From positions 3,232,001 through 3,296,000 of the forward strand of contig CBDCWI010000002.1 in NCBI GenBank assembly GCA_965223325.1: a DNA stretch of 64,000 nt, in the 5' to 3' direction. The notes below the pieces were generated by a model. The model did not search any database, was not told where the DNA came from, and was given only the letters and a program-made list of their open reading frames with translations. Shown here one piece after another: positions 1 through 64,000 of the stretch. Every line of letters starts with the position of its first letter. Positions within the stretch are counted from its first letter, which is position 1. The position numbers were made by a program, and so were the translations under genes. Source of the stretch: Candidatus Multivoradales bacterium. Its GTDB lineage: Bacteria > Acidobacteriota > Thermoanaerobaculia > Multivoradales > Multivoraceae.

Positions 1-257
1 AACCCCTCGACCTGCTCGAGGACCCCGGCAACCGACTGCCAATCCCCCTCGTAGAAGGCGTACTCGGTGTCGCACCAACGGCAACGCATCTGGCAGCCGG
101 TCAGCCGAACGAAAGTACAGGGCCATCCTGCCCAGCGCGATTCTCCCTGAATCGAGTGAAAGACCTCGCTGACCCGCAGGCGCTCCCGGGCCGGTCGGGC
201 GACAAGCGGATGGGCAGGGCGGAGCTTGGGCTCGGGACGGTTCCGGGATCGAGTCAT
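1..257 (-). CDS. queE: 7-carboxy-7-deazaguanine synthase QueE (radical SAM), 5' part; runs off the window edge
   Basis: Manual translation from ATG 257 gives MTRSRNRP...LRVSEVFHSIQGESRWAGWPCTFVRLTGCQMRCRWCDTEYAF, with the QueE SIQGE motif and CxxxCxxC. GGAGG lies upstream. Not in the ORF track. Confidence 0.92.
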   Translation of the reverse strand, partial: MTRSRNRPEPKLRPAHPLVARPARERLRVSEVFHSIQGESRWAGWPCTFVRLTGCQMRCRWCDTEYAFYEGDWQSVAGVLEQVEG

Positions 258-354
258 CGGTCTTTGGCCCTCCGCCGCCGGTGCCCATCCAGTTTCTTCG
301 GGGGCGCGGAATGAATAGAGAGCGGGTGGCGTTGTATCAGGTGAGCGGACAAGA

Positions 355-537
355 GGAATCGGGCCCGCTCGTCGGGGGTCCCTCGGCCGCAACCGTCCTC
401 TTCCTCCCATTGCTGGACGGCTGCTGATTCTACGACTCCTCGTCGCGGAACACCGCGGACCCCAGTGAGGCAATCTCCGCCCGATTCCATCCCAGACCCT
501 GCGTCGCTCCTCCCTCCGCGACGCAGGGTTCTTTTTT
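355..537 (+). ncRNA. Candidate structured small RNA between queE and acnA
   Basis: Perfect 10-bp long-range pairing GGAATCGGGC(355-364)/GCCCGATTCC(479-488), inner pairing GGGGTCC/GGACCCC, CU-rich hairpin loops, and a + strand terminator although both flanking genes are on the - strand. Confidence 0.45.
496..537 (+). terminator. Intrinsic terminator (+ orientation, possibly bidirectional)
   Basis: 12-bp stem ACCCTGCGTCGC/GCGACGCAGGGT, loop TCCTCCCTCC, followed by TCTTTTTT. Confidence 0.8.
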
Positions 538-565
538 CCCGGTCCTAGCGAGCCCGGTGGGCTCC

Positions 566-3262
<2,697 letters not shown>

Positions 3263-3468
3263 GGCGTCTCCTGAGGTCTTTGGCAGCCTGGAGTCCGGAG
3301 CCCGGAACGGCTGGAGATCGAGTTGAACCGCGCTCCGCGGCGATCTGAAACCAGGATCAGCGAAGACGGGCTAATGCGCGAGGAGCTTGGTGAGCAGAAC
3401 GCAGCGAGGGAGCCCGGAGGATAACGCAAGGGCAGCCCTCCTACCGGTTCAGGGCCCGTCCCCTCAGC

Positions 3469-3474
3469 TACAAT
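3469..3474 (+). promoter_or_regulatory. -10 box TACAAT, probable leaderless start
   Basis: TACAAT lies 6 nt before ATG 3481 and there is no SD. Confidence 0.5.
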
Positions 3475-3480
3475 TTCGTC

Positions 3481-4074
3481 ATGGAGCACTCGCTCACCGC
3501 GCCCACCCTATTGCTGGCAATGCCCCAGGTTCTGGACCCTTTCTTCCACAAGAGCATCGTCTTGTTGATGGCGCACGACGACGACGGCAGCCTCGGCCTG
3601 GTGGTCAACCGGCCCACGGATCTGACGGTTCACGACGTGCTCGAAGACCTCGAAATGCCGTGGAGTGGCGACCCCAACGCGCTGGTCTGGGTCGGTGGTC
3701 CAGTCAGACCGCAGGTCGGAACGGTCTTGTTTCGCGACCGCAGCAAGGCGCAAGAAGTCCCCGCTACAGCCTCTGAGGAAACCACCGGTACGGAGGTCCT
3801 ACCCGGCCTCAAGCTGACCCAACAGATCTCCGAACTCGAAAGACTCGCTCAGCATCCACCCGACGGTCTACGTTTGATTCTGGGTTACGCCGGCTGGTCC
3901 GAAGGCCAGCTGCTCGAAGAAGTCATGCGCAACGACTGGCTGACAGCACCGGTTGACCTCGATCTCGTCTTCAACATGTCGCCGGCCGAAGCGTGGGAGT
4001 GTGGACTCCGCTCTGTTGGTGTGGACCCCGCCACATTGCCGTCATGGACCGCCCCGAGCGGGCCCGCCAACTGA
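3481..4074 (+). CDS. YqgE/AlgH family protein (DUF179)
   Basis: Motifs LLLAMP..DPFF..SIVLL, GLVVNRP, GGPV and LGYAGWSEGQL..E...NDW. Confidence 0.92.
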   Translation: MEHSLTAPTLLLAMPQVLDPFFHKSIVLLMAHDDDGSLGLVVNRPTDLTVHDVLEDLEMPWSGDPNALVWVGGPVRPQVGTVLFRDRSKAQEVPATASEETTGTEVLPGLKLTQQISELERLAQHPPDGLRLILGYAGWSEGQLLEEVMRNDWLTAPVDLDLVFNMSPAEAWECGLRSVGVDPATLPSWTAPSGPAN

Positions 4075-4080
4075 ACGGCG

Positions 4081-4506
4081 ATGCCCGATTTTCAGCACTC
4101 AGCGGGGGGCCTGGTGGTCCGCAACACCGAGGAAGTGCTGTTGATCTCGACCCAGAACGGCTCGCGCTGGCAGCTGCCCAAGGGCCACGTCGAAGGCGAA
4201 GAGACGCCGGAACAAACGGCGGTGCGCGAGATCCAGGAAGAGACCGGGGTCACCGGCCGCGTGCTCGAGGCGATCGGGATGGTCGAGTACGACTTCAAGA
4301 GCCATCATGGGCGACCGATTCGCAAACGGGTCGACTACTTCCTGCTCGACTACGAAAGCGGAACGACTCGCGACTTCGATCCTTCGGAAGTGTCCGGTGC
4401 GCGCTGGTTCGCTTGGTCCGAGGCTCTCGAGCGTCTGACATTCGACAACGAACGCGCCCTCGTACAGAGCACCTTCCTGCGCAACTTCGAAGCCGAGCTT
4501 CCCTAG
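4081..4506 (+). CDS. Nudix hydrolase (Ap4A hydrolase-like)
   Basis: Nudix box LPKGHVEGEETPEQTAVREIQEETG. Confidence 0.92.
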   Translation: MPDFQHSAGGLVVRNTEEVLLISTQNGSRWQLPKGHVEGEETPEQTAVREIQEETGVTGRVLEAIGMVEYDFKSHHGRPIRKRVDYFLLDYESGTTRDFDPSEVSGARWFAWSEALERLTFDNERALVQSTFLRNFEAELP

Positions 4507-4513
4507 ATCCGCG

Positions 4514-4897
4514 ATGGCTACGCCCAGAAGCCGTGCGCCGCTCACATGTCTCGCAGTCCTCTGCATCGTTGCACTGGGCGCTGGTCTCACCGGCTGCTAC
4601 ACCCCACCCGATCCCCGTCCGCTGTGGGCCGAGCACTGCGCCAAGTGCCACGGGCCTGATGGCCGCGGCGACCCTCGCCGCGCACACACCGATCCAGGGC
4701 TCGACCTATCACGATCACCCATGGTCGCCGCCAAGGCCAACGGCCGCATCTACACAATCATCAAATCAGGCGCGCCCGCCATGCCGGGCTACGCCCACAA
4801 ACTCGAGTACGAAGAACTGGACGCCTTGACGGCCTTTGTGCTCGCGATCGAGCAGCAGACCCCACCCGAAGACACAGGATCAGGAGACCAGCCGTGA
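4514..4897 (+). CDS. Monoheme c-type cytochrome lipoprotein
   Basis: Lipobox LTGC, heme-binding CAKCH and a distal Met in AMPGY. Confidence 0.85.
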   Translation: MATPRSRAPLTCLAVLCIVALGAGLTGCYTPPDPRPLWAEHCAKCHGPDGRGDPRRAHTDPGLDLSRSPMVAAKANGRIYTIIKSGAPAMPGYAHKLEYEELDALTAFVLAIEQQTPPEDTGSGDQP

Positions 4898-5097
4898 ACG
4901 CCGAGAAATTCAAAGAGGCCTACGCACGTCTGCAGGCACTGGACGACAAGACCTACAGAGTCCGGCCGCGTAGCGGTGGTCTGACACGGCCGAGCATCGA
5001 GCAACTGGAGGAGAAGATGCACGAGCTCGCCGACTACACGATCGATCTCAAAGAGATCGTCGACGACCTGTTCCAGGCAATCGCTGCACCCAGCTAG
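4894..5097 (+). CDS. Small coiled-coil hypothetical protein
   Basis: 67 aa with GTGA overlap, GGAG SD and GC3-biased codons. Confidence 0.75.
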   Translation: MNAEKFKEAYARLQALDDKTYRVRPRSGGLTRPSIEQLEEKMHELADYTIDLKEIVDDLFQAIAAPS

Positions 5098-5112
5098 CCA
5101 GCGAGTGTGAGG

Positions 5113-5616
5113 CTAGCGACTACCGGTCGACCCGTAGCCCCCGCTGCCGCGCTCGGTTTCGCGAGTCACAACGCCCTCGCTCACCAACACCATCGGAACC
5201 GGCGCCAGGAGAAGCTGAGCCACACGATTGCCTCGCTCGACCTCGAACGGCTGGTCACCGTGGTTGATCAAGAGCACCGAGACTTCGCCGCGATAGTCAC
5301 TGTCGATGGTGCCCGGAGCGTTGAGCACCGTCACGCCATGACGCAGTGCCAACCCGCTACGTGGACGAACCTGGCCCTCCCAGCCCTCGGGAATGGCGAA
5401 GACCAATCCGGTGGGCACCAGTCGACGTTCACCCGGGCCAATGACCAGCGTTTCATCGACGGCTGCCCGCAGGTCGAGACCCGCCGAGCCCGAGGTCGCG
5501 ACCTCGGGAAGCGGCACTCCTTCTGCATGCGCCAGTCGCTCGATTTCGAGTTGGACGGTGCAGCGGGGTAGAGAGACCTCGGAGCGGGCAGAGACGGCGA
5601 CCGGTGAAGTGTTCAT
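5113..5616 (-). CDS. dut: dUTP diphosphatase
   Basis: Motifs [28 protein letters not shown] and [10 protein letters not shown]. Start placed at ATG 5616, 7 nt after TATATT. Confidence 0.95.
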
Positions 5617-5644
5617 TGCCGCCAATATAGCCTCTACTCAGACG

Positions 5645-6676
5645 CTAGTTGTTGCGCCGGCGAGGCGGCCGCGGAGATGGGAGGCGCGGCTGGCGCGGAC
5701 GATCTCCGTCGTCGTTGCGGCCGACGTCCGGTCGGTCGCCGCGCCGATCGCCGAATCGACTGCCACTCTGGTCGCGATCGCTTCCCAACCCGCCTCGATT
5801 GCCGAGACCGCGACCGCCGCCGAGCTCCTGCCCCTGGCCACCACCAGGGCCGCTTCCCTGTTCGATCTGCGGCTCCAGGCCTTCAGGGAAGGGACGCCAG
5901 AAAACGCCACTGTTCGGCCGCGGCATCGGCTTGTCGGCGCCGAGAATGATGGGCTGCGGCACGATGTCGGCACGGAAGTGCCACTTCTCGTAGTTCGTTT
6001 CGCCGAGAAAAACGCGGATGCTGTCGCCTTCGACAGCCGGGTAGACGCCAATGATCGGTCCGGAGGTGCGCGACTCTCGTCGGCGACCGAAGACATCGCG
6101 TTCATCGCTCGGCGGTACCGCAACGACCGACGAGCCGCGCCGCTGTGAGGGTGCTTGACCAAATTCACCGCTGCGAGTCCCCGGTCCCGAGGGCACTTCG
6201 GAGCGACGGTCGCCGCTCGCGGATTGACCCTGACCCGGGCGGCGGGCCTCTGGGTTTCGCCCACCGCGGCGTCCCTGACCAGGCCGGGAACCAGGAGCAC
6301 CGGCACTGGTCTGGAGCAACACACCCCAGGCGCCGTCTTCGTTCATCGGGTTGGGAAAGAGCTGGCGAATGGCGCGGGGCTCTATTTCGACGAGTTCGTC
6401 GAGGGTGTTGGGGAAACGACCGTTGCGCAACTGGAATACGCGCACCGCCTCCGCGTATTGCATGCCGCGAAAGATCGTCTCGACCTCTTTCTCACGTTGA
6501 ATGACAGTCGACCAGCGCTCGAACCCTGCCGCCAGGAGAAGGTTGGCCACGGTAACCAACATCAAGAGAATGACGAGGTTGTAGCCTTCCTCGCCGCGAC
6601 GGCGAATGACCTCTGGGTCGGGAGCGACCTCGGGCCTTCCGCCCGGCATGAAGTTGCGCGTAAACACGGCTACCAA
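5645..6676 (-). CDS. Type II secretion/pilin-like protein (atypical pseudopilin) with Gly/Arg/Pro-rich insert and tail
   Basis: Class III-like signal EEG/YNLVILLMLV without E5, plus a QREKEVE..FRG.QY..A...F...GRFP..L.EL pseudopilin pattern. Start could be 6649. Confidence 0.75.
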   Translation of the reverse strand: MVAVFTRNFMPGGRPEVAPDPEVIRRRGEEGYNLVILLMLVTVANLLLAAGFERWSTVIQREKEVETIFRGMQYAEAVRVFQLRNGRFPNTLDELVEIEPRAIRQLFPNPMNEDGAWGVLLQTSAGAPGSRPGQGRRGGRNPEARRPGQGQSASGDRRSEVPSGPGTRSGEFGQAPSQRRGSSVVAVPPSDERDVFGRRRESRTSGPIIGVYPAVEGDSIRVFLGETNYEKWHFRADIVPQPIILGADKPMPRPNSGVFWRPFPEGLEPQIEQGSGPGGGQGQELGGGRGLGNRGGLGSDRDQSGSRFGDRRGDRPDVGRNDDGDRPRQPRLPSPRPPRRRNN

Positions 6677-7212
6677 TCCGAATAGAACGTCTCGCCGTTG
6701 AGCTCACGGTCCTCCGACAGCGAATAGACATCCCATATCCCCGGGGCGCCACTCTCATCGACATCGGTCTCGGCGGGAATCTCTTCCGAGTCGTACTCTT
6801 CGTACACAACCCCCCACTCGTCCGTGCCGGTGAATGGATCGCGCGGCAACGCCCTCAGATAGCCCTCTTCGACCAGCGCATCGAGCGTGCTCGGGTAGTG
6901 ACCCTTGTCGGCGTAGTGCTGATCGAGCAGGTCGCGCAGGGTGTGCAGAGTCGACTTGAGCGTCGCTTCTTTGGCCTTCCTGGGCACGTTGCGCATCGCC
7001 GGCATGGCTGCCGCGGCAAGAATGCCGATGATCGCGATCACAATGATCAGCTCCAACAAGGTGAAGCCCTGCTGGCCGGGACGACGGCTGCGAGCCAGGG
7101 TGAACCAGCCGGCTGCACCGGGCGAGGAGGGTGAAGGTGTCGTTCCGCTCTTCGGACGCTTCGCTTCTGGAACTTCGTGGACGAAAATCTCGAGCGCTGT
7201 GCCTTCCATCAT
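6670..7212 (-). CDS. Pseudopilin, GspG-like
   Basis: QQG/FTLLELIIVIAII and DKGHYPSTLDALVEEGYLRALPRDPFTG. Start placed at ATG 7212, just after the upstream stop. Confidence 0.88.
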   Translation of the reverse strand: MMEGTALEIFVHEVPEAKRPKSGTTPSPSSPGAAGWFTLARSRRPGQQGFTLLELIIVIAIIGILAAAAMPAMRNVPRKAKEATLKSTLHTLRDLLDQHYADKGHYPSTLDALVEEGYLRALPRDPFTGTDEWGVVYEEYDSEEIPAETDVDESGAPGIWDVYSLSEDRELNGETFYSDW

Positions 7213-7216
7213 CAGA

Positions 7217-7717
7217 TCACCAGGTCTCGTACGGCGTGCCATCAAGCGCCGTTCCTTCAGAAAGTGAATAGACGTCAAAGACATTCTCGCCACCCCAGGA
7301 CGTCGAGTCGGGTTCGTCGCGAACGCTACGCAGGCCCCACTCCTCCTCGCCGGTCATCGGGTCGACCGGAATGCGCCTCAAGAAGCGCACCTGGCGGTCG
7401 ACCTGTCCGACGACATCGACAGGCTCGATCAGGGTCTCGAGCTCGGCGGGGTAACCCTCTGAGCCAAGCTCGAGGGGAATCAACCCGGCATCGCTATAGC
7501 GCTTGTACTCGTCGATGGCGTTGCGCATGGTGCGCAGGTGATGGCGCAGTTCCATCTCCTTCGTACGCTTGACCGAGAACTTGGCCACCGGAACAGCGGC
7601 CATGGTAATGATGCCGAGCACGGCGATCACCACGACCAGCTCAATCAGCGTCGTGCCACGCTCAGAGCGTCGCGATCGAAAGCTCGGGCCACTCGCCCGC
7701 TGGGCCAAAGAGGTCAT
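7217..7717 (-). CDS. Pseudopilin, GspG-like
   Basis: ERG/TTLIELVVV and FLRRIPVDPMTG. The DVYSLSE..ALDG..Y..W tail is shared with the neighbouring pseudopilin. Confidence 0.88.
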   Translation of the reverse strand: MTSLAQRASGPSFRSRRSERGTTLIELVVVIAVLGIITMAAVPVAKFSVKRTKEMELRHHLRTMRNAIDEYKRYSDAGLIPLELGSEGYPAELETLIEPVDVVGQVDRQVRFLRRIPVDPMTGEEEWGLRSVRDEPDSTSWGGENVFDVYSLSEGTALDGTPYETW

Positions 7718-10491
7718 CGGAGGGCTCGATCCGCCGTGGGTTGGTTCTCGGCCGAGCTGCCGGGTAAGAGCGCACCGACCTGGCCGCGACTCCGAGACTT
7801 GGGGGTTTTGGGTTCAACTCCACCGATCTCGAGAGCGAGCGGCGCCACCGAAACCCCCTGATACTCCGCGAGCGTTTCGTCGAGGACCTTCAGCTCACTG
7901 AGCCCGAGCTCGGTTGGTCCCGGCGCCAGCGTTCTGAAACGCAACGTCACAATCGCACCCGATCCGGCGACACCCGGCACATCGCCGAGCCGACTGGCGC
8001 CGACCAGCACCCGACCGGGCCGTGAAGTATCGAAGAGGACCTCGTTGGAAGCGCCGAAGAAGCCCCCATCCGAGACCTCGAGCGGCTCCAAGCGTCGCGG
8101 ATCGTACTCGAGGGTAAAGGGCACATGGGAGAGCGGGGAACGCGCGTTGACGCGCAACTCGACCGTCACTTCGTCGCCAACGGTGATCGCCTGGGCCTGA
8201 CTGACGAGGTTGAGCGTGATGTCTTGACCGGGGTTCGGTGGCACGGGCGGAGGATCGATCGGCCCCGGCGGGTCGAAGATGCCGTCTTCGGGCCGCGGCT
8301 CAAGTGCCTGACCGGCAACCGACTGACGGTCTGCCTGAGGTCGGGTGAGCTCGCGTTCCGCGAGATCGCCCTCGCGTCGCGTCTTTTGCTCGCCCTTCTC
8401 GTTCTCCTGTTCCTGCGGCCCCGCTTCCCACACGCTGGCCAGCTCGGCGCCATTCTCTTCTGCGAAGCCCTGCACCCAGCCCGGCCCCAGGGCGAAGGCG
8501 ATGCCGCCGTCATCGACCGGGCCGAGGTCACTCATCATGCGAGGCGGCTCGCCGTCGGACTCGTCGTCGTCATCGTCACGATCGAAAGGTGACGAGCGCG
8601 GTGACTGGGGAACCAGATCGGTCCCCGACGGTGGTGCCTGCTGCTCCTCCTGCTCGTTTTCCTGACCGTTGCGAAGGCCGCGCGGTAGCTGTTGCAGGCG
8701 GCGACGCATGCGCTCTTGAGCGTCATCGACCTCGCCGCGCGGCTCATCGTCGAAGGGCCCCTGGACGTCCGACTCGATGCGCGGCGAACCGCCCGAGAAC
8801 GTCAAGTTGGCTTCGGTACCGACCCAGATCGGCGTGAGGTCCTCTTCGGTGATGTCGGCACGCCGCACGATGTGGGGGGTCAACGTCAAGACGATGTCTG
8901 AACGCTGCGCCTGAGTGCGCTTGCTGCTGAACAGGCGCCCGAGGAGCGGAATCTCTGACAGGCCCGGCACGCCGTTCTCAGACTCCGTATCGTCCTGGCG
9001 CAAGAGACCGGCCAGGAAGTTCGTCTCGCCGTCCTTCAGGCGAATGGTGGTTTCGATGTTGCGCGTACCGATGATGGGCTGGTTGTCGATGTTGCCGGCG
9101 ATATTCGAAACCTCGACCGAGATCGAGAGTGAAATCTCTTCGTTGTGATGCACCCGGGGTTCGACCTCGATGATGATGCCGACGTCTTGATACTGGAACG
9201 ATGTGATCGGGACGACGTTCGAGCCGACAGTGTTTGCGGTGTTGAAGCTGGTCACTGGAACCGGAACACGGTCGCCGATTCGAAGTCTTGCCCGCTCACC
9301 TTCGCTGATCCGCAGCTGCGGCTTGGCCAGGGTCTGCGCTTCAGTCTGTTCGCGAAGAAAGTCGAATACGAAGCCCGGAATCGTCACCGACCAGTCGTTC
9401 TCGTTGAGGAACTCGAGGTCCGAGAAGCGCAGCGAGCTGTCTTCCCCGCCGGTGTTGACCGACCAACCAACGCTGTACTGACTCATCGACAAGCCGAGGT
9501 CGCGGAGAGCGTTGGTGCTGAGCTCGATCAACTCAACGTCGACGACCACCTCGGCCTTGGCTTTGTCGTTCTGCTGAATGATGCGCTCGGCGATCTTCAC
9601 CTTGTCGGCGGTGTCACGAAGAATGATCGCATTGAGCTTCTCGTTCGATGCGATCTTGCGGGAGTCGACCAGCGAGCGGAGCATCGCCATGACGTCTTTG
9701 ACGTCCGAGTTGGAAAGAAAGAAGGTCTGAATGATGAGGTCTTCGTAGTTCCGCCGATTCTGTGGCGTGTCGGCAACCACGATGATCGAGTGCTCATCGA
9801 GCACCTTGTAGAAGTGGCCGGCGGTGCGCATCAAAATCTCGAGCGCGTCCTGCGCCGTGACTTCACGCAAAGTGATCGAGACCTCCTGGTCGCGCAGCTT
9901 GGGATCGAAGAGCACATTGATGCCGAACGCCTTGCCGAGGGCCTGGTAGATCTTCTGAATCGACACCGGCTCGGGGAAGTCGAGGTCGATGGGCTCGTTG
10001 GAGCGCGGGTTGAGGACCGGCGGCAGGCCGGTCGAGCCCGACGTGCGCGACTTGATCTCGGCCAACGTCTCGCGGCTTTCACCGCGGCGCTGCGCCTCGA
10101 TTTGTTCGCGCACCTTGCGTAGCTCGGCTTGCGCGTACTGGTTGGTGGGGTCGAGCTGCACAGCTTTCTGGAGCTCGATCATCGCCTGGCGCAAGAGGCC
10201 AGCGTCGAGCTGCTCTTTCGCCTTGTCGAAGTGCTCGTGCGAGGCCGCGCTCTTGGCACGCACGAGGGCGGTGCGGTAGCGCAGGTCTTTGGGGTTGCGG
10301 CTGACCAACTCCATGTACTCGAGGACCGCCTGATCCCAGTCGCCCTCCGTCTCGGCAACCTGGGCGTTGCGGTAGCTGCGGTAGCCGGAGCATGCAGACA
10401 CCAACAGCCCGCAGACCAGTAGGAGGGCGACCGTGGCGCCTTTCCCGGGGACCTCTGCGCGCTTCGGGGAGTCCTGATCGACTCGGTTCAT
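7714..10491 (-). CDS. Secretin (GspD-like) lipoprotein with N-terminal TPRs and C-terminal cohesin-like domain
   Basis: Lipobox LLVSAC, TPR-like helices and secretin motifs (YQDVGIIIEVEPRVH, LKDGETNFLAGL, VPGLSEIPLLGRLF, LTLTPHIVR). An acidic/Pro linker leads to a beta-rich domain (VGDEVTVEL..FTLEYDP..GSGAIVTLRF). Alternative start 10512. Confidence 0.9.
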   Translation of the reverse strand: MNRVDQDSPKRAEVPGKGATVALLLVCGLLVSACSGYRSYRNAQVAETEGDWDQAVLEYMELVSRNPKDLRYRTALVRAKSAASHEHFDKAKEQLDAGLLRQAMIELQKAVQLDPTNQYAQAELRKVREQIEAQRRGESRETLAEIKSRTSGSTGLPPVLNPRSNEPIDLDFPEPVSIQKIYQALGKAFGINVLFDPKLRDQEVSITLREVTAQDALEILMRTAGHFYKVLDEHSIIVVADTPQNRRNYEDLIIQTFFLSNSDVKDVMAMLRSLVDSRKIASNEKLNAIILRDTADKVKIAERIIQQNDKAKAEVVVDVELIELSTNALRDLGLSMSQYSVGWSVNTGGEDSSLRFSDLEFLNENDWSVTIPGFVFDFLREQTEAQTLAKPQLRISEGERARLRIGDRVPVPVTSFNTANTVGSNVVPITSFQYQDVGIIIEVEPRVHHNEEISLSISVEVSNIAGNIDNQPIIGTRNIETTIRLKDGETNFLAGLLRQDDTESENGVPGLSEIPLLGRLFSSKRTQAQRSDIVLTLTPHIVRRADITEEDLTPIWVGTEANLTFSGGSPRIESDVQGPFDDEPRGEVDDAQERMRRRLQQLPRGLRNGQENEQEEQQAPPSGTDLVPQSPRSSPFDRDDDDDESDGEPPRMMSDLGPVDDGGIAFALGPGWVQGFAEENGAELASVWEAGPQEQENEKGEQKTRREGDLAERELTRPQADRQSVAGQALEPRPEDGIFDPPGPIDPPPVPPNPGQDITLNLVSQAQAITVGDEVTVELRVNARSPLSHVPFTLEYDPRRLEPLEVSDGGFFGASNEVLFDTSRPGRVLVGASRLGDVPGVAGSGAIVTLRFRTLAPGPTELGLSELKVLDETLAEYQGVSVAPLALEIGGVEPKTPKSRSRGQVGALLPGSSAENQPTADRALR

Positions 10492-10638
10492 GTGGCTGTT
10501 CCTATGGTGCATGGTGTTGTCTGCTTTGAAATCGTTGTCTGCCGTTTCGGCCGCGTACTCATCGAGTCCCGCGCGGAGCGCTTCTGCCTGTCTTACGGAC
10601 GAGGTCGTGGCTCCGTCCTCGGCTGCGCCTTGAATCGT

Positions 10639-11286
10639 TCATCTGCCGCCCACTGCCAAGCGCTCGGGCTCCGCCTCGGGGAATCGCACCCAACCCACGC
10701 TGACCGACTCCAGGCCGACCTCGCGCACGATGAATTCTTCCTTGACTACTGAACCTGGTGGGGCGTTGTAAAGCACATCTTCGGGGTCTGAGAAAACCGC
10801 GATCGGTGCAGCCTGGGGTCCGAAACTCCCCAGGTAGCGCAGATCGATCGGTGGTGGCGTCGGTTTGGGGGGCTCTCGAGGCTGTTCCGGGGGACTTTCG
10901 ACCCGTGGTTGCCGGGGTGGCGGCGGCTTCGGGTCGACGCGCGGTGGCGGCGGCTGCCGCACGACCCGACGTGGTGCGTAGCGCCAGGGATTGCGACCAG
11001 GCGAGAACTCACTCGGCGAACCCTCGAGAGCCTCGAGGCGCAGGGCCAGGACCTCTCCGGGTCGACTCTCGGTGGCACCACGAGTGCGCGACGTGCGGCG
11101 CGTACGAGTGCGCGCCGGGCCCTCGACACCGTCGATGGCGGCGGCGACCTCGGCCCGGGAGCCGCCAGTGGCAGCCTCAACTGGGGGTGCTGGGGCTTCG
11201 CCGCCCAGGAGATAGCGCCCAACGAAAACCAAGAGCACGACCCCCAGACCGAGGAGAAGCAACTGCTCGCGCGGCTTGAGCTTCAT
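10639..11286 (-). CDS. PilP/GspC-position membrane-anchored Pro-rich protein
   Basis: N-terminal TM, GRNPWRY motif, poly-Pro linker and a C-terminal small beta domain (LRYLGSFG). Lies between PilO and the secretin. Confidence 0.65.
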   Translation of the reverse strand: MKLKPREQLLLLGLGVVLLVFVGRYLLGGEAPAPPVEAATGGSRAEVAAAIDGVEGPARTRTRRTSRTRGATESRPGEVLALRLEALEGSPSEFSPGRNPWRYAPRRVVRQPPPPRVDPKPPPPRQPRVESPPEQPREPPKPTPPPIDLRYLGSFGPQAAPIAVFSDPEDVLYNAPPGSVVKEEFIVREVGLESVSVGWVRFPEAEPERLAVGGR

Positions 11287-11888
11287 CGCCCGCCTCCCGC
11301 GGCGGCTCGCGACTCTTGGTACCCCGAGTTCTCAAAGAGCGTTGAGATTCGCAGGGCCACCGAAAGCGAGCCTTCTGTCGTGTCGGAGACCCGAATCTCT
11401 TCGAGGATCAGAAAGTGCTCGGAGAGCTCAATGAAGTTGATGAAGCGACGAAGCTCCTCATACTGCCCCTTGACTGAGAAGACAAAGGACTTGCGCAGCA
11501 GTTCATGATCTTCGATGGCCTCCTCGGGATAGGTAATGCCGGGGGGCTCGAGGCCCGCCCTGCTCGCCAGGTCCTTGACCTCACGGATGACGGCCGTCAG
11601 GCGCTGGCGTTCGGTTTCGAAGACCTCGTCGTAGAGGTACTGGATGCCCTCCCGGTTGCCGCTGGCGCGCTCCAACCGAGCGGCGACCTGCTCACGCTCG
11701 GCGAGCAGATCGGCAAGCCGCTCCTCCTCGCGGGCACGCTGCGAATCGAGAACGTCGACCCGGCCCGAGAACCTCACCTGGTACACAACGAGCAGGAGCA
11801 GGCCGAGAACGACCAGGGCGACAGGCACTCCCCAGCGCTTGCGCTCCTCGGCCCACAGGTCACGATCGAATGCGGTGTAGGACGTCAT
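11283..11888 (-). CDS. PilO/GspM-like protein
   Basis: TM, coiled coil and the PilO-type motif VKGQYEELRRFINFIE. Confidence 0.8.
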   Translation of the reverse strand: MTSYTAFDRDLWAEERKRWGVPVALVVLGLLLLVVYQVRFSGRVDVLDSQRAREEERLADLLAEREQVAARLERASGNREGIQYLYDEVFETERQRLTAVIREVKDLASRAGLEPPGITYPEEAIEDHELLRKSFVFSVKGQYEELRRFINFIELSEHFLILEEIRVSDTTEGSLSVALRISTLFENSGYQESRAAAGGGR

Positions 11889-13087
11889 GGGCCGACTCCC
11901 GGCGGCGAACTCGCGTTGGGTTGGCGCGGCTCGGGCTCCTCGGAGGGAGGGTTGGGGTCGACCGGGTCGGCCGGATCGGACGGCAGGTCATTCGTCGGCT
12001 GCTCCTGGGGAGCCAGATCGTCGGCCGGCGTCGGGCCGGTCGATGGGGTCGGCCGGCGAGCACTCGCTGGGGTCGAGCGGTTGCCACCGGGTCGGGTCGT
12101 CGGTCGAGGGTTCACCGCCGGCTGCGAGGCGGTGCCGCCAACCGCCGCCGGAGTCCCGGTCGCCGTGTCGGGTTCCCCCGTGCCAGGAGGCGCTGACCGC
12201 GCTGGGGTACTCGCCTGTCGGGTCGTCGTCGGTCGGGCCGTCGTTGGTCTGGGCGCCATCGGTCCCCTGCCCTCACCGCGACCGGTGCTCGGCGGTGGAA
12301 CGCTCGGCCGAGCCTGGGGGCGGGTGGTCGGGGTCGCCGCGACCTCCCGACCAGCGACCGGGGTCACGCCCGCTGGTGCTTCGGCTCCCCTCGGCGACTC
12401 CGGCCGAACCTCCGTTGACTGCACTGGCGTCGCCGACGAAGCGTCTGGGGTCGCAGAATCGGGTTCTGAAACCCCGGTCTCCGCGGCCGCTGGGTCGGCT
12501 TCATCCGTCTCGGGCAGGTAGCCCGTCTGGAGGCTAAAGGACAGTTCGTTTTGTTTGGTCGTGCGCTCTCGCTCGAGACGCGGCACCTGGAAGGCCTCGT
12601 GTTCGAAGAGGCGATCAAGCAAAGCCAACAGCTCGTCGGTGTTCGCCGCCACGCCGGTCATCGTCAGAGTGACCGGCCCGCGCTCGTCGCCCTTCGAACG
12701 AGATTCGTCGTCGTGGAGATGGACCTTGGGGCTCAGGCTTTCGATGCGAACTCTCTCAGGCAAGACCTCGCCGAGCTGCTCGAACAAGCGGCCCCAGGCA
12801 AACGTGCGCTGATCGATGCGCTGATTGAGAAACTCGACCCGGGAGTTCTGGCCACGGACATCGAGCCTGGCCAACTCGGCCTGGAGGTCCCGAATCACCT
12901 GGCGCTCCTCGCTGATCTGCGCTCGCACATCACGGAGATCGTCGCGCGAACCCGTCGATCCCGAGAAGTAGCGACCGAACAAAACCAGCGCCAGCACCAG
13001 GAGAGCGGCGCCGAGGATCATCAAGAAGGCACTCAACCGCTCGAGAGGACGGCGGTTGACGAACGGCCGGCGCGCCAAGTTCAGCAT
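11885..13087 (-). CDS. PilN-like protein with ~200-aa Pro/Thr/Ala-rich tail
   Basis: LNLARRPF N-terminus, TM, coiled coil, and W..LF..L...LP..V.I.SL.P motif. Confidence 0.8.
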   Translation of the reverse strand: MLNLARRPFVNRRPLERLSAFLMILGAALLVLALVLFGRYFSGSTGSRDDLRDVRAQISEERQVIRDLQAELARLDVRGQNSRVEFLNQRIDQRTFAWGRLFEQLGEVLPERVRIESLSPKVHLHDDESRSKGDERGPVTLTMTGVAANTDELLALLDRLFEHEAFQVPRLERERTTKQNELSFSLQTGYLPETDEADPAAAETGVSEPDSATPDASSATPVQSTEVRPESPRGAEAPAGVTPVAGREVAATPTTRPQARPSVPPPSTGRGEGRGPMAPRPTTARPTTTRQASTPARSAPPGTGEPDTATGTPAAVGGTASQPAVNPRPTTRPGGNRSTPASARRPTPSTGPTPADDLAPQEQPTNDLPSDPADPVDPNPPSEEPEPRQPNASSPPGVGP

Positions 13088-14068
13088 TCAGCGGACCTCC
13101 TCGAGCGCACTGCCGGCAAGAGGGGCCAAGAGGCCTTGCTCAGCGAACGAGAACGACTCGGACACCGACCAGTCCATGACCGGCAAAGCAGAAACCTCCG
13201 CCGCATCACTCAACCAGCTCGCCCAGACCGCCGCTGAGCTGCCAGGCGCCTGAACCCAGGCTTCCCGAACCCGCATGCCAGCGCGATGGCGCTCGAGGAA
13301 ATCGAGTGTCAGTGCCAGTTCGCGGCGAATCGTCTGCTCGAGGACGTCGAGCCCGACACCTTCCTTGATCGACTTGTGACGATAGAGAAGCGGCGCGGGT
13401 TCGGCGCTACCGGGGGGAGCGATCTGGTCGAGCTGGATCGTATAGCCCTCTGGGCAGGCAACCACCAGCACGCGCACCGCCTCGGGGTCGGCTCGGTGCG
13501 GAGCCGCCAGGGTGCGAGCGTCGAGCAGCCGTGTGCAGGCCATGCTCTCCGACACTACGTTGCCAATGTGGACTCCGGCGCGTTCGAAGGCCGCTTCGAG
13601 CTGGGACACGAGGCGGTCGATGGCAAACGCCAGTGCGATCCGACGTTCGCCCCCTGCCTTGACCGGCGGCAGGTTGAGCTCGCGCACCCGCAACTCATCG
13701 ACCCGGAAGGGCACCAGGCGGCGCAACTTCCACTGCAGCGCTTCGTCGCGGGCGGCTCCGCGCTTCGGAACGTCACCCGCATCGCTGACCACCAACCGCA
13801 ACCACGGATCGGGAAGAACGAGGGAAGCCTCGACGAGGTCGCCCGAAGACACCTGTACCAACGCTTCGACCGAGGGCATCAGATCGGCAACGTCGCGCAG
13901 CGTTCCCCCGAGCGGTCCCTCGAGGAAAATGCCCGGGCGAATCGCAACTTCGTGAGCTTCGAGAACGCGCGGCGCCTCGACTTCGGAGCGATCGAAGCGC
14001 GCATAGCGCAGCTCGGCGTGATCGATCCCGAACACGCTATCTGGCACCGGTCGCGGGTCGAGGCCCAC
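13088..14068 (-). CDS. PilM/GspL-like cytoplasmic platform protein
   Basis: ASLVLPD and WKLRRLVPF motifs, located between the ATPase and PilN. Start uncertain (14068-14107). Confidence 0.7.
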   Translation of the reverse strand: MGLDPRPVPDSVFGIDHAELRYARFDRSEVEAPRVLEAHEVAIRPGIFLEGPLGGTLRDVADLMPSVEALVQVSSGDLVEASLVLPDPWLRLVVSDAGDVPKRGAARDEALQWKLRRLVPFRVDELRVRELNLPPVKAGGERRIALAFAIDRLVSQLEAAFERAGVHIGNVVSESMACTRLLDARTLAAPHRADPEAVRVLVVACPEGYTIQLDQIAPPGSAEPAPLLYRHKSIKEGVGLDVLEQTIRRELALTLDFLERHRAGMRVREAWVQAPGSSAAVWASWLSDAAEVSALPVMDWSVSESFSFAEQGLLAPLAGSALEEVR

Positions 14069-14075
14069 GAGGCGC

Positions 14076-15773
14076 TCAATCGACGAAGGTAACTTTATTG
14101 ATCTCACGGAGTGTGGTGATTCCTTCTGCGACCTTCTGGAGGGCGCTTTCCCTCAAGAAGTGCATGCCCTCTTCCTTGGCGGCACGTTTGATCTCGGACG
14201 CCGGACGGCGATCGAGGATGAGTTCTCTGATTCGGTCGGAGAGGTTGAGCAGCTCCGAGACGGCCAGGCGACCGTGATAGCCGGTGCCGTTGCACTCGAC
14301 GCAGCCGCCGCCGTTGTAGAACTGCACATCGGTCCAATCGTTCTTGTCGAGTCCGGACTCCTCGAACAGGGCGTCGTCGATATCGGTCGGGTGTTTGCAG
14401 TGCGGGCAGATGCGGCGAACGAGGCGCTGTGCCAGAACGCAGTTGAGGGCCGAAACGAAGTTGTAGAGGTCGACGTTCATGTTCAGAAAGCGACCCAGCA
14501 CGTCGACGACGTTGTTGGCATGAACGGTGGTGAAGACCAGATGGCCCGTAAGCGCCGATTGGATCGCGATCTGTGCCGTTTCTTCATCACGGATCTCACC
14601 GACCATGATCTTGTCGGGGTCGTGGCGCAGAATCGACCGCAAGCCGCGTGCGAAAGTGAGCCCCTTGCGCTCGTTGACCGGAATCTGCGTGATGCCCTTG
14701 AGCTGGTACTCGACCGGGTCTTCGATGGTGATGATTTTGTCTTCGGACGACTGGATCTCAGACAGCGACGCGTAGAGGGTCGTGGTTTTGCCGGAACCCG
14801 TCGGCCCGGTGACCAGGACCATGCCGTAGGGCTCACGAATGAACTTGCGCAGCTTGGTCATCGTGTCTTCGTCGAAGCCCAGAATGTCGAGCCGCAGGGT
14901 CGAGAACTCCTCGTTCATCGACTCCTTGTCGAGAATCCGGATGACGCAGTCTTCGCCATGAACGGAGGGCATGATCGAAACACGGAAGTCGATGGTGCGC
15001 CCCTTGACGCGCAGCTTGAAACGACCGTCCTGGGGAATGCGCTTCTCGGCGATATCGAGCTCGGACATGACCTTGATTCGACTGATGATCGTCTGGTGGT
15101 GACGCTTGTCGATCGGTTCCATCGCCTGATAGAGCACGCCGTCGATGCGGTACTTGATGACCACTTCGTTCTCACGGGTCTCGATGTGAATGTCCGAGGC
15201 ACGCCGCTGAATGGCGTTGAAGATTGTCGAATCGACGAGCCGAATGATCGGGCTTGTGTCGTCGGCGCTGATGCGGTCGATCGACAGCACCTCGTCGCCA
15301 TCCTCATCGTCCTGAACCAGCTGTATCCGGAAGTCTTCGGTCGCCTCGTCCAGCACCCGCTGGGCGGACTCAGACTTCTGCAGCATCTCCTCGATCAGAA
15401 AACCCGCTCCAACCCTCGGCTCGAGCGGCTGACCGAGCTGGAGTTCCAGCTCGTCGAGCTTGACGACATCGGAGGGATCGGCCATGACGATACCCAGCCG
15501 CCCTTCGAGTTGCCGGTCGGGGATGAACTCGTAGCGCAGCATCAGCTCGAACGGCACCTGGCGCAGTAGATCGTTGTCGATGCGGAAGTGCTCGAGGTCG
15601 ACGTAGTCAAAACCGTAGCGATGTGCCAGATCCTGCGCATTGTCGATCTCTGCGAGCCTCCGCGCCTCGGAGACGGCGCCGGTCTCGAGACTGGCCGAGA
15701 TCTCCTCGAGCGACGGCGCATCAGCCGCCGCCGGCGCCCGCACTTTCGGATCTTCGTCGAGGGTGGTCATCAC
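14076..15773 (-). CDS. GspE/PilB family assembly ATPase
   Basis: ASDIHIE, Walker A GPTGSGKTTT, IEDPVEY, DPDKIMVGEIRD, His boxes and two CxxC motifs. Confidence 0.96.
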   Translation of the reverse strand: MMTTLDEDPKVRAPAAADAPSLEEISASLETGAVSEARRLAEIDNAQDLAHRYGFDYVDLEHFRIDNDLLRQVPFELMLRYEFIPDRQLEGRLGIVMADPSDVVKLDELELQLGQPLEPRVGAGFLIEEMLQKSESAQRVLDEATEDFRIQLVQDDEDGDEVLSIDRISADDTSPIIRLVDSTIFNAIQRRASDIHIETRENEVVIKYRIDGVLYQAMEPIDKRHHQTIISRIKVMSELDIAEKRIPQDGRFKLRVKGRTIDFRVSIMPSVHGEDCVIRILDKESMNEEFSTLRLDILGFDEDTMTKLRKFIREPYGMVLVTGPTGSGKTTTLYASLSEIQSSEDKIITIEDPVEYQLKGITQIPVNERKGLTFARGLRSILRHDPDKIMVGEIRDEETAQIAIQSALTGHLVFTTVHANNVVDVLGRFLNMNVDLYNFVSALNCVLAQRLVRRICPHCKHPTDIDDALFEESGLDKNDWTDVQFYNGGGCVECNGTGYHGRLAVSELLNLSDRIRELILDRRPASEIKRAAKEEGMHFLRESALQKVAEGITTLREINKVTFVD

Positions 15774-15798
15774 CAGAGGTCCTTTTGAAGCATCGCGA

Positions 15799-17013
15799 CT
15801 AGTTGAGCTGGCTCAGCATGCTGAACAGTGGGAGGTACATCGCAAGCAGGAGCAGCGACACAGCGGAGCCCATGATGACCAGCAGGATCGGGTCGAGAAC
15901 ACTCAACATGCGCTCGATTCGGGTCTCGATCTCCTCGTCGAAGAAGTCGCTGAGGTTCGACAGCATCTCGTCGAGCGCACCCGTCGCCTCGCCGACCTTG
16001 ACCATATCGATCCCCAGATCGGTGAACACCTCCGTGTCGTCGAGCGCCTGATGCAAGGACTCACCTTCGCGCACACCGGAAACGATGGGAATGAGACGCG
16101 TCTTCAGCCACTGGTTACCCACCGCTCCGACTGAGACTTCCAAGGACGGCACGAGGGGCATCCCGCCACTGAGCAGGACGGAAAGCGAGCGACAGAACTC
16201 CGAAAGCGAAAAGCGGTGCAGGACACCACCAACCAGCGGGATCTGGAGCTTCAACCCGTCGAGCCACTGGCGGCCCGGACCGGAGCGGGTCAAACGGCGA
16301 GCGAAGTAGATCGCCGCGCAAACGGCCAGGACGGCGAGGAGACCTGAGCGACTGCGCAGGAAATCTGAGAGATCGAGTAGCACCTGGGTGATCCATGGCA
16401 ACTCGACGTCCAGGGCGGTGAAGAAGCTGCGGAACGAAGGGATGACCCTGATCAGCATCATCGCCAACATTCCCAGCGACAGCGCGATCAGAAGCGTCGG
16501 GTAGATCAGGGCGTTGACAACCTTCTTGCGTGTATCCATCACCAGCTTCAGGTAGCGAATGAAGCGCCTGATGACCGACTCGAGCTCACCGGTGCGCTCG
16601 CCAGCCTTGAGGCTCGACGCATAGAGCGAAGGGAACGTGCCCTGGTACCGGCCGAAGGCCTCCGACATCTCTTCGCCGCTCGACAGTCGATCCCGTACGT
16701 CGATCAGGATCGCCTTGAACGTCGGGTTGCGCTGGCGCTCCAACATCATGTTGATCGAGTGCAGGAGTGGCAGCCCCGCTTTCAGCAGGCTGGCGAGTTC
16801 CTGGTTGAAGATCAAGAACTCGCGATCGGTCACCTTGCGTGAACCTAGATCGCGTAGGAGCGGCACATCGAACTTGAGGCCACGTTTCTCGAGTTCGAAG
16901 ACGTGGTAGCCGCGGCTCTCTAACGAGCCCCGCGCAGCCGCCTCGTCAGCGGCCTCGAAGACCTCTTCGAGAACCCGCCCATCGGGCGTACCGACGCGTG
17001 CCGAAAAGCGCAT
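15799..17013 (-). CDS. GspF/PilC inner-membrane platform protein
   Basis: LLKAGLPL, AGERTGEL, ALIYP, VGEATGAL and AMYLPLF motifs. GGAGG SD before ATG 17013. Confidence 0.95.
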   Translation of the reverse strand: MRFSARVGTPDGRVLEEVFEAADEAAARGSLESRGYHVFELEKRGLKFDVPLLRDLGSRKVTDREFLIFNQELASLLKAGLPLLHSINMMLERQRNPTFKAILIDVRDRLSSGEEMSEAFGRYQGTFPSLYASSLKAGERTGELESVIRRFIRYLKLVMDTRKKVVNALIYPTLLIALSLGMLAMMLIRVIPSFRSFFTALDVELPWITQVLLDLSDFLRSRSGLLAVLAVCAAIYFARRLTRSGPGRQWLDGLKLQIPLVGGVLHRFSLSEFCRSLSVLLSGGMPLVPSLEVSVGAVGNQWLKTRLIPIVSGVREGESLHQALDDTEVFTDLGIDMVKVGEATGALDEMLSNLSDFFDEEIETRIERMLSVLDPILLVIMGSAVSLLLLAMYLPLFSMLSQLN

Positions 17014-17014
17014 G

Positions 17015-17797
17015 TCAGCGACCTCCTCGCGCGCCGGCCGCAGCACGACAGGTCACTGCGATCACCAGGGCGGTTTCGGCCTCGGCGTCTTGTGCGAAGC
17101 CGAGCGCAACGGTGCGGTCGAGCCACAGATTGACGTGCGAATGAAAGAGCGGCTCTTCCTTTTGCTCCAGGTTGCCGGATCGCTGACGCGGTGTATCCAC
17201 CTCACCAGGGCCACCGAGCACCTTGAAGCCGGCCAGACGCAAGCGCTGATTCGGCATCACTGTTCCTACATCGAACAGGATCTGGTAGCCGGAGCCGAGG
17301 CGGTAGCTCTCGGTCTGGCCCTCACGAGTCAGGAAGGAGGCGTCGGCGAGAACGCGGTACTCGTTGTAGTTGAGCAACTTCCCCAGCCGCTGGGCGAGTT
17401 CGGCCGAAGGGTGACGCGGATCACCCGAGGGACCGCTCATCCGTCGGCTCGCCTCGAGAATCTGGATCTCGATTTCGATCTCACGCGCCGGGTGATCGAG
17501 TTCGCGGAGGAGGTGCAACATCGCACTGACGCGTCGCGGCGTATCGATGACCCGAATGGTGCGGTTGTCGGCCGCCAACTCGACCCGACCATGTGCCGAC
17601 AGCTGATTGCGCAGGAGCGTCATCGCGTCTGCCGCCGGCTGATGGCGCATCGAGTAGGAGCCCTCTTCGAGTACTTCGAGCGTCGGCGGCGTCGCGCGTT
17701 GGGCAGCGAGCAGTCCCGAGACCATAGCGAGGACCACCAACAGGCCCAGCACAACCAGGGCGCGCGGCAGGTGAGGCTGGGGCTTCGAGATCAACAT
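17015..17797 (-). CDS. Exported protein with a secretin N-domain (NolW-like) segment
   Basis: Signal/TM followed by YSMRH..A...L...LS..G.V...ADNRTIRVIDTP..V.....L.ELDHPAREIEIEIQILEA, which resembles a secretin N3-to-barrel junction. Confidence 0.6.
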   Translation of the reverse strand: MLISKPQPHLPRALVVLGLLVVLAMVSGLLAAQRATPPTLEVLEEGSYSMRHQPAADAMTLLRNQLSAHGRVELAADNRTIRVIDTPRRVSAMLHLLRELDHPAREIEIEIQILEASRRMSGPSGDPRHPSAELAQRLGKLLNYNEYRVLADASFLTREGQTESYRLGSGYQILFDVGTVMPNQRLRLAGFKVLGGPGEVDTPRQRSGNLEQKEEPLFHSHVNLWLDRTVALGFAQDAEAETALVIAVTCRAAAGARGGR

Positions 17798-17869
17798 CGG
17801 AGGGAGGGTTCGCTGGAGCGGTCAGAAAGGAGCGCCGCGTCGGGGGAGGGAAGAAACAGACGGTGGCGC

Positions 17870-18538
17870 CTAGCGACCACCGGAAGGGGCAGACTGAAGT
17901 CGGGGACCTCGACCGAGCAGCATGACGACGTCCAGATCGTCCTGGTGATAAACGACGCGAGCTGCTCCGTCGGCCGTCACCTCGTCGAAGATTTCGTCGA
18001 CCAGGGGCAGCTGATCGAGCATTTCACGCACGTCTTCGATGGCTGTCGCCTGGGCGGCGTCGGTCAAGGTTGCGGCGGGCTGCTGCCACTCTTGACCAGT
18101 CGCACCGGTGGTAGCGCGTGTGGGGAAAGCGCGAGCAGCGCGCCGTGGATCGAGCGCTGCCGGCGACTGAATCACGACGCCCTGTTGGCTGGCATGCTGC
18201 TGCAGCGCTGGCTGAGCCGCGGCTTCGACCGAAACGGCAGGAGCCACCAGAAGCGGTAGTCGCAGGCTGGCCAACGCCACCAGCAGGATCCCCGCGGCGA
18301 CCGCCACCATGGCTTGCCAGCGAGGCCTCATCATCGGTGCGGAATCGATCGACCAGGCACCACTGGATTCGGCAAGCAGGCCGCGGTCCGCGAGCCGGGT
18401 CAGCTCGAGCACGCTGTGGCGCATCTGCTCGACTTCGCTGTCTGTGACCGGGGGGGCTTCGAGATCACGGAAGAGATCGAGAACGTCTGGCTCCGCGGCG
18501 GCAGACCGTTGGCGGCTCTTGGGGCTCTCGTGCTTCAT
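17870..18538 (-). CDS. Putative single-pass membrane anti-sigma factor
   Basis: ATGA overlap with the ECF sigma gene and a central TM (WQAMVAVAAGILLVALASL). No zinc-binding ZAS motif visible. Confidence 0.6.
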   Translation of the reverse strand: MKHESPKSRQRSAAAEPDVLDLFRDLEAPPVTDSEVEQMRHSVLELTRLADRGLLAESSGAWSIDSAPMMRPRWQAMVAVAAGILLVALASLRLPLLVAPAVSVEAAAQPALQQHASQQGVVIQSPAALDPRRAARAFPTRATTGATGQEWQQPAATLTDAAQATAIEDVREMLDQLPLVDEIFDEVTADGAARVVYHQDDLDVVMLLGRGPRLQSAPSGGR

Positions 18539-19221
18539 CGGCCTTCTTCCCCGGAATCTTCTCGGCCGGCGAAGGCGCGCACGTACTCGGGATAGCGGGC
18601 ACTCATCTCGCGCTTGAGGACCCGCCGGGCCTGGAAGAGATGGTTGCGGACGGTGGACTCTCGACAGCCAACGATCGCGGCCACCTCGCACGTTGGCATT
18701 CCTTCGAGCTCGCGGAGCACGAACACGGTGCGTTGGCGATCGGTCAGCTCAAGGGCGACTTCGGTGAAGATTCGCGAAATCTCTCGCTGATCCAGCGTCG
18801 CGCGCACCCTCTCTGCCTGACCCGCGGCTCGCAACTCGACGTGATGCCCGAAGGGCTCCCGCACTCGGTCGCGAGACTTGCGCGAGCGCAGGTGATCGAT
18901 CGAGAGGTTGGTGGCGATGCGGTAGATCCAGGTGTTGGGACTGTGGCGACCGTCGTAGCGGTCGCGGTGGGTCCAGATCTTCAGGAAAGTCATCTGGACG
19001 ACGTCGTGAGCCTCTTCCAGGTCGCCGAGAATGCGATACGCGACCCCGACGAGCGGCCTGGTCTTGCGCTCGACCAGCTCGCCGAGAGCCAGCTCACTGC
19101 CTGCCTGTATCTCTGCCAGCAGCACGCGGTCGTCGGCAGCGGCCAGATCCTCTTGCTCCCGGGCTCTCGAAAAGGCGAGCCTGGGGCCGGTGGTCTGGGA
19201 AGCTCTGGTTGGTTCGGTCAC
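18535..19221 (-). CDS. ECF RNA polymerase sigma factor
   Basis: Region 2 AHDVVQMTFLKIW...TWIYRIATNLSIDHLR and region 4 VFVLRELEG...EVA.IVG..ESTVRNHLFQAR. Confidence 0.95.
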   Translation of the reverse strand: MTEPTRASQTTGPRLAFSRAREQEDLAAADDRVLLAEIQAGSELALGELVERKTRPLVGVAYRILGDLEEAHDVVQMTFLKIWTHRDRYDGRHSPNTWIYRIATNLSIDHLRSRKSRDRVREPFGHHVELRAAGQAERVRATLDQREISRIFTEVALELTDRQRTVFVLRELEGMPTCEVAAIVGCRESTVRNHLFQARRVLKREMSARYPEYVRAFAGREDSGEEGR

Positions 19222-19490
19222 GGTCGTCTCATGAGGGGCGGGTTTTTCGTCGCTGGCTTCAGGGGAGCAGTCGCGGAAGCGAGCGCACCAGCAGGATGAA
19301 TACGGATGCCGATGCCGGGGCGTCTAGGTCCCGGACGGTCCCCGGCGTTTTTCGGGAAGTCGCCCCTGGGGGAAAGCGGGCTCAGCTGGCCCATGCTATC
19401 TCTGAAAAACTCGTTTTTGAGGCAGGGACGGCACGAACCGGTGATTATACTGACGCCCCTCTACCCGCTTCGCCTGAAACCCCTCAGCCA

Positions 19491-20792
19491 ATGTGGCCTC
19501 TTTATCGGCTCGCCCTCACGGCAGCCCTCGTCCTCCTGTCCCCCTGGCTGCTTCTGCGTCGCGGGCGCCACTATCTTCCGACCCTACGGGGACGTCTCGC
19601 CCTCGCCGACGATGAAGCTCTGGCTCCCAAAGCCGACGGATCGCGCCCCCTCTGGATCCACGCCGTCTCGGTGGGTGAAGTGGGAGTCGCCGCGACGCTG
19701 GTCTCGGCGCTGCCCGAGGACCTGCCCGTGGTGGTCACGACAGTCACTCCAACTGGCCAGGAACGAGCCCGCGTAGTCTTTGGATCCCGCGCCCGGGTGA
19801 ACTACCTGCCGTTGGATCTCCGCGGACCGATACGCCGATTCCTCTTCCGCTACCACCCGACCGGCCTGATCTTGATCGAAGGCGAGTTCTGGCCGCTCTT
19901 GCTTGCCGAGCTCGAGCAGCGAGCGATTCCGGTCGCACTGGTAAACGGCCGAATCTCCGATCGAACCGCCGGGCGCATGTTGAAGCTCCGTCGACTCGTC
20001 GCACCCATGTTGCGCCGCGTCGGCCTGCACCTGGTTCAGACAGAAGCCGACGCCGCGCGCCTCGGAGCGCTCGGCGTTCCCGAAACCGCGATCGAAGTGA
20101 CCGGGAACCTCAAATACGAGAGCCCCCTGCCGCGGAGCTCTCCTGAGCTCGAGGCAACGGTTCTCGCCCTGGCGGGAGGTCGCCCGATCTTCGTTGCCGG
20201 CTCAACCATGCCGGAGGAGGAAAGCCAGGTTCTCGAAGCCTGGAAGGCGATCGGCGGAGAGCGTTCTCTGCTGGTACTCGCACCCAGACACCCCGAACGC
20301 TTCGCCGCCGTCGCCCAGGAACTCGAGCGCGCAGGCCTCTCTTGGCTTCGGCGCTCAGACGAGCCAGGGCGAGGGGCGGCAGGAGATCCAGGACGACGCT
20401 TCGACGTTTTGCTGCTCGACACGCTTGGCGAGCTGGCCGGCCTCTACGCCATCGCCACCGTGGCTTTCGTTGGAGGAACACTCGTACCCACGGGTGGCCA
20501 CAACCCACTCGAACCGGCACGTTTTGGCATTCCGACCACGGTCGGGCCATCGATGCACAACTTTCGCGAGATGGCGGAGCAATTCCAACAAGCAGACGCC
20601 TGGCGTCAGGTCGAGAACGCGAGCGAGCTGGCGCTTGCCTGGCAGGCGCTACTCGATGACCCCGCCGAAGCGCAGCAGCTTGGCGAGCGGGCGACCCGGC
20701 TGGTGGAGGCTCACCGCGGCTCACTCTGTCGTACCCGGCGTGCGCTCGGTGACTACTTCTCCGAACAGCTCGGTCGGGAGCCACACTCATGA
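19491..20792 (+). CDS. waaA: 3-deoxy-D-manno-octulosonic acid (Kdo) transferase
   Basis: LWIHAVSVGE, NGRISD, TGNLKYE, APRHPER, DTLGEL and GGHNPLEPA motifs. Start trimmed to ATG 19491. Confidence 0.95.
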   Translation: MWPLYRLALTAALVLLSPWLLLRRGRHYLPTLRGRLALADDEALAPKADGSRPLWIHAVSVGEVGVAATLVSALPEDLPVVVTTVTPTGQERARVVFGSRARVNYLPLDLRGPIRRFLFRYHPTGLILIEGEFWPLLLAELEQRAIPVALVNGRISDRTAGRMLKLRRLVAPMLRRVGLHLVQTEADAARLGALGVPETAIEVTGNLKYESPLPRSSPELEATVLALAGGRPIFVAGSTMPEEESQVLEAWKAIGGERSLLVLAPRHPERFAAVAQELERAGLSWLRRSDEPGRGAAGDPGRRFDVLLLDTLGELAGLYAIATVAFVGGTLVPTGGHNPLEPARFGIPTTVGPSMHNFREMAEQFQQADAWRQVENASELALAWQALLDDPAEAQQLGERATRLVEAHRGSLCRTRRALGDYFSEQLGREPHS

Positions 20793-21874
20793 CGCCGCTC
20801 CCCGTCAGTTTGCCGAGTTCGCCCTGGCAGCGCTTCTACGCTGCCATGCATCGACGGCGAAGACGCCTCCTGAGTGCACAGGCCGAGCGCCTCCCCTGCC
20901 CCCTCCTGAGCGTTGGAAACATCCACTGGGGGGGCGGTGGGAAGACCCCCTTGACGATCGCAATCGCCCGCCATCTGCGCGCCAATGGACAGCGGCCGGG
21001 CATCCTCTCTCGTGGCTACGGCCGCGAGGGGTCCGAACCCTTGTTGGTCAGTGACGGTGACGGGCCACTTCACCCGCCCCGCCTCACCGGTGATGAACCC
21101 TGGATGATGGCCGAGGCGCTCCCAGGCACCCGAATCGCAGTCGCTGGCAGGCGGGCCGAGGCCGGTCGCCTACTGCTGGCGCTCGAGGAACCGCCGAACG
21201 TCTTGATCCTCGACGACGGCTTCTCCCACGTTCACCTCGCGCGCGACCTCGACATTCTCGCCTTCCCCCTGGCTGACCCCCTGGCCTCCGGCCGCCTGTT
21301 GCCAGGCGGGCGCCTGCGCGAGCCCCTGGCTGCGGTCGCGCACGCCGACGCGGTGGTGTTGACGGGCATACCGCGAGGCACCAGAGCTGACGACGAGGGC
21401 AGCCCCTGGCCGAGCGATGGCAAGACCCTCGCGAAGGATCTGCGCGAGGTTGGGTTCGAGGGCCCCGGATTCACCAGCTACAGAAAGCTCGAGCTTCTCG
21501 AGTGCCAGGCAGAACCGTCGGCCGACATCGTACCGGCACCGGCACTGCTCGTTTCTGGTGTGGCGCGGCCGGCCGCTGTGAGGGAATCGGCTGAGTCCCT
21601 GGGAATCAGGGTCGTTGATCACCTCACCTTCAGAGACCACCACGCCTTCCCCGAACGCAGCCTGCGCAGAATCGAACGCAGCTTCGAAAGCGCCCGGGCC
21701 GACGGCGCTCGCTACGTTCTGACGACCACCAAGGACCGGGTCAAGCTCGCCGGCCGTCTGCAGGCTCCACTGGTCGAACTCGCCCTCGACAGCACCCCCG
21801 AGCCTGCCTTCTTCGCCTGGCTCGATTGCGCCCTGCAGGCAATCAGAGACGAACGGGCGAGAGGTGTCCCATGA
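20789..21874 (+). CDS. lpxK: Tetraacyldisaccharide 4'-kinase
   Basis: SVGNIHWGGGGKTP, LSRGYG, GDEP, LDDGF.H, F.DHH.F and TT.KD.VK motifs. Confidence 0.95.
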   Translation: MTPLPVSLPSSPWQRFYAAMHRRRRRLLSAQAERLPCPLLSVGNIHWGGGGKTPLTIAIARHLRANGQRPGILSRGYGREGSEPLLVSDGDGPLHPPRLTGDEPWMMAEALPGTRIAVAGRRAEAGRLLLALEEPPNVLILDDGFSHVHLARDLDILAFPLADPLASGRLLPGGRLREPLAAVAHADAVVLTGIPRGTRADDEGSPWPSDGKTLAKDLREVGFEGPGFTSYRKLELLECQAEPSADIVPAPALLVSGVARPAAVRESAESLGIRVVDHLTFRDHHAFPERSLRRIERSFESARADGARYVLTTTKDRVKLAGRLQAPLVELALDSTPEPAFFAWLDCALQAIRDERARGVP

Positions 21875-22770
21875 AGGACGCCCCGGTACTCCATCGGCTG
21901 GAGTATGCAGTCTGGCTGCCGCTCCGATGGTTGATCACCGCCCTACCCATCGGACTGGTGCGCGCCCTCGGACGAACCCTGGGCCGGCTGTCGTTCTTTC
22001 TCCTACGCAAACGCCGCCGCATCGCCGAGGCCAACGTTGGGCGCGCCTTGCCCGAACTCTCGCCTGAGCGCCAGCGCGAAATCGCAAGACACTCTGCACA
22101 GGCGTTCGGGGAGTCGATGTTCGACGGCCTGGCCGCGACGCGCTACGACGCGCGAGCCCTTTGCCAGCGACTGTCGCTCGAGGGCTGGGAGAACCTCCAC
22201 ACCGCCAGGGCGGCCGGCAAAGGCATGATCATCGCGTCTGCCCATCTGGGATCCTGGGAAGTCGCCGCATGGACGCTGGGCCTTTCCGCCATGCCGATGA
22301 CCGTCGTTGGCCGCCATCCCGACAACCCATGGTTGCTCAGAGACATGTTGCAGCTCCGCGAGCGCTTCGGCAACACCATGGTCGGGCGACGGCGCGTCGG
22401 GCTCCGGCTCTATCGTCGGCTCATCGCGGGCGAGGCGGTTGGAATCATGATCGACCAGCGCGTCCACCCGGACGAAGGCGTCGAAGTCGAGCTGTTTGGC
22501 CACCGCACCTGGGCATCTCCACTCGCCGCCTACCTGTCGCTGCGAACCGGTGCGCCGCTGGTCGGCATCTATGCCATCGCTCAGCCCGGAGGCCGCTGGT
22601 GCGTCTGGACTTCGAAGCCGATCTTCCCGGTTGGGGACTACAAGAGCGAAGACGACCAGGCGAGACTGACCCGGCAGTACCTCCGGCAGGTCGTCGAAAC
22701 AGAGGTGCGACGCAACCCCGGGCGCTGGTTATGGATGCACGATCGGTGGCGGGACCAAAGGCCGAGTTGA
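21871..22770 (+). CDS. Lipid A biosynthesis acyltransferase (LpxL/HtrB family)
   Basis: SAHLGSWE, MIDQ and P..WLWMH.RW motifs. ATGA coupling to lpxK. Confidence 0.9.
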   Translation: MKDAPVLHRLEYAVWLPLRWLITALPIGLVRALGRTLGRLSFFLLRKRRRIAEANVGRALPELSPERQREIARHSAQAFGESMFDGLAATRYDARALCQRLSLEGWENLHTARAAGKGMIIASAHLGSWEVAAWTLGLSAMPMTVVGRHPDNPWLLRDMLQLRERFGNTMVGRRRVGLRLYRRLIAGEAVGIMIDQRVHPDEGVEVELFGHRTWASPLAAYLSLRTGAPLVGIYAIAQPGGRWCVWTSKPIFPVGDYKSEDDQARLTRQYLRQVVETEVRRNPGRWLWMHDRWRDQRPS

Positions 22771-22788
22771 TGGGCGGGCCAAGTGGGC

Positions 22789-23316
22789 CTACTCCAATTC
22801 GAACAGCCGATCCCCACCTTCAACGGCTTGGCCTGGCTCAACGAAGAGCTTCTTGACCACACCGTCGGCTTCGGCTTCGATTTCGTTCTCCATCTTCATC
22901 GCCTCGAGAACCAGCACCCCCTGCCCTGCCTCGACGGTCGCACCTTCTTCGACCAACAAGGTGACCACCCGCCCGGGCATCATGGCGAACGCGACTTTGG
23001 CGCCCTGGGCTCCTGCGCCGCCACCCGCTTCGGCAGCCAGGTGGGTGAGGGGATCCGACACCTGCACCACGGTGTCTTCGCCGCACATCGCGACCCGGTA
23101 GGCATCACCCGCGAAGGGCGACCGTTCCGGGAGCACCGCAACCTCGACCTGCTGACCGTCGATCAGGAGGCTGCGCACGACGCCGTTGCCGGCGTAGTCG
23201 ACCTCGTAGCTACGCGGACCCTCCTCGTCCTCGAGCGAGACTTTGAAGCGACCCGGTGCCAGAACACGAACCCTGGCCCGCGCTTCGCGGTCGCCAGCTG
23301 CAAGAAACCAGTCCAT
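22789..23316 (-). CDS. Biotin carboxyl carrier protein with N-terminal BT-like domain
   Basis: EAMKMENEI biotinylation motif and MPGRVV. Confidence 0.93.
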   Translation of the reverse strand: MDWFLAAGDREARARVRVLAPGRFKVSLEDEEGPRSYEVDYAGNGVVRSLLIDGQQVEVAVLPERSPFAGDAYRVAMCGEDTVVQVSDPLTHLAAEAGGGAGAQGAKVAFAMMPGRVVTLLVEEGATVEAGQGVLVLEAMKMENEIEAEADGVVKKLFVEPGQAVEGGDRLFELE

Positions 23317-23383
23317 CAGCTCCGCTCCTCCCGCTGGTCAACACTGTCCGGCTTCGGCTGCATCCTCTTCCGCGCACCAGAGC

Positions 23384-24928
23384 TCATCGGAGCGCCTCAG
23401 ACCGCGCCCTCTGGCGCCACCGCTGCCTGAGTCCCGCCCCACGCGTGGGATCTTCGAACGACACATCGCGGGCCGGCTTGCCGACGTGGGCGAGAACCGC
23501 CGCGATCATCGCCAGGTCACCCTGACTGGCGGCTCCGTTGGTGGAACCGTCGCCGTTCGACTCGGGTCCCAGGGCGCCAGAACCGAGCTTGCGGTCCAGC
23601 ATGCCGATGTCCATCTGGGCGCTCCGAAAGTCCGAATCGGCAAGCAGCGCCCTGAAGAGCGGCACCGTCGTGCGAATACCTTCGATACGAAGTTCGTCGA
23701 GGGCCCGCCCGAGCCGCGCCATCGCAACATCACGATTGGAACCATGGACGATCAACTTGGCAAGCATCGGGTCGTAATGAATCGACACTTCGCTTCCCTG
23801 AACGACGCCGCTATCGGTGCGCACTCCCGGCCCCTCCGGCCAACGCAAATGCTCGATCCGCCCGGGCGAGGGCGCGAAGTTGCGCCACGGATCCTCGGCG
23901 TAGATGCGCACCTCGATTGCATGTCCACGCGGCTCGAGGTCGCTCCAGGCCTCCGGTAACTCGCGACCCTCGGCGATATCGAGCTGGGCATGCACGAGAT
24001 CGATGCCGGTGACAGCCTCAGTGACGGGATGCTCCACCTGAAGCCGAGTGTTCATCTCTAGGAAATAGAAGTCACCGTCGGCATCGAGCAAGAACTCGAT
24101 GGTGCCTGCGCCTTCGTAGGCCACGGCTTTGGCAGCGCGCACTGCCGCCTCCCCCATGCGACGGCGCAGGCCACGATCGACGACCATCGATGGCGCCTCC
24201 TCGACGACTTTCTGGTGACGTCGCTGCAATGAACATTCGCGCTCGCCGAGCGAAACGACGTTGCCCGCCTGATCGCCGAGGATCTGGATCTCCACGTGAC
24301 GGGGATCGACCACGAAGCGCTCGACGTAGACCGCGGCGTCGCCGAAGCTCGCGCCGGCCTCAGACGTCGCGGCCCGGTAAGCGGCGGCCATCTCGTCGGC
24401 CGACTGCACCAGGCGCATCCCCTTGCCTCCACCCCCGGCCGACGCCTTGAGCATCACCGGATAGCCAATCTCGGCCGCAGCAGACTCCGCCGCCTGGGCG
24501 TCGGCCAAGGGCTCGGTTCCACCTGGAACAACTGGCACCCCGGCATCGATCATCAGCTTGCGGCTGGCGATCTTCGAGCCCATCGCTTCAATCGACTCGG
24601 GCGACGGACCGATGAACACCAGCCCAGCGTCGCGGCAAGCGCGCGAAAACGTCGCCCGCTCGGAAAGGAAGCCGTAGCCCGGATGAATCGCATCCGCCCC
24701 GATGCGAAGCGCAAGCGCGACGATGTCGTCGGCTTTCAAGTAGCTCTCCGTTGAGGGCGCAGGGCCCAGACACCAGGCTTCGTCAGCAAGCGCGACGTGA
24801 AGCGCATCGCGGTCGGCTTCCGAATACACCGCGACCGAACGCACATCGCGCTCTCGGAGGGCACGAATCACACGCACTGCGATCTCGCCTCGGTTGGCGA
24901 TCAATACCTTTCCAAGCGATCCACTCAT
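23384..24928 (-). CDS. Biotin carboxylase subunit of an acyl-CoA carboxylase
   Basis: LIANRGEIA, HPGYGFLSE, GGGGKGMR, ERECSLQRRHQK, EMNTRLQVEH and YDPMLAKL motifs. Confidence 0.96.
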   Translation of the reverse strand: MSGSLGKVLIANRGEIAVRVIRALRERDVRSVAVYSEADRDALHVALADEAWCLGPAPSTESYLKADDIVALALRIGADAIHPGYGFLSERATFSRACRDAGLVFIGPSPESIEAMGSKIASRKLMIDAGVPVVPGGTEPLADAQAAESAAAEIGYPVMLKASAGGGGKGMRLVQSADEMAAAYRAATSEAGASFGDAAVYVERFVVDPRHVEIQILGDQAGNVVSLGERECSLQRRHQKVVEEAPSMVVDRGLRRRMGEAAVRAAKAVAYEGAGTIEFLLDADGDFYFLEMNTRLQVEHPVTEAVTGIDLVHAQLDIAEGRELPEAWSDLEPRGHAIEVRIYAEDPWRNFAPSPGRIEHLRWPEGPGVRTDSGVVQGSEVSIHYDPMLAKLIVHGSNRDVAMARLGRALDELRIEGIRTTVPLFRALLADSDFRSAQMDIGMLDRKLGSGALGPESNGDGSTNGAASQGDLAMIAAVLAHVGKPARDVSFEDPTRGAGLRQRWRQRARSEALR

Positions 24929-25038
24929 AGGAGGCGGCTACCGTTTCTGGGTTGGTGAGAACCCTGGATTGTCGATCTCGGGGAGCCGTCATTCTTCCCT
25001 ACCTCGACCTGCCCGGCAAACACCCTATCTCTGGGACC

Positions 25039-27474
25039 TCAGTCGAGGCGTCGCGCCAGAAGTGGAAGTAGGGCTAGGCCAAGGAGCCCTAGGATCGAGA
25101 TCCCGACGGCGCGCTCTAACCGCACGCGGTCCGTGTGGATCTCGAGCTGGTGTTTGCCAGCCGGTACTTCAACCGCCAAGCGGGTCATATTGGCGATCTC
25201 GATCGGCACGGACTGTCCGTCGATCTTGGCGCGATAGAGCGGCAGGTAGGCCCGCTTCCACACCAGGACGGCCGGGCCTGGACTCTCGGTTTCGACCACG
25301 ATGGACTCCGGGCCACGAGCTCGTACCGAGATACTCGTATCGAGGTGTGGTTGGGGCCCAGACGAATCGCCCGCTGGACCCGGCAAGACGACTTGCCGCC
25401 GAGGATCAAACCCCGGTTTCGCCAGCGTGGCGAGTGCGGCGTTCATGTGCGGCGCCCGAATCACCTCGGTGACCAGCTCCAGCTCGCGCGCCGCTCCTTC
25501 GATCTCCCAGACGTAGGCCCAGACTCCAAAGGCGCGCCGTTTCGCCCGCAGCCTCACCATCGGCTCGGCGTCCGGGGCTGGACGCCGATCGATCACGACC
25601 AGGTCGTCTCCTAGCGCGCGCAGCAGGCGGATGCGCCCGGCGTCGTCAAGGACGTTCTCTAGAGCCTGCGAGACCGAATGGGTCAGGAAGGAGTCGAGCG
25701 CTTCGGGAGACGTGTTGAAGTCATAGCGCACACCGTGAAGCGCGCCAATGAACGGATAGAGCTCCTCAAAGCCGCGGCGTTGGATCCAGTGCAGGCTGGG
25801 GTCTGGATAGTCCGGCAACTCATTTGAATCGCCGGCGCCAAAGGCGCTATTGACACCACCGTGGAAGACCAGCTCACCCGGCTCGACTGCACTCAGAAGC
25901 TCTGGAACATGGCCGAGGTAGAGGGCTGAGTCCTCGGTCAGCATTGCCGGCTGGATGAGGAGAGTCTGGGCGGTGACATGCAGCGCCAAGAGCATCGCGC
26001 TACCCAGCGCGCGCCGACGTTGGCCGAGATAGGCCGCACCCAGGAGGAGTAGCACCAGAACCACGGACACCAAACCGATCTGGGCGATGCGTTGGGTCTC
26101 CCAGGCCGGAAGTGAATCAGGAAGAAACGACGACATGTTCTCGGCCACCCAGCCTTCGATCCAGTGCGAGCGGAATCGAGCCATGGCCCAGATGCCGACA
26201 AACACCGCCAAGAGTGCAGCGAGCGCTGCGTAGAGCCGCGACCAGCGCGCCTCTTCGCCCACAGGTTGCCTGCCAACCGTCCGCTCCCAGCCCAGGGCGA
26301 CAAGAACAGAGACTCCGATCGCGATCGACAGCCAGAACTTGATCGGAAAACGCAGCAGTCCGACACCGCTTGTCTTGATCAGCCACTGAATGCCCGGGTT
26401 GTAGCTGCCGGTCGCGATGAAGCCTCCAACCAGGCAGGTCAACCACGCAAAGCGGCGGGCGGCGACCAGCTCATTCGGTTGGCCTGGACCGGCACGCAGT
26501 GAGAGGCCCGAGCAGGCGACGAGCGCGAGCACCAGAATCCCTGGATAGAGCGTAAGGAAGAGCGGTTCCACCGTGTCGTAGAAGCTGCGGCCCCAGAGCA
26601 TGAGATCGGGCCGCCCGAACAGCATCGGAACAAACCACTCGAGGGCAAGCACCGGGTTGAAGCTGGCGACCAGAGCCCAGCGCTCGCTGAAGCCCCACAA
26701 ACCGCGAAACGAAGCGTCCATCGTGCGGACGAACTCGAACAGCTGTGGCGCCGCAAGCATGCTGCCGGCGACTCCGGCGGCTAGCGACAAGCTCAAGCCC
26801 CGGAAGTTGCACCAGGAGGGTCTGAAGTGACCCTTGACCAGAAGGGCCGCGCATCCCAGGCCGAGGGCCTGCAGACATGTCATGGGGTCGCCGGCTACCA
26901 GCGCCAGTCCCCAAACCACCGCTAAGAACACGGCACTCGCGCCGCGCCGGCGCCAGGTCAAACTCCCGTCCGCGGCCCACAACATTCCGGCCACCACCGC
27001 CGGTGTGAGCGCCGCGCCGGCGACGAGGTTGTGAAAGTTGAGCTGCGAGTAGAAGAAGCCCCCAGTGGCATAGGTAACGCCCATCGCCCAGGAAGCGCCG
27101 CGACTGAGCCCCAGGGCGCGACCCAGAAACATCCCGAACAGCGGCGCCAGAAGAACGTGAACCCAGAAGCGCACATTGAGAGTCCACATTGGACTGAAGA
27201 AGCGTAGAAGAAGGGTGTCGGGATAGAGCACCGAGGTGTTCGGGTTGCCCAACGCCGCCTGGCCAGCGCCACGCGACAGGTCGACCAACGGAATGTAGCC
27301 GTCTCTGAGCGCCTCGGCCTGGTGGGCCTTCATCGGCAGGTGCGAGTTGAAAACGTCGCGCACGAACAACGTCTCAGTCCCGAGAATCAAGGGCAGGAAG
27401 GTCACCAGCAGCAAGACGTAAGCCGGTACGAAGTAGTACCAGGACTTCTGCCCGATCGAACGTGACGTAGACAT
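25039..27474 (-). CDS. YfhO-family multi-pass membrane protein (putative GT-C glycosyltransferase)
   Basis: Many TM segments, N-terminal RD...H.P...L..G..PL...G...L.NP...LYP pattern, and C-terminal Y.P.YRA.IDG...AVEVPAG.H followed by a TM. Confidence 0.8.
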   Translation of the reverse strand: MSTSRSIGQKSWYYFVPAYVLLLVTFLPLILGTETLFVRDVFNSHLPMKAHQAEALRDGYIPLVDLSRGAGQAALGNPNTSVLYPDTLLLRFFSPMWTLNVRFWVHVLLAPLFGMFLGRALGLSRGASWAMGVTYATGGFFYSQLNFHNLVAGAALTPAVVAGMLWAADGSLTWRRRGASAVFLAVVWGLALVAGDPMTCLQALGLGCAALLVKGHFRPSWCNFRGLSLSLAAGVAGSMLAAPQLFEFVRTMDASFRGLWGFSERWALVASFNPVLALEWFVPMLFGRPDLMLWGRSFYDTVEPLFLTLYPGILVLALVACSGLSLRAGPGQPNELVAARRFAWLTCLVGGFIATGSYNPGIQWLIKTSGVGLLRFPIKFWLSIAIGVSVLVALGWERTVGRQPVGEEARWSRLYAALAALLAVFVGIWAMARFRSHWIEGWVAENMSSFLPDSLPAWETQRIAQIGLVSVVLVLLLLGAAYLGQRRRALGSAMLLALHVTAQTLLIQPAMLTEDSALYLGHVPELLSAVEPGELVFHGGVNSAFGAGDSNELPDYPDPSLHWIQRRGFEELYPFIGALHGVRYDFNTSPEALDSFLTHSVSQALENVLDDAGRIRLLRALGDDLVVIDRRPAPDAEPMVRLRAKRRAFGVWAYVWEIEGAARELELVTEVIRAPHMNAALATLAKPGFDPRRQVVLPGPAGDSSGPQPHLDTSISVRARGPESIVVETESPGPAVLVWKRAYLPLYRAKIDGQSVPIEIANMTRLAVEVPAGKHQLEIHTDRVRLERAVGISILGLLGLALLPLLARRLD

Positions 27475-27612
27475 GGAAGGGTTTCCCCAGGAGGTCGGGA
27501 GGGGCGCGCGCAAAAGCACCGGGGCGTGACGTGCGGGAACACATCAGCGAAGCGACGAGCTTTTTCGGTCAAAGCGTCCTCTTCGGACGCCGCGGTGAAT
27601 CATAATCGGCCC

Positions 27613-28476
27613 GTGGCCCCTCACCTAACAGCGCTGCGCCCACACCAGTGGGTCAAGAACGTTTTCGTGCTCGCACCGCTGGTCTTCGCGCGCGTCCTCG
27701 ATCAGCCTGAGTACGCCTGGCGTGGGGCGGTTGCCTTCGTCGCCTTCTGCTGTGTGGCCAGCGCGGTCTACCTTTTCAACGACTACCGCGATCGCGAGAA
27801 GGACCGGCTGCATCCCATCAAGCGCAACCGTCCGATCGCCTCCGGCAAGGTGTCGACTGGTAGCGCGGCGATCATGGCGGCCGTCTTGATTGCCATCGCC
27901 TTCGGTCTCAGTACCCTTCTACCGCGGCCCTTTCTGTGGGTCCTTGGTAGCTACCTGGCCCTCAACACCGCCTACACGCTGTGGCTCAAGCAGCTGGTCA
28001 TTCTCGATGTCATGTCGGTCGCCTTTTGCTACCTGCTGCGCGTGCAGGCCGGTGCGGCGGCGATTGAGGTCGAGGTCTCGAACTGGCTCCTCTTGTGCAC
28101 CGGCGCGCTCGCACTCTTCCTGGCGTTCTCCAAACGTCGTCACGAGCTGATGCTGATGGCGGAGAAGTCCGGTAGCCGGGAGGTCCTCTCGCACTATGGC
28201 GCGACCTTCTTGGATCAGATGATCAACGTGGTCACCACCTCGAGCCTGCTCGGCTACGTTCTCTACACGGTTGACGAAACCACCGTTCTGAAGTTCGGAA
28301 CCGACCGGCTGGTCCTCACCACACCGTTTGTTCTTTTCGGGATCTTCCGCTATCTCTACCTCATCTACCAGAAGACCTCCGACCGCAACCCGACCGAGGC
28401 GCTGGTCAAGGACCTGCCGTTTGTCATCAACATGGTTCTTTGGGCGGTCGCCGTCCTGGCGATTCTCTATCACTGA
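27613..28476 (+). CDS. UbiA-family polyprenyl-phosphate phosphoribosyltransferase (DPPR synthase-like)
   Basis: LRPHQWVKN, Y.FND..D.E.DR.HP.KR.RPIASG, KRRHEL and FGIFRYLY motifs. Start placed at GTG 27613, 6 nt after CATAAT. Confidence 0.9.
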   Translation: MAPHLTALRPHQWVKNVFVLAPLVFARVLDQPEYAWRGAVAFVAFCCVASAVYLFNDYRDREKDRLHPIKRNRPIASGKVSTGSAAIMAAVLIAIAFGLSTLLPRPFLWVLGSYLALNTAYTLWLKQLVILDVMSVAFCYLLRVQAGAAAIEVEVSNWLLLCTGALALFLAFSKRRHELMLMAEKSGSREVLSHYGATFLDQMINVVTTSSLLGYVLYTVDETTVLKFGTDRLVLTTPFVLFGIFRYLYLIYQKTSDRNPTEALVKDLPFVINMVLWAVAVLAILYH

Positions 28477-28503
28477 CCACTCTCGCACGCCCCCGCTACC
28501 GTC

Positions 28504-29619
28504 CTAGCGCTTGAACGCGAGGACCCCTTCGATGACGGCGTCCACCTCGGCGGCTTCGAGTTCCGGAAACAGCGGCAGCGCCAGGACCTCGGTCGCCGCT
28601 CTGCTGGCGGCGGGAAAGGACTGGCCACGGTGCGCCTCGGCGACCGCCGGCTGGTCGGCCACCGTGCGGGGATAGTGCACCGCACTGCCAATGCCGGCTT
28701 CGGCAAGATGGTTCTGCAACGCGTCGCGGTGCGAAGACCGCAACACGAACAGGTGATGGGCGGAGCGCGCGTAGGCCGGCTCATCGAGCAAGGTCAAACC
28801 AGGCTGACCGTTGAAAGCCTCCCGGTAGCGCTTGACGATGCTGGTGCGGGAACGGTTGGCTTCATCGAGCAGAGCCAGGCGACAGTGCAGAACCGCTGCC
28901 TGCAGGGCATCGAGCCGACTGTTCGTTCCGATCTCACCATGGAGATAGCGGCCGATCTGCCCGTGGTTCGCAAGCGAGCGCACCCGCGCCACCACTTCCG
29001 GATCGCCGGAGGTCACCGCCCCGCCGTCACCGAAGCAACCGAGGTTCTTCGATGGATAGAACGACCATGACGCCGCCCGCCCCAGGGTGCCGGCCGCTCT
29101 TTCCTGGCCATCGGCAGAGACGATGGACGCGCCGTGGGCTTGCGCTGCGTCTTCGACCCACAAGATCCCGTGTTCGAGGCAGAAGTCATCGACAGCGGGC
29201 CCGTTCATTGGCAGCCCGTAGAGGTGGACGCCAACCAGAGCCCGGGTTCGTTCGCTGACTGAGGCCTCGGCGGCAGCCAGGTCGAGGAGAAGAGTGCCAG
29301 GCTCGACATCGACGAGTACCGGGGTCGCGCCGGCCAGTGCGACCGACTCGTAGGTGGCGAAGAAGGTAAAGGCTGGTACCAGGACTTCGTCTCCAGGGCC
29401 GATTCCCAAGGCCTTGAGAGCCAGGGTCAGCGCATCGGTACCGTTGCCCACCCCAACGCAAGCGGCGGCACCAACGTACCGAGCGAAGGAGCGCTCGAAC
29501 TCGGCGACTTCTTCTCCAAGAACGAACGCCGTGTTGGCGAGCAGATCCTGCCAGCGGACAAGCAGATCTTTTTCGATGCGGTCACGGGCCCGCTCGAGGT
29601 TGAAGACAGGGACGCGCAA
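28504..29619 (-). CDS. DegT/DnrJ/EryC1/StrS PLP-dependent sugar aminotransferase
   Basis: GNGTDAL, VHLYG, EDAAQAHGA, SFYPSKNLGCFGDGG and NSRLDALQAA motifs. TTG start with GGAG SD. Confidence 0.94.
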   Translation of the reverse strand: MRVPVFNLERARDRIEKDLLVRWQDLLANTAFVLGEEVAEFERSFARYVGAAACVGVGNGTDALTLALKALGIGPGDEVLVPAFTFFATYESVALAGATPVLVDVEPGTLLLDLAAAEASVSERTRALVGVHLYGLPMNGPAVDDFCLEHGILWVEDAAQAHGASIVSADGQERAAGTLGRAASWSFYPSKNLGCFGDGGAVTSGDPEVVARVRSLANHGQIGRYLHGEIGTNSRLDALQAAVLHCRLALLDEANRSRTSIVKRYREAFNGQPGLTLLDEPAYARSAHHLFVLRSSHRDALQNHLAEAGIGSAVHYPRTVADQPAVAEAHRGQSFPAASRAATEVLALPLFPELEAAEVDAVIEGVLAFKR

Positions 29620-29845
29620 TGTTGATTCTCCAGCTGAGCCCAAACGCCAGGCGTTCGAAAGCGGTGGAACCTTGGCGCCGAACCGCGCCTGGCGTGTCCG
29701 GCGTTGCGCAGGGTACACCGCGCAGGCCCGAATCGTTTCCCTTGAAACCCTAGAAGGTGTAGGATTCCCTCGGCGTCGCCCAAGATCGCTGTCGACACTT
29801 CGCACCCACCCTCCGCTGAGCCCACTCGCGCCCCGTTCCCTCCCG

Positions 29846-31345
29846 ATGGCAAGTTTTCCTCCCCACCAATCTCGGCTGAGAACTGCCGCTCGGACAGCGC
29901 TGTACGGCAGCCTGATCCTCGTCGGCCTCACCGCCTCGAGTCTCTTGCCTCTGACGCGCACGACCTTGCGGGCCGCGGTCGACTCTGGGTGGTACGCGGT
30001 GGCCTGGGAGGACCTGCCCGAGGTCGAGCGCTTCCAGTCGCTCCTCCAGATCGACACGACGCCGAGCGGGTCCGAACTCGCTGCTGCGGAGTGGTTGGCC
30101 GGCGAGCTCGAAGCCGTCGGTATCGAGACCCACATCAAGCCGATGCCCGGCCATCGAGCAAATTTGTGGGCGATTCTCGAGGGCGAGGACCGGCAAGCCA
30201 TCGTGCTCGCCAACCACCTCGACACCGAACCGGTGATCTCGCCCGAGGCATGGGTTCACCACCCGTTCTCAGGCGCCATCGACAAGCCCTGGGTGTACGG
30301 CCGCGGCGCCTTCGACATGAAGAGCGTCACCATCGCTCAGCTCGAAGCCATGCTCGCCGCGAAGAGGCGAAGTGACGAGATCGGTCGACTTCCCTCCAGG
30401 TCTCTGATCTTTCTCGCCACCAGCAGCGAAGAGACCGGTAGCGACCTCGGGGCGCCGTACCTGCTGGCGCAATACCCCGAGCTCACCGAACGGTTTGGGG
30501 CCGTGCTTACCGAAGGCGGCGTCTTCGAAGGGACCGAGCGCGGCAAGACCAAGTACTGGGGACACTCCTTCGCGCAGAAGAAGTTCGTTCAGGTCTGGGC
30601 TTGTAGCGCCAATCGTGAGCGCCTCGAAGACTTCGTCGAGGACATGAGGACCATCGGCCGCTCGGGAGTCCCCCGCAAGCCGACCCCTGAGGTGCTCACC
30701 TTCATCGAGCGCTATCGAGACACGCGTCAGAATCCCACTCACCGGCGGGGGCTCGAACAGGCGGGAATCCTGTGGCGCGATATCAAGCGATTCGACAAGC
30801 TCCCGCGCTACCAGAAGGCCCTCTTCCGTCCCGAAGCGGCTGTTTTTCCGGTGGTCGAACACGCACCCGGCGAATATCGCGTCCGCGTCTCGGTGCATGT
30901 TCTTCCCGGGCAGTCCGCAGACGAGGCAGTCGAGAGCCTGGTTCCAGAATGGGCGACCTGGGGACTCGCCCTCGAGATCGAAGACCCTGGTGTCGCGCCA
31001 CATGGCAGCCCCTGGAGCGGCGAAGTCCCCGAGGCCATCGAGAGGGCGATCGAGAACCGCTACGGTCCGGTGCCGCAGGGACCCTACTTCTTGTCGTTCT
31101 ATGCCAACGACTCACGCTTCTACCGCGCCGATGGGATTCCGTCTTACGGGTTCACACCGTTCCAGCTGATGTCCACCGACTCGCTGCGCATGGGGATGAC
31201 CAACGAGCGCCTCTCGCTGCCGGAGTTTGCCGAGGGCGTTGCGCTCTATCGCCAGCTGATTCTCGACCTGCTCGATCTCGCGCCGTCGGAATCACCGCAA
31301 GAAAGCTGGCCTCCCGGACCAGCTGACAAACAAGGCACGAGTTGA
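29846..31345 (+). CDS. M20 family metallopeptidase with N-terminal membrane anchor/signal
   Basis: NHLDT, YGRGAFDMKS, SEETG, TEGG, NDSRFYR and NERL motifs. Confidence 0.88.
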   Translation: MASFPPHQSRLRTAARTALYGSLILVGLTASSLLPLTRTTLRAAVDSGWYAVAWEDLPEVERFQSLLQIDTTPSGSELAAAEWLAGELEAVGIETHIKPMPGHRANLWAILEGEDRQAIVLANHLDTEPVISPEAWVHHPFSGAIDKPWVYGRGAFDMKSVTIAQLEAMLAAKRRSDEIGRLPSRSLIFLATSSEETGSDLGAPYLLAQYPELTERFGAVLTEGGVFEGTERGKTKYWGHSFAQKKFVQVWACSANRERLEDFVEDMRTIGRSGVPRKPTPEVLTFIERYRDTRQNPTHRRGLEQAGILWRDIKRFDKLPRYQKALFRPEAAVFPVVEHAPGEYRVRVSVHVLPGQSADEAVESLVPEWATWGLALEIEDPGVAPHGSPWSGEVPEAIERAIENRYGPVPQGPYFLSFYANDSRFYRADGIPSYGFTPFQLMSTDSLRMGMTNERLSLPEFAEGVALYRQLILDLLDLAPSESPQESWPPGPADKQGTS

Positions 31346-31413
31346 GCGTCATTTCTTGTCACTTTCGCGGTCTATGGGCCACCGAAACTCAACAAAACCG
31401 GGCTTTTCCGAGG

Positions 31414-31430
31414 TTGGCATGCAACCTGCT
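31414..31430 (+). promoter_or_regulatory. sigma54 (-24/-12) promoter of the major pilin
   Basis: TTGGCATGCAACCTGCT with GG-N10-GC spacing, about 70 nt before the pilin ATG. Confidence 0.8.
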
Positions 31431-31499
31431 CTATCTGATCTCGAAAGCGAATCGGCGGAATTCCCCATCGGTTCCTATGTCCTGGAGGACTGTTCCACA

Positions 31500-32048
31500 A
31501 TGCTTACCAAGCTCAACAAGCTCAAGAAGCGTGAGGGCGGCTTTACTCTCATCGAGCTGCTCATCGTTGTCGCCATTATTGGCATCATCGCCGCGATTCT
31601 CATCCCCAACCTCATCGACGCCCTGCAGAAGGCGAAGCAGAAGCGCACCGTTTCTGACATTCGCAACACCGGTACCGCGATCATGTCGTTCATCACGGAC
31701 GAGGTCTCGGCTGCCGCAGCTGGCTCGGGCCAGGAGTTCACCTGGACCGCGGCAGGCGCAAGCGACTATGCATCGGTCTTCGCACTCCTCCGCCCGTCGG
31801 ACACCTTCTTCTACATGCAGGACGTGCCTGAGAAGGACGGCTGGAAGGGTACCTACCAGATGTTCATCAACACTGCCGACATCGACGCCGCTTCGGGCGT
31901 TGCCGGTATGCGCTCCAGTGGTCGCGACGGTGAGTTCGGTGCAGACACCTTCACCTCTGGTCCCTTCGACGCGACGGCCTACGCCAGCGACATCGTCTGG
32001 GCCGATGGCTACTTCGTCGCCTGGCCCGGCAAGGCCGACGACAACTAG
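31500..32048 (+). CDS. Major type IV pilin (PilA role; GspG-like globular domain)
   Basis: EGG/FTLIELLIVVAIIGIIAAI prepilin motif, GGAGG SD, own promoter and terminator, and strongly biased codons. Confidence 0.9.
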   Translation: MLTKLNKLKKREGGFTLIELLIVVAIIGIIAAILIPNLIDALQKAKQKRTVSDIRNTGTAIMSFITDEVSAAAAGSGQEFTWTAAGASDYASVFALLRPSDTFFYMQDVPEKDGWKGTYQMFINTADIDAASGVAGMRSSGRDGEFGADTFTSGPFDATAYASDIVWADGYFVAWPGKADDN

Positions 32049-32109
32049 GCCTCAGTTTCTTGATTTGCTGACGAGTCGCGGGTTCAGTCCCGCACTCATC
32101 GAATCGATC

Positions 32110-32143
32110 GGCACCGCGCCTCGGCGCGGTGCCTTTTCTTTTT
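32110..32143 (+). terminator. Intrinsic terminator after pilin
   Basis: GGCACCGCGC-CTCG-GCGCGGTGCC followed by TTTTCTTTTT. Confidence 0.9.
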
Positions 32144-32158
32144 GAATGACGTACCGAA

Positions 32159-32968
32159 TTGCTCGACACACTCCAAGCCATACCGACGGGCTCCCCACTG
32201 TGGGTCTTCGTCCTGCTCTGGTTCACCACCTTTGGACTCCTGATCGGCAGCTACCTGAACGTGGTGGTCTACCGCCTACCGCGGGGCATATCGACCGTGC
32301 GCCCGCGCTCGCGCTGCCCAGGTTGCAACGGTGAGATCCGTTGGTTCGACAACCTGCCCGTCCTCAGCTGGCTCAGGCTCCGCGGCCGCTGCCGCTCCTG
32401 CGGAACGCGCATCAGCCCTCGCTACCCGCTGGTCGAGTTGGCCACCGGCGCCCTGTTCACCGTGTCGGTCCTGCGCTTCGGACTCTCCCCGGGCGCAGTG
32501 CTGGCCGCGGTCTTCTCGAGCCTGCTTCTGGCACTCGCCCTCATCGACGTCGAGTACTTTCTGCTTCCAGACAAACTCACCTACCCAGGCATCCTGGTTG
32601 GTCTGGCGACTTCCTGGGTCTCTCCCATAACGACCCCATCCCAGTCCGCGATCGGAGCTCTCGCCGGTGCTGGCATCCTGCTGGCAATGATTGGCGGCTG
32701 GTATCTGATTCGCCGTGAGCAGGGAATGGGGTTCGGCGATGTGAAGATGCTCGCCATGATGGGTGCATTCCTCGGCTTCCCCGGCATGGTCATGGCGCTC
32801 TTTTTCGCCGCCCTCAGCGGCTCGGTGGCCGGCGTGGCACTCCTGGCGCAAAGCGGGGGAAGCATGAAGCTCAAACTGCCGTTTGGCGTCTTTTTGTCGC
32901 TGGGGGCCCTGATCGCGCTGTTTGCAGGCGAACCCATCCTCGACTGGTACCTGGGATCTTGGCGATGA
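32159..32968 (+). CDS. pilD: Prepilin peptidase (A24)
   Basis: GSYLNVVVYRLP, two CxxC, ISPRYPLVE, LID..LLPD, GMGFGDVK and LPFGVFL motifs. Confidence 0.95.
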   Translation: MLDTLQAIPTGSPLWVFVLLWFTTFGLLIGSYLNVVVYRLPRGISTVRPRSRCPGCNGEIRWFDNLPVLSWLRLRGRCRSCGTRISPRYPLVELATGALFTVSVLRFGLSPGAVLAAVFSSLLLALALIDVEYFLLPDKLTYPGILVGLATSWVSPITTPSQSAIGALAGAGILLAMIGGWYLIRREQGMGFGDVKMLAMMGAFLGFPGMVMALFFAALSGSVAGVALLAQSGGSMKLKLPFGVFLSLGALIALFAGEPILDWYLGSWR

Positions 32969-33034
32969 CGAATCAATCCGCGCTCACCACGCCTGCGGCT
33001 CTCGCGCGGCCGTCTGAATCGTAGAGACCCTCCG

Positions 33035-34861
33035 ATGGAAGGCAAGACCGGCGTGCCCAGCGAACGATCACCCGTGCGCCCGACACGAGGAGTGATTCCC
33101 AAACTCGGGGTGAGGCGAGAGGCCCTGATCCTGCTTCCCGTCGCCAGCCTGGTTCTGATCGGGCTCTCGGCGTTCACACTCTTTTCCTACCGCGCTGCCA
33201 TCGACCGGTTCACCGACGTCGCCAGATCCGACGCCCTAGCCAGCGCCCAGGCACTGGCTCTCGAGCTGAGCGTCGCCACCCGACCGCGCGAGGTCCTCCA
33301 GCGCGCCAAAGTGCGCGTTCCACGGGCTCAGTACGCCGCCATCCTCGATGCTCAGGGCCTGGTCGAGTTCGAAGCCGGGGACAGTGGCCTTGGCAATCCC
33401 TTCGGACTGCTCGGTGGCCCCCCCGGCCGCGCCGTAACGCTAGGGCCCGACGAAGAGACCCTCGGACGCGTGGTGGCACTCTTGCCGATCACCGGCGGAC
33501 GAACCCTCGAACTCGATATCGACGCATCGGTCGTTTTCGGACAGCAACGTGCGCTGCCTCTTCTGACGGTTGTCGTCCTGGCGATCGACGGGGCGCTGAT
33601 GACTCTGGTGCTCTTTTTCCTACGCCAGTGGATGACGCCTTTCGAGACCCTCCTGGCGCGAGCCCGCGAGGTCGCGCCGGGTGAAAACCGGGGCGCAAAA
33701 GAGGACGAAGTGGAGTTCCTGCTCACCACCTTCGATCGCGCGATTGCCTCGATGGTCGACAAGGGCTCGGTCGAGGACGACATCGCATCCCTCCAACGCA
33801 CGCTCTCTCCCAGCTTCTCGAGTGGCCTCCTGCTGCTCTCGAGTGACGGCGCGGTCCTGGCGCTGAACCCGGTTGGGGCACAACTCCTGGCGGTCGAACA
33901 GCCCAGCGTAGAGTGCCGCCTCGAAGAGCTACTCGTCGGGCACGACGCTCTGGTCGAGGTGCTCCAGAAGGCGCTTCGAACCGGCGAGGGCCTGATGCGC
34001 GAGGAATGCAGCGTCACGACGTCGGACGGTGTGCGCCTCCTGGGACTGACGGTCCATCCACTCAAAGGCCAGTCCGAGAACGTCGGAGGCTGGCTGGTGC
34101 TTTTTGCCGACCTGACCGAGGTCGAAGCGGACGCGCGAGAGCAACGCCTCTCGGAGAGTCTTCAGCAGATCGGCCAGCTGACCGCGGGTCTAGCGCACGA
34201 GCTGCGCAACAGCGTCGCCAGTTTTCGCGGCTACCTCCGATTGATCGAGCGTGAGCCGGGCGGTAGCGGCGTGCCTGAGTACCTCGCCGAGTTACGTCAC
34301 GAGTCCGATCACCTACAGCGGGTGCTAGAAGACCTCTTGACCTTCGCACGACCCGGAAGTGCCCGGCTCGAAGAGATCGACCTCGAGCAAGTCATCAGGC
34401 GGGCGACCGCCGACGCTTCCCTGGGACTGCGTGAGCTTGGCGACCCGACCGCCAACGTGTCGGTGGAAAGCCCAGGCACCAGCATCCGCCTGCAGGCCGA
34501 CCCCCAACTCCTCGAACGCGCCTTGCGCAACCTGATCCACAACGCCCTGCGGGCCCAGCGACGCGGCACCTCGCCCGATCGACCGGTGACGGTGCGCCTC
34601 GAGCCAACGAAAGGCCACACCACGCTGCGCATTCAGGACACCGGCCCGGGAATCCCAGAGGAGCTGAGAGAGCGCCTCTTCGTGCCCTTTTCCACCGGCA
34701 GCGCGGATGGCGTCGGTCTCGGGCTCGCCCTCGCCCGCCGGATCATTGATCTACACGGTGGAACGCTCGACCTGGCCGATCGTCCCGAGGGGGGAGTCGA
34801 GGCGGTTGTCAAATTGCCCCGCGGCTCTGGCACCCCTGTTACCAAACGTAGCGCACGCTAA
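33035..34861 (+). CDS. Membrane sensor histidine kinase (PilS/NtrB-like, PAS)
   Basis: Two TMs, H-box LAHELRN, N-box NLIHNA, and G-boxes DTGPGI and GVGLGL. Confidence 0.92.
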   Translation: MEGKTGVPSERSPVRPTRGVIPKLGVRREALILLPVASLVLIGLSAFTLFSYRAAIDRFTDVARSDALASAQALALELSVATRPREVLQRAKVRVPRAQYAAILDAQGLVEFEAGDSGLGNPFGLLGGPPGRAVTLGPDEETLGRVVALLPITGGRTLELDIDASVVFGQQRALPLLTVVVLAIDGALMTLVLFFLRQWMTPFETLLARAREVAPGENRGAKEDEVEFLLTTFDRAIASMVDKGSVEDDIASLQRTLSPSFSSGLLLLSSDGAVLALNPVGAQLLAVEQPSVECRLEELLVGHDALVEVLQKALRTGEGLMREECSVTTSDGVRLLGLTVHPLKGQSENVGGWLVLFADLTEVEADAREQRLSESLQQIGQLTAGLAHELRNSVASFRGYLRLIEREPGGSGVPEYLAELRHESDHLQRVLEDLLTFARPGSARLEEIDLEQVIRRATADASLGLRELGDPTANVSVESPGTSIRLQADPQLLERALRNLIHNALRAQRRGTSPDRPVTVRLEPTKGHTTLRIQDTGPGIPEELRERLFVPFSTGSADGVGLGLALARRIIDLHGGTLDLADRPEGGVEAVVKLPRGSGTPVTKRSAR

Positions 34862-34949
34862 GGAGTTCGAACGCCTGCGCCGACCGGCTCCATCCCCTTC
34901 GCGAGCCTCAGAAGCGCCATCCCAGGGGATTCGCACCCGGCGCTCGGCA

Positions 34950-34965
34950 TGGCACACGGGTTGCT
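34950..34965 (+). promoter_or_regulatory. sigma54 promoter (distal), consensus match
   Basis: TGGCACACGGGTTGCT matches TGGCAC-N5-TTGC. Confidence 0.75.
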
Positions 34966-35303
34966 TCTACTCGGTATGTCCCGCATGTCGACGCCCGCCG
35001 CGCGGTCCTTGGCTCTCCTCGGAAAGAGGGGACACCGACCGCGGAGTCTGCGCAGCGAGCCGAGACCATCTCCTCAGCGGCCCACCTTTCACGCCGTGCC
35101 CTCGGAAATCAGGCGATTTCGGTCGCCTCCAGTACGACCGTGGAAATGCCGGCCTGCCGTCCCAAAGGTCTCGAGGTCTGTGTACCTCGGGGCACCGTTT
35201 TCGACGGATTCGCTACGATTCGTAGCGAATCCCGTTTTCCCGTACCGTCACCCTGGCACACGCGTTTCGACTGCCTCGGCGGGACCATGCGACAATGTAT
35301 TGA

Positions 35304-35320
35304 TTGGTATGCATGTTGCT
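35304..35320 (+). promoter_or_regulatory. sigma54 promoter (proximal) of the minor pilin operon
   Basis: TTGGTATGCATGTTGCT with GG-N10-GC spacing in an AT-rich patch, 38 nt before ATG 35358. Confidence 0.7.
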
Positions 35321-35357
35321 ACGTACTTAGTGCGAGTTATCACCCGGAGACCATGCC

Positions 35358-35912
35358 ATGACCCTGTCCATGCCCGACACCAATCCCGCCCCGCAGAGCG
35401 CCGAGGCCGGCTTTTCGTTGCTCGAGGTCCTCATTGCCTCGGTGATCCTGCTCTTCGTCGCCATTGGCGTCTTGCCGCTCTTCCAGCGCGCCATGGCCAA
35501 CAACACGCAGGGCCGTGAGATCACCCAGGTCGTCCATCGCGCCAAGTCCGAGATGGAGGAGATCATCCAGCTCGACTTCAACGACGCTCTCTTGACCTGG
35601 ACCGGTGCCGACGAGACCGAGATCACTCAGTACTGGGATGACGCCAACGAGGCGTGGATTACGGTCGCAGACCTGACCGCCGTGCCGGATGGCACCGATT
35701 ACACCCGGCAGATCCGCGTCAAGCAGTTCAACCTCGATGAACTGCAAAGCAACGAAACCACGGCCCAGTGGACGGCACTGCCAGCAGACGCACCGCCCAA
35801 CGAGGTCCACCTCAAGCAAGTGGAAGTCGAGGTCGCTGTCCATCGCGGGCGCTCCACCGCCGCCGGCGGCATCGGCCGAAACCTGGTGATTCGTTCGTTC
35901 AAGTCCTTCTGA
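35358..35912 (+). CDS. Minor pilin, PilV-like
   Basis: EAG/FSLLEVLIASVIL prepilin motif and C-terminal LKQVEVEV strand. Confidence 0.85.
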   Translation: MTLSMPDTNPAPQSAEAGFSLLEVLIASVILLFVAIGVLPLFQRAMANNTQGREITQVVHRAKSEMEEIIQLDFNDALLTWTGADETEITQYWDDANEAWITVADLTAVPDGTDYTRQIRVKQFNLDELQSNETTAQWTALPADAPPNEVHLKQVEVEVAVHRGRSTAAGGIGRNLVIRSFKSF

Positions 35913-35959
35913 CCCCTTCCTGCCCATAGCCATCTTTTCTGTTCCGCGGAGCCCCCTTC

Positions 35960-37243
35960 ATGTTCTCCAGAATCAACCAAGCCTCAACACCCGAGACCAA
36001 TTCACCGACGGGCGAACAGGGATTCAGCCTTGCCGAACTGGTCGTCGGCATGTTCGTGCTGACCGAAGTCCTCGTCGTCGTTCTCCTCCTGTTCGATCTG
36101 AACAACAAGGTCTCGCGAGTCCAGACATCGGTCGCCGAAATGCAGCAGTCACAGCGCGTCGCACAGCACGACCTGCTGCGCTTCGTTCGTATGGCGGGCC
36201 GCGGCACGTTGCCGCGATCGGTGGCTGTCAACGTGCGCAACAACGTCAGCGGGCTCGGCCCGGAAAACACCATCGATGGCGCGGTCGGAATCGGACCCGA
36301 GATCGTCGGCGGTACGGACGTGATCATTGTGCGGGGCGTCTTCAGCACTCCGATCTATCAGCTCAACACCGTAGACGAGAACTCATACATCGACGGTGAC
36401 GAAGACAATTCAGACGGCGTGCCCAACGACACCGTTCAGATCACGGTCCAGGCAGCAACGGCGGAAGGCATCCCTCAGTCTCTGGAACCCCTCATCAACC
36501 TGGCCTCCGGCCTTCGCCCTGAAGCGATCGTGTTGACGAGTCCGATCAACGATTCGGTCTACGTCGTCGCCGAGCTGTTGGGCGTCACAATGGACGGAAC
36601 GGGAACGGTAGCGACCCTGTCGATCAGCAAGGAAATCACCAACTCCGGCTTACAGGGCGGCTATCTGACGCTTTCGAGTACACCTGGTCAGTGGCCCGCC
36701 GAACTGGATTCGGCGGCCTTCCTCGGCATCCTCGAGGAATACCGCTACTACATCCAGGAAGACTACGCGATCACTAGCGATACCAGCACCGAGCTCATGC
36801 CCCGCCTGGCGCGCGCACAGTTCTACCCGGCAAGCAACACCCCATGGGCCAACGACCCGCTCAACCTCGACGTCGAGATCGCCGAGAACATCTGGGATCT
36901 GCAAGTCGCAATGGCCGTTGACATCAACGACGACCGCACGATCGACGAAGGTGACGCGGCCACCAACGAGTGGGTCTACGACAGCGGAGGGGTCGAGCCA
37001 GCGACGAACGCCTGGTTCACCGACGCGCATCGCCTCTACTTCTTGAGGATCACCACTCTGGCGCGCAGCCCCGACCCCGATCGAGGCTACGTCGCTCCAG
37101 ATGTCGGGGCCATCGAAGATCACGACTACACGGATCTCTTCGGCTTGCCGAGCGAGCTCGGAACCGCCCAGACTCAGGCCGGTGTGCAGTCGCGTCGCAT
37201 CCGTGAACTCGAGACCATCATCGACATGCGCAACTTGGGCTAG
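35960..37243 (+). CDS. Minor pilin, PilW-like
   Basis: EQG/FSLAELVV, Q..R.A...L.R.VRMAG, IAENIWDLQV and C-terminal I.MRNL motifs. Confidence 0.85.
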   Translation: MFSRINQASTPETNSPTGEQGFSLAELVVGMFVLTEVLVVVLLLFDLNNKVSRVQTSVAEMQQSQRVAQHDLLRFVRMAGRGTLPRSVAVNVRNNVSGLGPENTIDGAVGIGPEIVGGTDVIIVRGVFSTPIYQLNTVDENSYIDGDEDNSDGVPNDTVQITVQAATAEGIPQSLEPLINLASGLRPEAIVLTSPINDSVYVVAELLGVTMDGTGTVATLSISKEITNSGLQGGYLTLSSTPGQWPAELDSAAFLGILEEYRYYIQEDYAITSDTSTELMPRLARAQFYPASNTPWANDPLNLDVEIAENIWDLQVAMAVDINDDRTIDEGDAATNEWVYDSGGVEPATNAWFTDAHRLYFLRITTLARSPDPDRGYVAPDVGAIEDHDYTDLFGLPSELGTAQTQAGVQSRRIRELETIIDMRNLG

Positions 37244-37314
37244 TGGACTCTCCGAGTCTCCCGAGCAACAATCTCGTCAGCCCGAACAGTTCGAAGAAAG
37301 CAGGTTTCGCAACC

Positions 37315-37923
37315 ATGAAGAAATCGTCTCCAGACCTCACCTTGACGGCCCTCGAGCGCTCGCGCGAAGAAGGCAGCGCCTACATCATCACCTTGATGGT
37401 GCTTTTCATTCTCACGGTTGTCGGGCTCTCGCTCACACTCATCACCCAGACCGAGATGCTGGTCAGCTCGACGGAGCGCACCGCGCAGCGGACCTTCTAC
37501 GCAGCTGATTCCGGCATCAACGTTCAGGCCTCGAAGGTCGCGGTCTACAACGACTTCCAACCGCGGACCTATCGGGTTGGTAATCGCCTCGGCTTCGGTG
37601 CCGAAACGGTCTCGACCCCCGGCAGTGGCGGCGGACCTTCCATCGAAACCCTCGCGAGCGGCATCGAAGATCGGGTCGAAGTCTCGCAGGCGATTCCAAT
37701 TCAGCTCACGCCGTGCAACTTCTGCCAGATCAACCAGGACTCCGAGTACTTCGAGATCAACACCCTCATGACCTCGACTGCGACGCGCGTTTCAATCGGT
37801 GACGACGATGTGCCGATGGCTCGCAAACAGATCACTGCCATGGTCGAACTGCAACCCTGGTCGGGTGATCCCGAGGCCTTCTACCTGGCGGATGAAGACG
37901 CCGCCACGGCGATCAAGAACTGA
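37315..37923 (+). CDS. Minor pilin, PilX-like
   Basis: EEG/SAYIITLMVL (no E5) and R...FYAADSGI PilX_N motif. Alternative start GTG 37243. Confidence 0.85.
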   Translation: MKKSSPDLTLTALERSREEGSAYIITLMVLFILTVVGLSLTLITQTEMLVSSTERTAQRTFYAADSGINVQASKVAVYNDFQPRTYRVGNRLGFGAETVSTPGSGGGPSIETLASGIEDRVEVSQAIPIQLTPCNFCQINQDSEYFEINTLMTSTATRVSIGDDDVPMARKQITAMVELQPWSGDPEAFYLADEDAATAIKN

Positions 37924-37991
37924 CCGGGCGCCGGCCGAAGCCCACTGAGAGTCTCGTCGATCGGCGCGCCTTTCTCGCCGCTTCGATTGTC

Positions 37992-38873
37992 ATGACACCG
38001 ATCGACCAGTCAGGCCCCGCGACGAGCGACCCCGGATCAAGGGCGCGCCGGCCGCTGCTGCTCGTTGCCGGGCTCGGCAGCTTGTGGCTAGGCCTGTACC
38101 TGGCCCTGCCCCTTTCCGCCCAGCATTCCGCCCAGCAGAAGGCCACTGAGCCTCCCAGCGAAGCCGTGAGCACTGACGCTTCAGACCAGAATCTCGCGGT
38201 ACGGCATTGGGTCGTCACCACGGCCGGCGACCGCATCGAAACCCGCGGCCCCCATCGCATCGATGGGCGTCGTGTGGTCTTCACCGATATGGAGGGCGCC
38301 CTGCGCTCGATCCGCACCGACAGCGTTGACCTGGCCCTCAGCGGACCCAGGCCCACGGTCGAGGAGCCGCCCCCTCAGCCCAAGACCGACGGCGCAGCAC
38401 CCACGCAGCCTGCCGCCGCCCTCGTCCTCGATGAGCGCACGATCAGCGCCTTCAAGGAAGCTAGTGGAGGAGCTGCCGCCAGCGCAAGAGATCCCGCGAG
38501 CGACGACGCTCCGGGCCGGGCGACAGCCGGAGCGGGCGCCACCGACCGGCAGCCCACAACGGGGAGCGGGGCAAAAGGCGGCCCTACGGACTCCTCTAAG
38601 CGTGCGGCCCTCGAGGTGGCCTCCTGGGACGCCGTCGATTCCGAAGACGCGGAGTCCCTCACGGTCTTTGGAACCCTGCGAAACAAGGGCCCGCAGACCG
38701 CCAAGCGGCCCCGGGTCACCGTTTTTCTGGTCGACGAAAGAGGCGAGCGCATCGCCGAAGCCGTCGCCCGAATCACCCGCCCGGACCTCGGGCCCGGCAA
38801 GACCACTAATTTTCGTGCCCATTTCGGAGGGTTCGTCCCTTACACCAAGATAGAATTCGAGATCACCCAATAA
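37992..38873 (+). CDS. Exported protein: unnamed N-terminal beta domain, low-complexity linker, FxLYD-like Ig domain
   Basis: Signal/TM and C-terminal V.GT.RN.G......VTV.L.D..G.......L.PG....F pattern. Paralog of 39818-40609. Confidence 0.7.
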   Translation: MTPIDQSGPATSDPGSRARRPLLLVAGLGSLWLGLYLALPLSAQHSAQQKATEPPSEAVSTDASDQNLAVRHWVVTTAGDRIETRGPHRIDGRRVVFTDMEGALRSIRTDSVDLALSGPRPTVEEPPPQPKTDGAAPTQPAAALVLDERTISAFKEASGGAAASARDPASDDAPGRATAGAGATDRQPTTGSGAKGGPTDSSKRAALEVASWDAVDSEDAESLTVFGTLRNKGPQTAKRPRVTVFLVDERGERIAEAVARITRPDLGPGKTTNFRAHFGGFVPYTKIEFEITQ

Positions 38874-38953
38874 GCCTGCGGGCACTGCCCAGGGCTTTCG
38901 ATCCTTTGCCTATCCGGATGCGAACCGGCCGAACCCTCATCACAGGAAACGTC

Positions 38954-39730
38954 ATGCCATCCAAGCCCAAGAAACCCAATCCACAGCTCCCAGACGGCGA
39001 TCCCGCCACTCTCCATCAACCTGCCAGACGCGGACAGCGCGGCTACACGCTCATCGAGCTGGCGGTGGTCGGCCTGATCATCGGCATCATCTCAGTCATC
39101 GCGATCCCGGCTCTCCACCTGGTCATTCGAAGGGCGAAGCTCGAGGGAATGACCCGCGAGATCGCCGCTCACATGCAGGTTGCCCGCCAGGAAGCGATCA
39201 AGCAGGGAATCGATGTGGTGGTCGCCTTCGAAGCGTCAGACGCGAACGGCCCCGCAAGACTCATCGCTTTCGGAGACGTCCCGGTTGGCACCGCCCCGCC
39301 CGACCGCATCTTCACGCCCGACCCGGATGAGCCACATCGCACGGTTGACTACCTGGTCACCGAAATGGTGTTAGGGGACAGCCCGTCACAGGAGTCTCTG
39401 CGTTTCGACTTTGCGGCACCCGAGGGCGCGATGGCCTTCACTGGCTTCAGCACGACCGGCGCGGCGCCAACTGACGACACGAACACGGTCGGGGAACGGT
39501 TTGCCGTCTTCCGACCCGACGGCTCCATCGCCGCCCCTGGCGCCTTCCGCTTCGGCGACTTCCGGAAGCCCTATGGCGACTACACCGCGGGGCGCTGCGG
39601 CAACTGCTTCGAGGTGAGAATCGCGCCCGCCGCGACCGCCAAGATCACCTTCCTCAAGTACAACTACGGCGAGGCGACCTGGGTGCCCTCGTCACGTAAG
39701 TCAGGGCGTTCCCTGTGGAAGTGGTACTGA
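38954..39730 (+). CDS. Minor pilin, FimT/FimU (GspH-like)
   Basis: QRG/YTLIELAVV, ARQEAIK...V.V and F.PDG motifs. Confidence 0.85.
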   Translation: MPSKPKKPNPQLPDGDPATLHQPARRGQRGYTLIELAVVGLIIGIISVIAIPALHLVIRRAKLEGMTREIAAHMQVARQEAIKQGIDVVVAFEASDANGPARLIAFGDVPVGTAPPDRIFTPDPDEPHRTVDYLVTEMVLGDSPSQESLRFDFAAPEGAMAFTGFSTTGAAPTDDTNTVGERFAVFRPDGSIAAPGAFRFGDFRKPYGDYTAGRCGNCFEVRIAPAATAKITFLKYNYGEATWVPSSRKSGRSLWKWY

Positions 39731-39817
39731 CGCCTGCTATCTCCTCCTTGACTCTGCCCTCCGCCCCAAGCATCGAAACCAGCTCTCCTCAGTGAGAGCT
39801 TGCCAGCAGGAGAAGCC

Positions 39818-40609
39818 ATGAATACACGAGCCCTCTTTGCCTTTCTCCTTTTCTCCTCTTGCCTGCTCACCCCGTCCCACGGTGACTGGCTGGTCACCGT
39901 CGACGGAACCCGGATCGAGACCCAAGGGCCCTATCAGCTCGATGGCAGCCGCATCATTTTCAAGACCACCAACGGGACCTTGAGCGCCATGCGCGCAAGC
40001 GAAGTCGATCTCGATGCGAGCCGCCGGCTCACCGAGAGCAAGAAGCAGGCACAGACCGAGGCGCAGCCCTCGAACTCGTCAGACACCGCGCGGAAGGCGG
40101 CTCTGGTACTCGACGAGAACAACACCGGAAGACACCTCTCCCTCGGTATCGACGACAGCACGGATGGCGAGGGTGGCGACTCGGACGACGCCAAGACCGA
40201 AGCACTCGAAGTGCTTTCCTGGGAGGAGGCACAGGGATCTACCGAAGATCTGGTTCTCGTCGGCCGGGCTCGCAACAACAGCGATATTTTCGCGACCGAA
40301 CTCAGTTTGACGGTCACCGTTCATGACGAGACTGGCAAGGTGGCCGGCCGCAAGGCAGCGACGTTCGACCGCAAGGCCCTGCGGCCGGGGCAGGAGACCA
40401 GCTGGCGTGCCACCTTTCCTGGGATCTATATGAGCCGCAATCCGACGTTCGAGTCCAAGGCCACAGGCTTCGTAACCCGCGACCGCAGCGACGGTGCAGG
40501 CTCAGCCGACGACAGCGACGACGGCAGCGACAGCCCGACGACCGACAACGCGGGGTCGACCGCAGAAGACACCGGGTCCGCCGCTGTGACCGACCTTTCC
40601 GGTTCGTGA
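39818..40609 (+). CDS. Exported protein, paralog of 37992-38873
   Basis: Signal peptide, shared W.VT..G.RIET.GP...DG.R..F, AALVLDE and ALEV.SW segments, and an FxLYD-like domain. AGGAG SD. Confidence 0.75.
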   Translation: MNTRALFAFLLFSSCLLTPSHGDWLVTVDGTRIETQGPYQLDGSRIIFKTTNGTLSAMRASEVDLDASRRLTESKKQAQTEAQPSNSSDTARKAALVLDENNTGRHLSLGIDDSTDGEGGDSDDAKTEALEVLSWEEAQGSTEDLVLVGRARNNSDIFATELSLTVTVHDETGKVAGRKAATFDRKALRPGQETSWRATFPGIYMSRNPTFESKATGFVTRDRSDGAGSADDSDDGSDSPTTDNAGSTAEDTGSAAVTDLSGS

Positions 40610-41598
40610 ACGTCCAAGCCCGCGGCACGCCGCGCGGCAACCGGGTCCTGGCCACAGGCCTGACCCTCCTGACGCTGGGATGGGTGTTTGCGACCGCAAC
40701 GTTCGCTGACGGCGCTCTGCTCTCCGTCCACCTGCCAGACGGCAGCACGGCGACAACTTCGGTCGACCTGGACATCGAAGGGGACTTCACGGCCGAGATG
40801 TTCTCGCTTGCCGATCCACCACGCTTCATCCTCGATCTCGTTGGAACCACCGGACGTTCCGCGACCCTGCCCGTTGGAACTGCCCAGGTCCTCCGCGTCC
40901 GGACCGCGCAGTACCGCACCGATCCACCGGTCGTACGCCTGGTCTTTGATCTGGCCTATCCCACGACTCCGACCCTCGAGCCGCGAAAGGGAGGCCTCCG
41001 GGTCCGTTTTCCACCCGGACCAACGCAGATCACCGAAGCGCAAGGCCAAGCGACCCAAGAGCCCTTGCCAATCGTAGAAACCAAACCAGACGAAGCCGAC
41101 GAGAACCTGGACCCCCCCTTACCGTTGATCGAAGTGGGCGCCGGGGTCGCCGTCACTCCGCCCCTGCGGCCGGCTTCCGCCGCAGACGAGCTGGCCACCC
41201 CAGAGATCCGAGAGGCAGAGATCGCGGCCAACAACGCCGAGCCCGGCAAGCCCGAGTCGGCCGAGCAGGTTTCGATGGACCCCCCAGGCGAGCCGTCGCC
41301 GACCGAAGCCTCCTCCTCTGGAGCCGACGAGGAGATCGCCACCGAGGCTGCTCATTCGCCACGCGAAGTGGCACGGCCCACGCTCAGCCCGGTGGTCGGC
41401 CCGGCGGCAACACCAGTGACGCCCGCGGAGCGGGTGCCGGGCCTCGTTCTGGTACTCAAGGACGGCCAGCGCATGCACCTGCGCGAGCCCTGGAGACACG
41501 ACGGCCGTCGCATTCTCTTCACCACCAAGAGCGGTATCTTCTCTTCAATCCGCACCGGTGAGGTTGACATCGAGGCCAGCAGCACCAGCCCGCCCTAG
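40606..41598 (+). CDS. AMIN domain-containing protein
   Basis: F.LADPPRFILDL...VLRVRTAQY...VVRLVFDL AMIN signature, then a Pro/Glu linker and a C-terminal shared domain. Confidence 0.85.
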   Translation: MNVQARGTPRGNRVLATGLTLLTLGWVFATATFADGALLSVHLPDGSTATTSVDLDIEGDFTAEMFSLADPPRFILDLVGTTGRSATLPVGTAQVLRVRTAQYRTDPPVVRLVFDLAYPTTPTLEPRKGGLRVRFPPGPTQITEAQGQATQEPLPIVETKPDEADENLDPPLPLIEVGAGVAVTPPLRPASAADELATPEIREAEIAANNAEPGKPESAEQVSMDPPGEPSPTEASSSGADEEIATEAAHSPREVARPTLSPVVGPAATPVTPAERVPGLVLVLKDGQRMHLREPWRHDGRRILFTTKSGIFSSIRTGEVDIEASSTSPP

Positions 41599-41607
41599 CC
41601 GACCTCG

Positions 41608-42975
41608 TCAGCTGGTCGAGTCGCTTCCGGCGGCATCCTGCCAGGCGCCGAACACCGCCGCCCCCGTCGCCGGCCAGTTGAACCGCTTCGCTCGCTCGGG
41701 CCCCAGCTCGGCCAGACGCATCAACGTCCGATCGTCGGCGAGCAGCTTCCTGAGGCCCTGCTCGAGAGCGTCTACATCGTCGGGCTGGACGTAGGCCGCC
41801 GCATCCCCAGCAACCTCACGCAGGACCGGAATGTCACTCGCCAGAAGCGGGGCACCCACCAGCATCGCCTCGAGCGCCGGGAGCCCGAAGCCTTCGTAGA
41901 CCGACGGCACGGCGACCAGTTGAGCGTGGCGATAGAGCGTCGGAACCAGAGCCGCGTCGGCGTAACCGAGGTGGATGAGCCAGCCCTCGTCCTGGCCCGC
42001 GGCGATGGCGCTCTCGATCTCAGCAGTCTTCCAACCCAGGCGCCCACAGAGAATCAAGCCACACGCCAACGAGGTCGATTGCAACCGCCGCATGGCCTCG
42101 ATCAGAAGTTCGACACGCTTGCGTGGCTCGATCGTTCCGACGTGCAACACGTAGCGTTCGGGAATCGACTCCGGTAGCGGCGCCGACGCCTCGACATCCA
42201 TTCCGGCTGCAAGATGGACGGTGCGCACTCTCTCAGCAGGCGCAAGTCCATCCTCGATGAGCTCGCGGCGCACGGCTTCGCTGTCGGTCATGATCACCGC
42301 CGCCTTCCTCGTCGTGCGCTCGAGGTGGCGGGTCAACTCGGCCAGGGTCTCAGCGCGCAACGTTTCGGGGAAACGTCTGAAGCCGAGGTCGTGGATCGTT
42401 GCCACCAACGGTCCGCCGGCAAAACGCAGCCGGCCGGGCAGAAAGTAGTTGGGTGCAAAGCGCACCTTGTTGCGATCGGATCGCACCAGCCAGGCTGCGA
42501 GTAGCGGTCTGAGTCTTCCGACCAGAATGGCCAGCGGAGCGACCTCGCTCTTGAGTTCGTAGGTGACGTGTTCGATCGCTGGACCGCTCGGTACAACCAC
42601 GACCGGCTGCTGCTCTTCGCCCATATTGATCAAATCGGGCCCATAGAGCCGAATGCTGAGATCTCGCCGATCGGCGAGTTCTTCGATCAGCCGGAAGAGA
42701 TACCAGCCGATGCCGGTCAGTGGCTCCCAGAAGGCCGAGATGTCAATGGCCACCGTCAGGCGCTTCTCCTCCGCCCGCTCGCGCGCCGCGAGCCGGGCGC
42801 ACCGCCACCAACGCCAACCGGCAGGCAGGCTCCCTGGATGACGGACCAGGGCCAGCGGCAGAGCAAAGAGAAGATCGAAGGCGCGCCGCATGCGCCGCGC
42901 CAAGGGCAAGAGTCCCAGCGAGGCGAGGGCGCGCTTGAGGCCCGACTCGGGGACCGGCTCTGGGTTGGAGGGCAT
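41608..42975 (-). CDS. Glycosyltransferase family 4 (MtfB-like)
   Basis: TGIG.Y, TIHDL, VGTIEPRK, PS.YEGFGLPALEAM and SDIPVLREV motifs. Confidence 0.93.
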   Translation of the reverse strand: MPSNPEPVPESGLKRALASLGLLPLARRMRRAFDLLFALPLALVRHPGSLPAGWRWWRCARLAARERAEEKRLTVAIDISAFWEPLTGIGWYLFRLIEELADRRDLSIRLYGPDLINMGEEQQPVVVVPSGPAIEHVTYELKSEVAPLAILVGRLRPLLAAWLVRSDRNKVRFAPNYFLPGRLRFAGGPLVATIHDLGFRRFPETLRAETLAELTRHLERTTRKAAVIMTDSEAVRRELIEDGLAPAERVRTVHLAAGMDVEASAPLPESIPERYVLHVGTIEPRKRVELLIEAMRRLQSTSLACGLILCGRLGWKTAEIESAIAAGQDEGWLIHLGYADAALVPTLYRHAQLVAVPSVYEGFGLPALEAMLVGAPLLASDIPVLREVAGDAAAYVQPDDVDALEQGLRKLLADDRTLMRLAELGPERAKRFNWPATGAAVFGAWQDAAGSDSTS

Positions 42976-43026
42976 GAAAGCTAGTTCGAGGTCAAGGTGA
43001 CGGCCGCTCTGGCAACCGCTGCAGCG

Positions 43027-44388
43027 CTAGTCCTTGCGATACCGCGGAAAACCTTCGAGGTGGTGCTCCTTGACGCGTCGCAAGACGGTCCTGTAGCTGA
43101 CACCGAGCAACTGCGCTGCTGCCTTCTTGTCACCATCAGTCTCACGGAGTGCCTCCCGCAACACCTCGCGGTCGTCTTTCTCGGCCAGCGGCTCGATCAG
43201 CGCTTCGATGTCGGAGCGTTCGATGACGTTGCCCGGCGTCAGAATGACGGCGCGCTCGAGTACATTGGCCAACTGCCTGATGTTGCCCGGCCATTTTTCT
43301 TCGCAGAGAAGCGCAATCGCCCCCTCGGAGAGTCGCACCCGCTCCTCGTGCTCAGGGGCCGCGCCCTCTTTGGCCGACCGCTGTCGTGCACTTCGTTGTT
43401 TCGCAGCCAAGCGCTCGAGCAGATAGTCGCACAGGAGCGGCACGTCAGAGGCGCGCTCGCGGAGCGCCGGTAGCTCGATCGGGAAGACGTTGAGTCGATA
43501 GAAGAGATCCGAGCGGAACCCTCCCGCTTCCACCATCCCTTCGAGGTCCCGGTTGGTCGCCGCCACCAGGCGGACGTCGGCGGTTCGCGTTCGGCCGCCG
43601 CCGACCCGCTGAAACGTTCGATCCTCGAGTACGCGAAGGACCTTCGCCTGAACAGCCAGGTTGAGCTCACCGATCTCATCGAGGAGAAGCGTCCCGCCCT
43701 CGGCTTCCTCGAATCGACCGGTCTGCCGGCTGCTGGCGCCGGTAAAGGCGCCCTTTTCGTGCCCAAACAACTCATTCTCGATCAGGCTCTCCGGAATCGC
43801 CGCGCAGTTGAGCGCCACAAACGGACCCTCGCTTCGGGCCGAGAGCCCGTGGACAGCACGGGCGAAAAGCTCCTTGCCGGTGCCGCTTTCACCCAGGAGC
43901 AGCACCGTGCTGTCGACCGGAGCGACGCGTTCGACCAGCCGAATGGCGGCACGCAGTCGTGGATGGCGACCGATGATCAGAGGGCCGCCCGGCACCGAGA
44001 GGCCCGGCCGGACATCAGGGGTATCGCCGGTGAGTTCCGGCACCATGCGAAGGAGGTCATCGATTTCGACCGGCTTCTCCAGAAAGTTGGTCGCGCCGCG
44101 CTTCATTGCCTCGACCGCGACCGAGACCTCGCCAAAAGCGGTCATCACGACCACCGGAGTGTGCGGATTCGTCTGCCGCACCGCATCCAGGACGTCGAGG
44201 CCCGTGGCATCGGGCAGCTTGAGATCGGTCAGCACGATGTCGAACGCACAGCCCTCGAGCATCGACAGCGCCTCGCGCACGGTCTCTGCGGCCTGTACCT
44301 CGTGCCCCTCTGCCGACAGCGCGCGCTCGATCAGGCGCCGCAGGCTCCCCCGGTCCTCGACCACCAGGACGCTGCGGGGAGTTGTCAT
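43027..44388 (-). CDS. sigma54-dependent response regulator (PilR/AtoC/NtrC family)
   Basis: Receiver domain (VVED, TDLKLP, KP), GESGTGKE, GAFTGA, LDEIGE, WPGNIRQL and a Fis-type HTH. ATGA-coupled to selA. Confidence 0.95.
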   Translation of the reverse strand: MTTPRSVLVVEDRGSLRRLIERALSAEGHEVQAAETVREALSMLEGCAFDIVLTDLKLPDATGLDVLDAVRQTNPHTPVVVMTAFGEVSVAVEAMKRGATNFLEKPVEIDDLLRMVPELTGDTPDVRPGLSVPGGPLIIGRHPRLRAAIRLVERVAPVDSTVLLLGESGTGKELFARAVHGLSARSEGPFVALNCAAIPESLIENELFGHEKGAFTGASSRQTGRFEEAEGGTLLLDEIGELNLAVQAKVLRVLEDRTFQRVGGGRTRTADVRLVAATNRDLEGMVEAGGFRSDLFYRLNVFPIELPALRERASDVPLLCDYLLERLAAKQRSARQRSAKEGAAPEHEERVRLSEGAIALLCEEKWPGNIRQLANVLERAVILTPGNVIERSDIEALIEPLAEKDDREVLREALRETDGDKKAAAQLLGVSYRTVLRRVKEHHLEGFPRYRKD

Positions 44389-45950
44389 GAACCCTCGCCC
44401 GCACAGAGGGCCCACGCAACGGCAGCGACCAGGGCATCGTCGTCCGCTGGATCGACGGTGCGCAGGTCGAGGATCAATCGCCCCTCCCGCAGGTAACCGA
44501 CCACCGGCGTCGGGCCGAGCCTGAGCCGCCGCGCCAGACGCTCACCGCCGTCGACCGCCAGCGCTTCGCCAGGTATCGGGACTTCGGGCAGAGCGCCACC
44601 ACCGACGAATGCCTCAGCGGCGATCGGCTGCACCACGAGACCCGCCGCGCGCAAACCGCTGGCGACGCGCTCGAGGCGTTCTGAGTGGAGACGCGCATCG
44701 GGCCACAAACCGTCAATCGGCATGGCATCTCCCGCCAGGCGGGCCCGCAGGACTGCCTCGAGCGCGGCCAGGGCCGTGCGGTCCGGCCGCAAGGCTCGAT
44801 AGAGAGGGTTCCTCTCGAGTCGCTCGATCAGACGACGGTCACCGACCAGGAGGCCTGCCTGTGGCCCCCCGAGCAACTTGTCGCCGCTTCCACAGACCAG
44901 ATCGGCTCCGGCGATCAAGTGTTCGCGCACGCTTTCGTGGGTCTCGAACTCAGGCCGCTTCGAGGGGCGCAACAAGCCGGCTCCCTCGTCCACGAGAAGG
45001 ACGACCCCCGACTCGCGGCTGAGGGCAGCGAGCTCCGCGGTTGTGGTCTCTTCGACGAAGCCGGTGATGCGGTAGTTGCTCGGGTGCACCTTGAGAATGA
45101 GGCCGGTGTTCTCGCCGAGAGCATCGCGAAAGTCCGCGATGCGCGTGCGGTTGGTCGTTCCGACCTCGACCAGCCTGGTCCCCGCCGCCTCGAGGATCGC
45201 CGGCACCCTGAACGATCCCCCGATCTCGACCAACTCGCCTCGCGAAACCAGAACCTCTCGGCCTCGCGCCAGAGTGTTGAGCGCGAGCACCAGGGCGGCA
45301 GCGTTGTTGTTGACGACCAGCCCCCTCTCGGCACCGGTCAGAGCCGTCAGAAGCGCATCGGAACGCCGGTTTCGCTGCCCGCGGGTCCCGCGCTCGAGGT
45401 CGAGCTCGAGGTCGCAACTTGCGTTCAGGAGAGGCGGAAGTGAAGCGGCAACGGCACGCGGCAGCGGAGCGCGGCCGAGATTGGTGTGCAGGAGGATGCC
45501 CGTAGCGTTGATCACCCGGCGGAGAGTCGCACCGAGACCGGCTTCGAAGTGGGCCTCGAGCAGGCCCTCGAGGTGGCCCTCCAGATCGTCGCTGGGAGCC
45601 TCTTCCAGGCCCTCGATGCCCCCCTCGCGCAGGCCTTCGAGCAGCACGCGGAGCTGGCTCGAAACCGCGTCCCTTCCATATAATTGGACCAGGCTCGCCA
45701 CTGCGGGCCGGTTCAGGATACGCCCCACCGCCGGAAGGGCACGCCGTTTGTCGACGCTCGAGCTGGAGGCGGCCGCGGGGGATTCCTGGCCGGTCGGCGG
45801 AGAAAGCCCTCGCCCCGCCTCTTGACCCTCCCCATCGCTCGTACCTCCCGCAGCTGCCCCGGCCGCCCGCTCTCCGACTGGCGATCTGGTGGGGGAGCCT
45901 CCAGGAGCGCGGGAGTCTGCAAGTTGCTTCCGATCGGCTTTCTCAGTCAC
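44385..45950 (-). CDS. selA: L-seryl-tRNA(Sec) selenium transferase
   Basis: VINATGILLHTNLGRAPL, VNNNAAA, SRGELVEIGGSFR, EVGTTNRT and SGDKLLGGPQAG motifs, with a ~65-aa low-complexity N-extension. Confidence 0.95.
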   Translation of the reverse strand: MTEKADRKQLADSRAPGGSPTRSPVGERAAGAAAGGTSDGEGQEAGRGLSPPTGQESPAAASSSSVDKRRALPAVGRILNRPAVASLVQLYGRDAVSSQLRVLLEGLREGGIEGLEEAPSDDLEGHLEGLLEAHFEAGLGATLRRVINATGILLHTNLGRAPLPRAVAASLPPLLNASCDLELDLERGTRGQRNRRSDALLTALTGAERGLVVNNNAAALVLALNTLARGREVLVSRGELVEIGGSFRVPAILEAAGTRLVEVGTTNRTRIADFRDALGENTGLILKVHPSNYRITGFVEETTTAELAALSRESGVVLLVDEGAGLLRPSKRPEFETHESVREHLIAGADLVCGSGDKLLGGPQAGLLVGDRRLIERLERNPLYRALRPDRTALAALEAVLRARLAGDAMPIDGLWPDARLHSERLERVASGLRAAGLVVQPIAAEAFVGGGALPEVPIPGEALAVDGGERLARRLRLGPTPVVGYLREGRLILDLRTVDPADDDALVAAVAWALCAGEGS

Positions 45951-46040
45951 CAGGAAAGTCTAGTACCCGCGGACGATCGAGGCGCTCCTCTTGACCCGTT
46001 TCCTTCTCCTTCTTTCTGATCTCCGACCCCAAAGGCCATC

Positions 46041-46580
46041 ATGAGAACGAACCCCAACCTCGACAACCTCGAGCGCGACATCCAGAAGCTGAAGCTCGAG
46101 TTCGACCGCTACTTCAACGGCGCCATCGATCTGCCGCCCTTCGAGCAGGTCGAGCGCCTGAAGACGCAGATCCGGACCCAGCGGAACACGGTCAAGACCT
46201 CGATCGACAAGTTCCGCCTGACGGGTTTGGAGGCGAAGTTCAACTCGTTCAACGAGATGTTCTCCCGCCGGGTACGCAATATCGAAGAAGGGCGGACGCA
46301 GAGGCCCCGCAAAGGGGACGCTCAGCCGCGCATGGACGTACAAGATGGTGTGATGGTCTCCGGCCGGATCGACGAGGCCTCGGCCGCAGCGATCTACCAG
46401 GGCCTCTACTCCGGTACCGCGAAAGCCGCCAAGATCGATCTCGGCAAGTTCCGTGGCTACCTCGATCAGCAAGCGAAGACAATCCGCCAGAAGACCGGCT
46501 GCCAGCAGGTGCAGTTCCGGGTCTCGAACGAAGGTGGTCAGCTAAAACTGAAAGCCAAGCCGATCAAGCGATCCAGCTGA
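46041..46580 (+). CDS. Protein resembling the MXAN_5187 C-terminal domain family
   Basis: L...FD.YF.G...PP, R..EEGR and V.FRV..EGG..KLKAKP pattern, recalled from that family; not searched. Confidence 0.65.
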   Translation: MRTNPNLDNLERDIQKLKLEFDRYFNGAIDLPPFEQVERLKTQIRTQRNTVKTSIDKFRLTGLEAKFNSFNEMFSRRVRNIEEGRTQRPRKGDAQPRMDVQDGVMVSGRIDEASAAAIYQGLYSGTAKAAKIDLGKFRGYLDQQAKTIRQKTGCQQVQFRVSNEGGQLKLKAKPIKRSS

Positions 46581-46614
46581 AATCTCCGAACGCCCCTACC
46601 CCAGAAAGAAGCCC

Positions 46615-47781
46615 ATGAAGCGCAACGTCAAAACGCCACGCTCCCCTCTCTCCAAGACCTCGGTCGCGCGCGGCACGCTTGCCGTTCTCGTCCTGCTCGC
46701 CGCCACCCTCGTCACCCTGGTTGCCGGGGCGGGTGAGTTGCCCGAGGAGCGTCTCGAGGAAGCGCTCGCTGCCCAGTACGACCTCATCACCTCGAACCCG
46801 GGGGACGCCGACCTGCACAGCGACCTGGGCAACCTGCTCGAGCTCTCGGGGCGTGCCGACGCGGCAGCCAACGCCTACCGCGTCGCGATTTCGCTCGATC
46901 CAACCCACATCACGGCTCACTACAACCTGGCGCTGCTCGAGCACTCTCGCGGCGAGCTACGCCAGGCGCGAGAGTTGTACGAGAGCGTCGTTGAACACGA
47001 GCCCGCGCACGCCTGGGCGCACTACCAGCTCGGTCGGCTGGCAGAAACGCGCGGCAAGGACGCCGAAGCAGTGGCGCACTACGGACGTGCCTTCACGCTC
47101 AACTCCGATCTCGCGTTTGCCGACACCAACCCTCACGTCCTCGACAACGCCCTGGTCACCGAAGCGCTCCTCGCGACCCAGGCCACGGTGCCCTCCGACG
47201 ACGCACCGCGGATCTACAAACAACCGACGCGCATCGGTGCGATTCTCGCGCCCCGTCCTGTTGACCCGGAGCCCGACGCCAGAAGCGACAGCTCGCCAAC
47301 TCCCGCTGCCACAACAACCGCCGGCGGCGGCTTCGGCGGCGTCACTACGCCGCACACTGACGAGCCCGAAAGCACGACGTTGCGTACTGACGGCGGGCGA
47401 GTACCGCGCTCCCGCAGCGCCCGACCGCCGGGAGCATCTCCAAGATCCCCAGCGCGCCGAGCGGACGGGTCGGAAGATGACCGCACACTGAGCGGCGACG
47501 ACCTGCGCGATCTGGGGCGCATCAACCAGGCCGAAGACACCAACGGCACCAGCGCGGTGGGAACCAGGCGTCAGAACGTCACCTCTCCGCGCCGACCGCG
47601 CGGCGCCACTGCACCGGCACCTCGCCTGCCGCAGCCGGTCTTGACTCCCCAGCCCCAACCGTCGCCGGATAGCGCCCCTCCGACGGGTGGCCGCTTCCGC
47701 CCTGGTAGTCGCTCGAGCGCACAGCTCGACCTCGAGGTCGTGCCGTTGGCGACCCCTCGCGATCAGGCACGCAGGTCCTAG
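46615..47781 (+). CDS. Exported TPR protein with Pro/Arg/Thr-rich tail
   Basis: Signal/TM and three to four TPR repeats (AHYNLA, AHYQLG). Confidence 0.8.
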   Translation: MKRNVKTPRSPLSKTSVARGTLAVLVLLAATLVTLVAGAGELPEERLEEALAAQYDLITSNPGDADLHSDLGNLLELSGRADAAANAYRVAISLDPTHITAHYNLALLEHSRGELRQARELYESVVEHEPAHAWAHYQLGRLAETRGKDAEAVAHYGRAFTLNSDLAFADTNPHVLDNALVTEALLATQATVPSDDAPRIYKQPTRIGAILAPRPVDPEPDARSDSSPTPAATTTAGGGFGGVTTPHTDEPESTTLRTDGGRVPRSRSARPPGASPRSPARRADGSEDDRTLSGDDLRDLGRINQAEDTNGTSAVGTRRQNVTSPRRPRGATAPAPRLPQPVLTPQPQPSPDSAPPTGGRFRPGSRSSAQLDLEVVPLATPRDQARRS

Positions 47782-47809
47782 CACGAACGCGCCGTCACCC
47801 AGGTGCCTG

Positions 47810-49225
47810 TCACTCTGGCAACAGGGCGATCGCCGCGACCCGGGTGGTCGGGGCGCCCACCGTTCCTGGAGTGGCTGGAAAGGTGAGGTCACGAGCAATC
47901 GCCTCGATCCCCCTCAGGAGATCAGTGAGGGGCATCGCGAGCCGCGCACGGCGGAAGGGAATCGGGGGTTCCTGCGCTCGCAGCTCGAACCCTGAGACGA
48001 GCCCACTGACCTGCCCACTCGACCAGTCGAGCGCCAGCCCCTCACAGGTGAGCAAGTAGGCGCCTTCGCCCATGCCCTCGATGAGTTCCGCTGGCGCGCG
48101 GGCGCTGGGAGCGAGGTAGAGATGGCTCGCACCGATCTCCGGTTGGGTCCGCCACGAGTGCCGCAGCCGGCACCCGCTGACGACGGAACCGTCACGAACT
48201 TCCTCCGGGGCACACCACCAGGGCAAGAGGGGCTGGCGGAGCACGCCGCGTTCGACCATCGCAACCCGGCGGGTTGGCACACCTTCGCCATCGGCCGCGG
48301 CTTCGAACAAACCACCCACGAAACGCCCGTCGTCGGTGATGTTGGTGACCTCGCTCGCCAGTCCACCATCGCCCGACCACGAGAGCAGCCGGCGCCAGGT
48401 CGACCCGCGGCGACCTTCACAAAAGGCCGGTAACAGAAGCCCCAGGACCGCCGCGGCAACCGAAGGAGCGAGTGTTGCAGGACCACGAAACGCGGTCTCG
48501 AGCGCCGGCGCCGCGGCCAGGCGCGCGAGATCCAGGAGGCGATTGGCCAGCGACTCGGCGCGCCAACGGCGCGGCTCACGTGACACTTCCTCGAGCTCGA
48601 CCGGGCACCAGTGCCCATCTGCACCTTGGCAGGCGATAGAGACGCGTAACCAGGCCGAGCGATGGGACGACGCTGTGCGCACACCCTTCGAGCTGGTGAG
48701 AAACGACGAACTCGCACCGTCGTCGACGCGGGCGGTCAGAAAGCGCACGCCCTCGACTTCACCGTCGACGACACGCTGGGCGACGGCACGCAGGAGACCG
48801 AAGGCCTCAGCCTCACCGAGAGGCTGAGCGTAGGCCGGAGCGCCCGAGGTCGACCCGCTGGGGCCAAGGTCGCCGAGCTCCGGCAGTCGCAGCGGAGTTC
48901 CCGCCGTTTCGATCGGCAGACTTCCCGGGAGAGGAGGAGCACCGCCACCACAAACGAAGGTCGACCCACGATGATCCCCGGCCCGCACTGCCCACCCCTC
49001 CTCGGCCGCGGTGTGCGAAAGGAGAGCGAACGTTGCGTTGGCTCCGGGAGCACTCTCCGTAGCCACCGGGTTGCCGCGAACCGCATCGAGCTCCCACCGC
49101 TTGAGGCGGCCGACCTTGCAAAACACCTCGACCGCATCGAGACCTCTTCCCGACAGGTCCTCGAGGAGGGTTTCTGCGCGACCCGCTGACCGTTCGAGAT
49201 CGGCGCCCTTTTCTGGTCCAGTCAA
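47810..49225 (-). CDS. TldE/PmbA-family protein
   Basis: DGEGVPT...VERGVL pattern and no HExxH. TTGA overlap with tldD. Confidence 0.8.
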   Translation of the reverse strand: MTGPEKGADLERSAGRAETLLEDLSGRGLDAVEVFCKVGRLKRWELDAVRGNPVATESAPGANATFALLSHTAAEEGWAVRAGDHRGSTFVCGGGAPPLPGSLPIETAGTPLRLPELGDLGPSGSTSGAPAYAQPLGEAEAFGLLRAVAQRVVDGEVEGVRFLTARVDDGASSSFLTSSKGVRTASSHRSAWLRVSIACQGADGHWCPVELEEVSREPRRWRAESLANRLLDLARLAAAPALETAFRGPATLAPSVAAAVLGLLLPAFCEGRRGSTWRRLLSWSGDGGLASEVTNITDDGRFVGGLFEAAADGEGVPTRRVAMVERGVLRQPLLPWWCAPEEVRDGSVVSGCRLRHSWRTQPEIGASHLYLAPSARAPAELIEGMGEGAYLLTCEGLALDWSSGQVSGLVSGFELRAQEPPIPFRRARLAMPLTDLLRGIEAIARDLTFPATPGTVGAPTTRVAAIALLPE

Positions 49226-50538
49226 TGAACGACCTCGAGCTCGTTGAGCAGAACTGCCGGTGCTCGCGCCCAGACCGGTAGTCGCTGGCCGTCTTTGGCG
49301 CACCAGCCGGCTCCTGCTGGAATGGCCTCGGAGCCCACCGCAGTGACCGCATGAAGGACCTGATCGAGGCGCCCGCAGAGCACCCCTCCGCGTCTGCGGG
49401 TCCCGAGGCGTCCCTTTTCGACCCGGCGCCCGTAGTCGATCTCGACGGCGAAGCGACCGGTGAGCGGATCGAGTCGTCCCCGACTGGCGCGCTGAACCCA
49501 GATGCCGTCGTCGAGCGCCGGCATCTGGTCGTCTTCCTCGAGGCTTCCGGGCAACATCTCGAGGTGGCTGCAGCGTGGCAGCGGTGCAGAATGACGGCCG
49601 CTGCGCCGGCCGCCCCCGGGATGCCAACGGTCTGAGGCGCCGGCCCACAGGCGGTCAGCGATCGGATCCTCGACTTTGCCGGCCCGTATCAGCCAACGCC
49701 GCATGGTCGGCATCCCTTCGTCGTCGACCGAACGGCGGACCCCGAGTGGTGCCTCGGTTGGATCATCCAGAACGTCGATCTCGGCACCGCCCCAGATCTC
49801 GCCACTTATAGCGGCCCAGGGCGATCTCGCCAGGAGATCCGCCTCCATGCCGTGACCGATTGCCTCGTGCAGCAACACCGCAACCGCCGAAGGCGCCAAC
49901 AGGACGCGTTGTGTGCCGGCCTCTGTTGGCGGCGCCTCGCGCGCCAGAAAGCGCGCCACCATGGTTTCGGCGAGACGCGTTTCGGCCAGATCATCGGGCA
50001 CCGTCAAGAGGGTGCCGAACCGCCCGCCCGGCTGTTCGATCTCGACCGCCGCAAAGCATTCGAGCTGGGCGCCCGGCGCAAGATCGGGTCCCAGGCACCA
50101 GGTCGACCGGCGATGGAGTGTCACCTTGACCGCCACCGGAAACGCAACCCGCTCCTCGGCGATTCGCGCCAGCAAGCGACTCTCGAGACCGCGCAGGTGC
50201 TCTAGCTCGGCCGCCGGAGGCGCCGGCCAGCGCCCGGCTGAGAGCTCACCCGTGAGCCCCATCACCAGCGGCCGGCTCGACACCGCCTGTTGCAATGCAC
50301 TCTCGAGAGCAGCGCCATCGATGCGATCGCGACTGGCGAGGCGCGCGCGCCCAGTGCGCTCGACGATCCGCACCGCCAACCCCTCCTCCGTTCGCTGCTG
50401 GGTTGCTTCGCCCGTTGCGAGCACAGAGCTCTCGAGGCGTTCGCAGAAGACCTCGGCGATCGCGGCGTCCTCGGCGTAGCGCGAGAGCGCCCGGGACGCC
50501 GCTGCCGGATCGAGATCGGGAAACGAAGCTGCCGCCAT
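49222..50538 (-). CDS. TldD-family metalloprotease
   Basis: LLHEAIGHGMEAD, DDPT, DDEG and C-terminal C.KDGQ..PV motifs. Confidence 0.88.
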   Translation of the reverse strand: MAAASFPDLDPAAASRALSRYAEDAAIAEVFCERLESSVLATGEATQQRTEEGLAVRIVERTGRARLASRDRIDGAALESALQQAVSSRPLVMGLTGELSAGRWPAPPAAELEHLRGLESRLLARIAEERVAFPVAVKVTLHRRSTWCLGPDLAPGAQLECFAAVEIEQPGGRFGTLLTVPDDLAETRLAETMVARFLAREAPPTEAGTQRVLLAPSAVAVLLHEAIGHGMEADLLARSPWAAISGEIWGGAEIDVLDDPTEAPLGVRRSVDDEGMPTMRRWLIRAGKVEDPIADRLWAGASDRWHPGGGRRSGRHSAPLPRCSHLEMLPGSLEEDDQMPALDDGIWVQRASRGRLDPLTGRFAVEIDYGRRVEKGRLGTRRRGGVLCGRLDQVLHAVTAVGSEAIPAGAGWCAKDGQRLPVWARAPAVLLNELEVVH

Positions 50539-50679
50539 GATCGGAATCATAGGGGTTCGGCTTGAGACTCGGTGTGGCGATTCGAACCCCGCCCTGACCC
50601 GACCGCAAACGCCCCCGGCTTCTGAGATACTCCGATTCGACCGAACCCCCTTTTCGCATCCCCTGGAGATCACTCGACC

Positions 50680-52284
50680 ATGGCGCAAGCAGACGGCAAG
50701 TCGGAGACCGGAGCCGCCACCTCGCCATCTGGAGAACCCGGCGATCCGCGCCTTCGTGAACTGCGTGAGCGATTGGAGCGGTCAAGACAAGGCGGCGGCA
50801 CCGCCCGCGTCGAGCGCCAACACGCTTCCGGGAAAATGACCGCTCGCGAGCGCGTCGAGATGCTGGTCGACCCCGGGTCGTTCACAGAACTCGACGCCCT
50901 CGTCACCCATCGCTGCAACGACTTCGGCATGGAGAAGCAGAAGATCCCTGGCGACGGCGTGATCTGCGGGCATGGCTCGATCGACGGACGTCTGGTCTAC
51001 GTCTTCGCGCAGGACTTCACCGTCTTCGGCGGCTCGCTGTCTGAGACCAACGCTCGCAAGATCTGTAAGGTCATGGACTTGGCGGTCGAGAACGGTGCAC
51101 CGCTGATCGGCTTGAACGACTCGGGAGGTGCGCGCATCCAAGAGGGCGTCGCCTCGCTCGGCGGCTATGCCGACATTTTTCTACGCAACACTCTCGCCAG
51201 CGGGGTGGTTCCCCAGGTCAGCGCCATCATGGGGCCCTGCGCTGGCGGTGCCGTGTACTCACCGGCAATCACAGACTTCATCTTCATGGTCGAGGACACG
51301 AGCTACATGTTCGTCACCGGACCCGACGTCATCAAGACGGTGACGCACGAAGAAGTCACCAAAGAGGAACTCGGTGGAGCCCAGACCCACGCTGCCAGGA
51401 GCGGAGTGAGCCACTTCTCGCGCGCCAACGACGCCGCCTGCCTGCTCTCGATCCGTGAGCTCCTGTCGTTCCTACCGAGCAACAACCTCGACGACCCGCC
51501 AATGGGCCCCACCGACGATCCCCCTGAGCGCGAAGACCCGAGTCTCGACGAGCTCGTCCCGGCGGATCCGAATCGCCCCTACGACATCAAAGACCTGATC
51601 ACCCGAGTCACGGACGACGGCAAGCTACTCGAGGTTCATGCCGAGTACGCGCGCAACCTGGTCGTCGGCTTCGCACGCTTTGGCGGCCGGCCGGTGGGCA
51701 TTGTCGCCAACCAACCGGCCTGGCTGGCAGGGGTGCTCGATATCGACGCCTCGCTCAAGGGCGCGCGCTTCGTTCGTTTCTGCGACGCCTTCAACATTCC
51801 GCTGGTCACCTTCGAGGATGTTCCCGGGTTTCTCCCTGGTACGCAGCAGGAGTTCGGCGGCATCATCAAACACGGCGCCAAGCTGCTCTACGCCTTCGCC
51901 GAAGCCACCGTCCCCAAGATCACCTGCATTACTCGCAAGGCCTACGGGGGTGCCTATTGCGTGATGGCTTCCAAGCACATTCGCACCGACTACAATCTCG
52001 CCTACCCAAGCGCTGAGATTGCGGTCATGGGACCCTCGGGAGCAGTCAATATCCTCTACCGGCGCGAGCTCGTCGATGCTGCTGACCCGGAGGCTGAACG
52101 CCAGCGTTTGAGCGACGAGTACCGAGAGAAGTTCTCCAATCCCTACATCGCGGCCGAGCGCGGCTTCGTCGACGCGGTCATCGAGCCGCGGCGCACGCGG
52201 CCGGAGATCGTGCGTGCGTTACGCCAGCTGGGTAGCAAGCGGGCGAGCATGCCAGCCAAGAAGCACGGCAACATCCCGCTCTAG
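50680..52284 (+). CDS. pccB: Acyl-CoA (propionyl-CoA-type) carboxylase carboxyltransferase beta subunit
   Basis: [39 protein letters not shown] and KKHGNIPL motifs. Confidence 0.93.
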
Positions 52285-52319
52285 AAACGGTTGACAAGTA
52301 CCACTACCTGTGAGGCCCC

Positions 52320-52844
52320 TTGACCTTGAGTTCTGAAGTTCGTGTCGGCATCGTGATGGGAAGTGAGTCGGACTGGCCGACCATGAAAAAGGGGGCTCTG
52401 ATCCTCGAAGAGTTTGGCGTTGGCTACCAAGTGCGGGTTCTTTCCGCGCACCGAACACCCGCCGAGGCACACGAGTGGGCAGCGACGGCCTCAGACCGCG
52501 GGCTCGAAGTGCTGATCGCCGGCGCTGGACTGGCGGCTCATCTGCCGGGTGTGATGGCGGCGACGACGGTCCTGCCGGTGATCGGAGTGCCCGTTGCCTC
52601 GGGTGCCTTCTCGGGGGTGGACGCGCTCTTGGCGATCGTGCAGATGCCGCCCGGCATCCCCGTTGCGACGGTTGGCGCCGGGCGTGCCGACAACGCCGCG
52701 CTGCTCGCCCTTCAGATCATGGCCGGTGCCGATGCCACGCTGCGCCAACAGATGATCGAGTATCGCGACCGCATGCGTGAGCGCGTCCTGGCCGCCGACG
52801 CCAAACTGCAGGGCGATGTCGCTGCCAACGGCGCGCGCACATAG
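52320..52844 (+). CDS. purE: N5-CAIR mutase
   Basis: MGSESDW, SAHRTP, AAHLPG and QMPPGIPVATV motifs. Confidence 0.96.
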   Translation: MTLSSEVRVGIVMGSESDWPTMKKGALILEEFGVGYQVRVLSAHRTPAEAHEWAATASDRGLEVLIAGAGLAAHLPGVMAATTVLPVIGVPVASGAFSGVDALLAIVQMPPGIPVATVGAGRADNAALLALQIMAGADATLRQQMIEYRDRMRERVLAADAKLQGDVAANGART

Positions 52845-52854
52845 GATTGCTGCC

Positions 52855-53295
52855 ATGGTAACCATCGCGATTGGAGCCGACCACGCCGGCTGGCAGCTCA
52901 AAGACCAGGTCGCCGGCTGGCTCCAGCAGCGCGGCCTCGACGTTCTCAACCTGGGGACCGACGGCGCGGCGAGCGTTGACTATCCCGACTTCGGACGGGC
53001 CGTTGCCGAAGCAGTGGCGAACGGCGAAGCCGCAATGGGCATCCTGGTTTGCGGCACCGGTCTGGGCATGTCCATGACCGCCAACAAGGTCGACGGCATT
53101 CGCGCCGCCTGCGTCAGCGACAGCTACTCCGCTGCCATGGCTCGCGAGCACAACGACGCCAACGTTTTGTGTTTCGGGGCGCGCGTGGTGGGCGCGGGCG
53201 TAGCGCATGAGATCGTCGCACGCTTTCTCGACACACCCTTTGCCGGAGGGCGTCACGCAGCGCGCGTCGCCAAGATCTCAGACGCTTCGGGCTAG
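52855..53295 (+). CDS. rpiB: Ribose-5-phosphate isomerase B
   Basis: GADHAG, DYPD, CGTGLG, ANK, HNDANVL and GGRH motifs. Confidence 0.95.
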   Translation: MVTIAIGADHAGWQLKDQVAGWLQQRGLDVLNLGTDGAASVDYPDFGRAVAEAVANGEAAMGILVCGTGLGMSMTANKVDGIRAACVSDSYSAAMAREHNDANVLCFGARVVGAGVAHEIVARFLDTPFAGGRHAARVAKISDASG

Positions 53296-53313
53296 CGACA
53301 GCAGTTGGATGGA

Positions 53314-54753
53314 CTAAGCGGTCTTCAATTGGCGCGCCGGAACCGGGCGCCCAAAGCGCTCATAGAGCAAAGGCCTGAGGTCGCCAACCAGATAGAGCGA
53401 ACCACAGGCAAGCAACAGGTCCGGGCCAGCCGGCCGATGGAGCGCTTCGAGCGCCCTATCGAGGGCGCGCTCGACGTCTGGTTCAACGGCAATCAGGGCG
53501 GGGTCGTTGCCGGGACCCACTTCGTCGAACTCAACCGCCACGAGGTCAGCGAGGCGTCCCGCAGGGTGAGCCTCGCCTTCCCGCGGCTCGGTCACCGTCA
53601 CCCGGCGAGCGCGCCGGGCCAGACGCGGCAAGATTGCCTCGACCCGTTTGCGGCGCAGACTGGCAAACAAGAGGTCGATCGCAAGCGGTCTCCCACCGAT
53701 GCCCGCCCCATCGATCCAACGACAGAGCGCGCGCGCTGCCGAAGCGTTGTGCGCACCGTCCAGGAGGATCGCGCGACGCGCGTCGATCTCGATGCGCTCG
53801 AGCCGACCGGGCCAACGGCAGCTGGCCAGCCCGGCAAGCATCGTCTCTGGTTCGAGGCGGTCGAAGCCCAGGCGCGCAAGCTCCGTCGCGGCGGCAACCG
53901 CGAGGGTCGCATTCGTCGCCTGATGACTACCGAGTAGATGAACCTCGGCCTCGACTTCATCCCCAGACGGCAAAGGAATGCGCCAACACGGAGGCCAGGC
54001 CGCACGATCGGGAAGAGCGACTCGCTCCGGAGGCGGCAACTGGGCCACATCGACGGCCAGGGGAGCACCGATCTCCTCAGCGATCTGGCGCAACGTAGAA
54101 CCCACGACCGGCGGCCTTCCCCAGGTCACCAGCGGGACTCCGGGCCGCAAGATGCCAGCCTTCTCACCAGCGATCTCGCTCAGCGACTCGCCGAGAATGT
54201 TCTGGTGATCGTGACCGATCGAGGTGATCACCGAGAGCAACGGCGTTCCTGTGTTGGTGGCATCGAGTCGGCCACCCAGTCCGACCTCGAAAACCGCCAG
54301 GTCACACTGTTGACGAGAGAACCACAGGCGAGCCGCTGCGGTGAGGGCCTCGAAGTAGGAGGGCAACGCTCCGAGAGTCTCGCGGCTGGCGACCAGGACC
54401 TCGTCCAGCACGGCTGCCAGATCGGCAGTCGCAATCGCCTCACCATCGATGCGTAGACGTTCCTCTGGCCCCTCGAGATGGGGCGACGTATAGAGCCCCG
54501 TACGGTAACCGGCTGCACTGGTCATTGCCGCCAGCAGCGCCGACGTCGACCCCTTACCGTTGGTCCCGGCAACGAGCACGAAGGGCACCTCGGCTTCAGG
54601 GTTGCCCAGCACCGCCAGGAGCGCCCGGATGGGTTCGAGACCGAGCTTGCCGCCGAACTGGTCGAGTTGTTCGAGCAGCGACGCGAGGGCTGTCCCGGCC
54701 TCCGGACCAGCCGGGCCGGGTGCCCTGGACGGGAGCGGAGATTCTTCGGTCAC
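53314..54753 (-). CDS. folC: Bifunctional folylpolyglutamate/dihydrofolate synthase
   Basis: VAGTNGKGST, YTSPHL, EVGLGGRLDATN, WPGRLE, DGAHN and GSLYLVG motifs. Confidence 0.95.
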   Translation of the reverse strand: MTEESPLPSRAPGPAGPEAGTALASLLEQLDQFGGKLGLEPIRALLAVLGNPEAEVPFVLVAGTNGKGSTSALLAAMTSAAGYRTGLYTSPHLEGPEERLRIDGEAIATADLAAVLDEVLVASRETLGALPSYFEALTAAARLWFSRQQCDLAVFEVGLGGRLDATNTGTPLLSVITSIGHDHQNILGESLSEIAGEKAGILRPGVPLVTWGRPPVVGSTLRQIAEEIGAPLAVDVAQLPPPERVALPDRAAWPPCWRIPLPSGDEVEAEVHLLGSHQATNATLAVAAATELARLGFDRLEPETMLAGLASCRWPGRLERIEIDARRAILLDGAHNASAARALCRWIDGAGIGGRPLAIDLLFASLRRKRVEAILPRLARRARRVTVTEPREGEAHPAGRLADLVAVEFDEVGPGNDPALIAVEPDVERALDRALEALHRPAGPDLLLACGSLYLVGDLRPLLYERFGRPVPARQLKTA

Positions 54754-55676
54754 CGCTGGCCGGACAATGCCTTCCTGGCCCGGCGCCCGGAGCGAGTGCC
54801 CTTCTTCTGCTTGCCGCCGGCGGCCTCCTGTGCGCCCCCGAGGAGTCTCAGAAGGCGCCCGAGCGTTTCTTTGAGCTCGGTCCGTGGCACGACGAGATCG
54901 AGGAAGCCGCGCGCGAGGAGAAACTCGGCGCGCTGAAAGCCTTCGGGAAGCGTCTCGCCGATCGTCTGTTCGATGACGCGCGGCCCGGCAAAGCCGATCA
55001 ACGCGCCAGGCTCCGAGATGTTCACATCGCCGAGCATCGCGAACGACGCCGTAACTCCGCCGGTGGTCGGGTCGGTGAGCACTGAAAGGTAGGGCAACCG
55101 ATGCTCGCGCAGACGGGCGAGAGCGGCCGAGATCTTCGCCATCTGCATCAGCGACAGGGCCCCCTCCTGCATACGGGCGCCACCAGAGGCCGACACGATA
55201 ACCAACGGCAAGCCCTCGGCGACCGCCGTCTCAATACCGCGCACGATGCGTTCGCCGACGACTGACCCCATCGAGCCGCCCATGAACTCGTAGTTCATCA
55301 CCGCCATGATCAGCGGGATCTCGTCGAGGGTGCCACGCACGACGGTAACCGCATCCCACTCGTCGAGCTTCTTCTGGTAACGCTCGAGCCGAGCGGTGTA
55401 GGGCTGCGAGTCTTCGAAGCCGAGGGGGTCGGTTGGCACGACCTTGTCGAAAAGGACCTCCGGCTCGGCATCGAGCAGCAGTTCGAGTCGACTCTTGACC
55501 GGAATGCGGAAGTGGTGGCCGCACTTCGGACAGATCCGGAAAGTGCGCTCGAGCTCCTTCGAATAGATGATCTCGCTGCAGCCCGCGCAGCGCACCCACA
55601 AGCCCTCGGGCACCGAGCTGCGCTGATCGCCGGAGCGAACGGCTTTGGGTTTCTTGGCTTTGCGGAACCAGGCCAC
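54750..55676 (-). CDS. accD: Acetyl-CoA carboxylase carboxyltransferase beta subunit
   Basis: PEGLW..C..C zinc finger, MGGSMG, SGGARMQEG and GFAGPRVIEQ motifs. GTG start (MAWF). Confidence 0.96.
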   Translation of the reverse strand: MAWFRKAKKPKAVRSGDQRSSVPEGLWVRCAGCSEIIYSKELERTFRICPKCGHHFRIPVKSRLELLLDAEPEVLFDKVVPTDPLGFEDSQPYTARLERYQKKLDEWDAVTVVRGTLDEIPLIMAVMNYEFMGGSMGSVVGERIVRGIETAVAEGLPLVIVSASGGARMQEGALSLMQMAKISAALARLREHRLPYLSVLTDPTTGGVTASFAMLGDVNISEPGALIGFAGPRVIEQTIGETLPEGFQRAEFLLARGFLDLVVPRTELKETLGRLLRLLGGAQEAAGGKQKKGTRSGRRARKALSGQR

Positions 55677-55976
55677 GGAAGTCCTCGGTCTTGGTTTGAG
55701 GACGCGCGCAAACAGCCCGTGCGGCCGCGAGTCCCCGGAGGTGTGGGCAACGAGGATAGCGCGTGTGCGCCGCCACGGTGGCCAACGCGCCCATCTGAAG
55801 GCCGAACGTCTCGACAAGGCGAGCCCGTGCGCCGGCATGCGATCGGTCTCGCGGCGCGCCGGCCCGGTGGTCGCCAGGGCGCGCGGGCAGCTAGAATCGA
55901 CCTTCCAGCACAAGCTCGGCACCGTCTGGGAGCCAGAGCTGTGCCCGGGGTTCATTGATCTGATCGGAGTTCTCGA

Positions 55977-56726
55977 ATGGCTGGCCATTCCAAGTGGGCC
56001 AATACCAAGCACCGCAAGGCGGCAGTCGACGCCAAGCGCGGAAAGCTCTTCACCCGCCTTCTCAAGGAAGTCGCAGTAGCGGCGCGCATGGGAGGCGGCG
56101 ACCCTGCAGGCAACCCGCGCCTGCGCACAGCGGTCGACGACGCGCGGTCGAAGAACGTCCCCAACGACAACATCGAGCGGGCCATCAAGCGCGGCACCGG
56201 CGAACTCGAGGGGGTCGACTACGAGGAGATCACCTACGAAGGCTACGGCCCGGGCGGTGTGGCAATCCTGGTCGAAGCCATGACCGACAACAAGAACCGC
56301 ACGGTCGGCGAGCTCCGCCACACGTTCTCGCGCTACGGTGGCAACCTCGGTGAAACCAACTGCGTGGCCTGGATGTTCGATCGCAAGGGGTTGTTCGCCT
56401 TCGCGCCTGATTCAATGGACGAAGAGGCATTCATGGAACTGGCGCTCGAGCTCGAAGTCGACGACGTAACGATCGACGAAGACGGCTACAGCATCCTGAC
56501 CTCCTTCGAGGACTACAACCGCGTTCGCGACGCCCTCGCCGAGCGCGAGGGAATCGAGCCGACCGTCAAGCAGGTGGCGATGATTCCGCAAACCGAAGTC
56601 GCGGTCGAGGCGGGCGAAGCCGGCACGCTTCTCAAGCTGCTCGAGGCGCTCGAAGACAACGACGACACGCAGAACGTGTGGGCCAACTGCGACATCGACG
56701 AATCGGTGTTGGAGAGCGTCAACTGA
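55977..56726 (+). CDS. YebC/PmpR family protein
   Basis: MAGHSKWAN, YEGYGPGG, TDNKNRT and LED.DD.QNV motifs. Confidence 0.96.
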   Translation: MAGHSKWANTKHRKAAVDAKRGKLFTRLLKEVAVAARMGGGDPAGNPRLRTAVDDARSKNVPNDNIERAIKRGTGELEGVDYEEITYEGYGPGGVAILVEAMTDNKNRTVGELRHTFSRYGGNLGETNCVAWMFDRKGLFAFAPDSMDEEAFMELALELEVDDVTIDEDGYSILTSFEDYNRVRDALAEREGIEPTVKQVAMIPQTEVAVEAGEAGTLLKLLEALEDNDDTQNVWANCDIDESVLESVN

Positions 56727-57247
56727 ACAAAGCTCCCCAGGCCAAGCGTTTTCTGGGACTCGACCCGGGCAGCCGCGCGACCGGATGGGGAGTCATCGAA
56801 CAGTCCGGCTCTCTGCTACGGCTGGTTGAGTGCGGCACCATCAAGCCAGACACAAGTGGCCGACTCCCACAGCGCCTCGCCGCGCTCGGTCGCTCGGTGG
56901 ACGGTCTGATGGTGCGCTGGCGGCCCGACGCGGTCGCCCTCGAATCGGTGTTCCACGGGCCCAACACGCGCAGCCTGATCGTGCTGGCGCAGGCTCGTGG
57001 TGCGCTTCTGATGCGGCTCGCCGAGCGCACCGACCAGATCGCCGAGTACTCACCGGCCGAGATCAAGCAGGCGGTCACTGGCAACGGCCGAGCGGACAAA
57101 ACCCAGGTTGCGCGCATGGTGGCAATCTTGCTGGGACGTAGAGAGGTCGAAGCGAGCGCTGACGCCACCGACGCGCTAGCGGTCGCCCTGTGCTGTGCCC
57201 ACCGCTGGCGAAGCGACCGGCTCGCCGCCAAGGCTCTCGAACGCTGA
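56723..57247 (+). CDS. ruvC: Holliday junction resolvase RuvC
   Basis: LGLDPG, ALES.F, QARG, IKQAVTG.GRA.K.QV and DATDALAVA motifs. Probable CTG start overlapping the yebC stop. Confidence 0.93.
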   Translation: MNKAPQAKRFLGLDPGSRATGWGVIEQSGSLLRLVECGTIKPDTSGRLPQRLAALGRSVDGLMVRWRPDAVALESVFHGPNTRSLIVLAQARGALLMRLAERTDQIAEYSPAEIKQAVTGNGRADKTQVARMVAILLGRREVEASADATDALAVALCCAHRWRSDRLAAKALER

Positions 57248-57295
57248 CCTGGGCGCGCCGCGCCCCCCGCCCGACAAGATCCGAGGCCCTTGATC

Positions 57296-57325
57296 TTGCC
57301 CACGTTTCGGGCCTCATGGTAAGAT
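57296..57325 (+). promoter_or_regulatory. sigma70-type promoter for the exbB operon
   Basis: TTGCCC-N18-TAAGAT with an extended -10 TG. Confidence 0.55.
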
Positions 57326-57664
57326 AGTCTTCTTACGTCAAAGCAATTCTGAGCGCGGCCGTCGTCTATCGATCGGCCCTGTCGGGGCCCTTTTCGAAGG
57401 ACCTCCAGGGGGTTCGATCGTGGTTCGAACGCCGGTCGCCACTGCTCCCCCGTCGCCAACCCGGGCGAGGGTGCGAAGGTTTGGCGGTGTTGTTTGTGTT
57501 CCCTCCTACGCCTTGGTGGCTCGGATGGTCACCAGGAACGCCGAGAGGCCCCGAGTCGGACCTCAGACAGGCCTTCGGGGAGGCGTTCAACAAAGCCTCC
57601 AGGAGAGTCGGGAACTCGATTCGCCGAATGCGAGTCAGAATCTACTAGGAAGGAGACCAGATCG

Positions 57665-58354
57665 ATGGACAATTTCACCAGCGACGTCATGAGGCTGTTC
57701 CAGGAGGGCGGGCCTGTCATGTGGGTCCTTCTGGTTTTTTCGATCATCGCGTTCGCCGTCACGATTGAACGTTTCTTCGCCCTGCAGCGCGCCAAGATCG
57801 ACGTCAACGCTTTCCTCGCCAAGATCCGTAAAGCACTGCTCGTGAACCGCTCGGTCCGCGAAGCTGTCAAGGTCTGCGAGCAGACTCGCGGCCCCGTCGC
57901 CTCGATCATGAAAGCCGGCCTGCTCAAGTACGGTTACCCGAAAGAAGAAGTCGAGAAGACCATCGAGAACGCCGCCATGTTCGAAATGGGTCGTCTCGAA
58001 CGCTGGCTGCCGATCCTGGCCACCACCGCCAACGTCGCTCCGCTGCTCGGTTTCTTCGGAACCGTCACCGGCATGATCCGTTCGTTCGACGCACTCGCCG
58101 AGGCCGGCCTGTCCGATCCCGGCCTGGTTGCCAGCGGTATCAAGGAAGCCTTGACCACCACGGCCGCCGGTCTTGCCGTCGCCATTCCGTTCCAGCTGGT
58201 CTACAACTACTTCACCAGCCGCATCAATCGCTTCGTGCGCGACATCGAAACCTCGGCCAACATGTTGCTCGAGACTTTCGGTGAGATGGAACGCTCTGGC
58301 ATTCGCCCCGACGGTGGCGCTGCCGCAGCTAGCCCCGCCAAGCCACAGACGTAG
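57665..58354 (+). CDS. MotA/TolQ/ExbB proton channel protein
   Basis: GGPVM, APLLGFFGTVTGMI and GI.EAL.TTAAGL.VAIP motifs. AAGGAG SD. Confidence 0.95.
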   Translation: MDNFTSDVMRLFQEGGPVMWVLLVFSIIAFAVTIERFFALQRAKIDVNAFLAKIRKALLVNRSVREAVKVCEQTRGPVASIMKAGLLKYGYPKEEVEKTIENAAMFEMGRLERWLPILATTANVAPLLGFFGTVTGMIRSFDALAEAGLSDPGLVASGIKEALTTTAAGLAVAIPFQLVYNYFTSRINRFVRDIETSANMLLETFGEMERSGIRPDGGAAAASPAKPQT

Positions 58355-58392
58355 TCCGTAGACGGTTCCACTTCAAGTTATAGGGGTCTTCC

Positions 58393-58821
58393 ATGAAGCT
58401 CCATGCCGGTAAGCAAACTGAGCCTTCAATTCCCACGGCATCGATGGCCGACATCGCCTTCCTGCTGATCATCTTCTTCATGTTGACCATCACCTTCGAG
58501 GTCGACAAGACGAAGGTCGAGCTGCCGCGGACCGAGTTGCGGGTCGAGATTCCGAAGAAGGCCGCCTACGTGACCGTCAACCGAGAAGGTCTGATCACGG
58601 TCAGCTCGGGCGAGGAGATGAGTGCTCCCGTTCCGAGTGCAGAAGAGGTGGTGTCCTTTGCCTCAGGTGTCGTCACTGCGAACCCCAGCAAGGAGTTCGT
58701 TCTGAAGGCCGACGCAAACACGCCGTACTCCAAGGTCGACGAGCTCATCGACGCGCTCAAGCGCGCCGAGGTCCGCGTCATCTATCTGCTGTCCGATCAG
58801 GTCCTTCGCGAAGGCGCCTAG
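58393..58821 (+). CDS. ExbD/TolR family protein 1
   Basis: IPTASMADIAFLLIIFFM with conserved TM Asp, and LKADA..PY. Confidence 0.92.
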   Translation: MKLHAGKQTEPSIPTASMADIAFLLIIFFMLTITFEVDKTKVELPRTELRVEIPKKAAYVTVNREGLITVSSGEEMSAPVPSAEEVVSFASGVVTANPSKEFVLKADANTPYSKVDELIDALKRAEVRVIYLLSDQVLREGA

Positions 58822-58853
58822 CGGGTCGAGAACTGGAATAAGGAAAGAATGAG

Positions 58854-59294
58854 ATGAAGATCGAACGCGAAAAAATGGACGACGAGATCCCGACCTCGTC
58901 GATGGCGGACATCGCCTTCCTGCTGATCATCTATTTCATGGTTACAACCACGTTCACCGCTACCCGCGGCCTGGACTTTCAGCTACCAAAAGACGACGAC
59001 TCGCCCCCAGTGGTCGAGAAGGAAGACTCGGTGCTGATCGACATCCAGCCTGGCGGCGTGATCATGGTCGACCAGAAGCCGATGGAAGTCGGCGCGATTC
59101 TCGACTATCTGGCCCCCAAGCTGGAACGTAATCCGAAGAAGCCGGTGATCATCAAGCCGGACCCCGCGTCCGAGTACAAGCACATGGTGACTGTGCTCGA
59201 CACTCTGCGACGCGCAACCGACGACAAGCGCTTCAAGGAAGAAGTTCGTATCTCCATCCCGACACGTCGCGAGATCGAGAGCTTCTGGTACTGA
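58854..59294 (+). CDS. ExbD/TolR family protein 2
   Basis: IPTSSMADIAFLLIIYFMV and VIIKPD....Y..MV.VLD motifs. Confidence 0.92.
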   Translation: MKIEREKMDDEIPTSSMADIAFLLIIYFMVTTTFTATRGLDFQLPKDDDSPPVVEKEDSVLIDIQPGGVIMVDQKPMEVGAILDYLAPKLERNPKKPVIIKPDPASEYKHMVTVLDTLRRATDDKRFKEEVRISIPTRREIESFWY

Positions 59295-59401
59295 TCTAGA
59301 GCTAGCCAGACCGGGACCGAAAGGTCCCGGGCTCGCAGCTCTTCCAGGATCGGCGCCAAACAGACCCAGTCAACCGAACGAGTCGAAACCGGAGCCAATT
59401 T

Positions 59402-60148
59402 ATGAGTGACAAGAAAACACCCGAGGCCGCCGCTGCCCCCGTCAAGAAGGGCGGCACGATCGATCCGATGGCCCGCAACGACGGCACGCAGTTGACGGCA
59501 TCCGAGATGCTGCTCCTCGAAGATGCACAGGACTCGCGTAATCTCATGTACGCGATCATCCCTGCGGTGATCTTCCACGCGCTTCTCCTGGTGATGAACT
59601 TCCCGAACCTGTTTCCGGAACCGAAGGCCGAAGCCGAAAAGCCGAAGGTCTACGTCGTCCAGCCGGTGCGCTTCAAGCCGCCACCGCCGAAGCAGGAGCA
59701 GCAGCTTCCGAAACCGAAGGCGAAGAAGGTCCCCATCCCGGATCCCACTCCGGATGAGCCTGAACCAATTCGGATCGAGGAGCCGGAAGAGTTCGAGATT
59801 CCCGATGTCGACGACCTCGTTCTCGGAATCCCCGAAGCACCGCCGCCCGTCAACACCGGGCCGATTCACGTCACCGGTGATGTGCAAAAGCCCGAGAAGC
59901 TGAGTGCACCACAGCCGCAGTACACCGAGATCGCCCGCAAGGCGCGCATCCAGGGTGTCGTCATCTTGCAGGCGATCATCGACGAGCAAGGCAACGTCAC
60001 CAACGTCAAGGTTCTCAAGGGGTTGCCCATGGGGCTCTCCGAAGAAGCCGAACGCGCGGTCTCGCAATGGCAGTTCAAGCCCGCGACCCTCAACGGTCGT
60101 CCGGTGGCTGTCTATTTCAACCTGACCGTCAACTTCCAGCTCCAGTAG
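59402..60148 (+). CDS. Energy transducer TonB
   Basis: TM with His, Pro-rich spacer and TonB_C domain P.YTE.ARKARIQG.V...WQFKPA..NGRPV. Confidence 0.92.
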   Translation: MSDKKTPEAAAAPVKKGGTIDPMARNDGTQLTASEMLLLEDAQDSRNLMYAIIPAVIFHALLLVMNFPNLFPEPKAEAEKPKVYVVQPVRFKPPPPKQEQQLPKPKAKKVPIPDPTPDEPEPIRIEEPEEFEIPDVDDLVLGIPEAPPPVNTGPIHVTGDVQKPEKLSAPQPQYTEIARKARIQGVVILQAIIDEQGNVTNVKVLKGLPMGLSEEAERAVSQWQFKPATLNGRPVAVYFNLTVNFQLQ

Positions 60149-60202
60149 GGCCCACGAGGCTCCCCACTATTCCTTGATGTCAGAGCGGGGACCGGTAGCT
60201 CC

Positions 60203-61045
60203 ATGACCTTCCAGGGGTCACTCGCCGAGCTACCGCTCCCCGACATCATTCAGCTGGTCGCGGTCTCCGGCAAGACCGGACGCTTTGATCTCACGCACGA
60301 ACGTGAGCATGGGCAGATCTTTGTCCAGGACGGGCAGATCGTGCACGCGCGAACCGGCAACCTCGCCGGAGAGGAAGCGGTCTACGAACTCGCGATCTGG
60401 CCGATCGGCGACTTCGTCTTCACGCAAGACCGAGTTCCCCGCACGGTCACGATCGAGAAGTCGAACACCAACCTGCTCATGGAAGCAGCGAGGCGCATCG
60501 ACGAATGGCAGGTCCTCTCCAAAAGGATCCCGTCGGCGCGCAAGGTGCCCGTGTTCAAGGATCGTTACACCGCACCGGTGTCGCTGTCACCTGGCGAGTG
60601 GGCCGTCGTCTCGAAGATCGACGGCAGGCGAACGATCGAGGAGATCTCTGCCGCGCTTGCCCAGTCTCCGTTCGAAACCTGCAAGCACCTCTACGGCCTC
60701 ATCACCTCTGGTCTGGTCGCACTCGGCGAAGACCTCAGTGAGCGTTTCGGCGCCCGCATCGCCGCGCTCACCGAAGAGAGAGCTCGGGACCTGATCGAGA
60801 CTCTCTACCGACAGACCAAGGAGCGCCTCGAGCAGCCGCTTCCCGACCGGCCGGTAGATTCAGACCCTGCCGCCACCGACGACCTCGGGCGCGCCTTGCA
60901 GGCCGCTCAGGTGTTGCTACAGAACGGGCGTCCCGCCGACGCGGCCTACATGATGCTACGAGCAGCAGAACGTGCCATCGCCGACAACCTTGGAGATCGT
61001 GAGCTGGAGGAGTTTCTCGACCGCACCCACGCCCAGTTGCCTTGA
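60203..61045 (+). CDS. DUF4388 (PatA_N-like) domain protein
   Basis: FQGSLAELPLPDIIQL...KTG...G.I....G.IVHA...GEEA....LLMEAARRIDEW, followed by a winged-helix-like segment. Confidence 0.88.
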   Translation: MTFQGSLAELPLPDIIQLVAVSGKTGRFDLTHEREHGQIFVQDGQIVHARTGNLAGEEAVYELAIWPIGDFVFTQDRVPRTVTIEKSNTNLLMEAARRIDEWQVLSKRIPSARKVPVFKDRYTAPVSLSPGEWAVVSKIDGRRTIEEISAALAQSPFETCKHLYGLITSGLVALGEDLSERFGARIAALTEERARDLIETLYRQTKERLEQPLPDRPVDSDPAATDDLGRALQAAQVLLQNGRPADAAYMMLRAAERAIADNLGDRELEEFLDRTHAQLP

Positions 61046-61296
61046 GGGCCACCTGGCGGAATTCCAGACCCCAGACCCCGCGTTCCGCTGATTGCCACCT
61101 ATTGAGGCGGACCAGGGGGCGCCGGCGAGGTCGCGCAGTGGGAAGAACCTCTACTCATCGCATACAATCTATGGTTCATCAACAAACAACCTCCGACACT
61201 CATCGGAACCACGCCCTGAAACGCTCTTGTCTGAGCGCCTCGGGGATCGAGAATTGCGCCCTGTCTGGGAAGCGCAATAGAAAGGAGACCCCCACC

Positions 61297-62442
61297 ATGC
61301 GCAAGATCCTCTCCCTCGGCATCGCGGCATTCGTGCTGCTGGCGCTTCCCGCAACGGCCGCCGACTGGCAGGCTGGCGTCGACGCTCTCCAGAGCGGTAA
61401 CTACGGTGAAGCCATCAAGCAGTTCAAGGAGCTCGTCGACCTTCAGGACGACCAATACCAGAACCACATGATGCTGGGCCAGGCGCTGCTCAAGAACGGC
61501 CAGGCCGGCGAGGCCGCCGCTTCACTCAAACGCGCCCTCGAGCTCAAGCCGGGGGACGCGGGCATCACGGTCGCGCTAGGCCAGTCGCTTTCGAAGTCGG
61601 GCAAGTATCGCGACTGCGTGAACCTGTTCAACAACGCCAACGTCGGTTCTTTCCCGGCCAATCTTCAAGGTCCCGCTCATCAGATCAAGGCCGGCTGCTC
61701 GCAGAAGGGCGGCGGCGACGCGACGGCCGACCTGCGGGCTCTGGCCCAGGCGAAGCCCAACGACGCGACCGCTCAATACGCCTACGGTACGGCAGCACTT
61801 GCCAGCAACCAGACAGATGCGGCCATCGCTGCACTCTCCAAGGCGGTCCAACTCGACCCGCAGCCCAAGTACCGCAAGGCCTACGTCGACGCGCTGAAGC
61901 TCAAGGCGCGCCGGGCGCAAGGCAGCGCCAAGACCAGCGCCTACCAGACCGCCGTTCAGCAGGCGCAGGCACTCGTCTCGGCGAGTGGCACTCACGGCAA
62001 CCTGCTCACCCTCGGCGAGGTCCAGATGGGCGCCAAGATGTATGACCCGGCGATCTCCACCTTCAAGAAGGCACAGGCCGCCCAGTCCAGCGACTGGTTC
62101 GCGCCCTACTACCTGGGCCAGGCCTACGCCGCTTCGGGCCGCTACACGGAAGCTGAAGCCCCCTTGCAGACCGCTCTGCGGCTGGCCTCAGGTAATAACC
62201 GCGCCAAGGTCAACAGCCAGCTCGGCTTTGTCTATGCCAAGCAGAAGCGCTACGACGAAGCGGTTGCCGCATACAACGCGGCCGGCGAGCCTGGCAAGGC
62301 GGCGGGCGTTCTCGAGAACAAGAACATCGCCGCCGAGAACGCCGAGGCCGATGCGCACAACGAGAAGGTCCGCCAGCTCCAGGAACAGCGCGACAAGCTG
62401 CGTGATCAACTCGACAACCCGGTCGTCGAGCCTCCCTTCTAG
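61297..62442 (+). CDS. Periplasmic TPR protein
   Basis: AAGGAG SD, Sec signal (ATA/A) and multiple TPRs. Confidence 0.88.
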   Translation: MRKILSLGIAAFVLLALPATAADWQAGVDALQSGNYGEAIKQFKELVDLQDDQYQNHMMLGQALLKNGQAGEAAASLKRALELKPGDAGITVALGQSLSKSGKYRDCVNLFNNANVGSFPANLQGPAHQIKAGCSQKGGGDATADLRALAQAKPNDATAQYAYGTAALASNQTDAAIAALSKAVQLDPQPKYRKAYVDALKLKARRAQGSAKTSAYQTAVQQAQALVSASGTHGNLLTLGEVQMGAKMYDPAISTFKKAQAAQSSDWFAPYYLGQAYAASGRYTEAEAPLQTALRLASGNNRAKVNSQLGFVYAKQKRYDEAVAAYNAAGEPGKAAGVLENKNIAAENAEADAHNEKVRQLQEQRDKLRDQLDNPVVEPPF

Positions 62443-62479
62443 CAAAGAAGGCCGCGGCTCATCGCCACGACCACGACAC

Positions 62480-62511
62480 GAAAGGGCCTCCTCATGGAGG
62501 CCCTTTCTGTT
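62480..62511. terminator. Bidirectional terminator hairpin
   Basis: GAAAGGGCCTCC-TCAT-GGAGGCCCTTTC between convergent genes. Confidence 0.8.
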
Positions 62512-62563
62512 GGCAGACGCTTCCCTGGCGCGCAGGGAAAACCTCGCGACCTCGACCAGCGCC

Positions 62564-63475
62564 TTACTCCTCGATGCGCAGATTCTCTCGGCGTAGCGAC
62601 AACACCGCACCGAAGGCACCCGCCAGGGCGCCGAGCAACACCACGGCGAGCTGACCGCTCCAGGCGAGCGGCTCGAACTGGAGAAACGGCAGCCACGGCG
62701 ACGCACCGGCCTGTGCCGCCAACCCCGCCTGTACGCCCCGCAGCCCGAGGAGCGCGAACAGGCCGCCGAGGGCACCCTGCAGTGCGGCCTCGAAATAGAA
62801 CGGCCCACGAATGTAGAACTCCGTCGCACCGACCATTCGCATGACCGCGATTTCGTCGAGGTATCTGAACGCGGCGAGTCGAATCACGCCTGCCGTTGTG
62901 AGCACCGCGGCCAGAAGGAGCGCCACCGACAAAGCCACGCCAACGGCACGGACAATCGAAAGCAATCGCGCCATCTGGCCAAGCCACTGGCGATCATCAT
63001 CGACCATCGAAACAACCGGCATGGCGAGCAGGGCAGTGGACCACTCAGCGAACGCTGCTTCATCGATCGCAGCTGGCTCGAGAGTCGCCTCGAGCGAGGC
63101 CGGAAAGGGAGAGCTCCCGACCTCTTCGGCGACGTCCGAAAGCCCTGGATATGCCTGGGAGAAGCGGAGAACGGCCGCTTCGGCGGTGGTCTCAGAAACG
63201 TCGCGGACCCAGGCCGCCTCGGAAACCCGAGCATGGACCTCGCGAGCCGCTTCCGAACCGAGGTCCTCACCAGGTTCGAGGTAGATCACAACAACCGGAT
63301 CGCCGCTCAACTTCTCGAGACCCGCACCAAGGCTCTTGGTCACCGAGTAGAATAGTCCGCTCACAAAAAGCCCGAGGGCGATCGTCAGGATCGCAACCAG
63401 ACTGGTGCGCCAGTCGCGCAACATTCCGATTGCGGCCTCACGCAGGAAGTAGAGGGTCGCCTGCCAGAAGTTCAC
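62564..63475 (-). CDS. ftsX: Cell division permease FtsX
   Basis: Four-TM layout with [18 protein letters not shown] motif. GTGA-coupled to ftsE. Confidence 0.92.
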
Positions 63476-64000
63476 GCCCCCGACACCTCAGGCTCCTCCG
63501 GGGCGCCGGGCATCGCGGCGCCTTCGAAGAGCCTCAAGGTCTCCTGGAGATCGAGATCCAGCTCGCCCTCGAGCTGGCGATCATCTTCCAGACGACCGGA
63601 CACCAGGGTCAGCACCCGCCCGCCGGTGCGCTGGATGGTGTCGCGATCGTGGGTTGCCAGAACAACCGTGGTGCCGCGAAGGTTGATCGCCAGGAAGAGT
63701 TTGAGGATCTCAGCCGAAAGGTCGGGATCGAGGTTGCCGGTGGGTTCATCGGCGATCAAGATCTCGGGCTCGTTGATCAGAGCGCGCGCAATCGCCACAC
63801 GCTGCTGCTCGCCGCCCGACAGTTCGAGTGGAAAGGCGTTCAGGCGATGGGCCAGACCTACCCTTCGAAGGGCCTGAAAGGCCATGACCTTCTGCTTACG
63901 CATGGAGAGACCGATGAGGCGAGGCAGGTAGACGACGTTTTCGAAGACCGTCTTGCGCGAGATCAATCGGAAATCCTGAAACACCACCCCGATCGTTCGT
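63472..64000 (-). CDS. ftsE: Cell division ATP-binding protein FtsE, 3' part
   Basis: [30 protein letters not shown] and ATHD motifs. The 5' end lies outside the window. Confidence 0.93.

Follow-up and report, generated by a model that had tools for sequence, protein, structure and literature searches.

A conserved module of ECF sigma factor, anti-sigma-like membrane protein and mini-secretin at the head of a secretion/pilus operon in Acidobacteriota

Introduction

Few bacterial signalling devices are as common as ECF sigma/anti-sigma pairs, yet to our knowledge the periplasmic part that does the sensing has been recognised in only a minority of them. Class I zinc-binding (ZAS) anti-sigma factors carry a cytoplasmic Cys...His-x3-Cys-x2-Cys domain, often followed by one transmembrane segment, and are encoded beside their sigma factor. 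In rpoE-rseA-rseB, the genes for sigma, anti-sigma and periplasmic protein follow one another in this order, and Escherichia coli RseB binds the periplasmic part of RseA and modulates its proteolysis. Trans-envelope signalling by FecA, FecR and FecI relies on the STN domain of FecA: this domain, shared with secretins (STN/N0, PF07660), contacts the single-pass anti-sigma in the periplasm. Secretins themselves assemble into rings of 12–15 subunits, with PF00263 forming a gated double-walled barrel. Acidobacteriota, the subject of this work, are an abundant and poorly studied phylum of soils and sediments.

A signalling module adjoining a secretion system has been described in Pseudomonas aeruginosa. 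In PUMA3, VreA (a barrel-less protein with an STN domain), the ECF sigma VreI and the anti-sigma VreR are encoded directly upstream of the Hxc T2SS, and VreI up-regulates the Hxc T2SS genes, which are raised upon sigma overexpression (PMC2729926). The ECF classification 2.0 names the ECF02 context of RpoE/RseA/RseB, places ECF32 beside T3SS genes (PMC7826278, main text) and the Clostridiales group ECF254 beside Tad/T2SSF genes (PMC7826278, supplement file 1); the word 'secretin' is absent from the main text and from the part of the supplement covered here. Our literature search found no paper combining ECF sigma, anti-sigma, secretin and Acidobacteria. A sequence-only reading of the locus described below had stated that no such circuit was known, which is too strong, since VreA/VreI/VreR upstream of the Hxc T2SS is an analogue (PMC2729926).

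Results

A three-gene module heads the operon

In the 64-kb stretch of DNA analysed here (the window), minus-strand genes for an ECF sigma factor, a single-pass membrane protein and a 260-aa protein that we call the mini-secretin run in this order into gspF (Table 1). The sequence-only reading had described the first two genes as ATGA-coupled and the third as ending 1 nt before gspF, and both junctions hold at the nucleotide level: the TGA that ends sigma (18537-18535) shares bases with the start codon, ATG at 18538, of a 222-aa ORF with one hydrophobic segment, and the mini-secretin stop TGA (17017-17015) is separated by one base from the gspF ATG at 17013. The upper end that it had given the module, 19232, needs correction, as the ATG there is out of frame and runs into a stop after only four codons; translation in frame begins with the GTG at 19221.

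One peptide pattern retrieved 36 related loci, all from Acidobacteriota MAGs, so that the linkage counts are not independent events; the search was built on a narrow alignment (A3), which biases the loci to one sub-family motif. Within this sample, the sigma gene lies upstream in all 29 loci with at least 1500 nt of upstream DNA, gspF follows the mini-secretin gene directly in 35/35 (gap of -1 to 42 nt), and a secretin gene is found in each of the 23 loci with at least 8500 nt downstream. Sigma and anti-sigma genes overlap by 4 nt in 24/29 loci, and in 24/29 as well the anti-sigma gene runs into the mini-secretin gene or stops no more than 13 nt short of it. Sigma factor, anti-sigma and mini-secretin make up a conserved unit at the front of the secretion/pilus operon, the position that the sequence-only reading had given them. 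Apparent gene fusions at L003, L008, L017, L023 and L029 were rejected, being GC-rich open frames upstream of the mini-secretin gene, with the anti-sigma in another frame. The divergent neighbour kdtA-lpxK-lpxL is present in the window and, among the 29 loci whose sequence extends upstream of sigma for 1500 nt or more, in 27.

Beyond gspF, the operon continues through an ATPase gene, whose product stays below the cut-offs of both the GspE and the PilB model, a four-gene block, the machine's true secretin (Pfam Secretin E 2e-42, Secretin_N E 6.2e-11, Cohesin E 7.9e-7) and pseudopilin genes. No match to the GspC family was found in the locus.

Table 1 Features of the module and the downstream operon (window coordinates; residue numbers refer to the mini-secretin)
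Feature	Position	Strand	Remarks
Conserved TATAAT element, kdtA-sigma intergenic	19444..19449	.	orientation and owner ambiguous
ECF-type promoter candidate TAGACG-N16-CGTAT(T)	19301..19326	-	about 80 nt upstream of sigma start
ECF sigma factor, 228 aa, GTG start	18535..19221	-	Pfam Sigma70_r2, Sigma70_r4_2; TIGR02937 above cut-off
Single-pass membrane protein in anti-sigma position, 222 aa	17870..18538	-	ATGA overlap with sigma; alignment A4 with 29 relatives
Spacer, anti-sigma-like gene to mini-secretin gene	17798..17869	-	72 nt
Mini-secretin, 260 aa, whole gene	17015..17797	-
Signal peptide or uncleaved membrane anchor, residues 8-35	17693..17776	-	hydropathy; model helix 12-32; no lipobox Cys
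Secretin_N (N3-like) domain, residues 44-100	17498..17668	-	family profile; model order beta-alpha-beta-beta-alpha
Junction strand EIEIEIQILEAS, residues 106-117	17447..17482	-	equivalent of secretin domain's first strand
Compact all-beta module, residues 146-252	17042..17362	-	secretin core motif YRVLADASFLTREGQTESYRLGSGY; predicted anti-sigma docking strands 216-238
GspF/PilC-type platform protein	15799..17013	-	Pfam T2SSF E 5e-53; TIGR02120 309.9 bits, below cut-off 424
GspE/PilB-type ATPase, MshEN N-terminal domain	14076..15773	-	Pfam T2SSE E 1.6e-133, MshEN E 1.1e-15
Four-gene block, PilM-position to PilP-position	10639..14107	-	order conserved in related loci
PilM-position ORF	14107-13088	-	no family
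PilN-like	13087-11885	-
PilO/GspM-like	11888-11283	-
215-aa ORF in PilP position	11286-10639	-
True secretin of the machine, 932 aa	7714..10512	-	lipobox, TPR, Secretin_N, Secretin, C-terminal cohesin-like domain
Two pseudopilin/pilin genes and 343-aa ORF, end of conserved block	5645..7717	-	N_methyl, GspG-like matches; conserved in loci
Pseudopilin/pilin gene 1	7717-7217	-
Pseudopilin/pilin gene 2	7293-6670	-	true start probably internal
343-aa ORF	6676-5645	-

The sigma factor and its candidate promoter

The sigma factor has the regions 2 and 4 only, and roughly the length (about 200 aa), of an ECF (group IV) sigma-70 protein, with E-values of 1.7e-20 for Sigma70_r2 and 2.2e-13 for Sigma70_r4_2 and 106 bits against a cut-off of 42.9 for TIGR02937; none of the named ECF subgroup models reaches its cut-off. 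Upstream of its gene lies the single match of the window to TAGAC-N16-18-CGTA, where 0.08 would be expected by chance. The same motif precedes sigma in 27 of 30 loci holding the sigma gene, and in the DNA examined (~20 kb per genome) it recurs only between gspF and gspE, in 2 loci. We infer that this sigma uses the TAGACG-N16-CGTAT promoter. A search upstream of sigma for the classical AAC-N14-20-CGT gave no consistent site.

A sigma-70 promoter scan of positions 5000-19600 returned one site, inside gspE, against 1.4 expected, and none before gspF; a single transcript probably extends from sigma through the machine genes. The terminator-like hairpin at 17882-17861 was discarded (z -0.6; 59/200 shuffles fold as well; not conserved), and Rfam gave 0 matches in the whole window. 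The sequence GTATAAT is found in 25/31 upstream regions; in relatives, the TATAAT element keeps a spacing of ~10 nt to the ATG of the divergent kdtA, in whose direction it reads TATACT, and its distance to sigma varies.

The membrane protein is a truncated relative of zinc-type anti-sigma factors

All 29 relatives in alignment A4 carry the motif Cys...His-x3-Cys-x2-Cys of class I ZAS anti-sigma factors. The window's protein does not: it is without the first ~45-50 residues present in its relatives, and also without their C-terminal LDV tail. It retains the last cytoplasmic helix, the transmembrane segment (residues about 74-104 by Kyte-Doolittle) and the periplasmic C-terminal beta motif and is, on this alignment, an N-terminally truncated relative of the ZAS type. 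Motif and gene position are what point to the anti-sigma identity. Pfam gave no family match for the window's protein and, among six relatives/fusions, a zf-HC2 match in one alone, below the cut-off (E 0.0089); matches of the A4 profile in the PDB were marginal (RsiW, E 0.55; 3hug_B, which we take to be the anti-sigma RslA, E 0.76). There was no match to the FecR family in the window's protein or the relatives scanned, and a search for relatives of the truncated protein found only the protein itself. Because hhalign detected no similarity of the anti-sigma alignment to true secretins (probability 0.07) or to the mini-secretin family (0.2), the tail is not a recognisable secretin piece. Since the zinc-type sigma-binding part kept by 29/29 relatives is missing, it is doubtful that the window's copy acts as an anti-sigma.

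The mini-secretin belongs to an unnamed family with a secretin-derived fold

A word-index search with the mini-secretin found one relative only, and a full HMMER scan was needed for the family: 284 representatives at E <= 1e-3 and 166 at E <= 1e-10. Members are nearly all 230-280 aa long and matched across their whole length, which shows that the gene is not a chance reading frame. The family is unnamed, its known taxa are Acidobacteriota and its database label is 'hypothetical protein'; 13 positions are nearly invariant among 113 of its sequences.

The sequence-only reading had seen an exported protein with an N3-like domain, the junction that starts a secretin barrel and a short beta-rich remainder; this description is borne out by the N-terminal hydrophobic helix (residues 8-35) and by profile, alignment and model, which agree. 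As a single sequence, the protein matches Secretin_N at E 9e-4 (19.9 bits, under the Pfam cut-off of 28.2). The family profile matches the PDB N domains of PilQ, GspD and HofQ at E 5.6e-10 to 3.3e-8, giving the family at least one Secretin_N domain of the N1-N3 type. The junction strand EIEIEIQILEA can be aligned with the corresponding N3/secretin junctions of PilQ and of the true secretin encoded in the window, and hhalign against 15 true secretins covers 158 columns, up to residue 195 (probability 64.9, E 6.1e-5). An AlphaFold2 model from the single sequence was unusable (pLDDT 46); with 113 sequences, pLDDT rose to 89 (pTM 0.75), and the model places an alpha helix and seven beta strands, short at 6-13 residues, after the junction. 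Foldseek gave 37 PDB matches at E <= 1e-3, every one a secretin and led by PilQ 6w6m (3.4e-8), with low TM-scores (0.26-0.33) and rmsd above 12 Å. Taken together, these comparisons suggest that the beta module is distantly related to the secretin core. Next after secretins, Foldseek lists lipid-binding C2 beta sandwiches (E 3e-3 to 1e-2).

Pfam found no PF00263 Secretin domain, the constituent of the gated barrel, and no STN domain (PF07660, E <= 1), the hallmark of cell-surface signalling; RseB/MucB gave no match in Pfam or NCBIfam (E <= 1) or among the Foldseek PDB matches listed.

Structure prediction and natural fusions link mini-secretin and anti-sigma

Complex prediction with mini-secretin residues 35-260 and anti-sigma residues 150-222 gave a score of 0.68 (runs 0.67, 0.69 and 0.68), which is a model confidence and not a measurement, against 0.00 for the best of 3 controls. 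The score mark that this pair passes is reached by 116/157 solved complexes and 2/215 mismatched pairs, rates that are a rough guide here, with our own alignments used. The runs share at least 83% of contacts (partner pLDDT 60-63), and the tightest predicted pairs join mini-secretin 229-235 to anti-sigma 202-207. In addition, seven distinct natural proteins from several sources (P0084, P0134, P0147, which is N-terminally partial, P0152, P0153, P0154 and P0155) carry the N-terminus and transmembrane segment of a ZAS anti-sigma ahead of the junction strand and beta module, with N3 missing; the two halves of P0084 match at E 4e-14 and E 4e-28.

The mini-secretin is therefore plausibly wired to the anti-sigma, if prediction and fusions are taken together. 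Its signalling surface is probably not the N domain, because the fusions drop N3 and the best predicted contacts lie on strands 216-238. The sequence-only reading had invoked N-domain signalling of the FecA-FecR kind, which does not fit: the domain is of the Secretin_N (N1-N3) type, with no PF07660, and contact is predicted on the beta module. Its proposed circuit through the anti-sigma fares better in part, as the complex prediction passes and seven fusions exist, but the window's anti-sigma lacks the zinc-type sigma-binding part.

Discussion

On balance, we favour the reading that the three genes encode an envelope-signalling module at the head of a T2SS/T4P-like operon that it probably drives. 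The mini-secretin is most likely the periplasmic partner of the anti-sigma and not a pore. The features computed here comprise gene arrangement, fold and homology, linkage, predicted interface, fusions and promoter motif; this regulatory reading is partly supported by the linkage, the complex prediction, the fusions and a promoter motif that in the window stands only before sigma. The ECF sigma would transcribe from TAGACG-N16-CGTAT before its own gene, yielding one transcript for sigma, anti-sigma, mini-secretin, gspF, gspE, the pilMNO-like genes, secretin and pseudopilins. In relatives, the single-pass anti-sigma would hold the sigma through its cytoplasmic zinc-type domain, while its conserved periplasmic C-terminal hairpin would be clamped by beta-strand pairing on the mini-secretin edge strands 216-238. 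Such a clamp would make the mini-secretin a periplasmic sensor or co-anti-sigma, in the gene position and role of RseB; in some lineages, the beta module is part of the anti-sigma polypeptide itself and makes up its periplasmic domain. If something in the periplasm or at the outer membrane engaged the secretin-like module, the clamp would be altered, and the anti-sigma tail, with its conserved hydrophobic-Asp-Val C-terminus, could then lie open to proteolysis, freeing the sigma. For shielding, proteolysis and the nature of the signal we infer rather than observe; our best guess is that the module responds to the state of the secretin belonging to the machine, or of outer-membrane assembly, which it would perceive through the ring-building N3 domain or free beta edges. 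In the window's organism, where the anti-sigma has lost its sigma-binding zinc domain, restraint on the sigma may be missing, and membrane protein and mini-secretin may be a remnant or rewired pair.

The chief competing account makes the mini-secretin a structural part of the machine: as a membrane-anchored or periplasmic secretin-like protein that oligomerises through N3, it would sit beneath the true secretin or insert among its subunits and connect that secretin with the GspF/GspE platform as a GspC/PilP-like adaptor, and its proximity to sigma and anti-sigma would reflect operon layout. Its Secretin_N domain and secretin junction are genuine, its gene shows translational coupling to gspF, both in the window and at 35/35 loci, the locus has no GspC family match, and its best structural matches are all ring-forming secretins. 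However, the seven fusions keep the beta module on the anti-sigma and discard N3, the specific contact predicted with the anti-sigma tail stands up to its controls, a gene in the PilP position is already there, and the strands are short compared with the longer strands of barrel-forming secretins. We regard this account as somewhat unlikely. The ring-building N3 domain and the tight coupling to gspF suit a structural component equally well, and structural and regulatory roles are not exclusive.

A further reading, which we consider quite unlikely, casts the mini-secretin as a decoy subunit reporting pore assembly: pairing of its free beta edges and N3 domain with true-secretin subunits that are unassembled or being assembled would displace the anti-sigma hairpin and expose the hydrophobic-Asp-Val tail to a protease. 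Were this true, transcription of the machine would be tuned to the state of its own pore, giving a self-monitoring secretion system built from a domesticated secretin fragment, and a new class of ECF sensor domain.

Less likely still is a general envelope or LPS stress sensor of the sigmaE/RseA/RseB kind, in which the beta module binds a lipid or LPS intermediate and the secretion operon is one target. The gene order is that of rpoE-rseA-rseB, the divergent kdtA-lpxK-lpxL genes (27/29 loci and the window) belong to the neighbourhood, and C2 lipid-binding sandwiches are the next structural matches after secretins; yet synteny inside one clade is weak evidence, the promoter motif was seen only at this operon in the ~20 kb examined per genome, no RseB homology was seen and the fold derives from secretin. 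That the gene is a functionless, decaying fragment of a duplicated secretin is scarcely credible: it is far shorter than a secretin and has no Pfam Secretin-domain match, but family conservation already contradicts decay, with 284 representatives of nearly constant length aligning end to end, a confident compact fold, 13 nearly invariant positions across 113 sequences and a position kept in 35/35 loci.

Under the favoured reading, an entire unnamed family appears to be a piece of secretin co-opted to partner a zinc-type anti-sigma in the periplasm, encoded ahead of a complete T2SS/T4P-like machine. If confirmed, it would add a new type of sensor domain to ECF signalling, offer an entry point to secretion/pilus regulation in Acidobacteriota and be the second, independently evolved barrel-less outer-membrane-protein mimic controlling a type II-like secretion system, after PUMA3/Hxc. 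For structural studies, the mini-secretin provides the secretin-core fold in a small, soluble form.

Compared with known systems, the module shares with RpoE/RseA/RseB the gene order of sigma, single-pass anti-sigma and periplasmic protein, but it has no RseB homology, its partner fold is secretin-derived, its operon runs on into a secretion/pilus machine, and its shielding role is a proposed one. As in FecA/FecR/FecI, a domain shared with secretins would talk to a single-pass anti-sigma in the periplasm; here, in contrast, there is no STN match and no TonB-dependent barrel, and contact prediction and fusions point to the beta module. ECF32 and ECF254 likewise have an ECF sigma gene beside secretion/pilus genes that it probably controls, whereas they belong to other phyla and have other anti-sigma types, and no secretin-like accessory protein is mentioned in the covered part of the classification. 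With the secretins GspD, PilQ, InvG and pIV, the mini-secretin has in common Secretin_N, junction strand, core motif and local structural similarity; it differs in having only about 150 residues after N3 (250 or more in secretins), no Pfam Secretin match, no recognised N0, gate or S domain and a global TM-score of about 0.3, and a full secretin is encoded separately in its operon.

No sequence relationship of the mini-secretin module to PUMA3 was found. VreR is a FecR-type anti-sigma, whereas the anti-sigma here is of the zinc type with a short periplasmic tail. VreA combines STN with a TolA/TonB-like C domain and derives from TonB-dependent transducers, in contrast to Secretin_N with a reduced secretin core, and the order is vreA-vreI-vreR instead of sigma, anti-sigma, mini-secretin. 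Common to both is a small periplasmic protein resembling a receptor, in which only part of the architecture of an outer-membrane protein is preserved and the barrel is not; its gene accompanies those for an ECF sigma and a single-pass regulator, immediately upstream of T2SS genes.

Gene organization at the head of the operon

The module and the machine genes that follow it are encoded on the minus strand. The first gene of the module encodes an ECF sigma factor that matches Sigma70_r2 (E = 1.7e-20) and Sigma70_r4_2 (E = 2.2e-13) in Pfam and scores above the cut-off of TIGR02937 among the NCBIfam models; none of the named ECF subgroup models exceeded its own cut-off with this protein. As the sequence-only reading had proposed, the sigma gene is ATGA-coupled to a gene for a single-pass membrane protein: its stop (18537-18535) overlaps the following start, and the encoded protein, which has no Pfam family match, contains a single hydrophobic segment at residues ~74-104. 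The 260-aa mini-secretin was likewise correctly placed 1 nt before gspF, with its stop, one base and the gspF ATG at 17013 in succession. The outer coordinate of the module required correction: position 19232 is an out-of-frame ATG, and the sigma gene starts at a GTG (Table). The rest of the sequence-only observation holds.

Table. Features of the sigma factor module, the adjoining genes and the modelled mini-secretin
Feature	Position	Strand	Remarks
ECF sigma gene	19221-18535	-	228 aa, GTG start
Anti-sigma-position ORF	18538-17870	-	222 aa; its start overlaps the sigma stop (ATGA)
Mini-secretin ORF	17797-17015	-	260 aa; 72 nt beyond the 222-aa ORF
GspF/PilC-type gene	17013-15799	-	ATG one base past the mini-secretin stop
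GspE/PilB-type ATPase	14076-15773	-	Downstream of gspF; MshEN N-terminal domain
PilM-position ORF, then PilN-like, PilO/GspM-like and 215-aa ORF in PilP position			Downstream of the ATPase
Secretin	7714-10512	-	932 aa; after the PilP-position ORF
Two pseudopilin genes, 343-aa ORF			After the secretin
kdtA, lpxK, lipid A acyltransferase gene			Divergent, upstream of sigma
Mini-secretin, hydrophobic N-terminal helix	residues 12-32		AF2 model
Mini-secretin, beta-alpha-beta-beta-alpha domain	residues 44-100		AF2 model
Mini-secretin, long strand (junction)	residues 106-117		AF2 model
Mini-secretin, helix	residues 132-141		AF2 model
Mini-secretin, seven further strands	residues 146-252		AF2 model

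The ATPase falls below the cut-offs of the GspE and PilB equivalog models alike, so the machine does not conform to the textbook picture of a T2SS or of a T4aP. The MshEN domain of the ATPase (E = 1.1e-15) is a c-di-GMP-binding module. The true secretin is unusual in combining a probable lipobox (LVSAC), whose Cys is nearly invariant among 15 orthologues, and an N-terminal TPR region, resembling a fused pilotin, with a cohesin-like domain (E = 7.9e-7 to Pfam Cohesin) that lies at the C-terminus after an acidic linker. The kdtA ORF as listed (19209-20792, +) is over-extended; relatives align from residue ~95, which places the ATG near 19491. Two ORFs, of 826 aa (25039-27519, -) and 215 aa (22783-23430, +), had no match in Pfam or in NCBIfam at the thresholds applied.

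The mini-secretin belongs to a secretin-derived family

When 1.84 billion representatives were scanned in full with HMMER, 284 matched the mini-secretin at E <= 1e-3, 166 of them at E <= 1e-10, and nearly all family members are 230-280 aa long and aligned over their whole length; a word-index search returned one relative only. The closest atlas clusters are named 'hypothetical protein', carry Secretin_N in 59-76% of their members and are most frequent in Acidobacteriota, and a further set is most frequent in Candidatus Aminicenantota.

An AF2 model based on an alignment of 113 family members (A1) reached a pLDDT of 89 and a pTM of 0.75; the single sequence gave a pLDDT of 46. The family profile matched Secretin N domains in the solved structures of PilQ, GspD and HofQ (E = 5.6e-10 to 3.3e-8), reaching the junction strand. 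Profile-profile comparison with 15 true secretins from the window and the related loci (A5) aligned 158 columns (mini-secretin 37-195 with secretin 253-443; E = 6.1e-5, probability 65%), spanning the conserved secretin core motif, and the weak second stretch of an earlier comparison agrees. In a Foldseek search of the PDB, all 37 matches at E <= 1e-3 were secretins (PilQ at 3.4e-8, InvG, XcpQ, pIV, BfpB, GspD and RcpA), with low TM-scores of 0.26-0.33; C2-type beta sandwiches came next. The Pfam Secretin domain model has no match in the mini-secretin, which also contains no lipobox. Since N domain and core are matched without a Pfam Secretin match, we describe the protein as N3, junction and a strongly reduced secretin core, and the earlier view of an N3-like domain followed by a short beta-rich remainder is borne out by family profile, Foldseek and AF2 together. 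Judged by sequence and model, the family is real and secretin-derived, and the mini-secretin is not a pore-forming secretin.

Conserved linkage to the gspF/secretin machine

Scanning genome contigs once with an alignment of a narrow sub-family (A3) yielded 36 loci, all from Acidobacteriota MAGs labelled Thermoanaerobaculia, 'Multivoradales' or, in one case, Holophagales, in which neighbouring genes were counted by tblastn with the window proteins. The linkage of the triad to this machine recurs across these relatives, with sigma upstream of the mini-secretin in 29/29 loci having at least 1500 nt upstream, gspF directly 3' in 35/35 (gap -1 to 42 nt) and a secretin in 23/23 having at least 8500 nt downstream, counts that are not independent, since a single clade and a single search pattern underlie them all. 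A divergent kdtA is present in 27 of 29 loci. The sigma stop overlaps the anti-sigma gene by 4 nt in most loci, and anti-sigma and mini-secretin genes overlap or nearly abut in 24 of 29. In two library proteins, P0022 (372 aa) and P0145 (333 aa), the mini-secretin ORF continues into the GspF N-terminus (MEFTARFGTPDGRV...) and then into an Arg-rich tail, out-of-frame in appearance. These run-ons are probably frameshifts or gene-calling artefacts; in both, the mini-to-gspF adjacency recurs in additional genomes.

Candidate promoters

Relatives share TAGACG-N16-CGTAT(A) upstream of sigma, and their sigma ORF starts (ATGCTnGAGCTCGTC) ~10 nt past the CGTATA box (loci L002-L035), which would leave the transcript with almost no leader. 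Their N-terminal extension is absent from the window sigma, whose leader is ~70-80 nt long. TAGAC-N16-18-CGTA occurs once in the 64-kb window (19326-19301), against 0.08 expected; of the 30 loci holding a sigma gene, 27 have it in front of that gene. Its only other occurrences in the loci lie between gspF and gspE (L033, 5375-5399; L034, 11891-11915), where it may act as a further promoter of this type within the operon. The CGTA -10 element resembles that of ECF promoters such as those of B. subtilis sigmaW, and we infer that TAGACG-N16-CGTAT is used by the window's sigma. A second element, GTATAAT (window 19444-19449), is found in 25 of 31 upstream regions. Its distance from the start of the divergent kdtA is short and constant, and it may be a kdtA signal: in relatives it lies ~10 nt from the kdtA ATG and reads TATACT towards the gene, which points to a kdtA transcript without a leader or to a -10 box working in both directions. 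Co-transcription of the triad with the machine had been proposed, and a promoter scan of the sequence found no promoter-like site before gspF. A hairpin in the 72-nt spacer of the window, considered as a terminator, was not significant.

A truncated protein in the anti-sigma position and its predicted partner

In the relatives, the ORF between sigma and mini-secretin is by motif a typical zinc-type anti-sigma, with Cys-Pro-Asp-Trp ... His-x3-Cys-x2-Cys in 29/29, a single TM segment and, in the periplasm, a conserved C-terminus (...ARVYxxxGxDLSVVMIVDExLDV) whose end is hydrophobic, Asp/Glu/Gly, hydrophobic in 28/29. In contrast to these 29 relatives, the window protein (17870-18538, -) begins ~45-50 residues later in the anti-sigma alignment (A4) and has none of the four zinc ligands; a longer GTG-initiated frame (to 18691), overlapping the sigma gene, contains no zinc motif. 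The window protein retains its TM segment, the last helix of the cytoplasmic part (EVEQMRHSV...) and the beta motif of the periplasmic part (ARVVYHQDDLDVVML); the terminal LDV is missing, and a search for close relatives of this truncated form found none. The protein looks like a deletion derivative, and its anti-sigma activity in its organism is doubtful.

Complex prediction for mini-secretin residues 35-260 (A1) and the last 73 anti-sigma residues (A4) gave scores of 0.67, 0.69 and 0.68, the best of three controls scoring 0.00. The score mark is passed by 116/157 solved complexes and 2/215 mismatched pairs, rates that hold only roughly here because the alignments were self-made. At least 83% of contacts were common to the runs, the partner pLDDT was 60-63, and the closest predicted pairs join anti-sigma 202-207 to mini-secretin strand 229-235 and anti-sigma 177-180 to mini-secretin 222-223. 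The prediction is support for, not proof of, binding of the two proteins, in agreement with the earlier proposal that the mini-secretin acts through the anti-sigma.

Independent evidence that the mini-secretin works with the anti-sigma comes from seven distinct natural proteins of several source collections, in which the N-terminus and TM segment of a zinc-type anti-sigma are fused to the family's junction strand and beta module, all without the N3 domain (P0084, P0134, P0147 (partial), P0152, P0153, P0154 and P0155). P0084 resembles an anti-sigma of the loci in its N-terminal half (E = 4e-14) and the window mini-secretin in its C-terminal half (E = 4e-28); P0134 and P0147 match the latter at E = 1e-20 and 7e-19.

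Interpretation and comparison with known systems

We lean, if only modestly, towards an ECF module that has a domesticated secretin fragment as periplasmic partner and that heads, and probably autoregulates, a secretion/pilus operon. The main rival, which does not exclude this regulatory reading, assigns the mini-secretin a purely structural role in the machine, and we consider it rather unlikely. The boldest of the readings, a decoy subunit, appears improbable. That the module senses LPS or envelope stress, as the adjoining lipid A genes and the C2-like structural matches would suggest, seems about as improbable.

The FecA/FecR type of signalling invoked earlier does not carry over: FecA/FecR works via an STN domain, whereas Pfam finds none in the mini-secretin. 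RpoE/RseA/RseB resembles the preferred ECF module in gene order and in the notion of a co-regulator in the periplasm. A full-text literature search found no paper combining ECF sigma, anti-sigma, secretin and Acidobacteria. In ECF classification 2.0 (PMC7826278), ECF32 is associated with T3SS genes and ECF254 with Tad/T2SSF genes; 'secretin' appears neither in the main text of that paper nor in the part of its supplement covered. The nearest described analogue is P. aeruginosa PUMA3 (PMC2729926). There the genes for VreI, VreR and VreA, a receptor-like protein that has an STN domain but no barrel, lie immediately upstream of the T2SS genes hxc, and VreI overexpression induces hxc.
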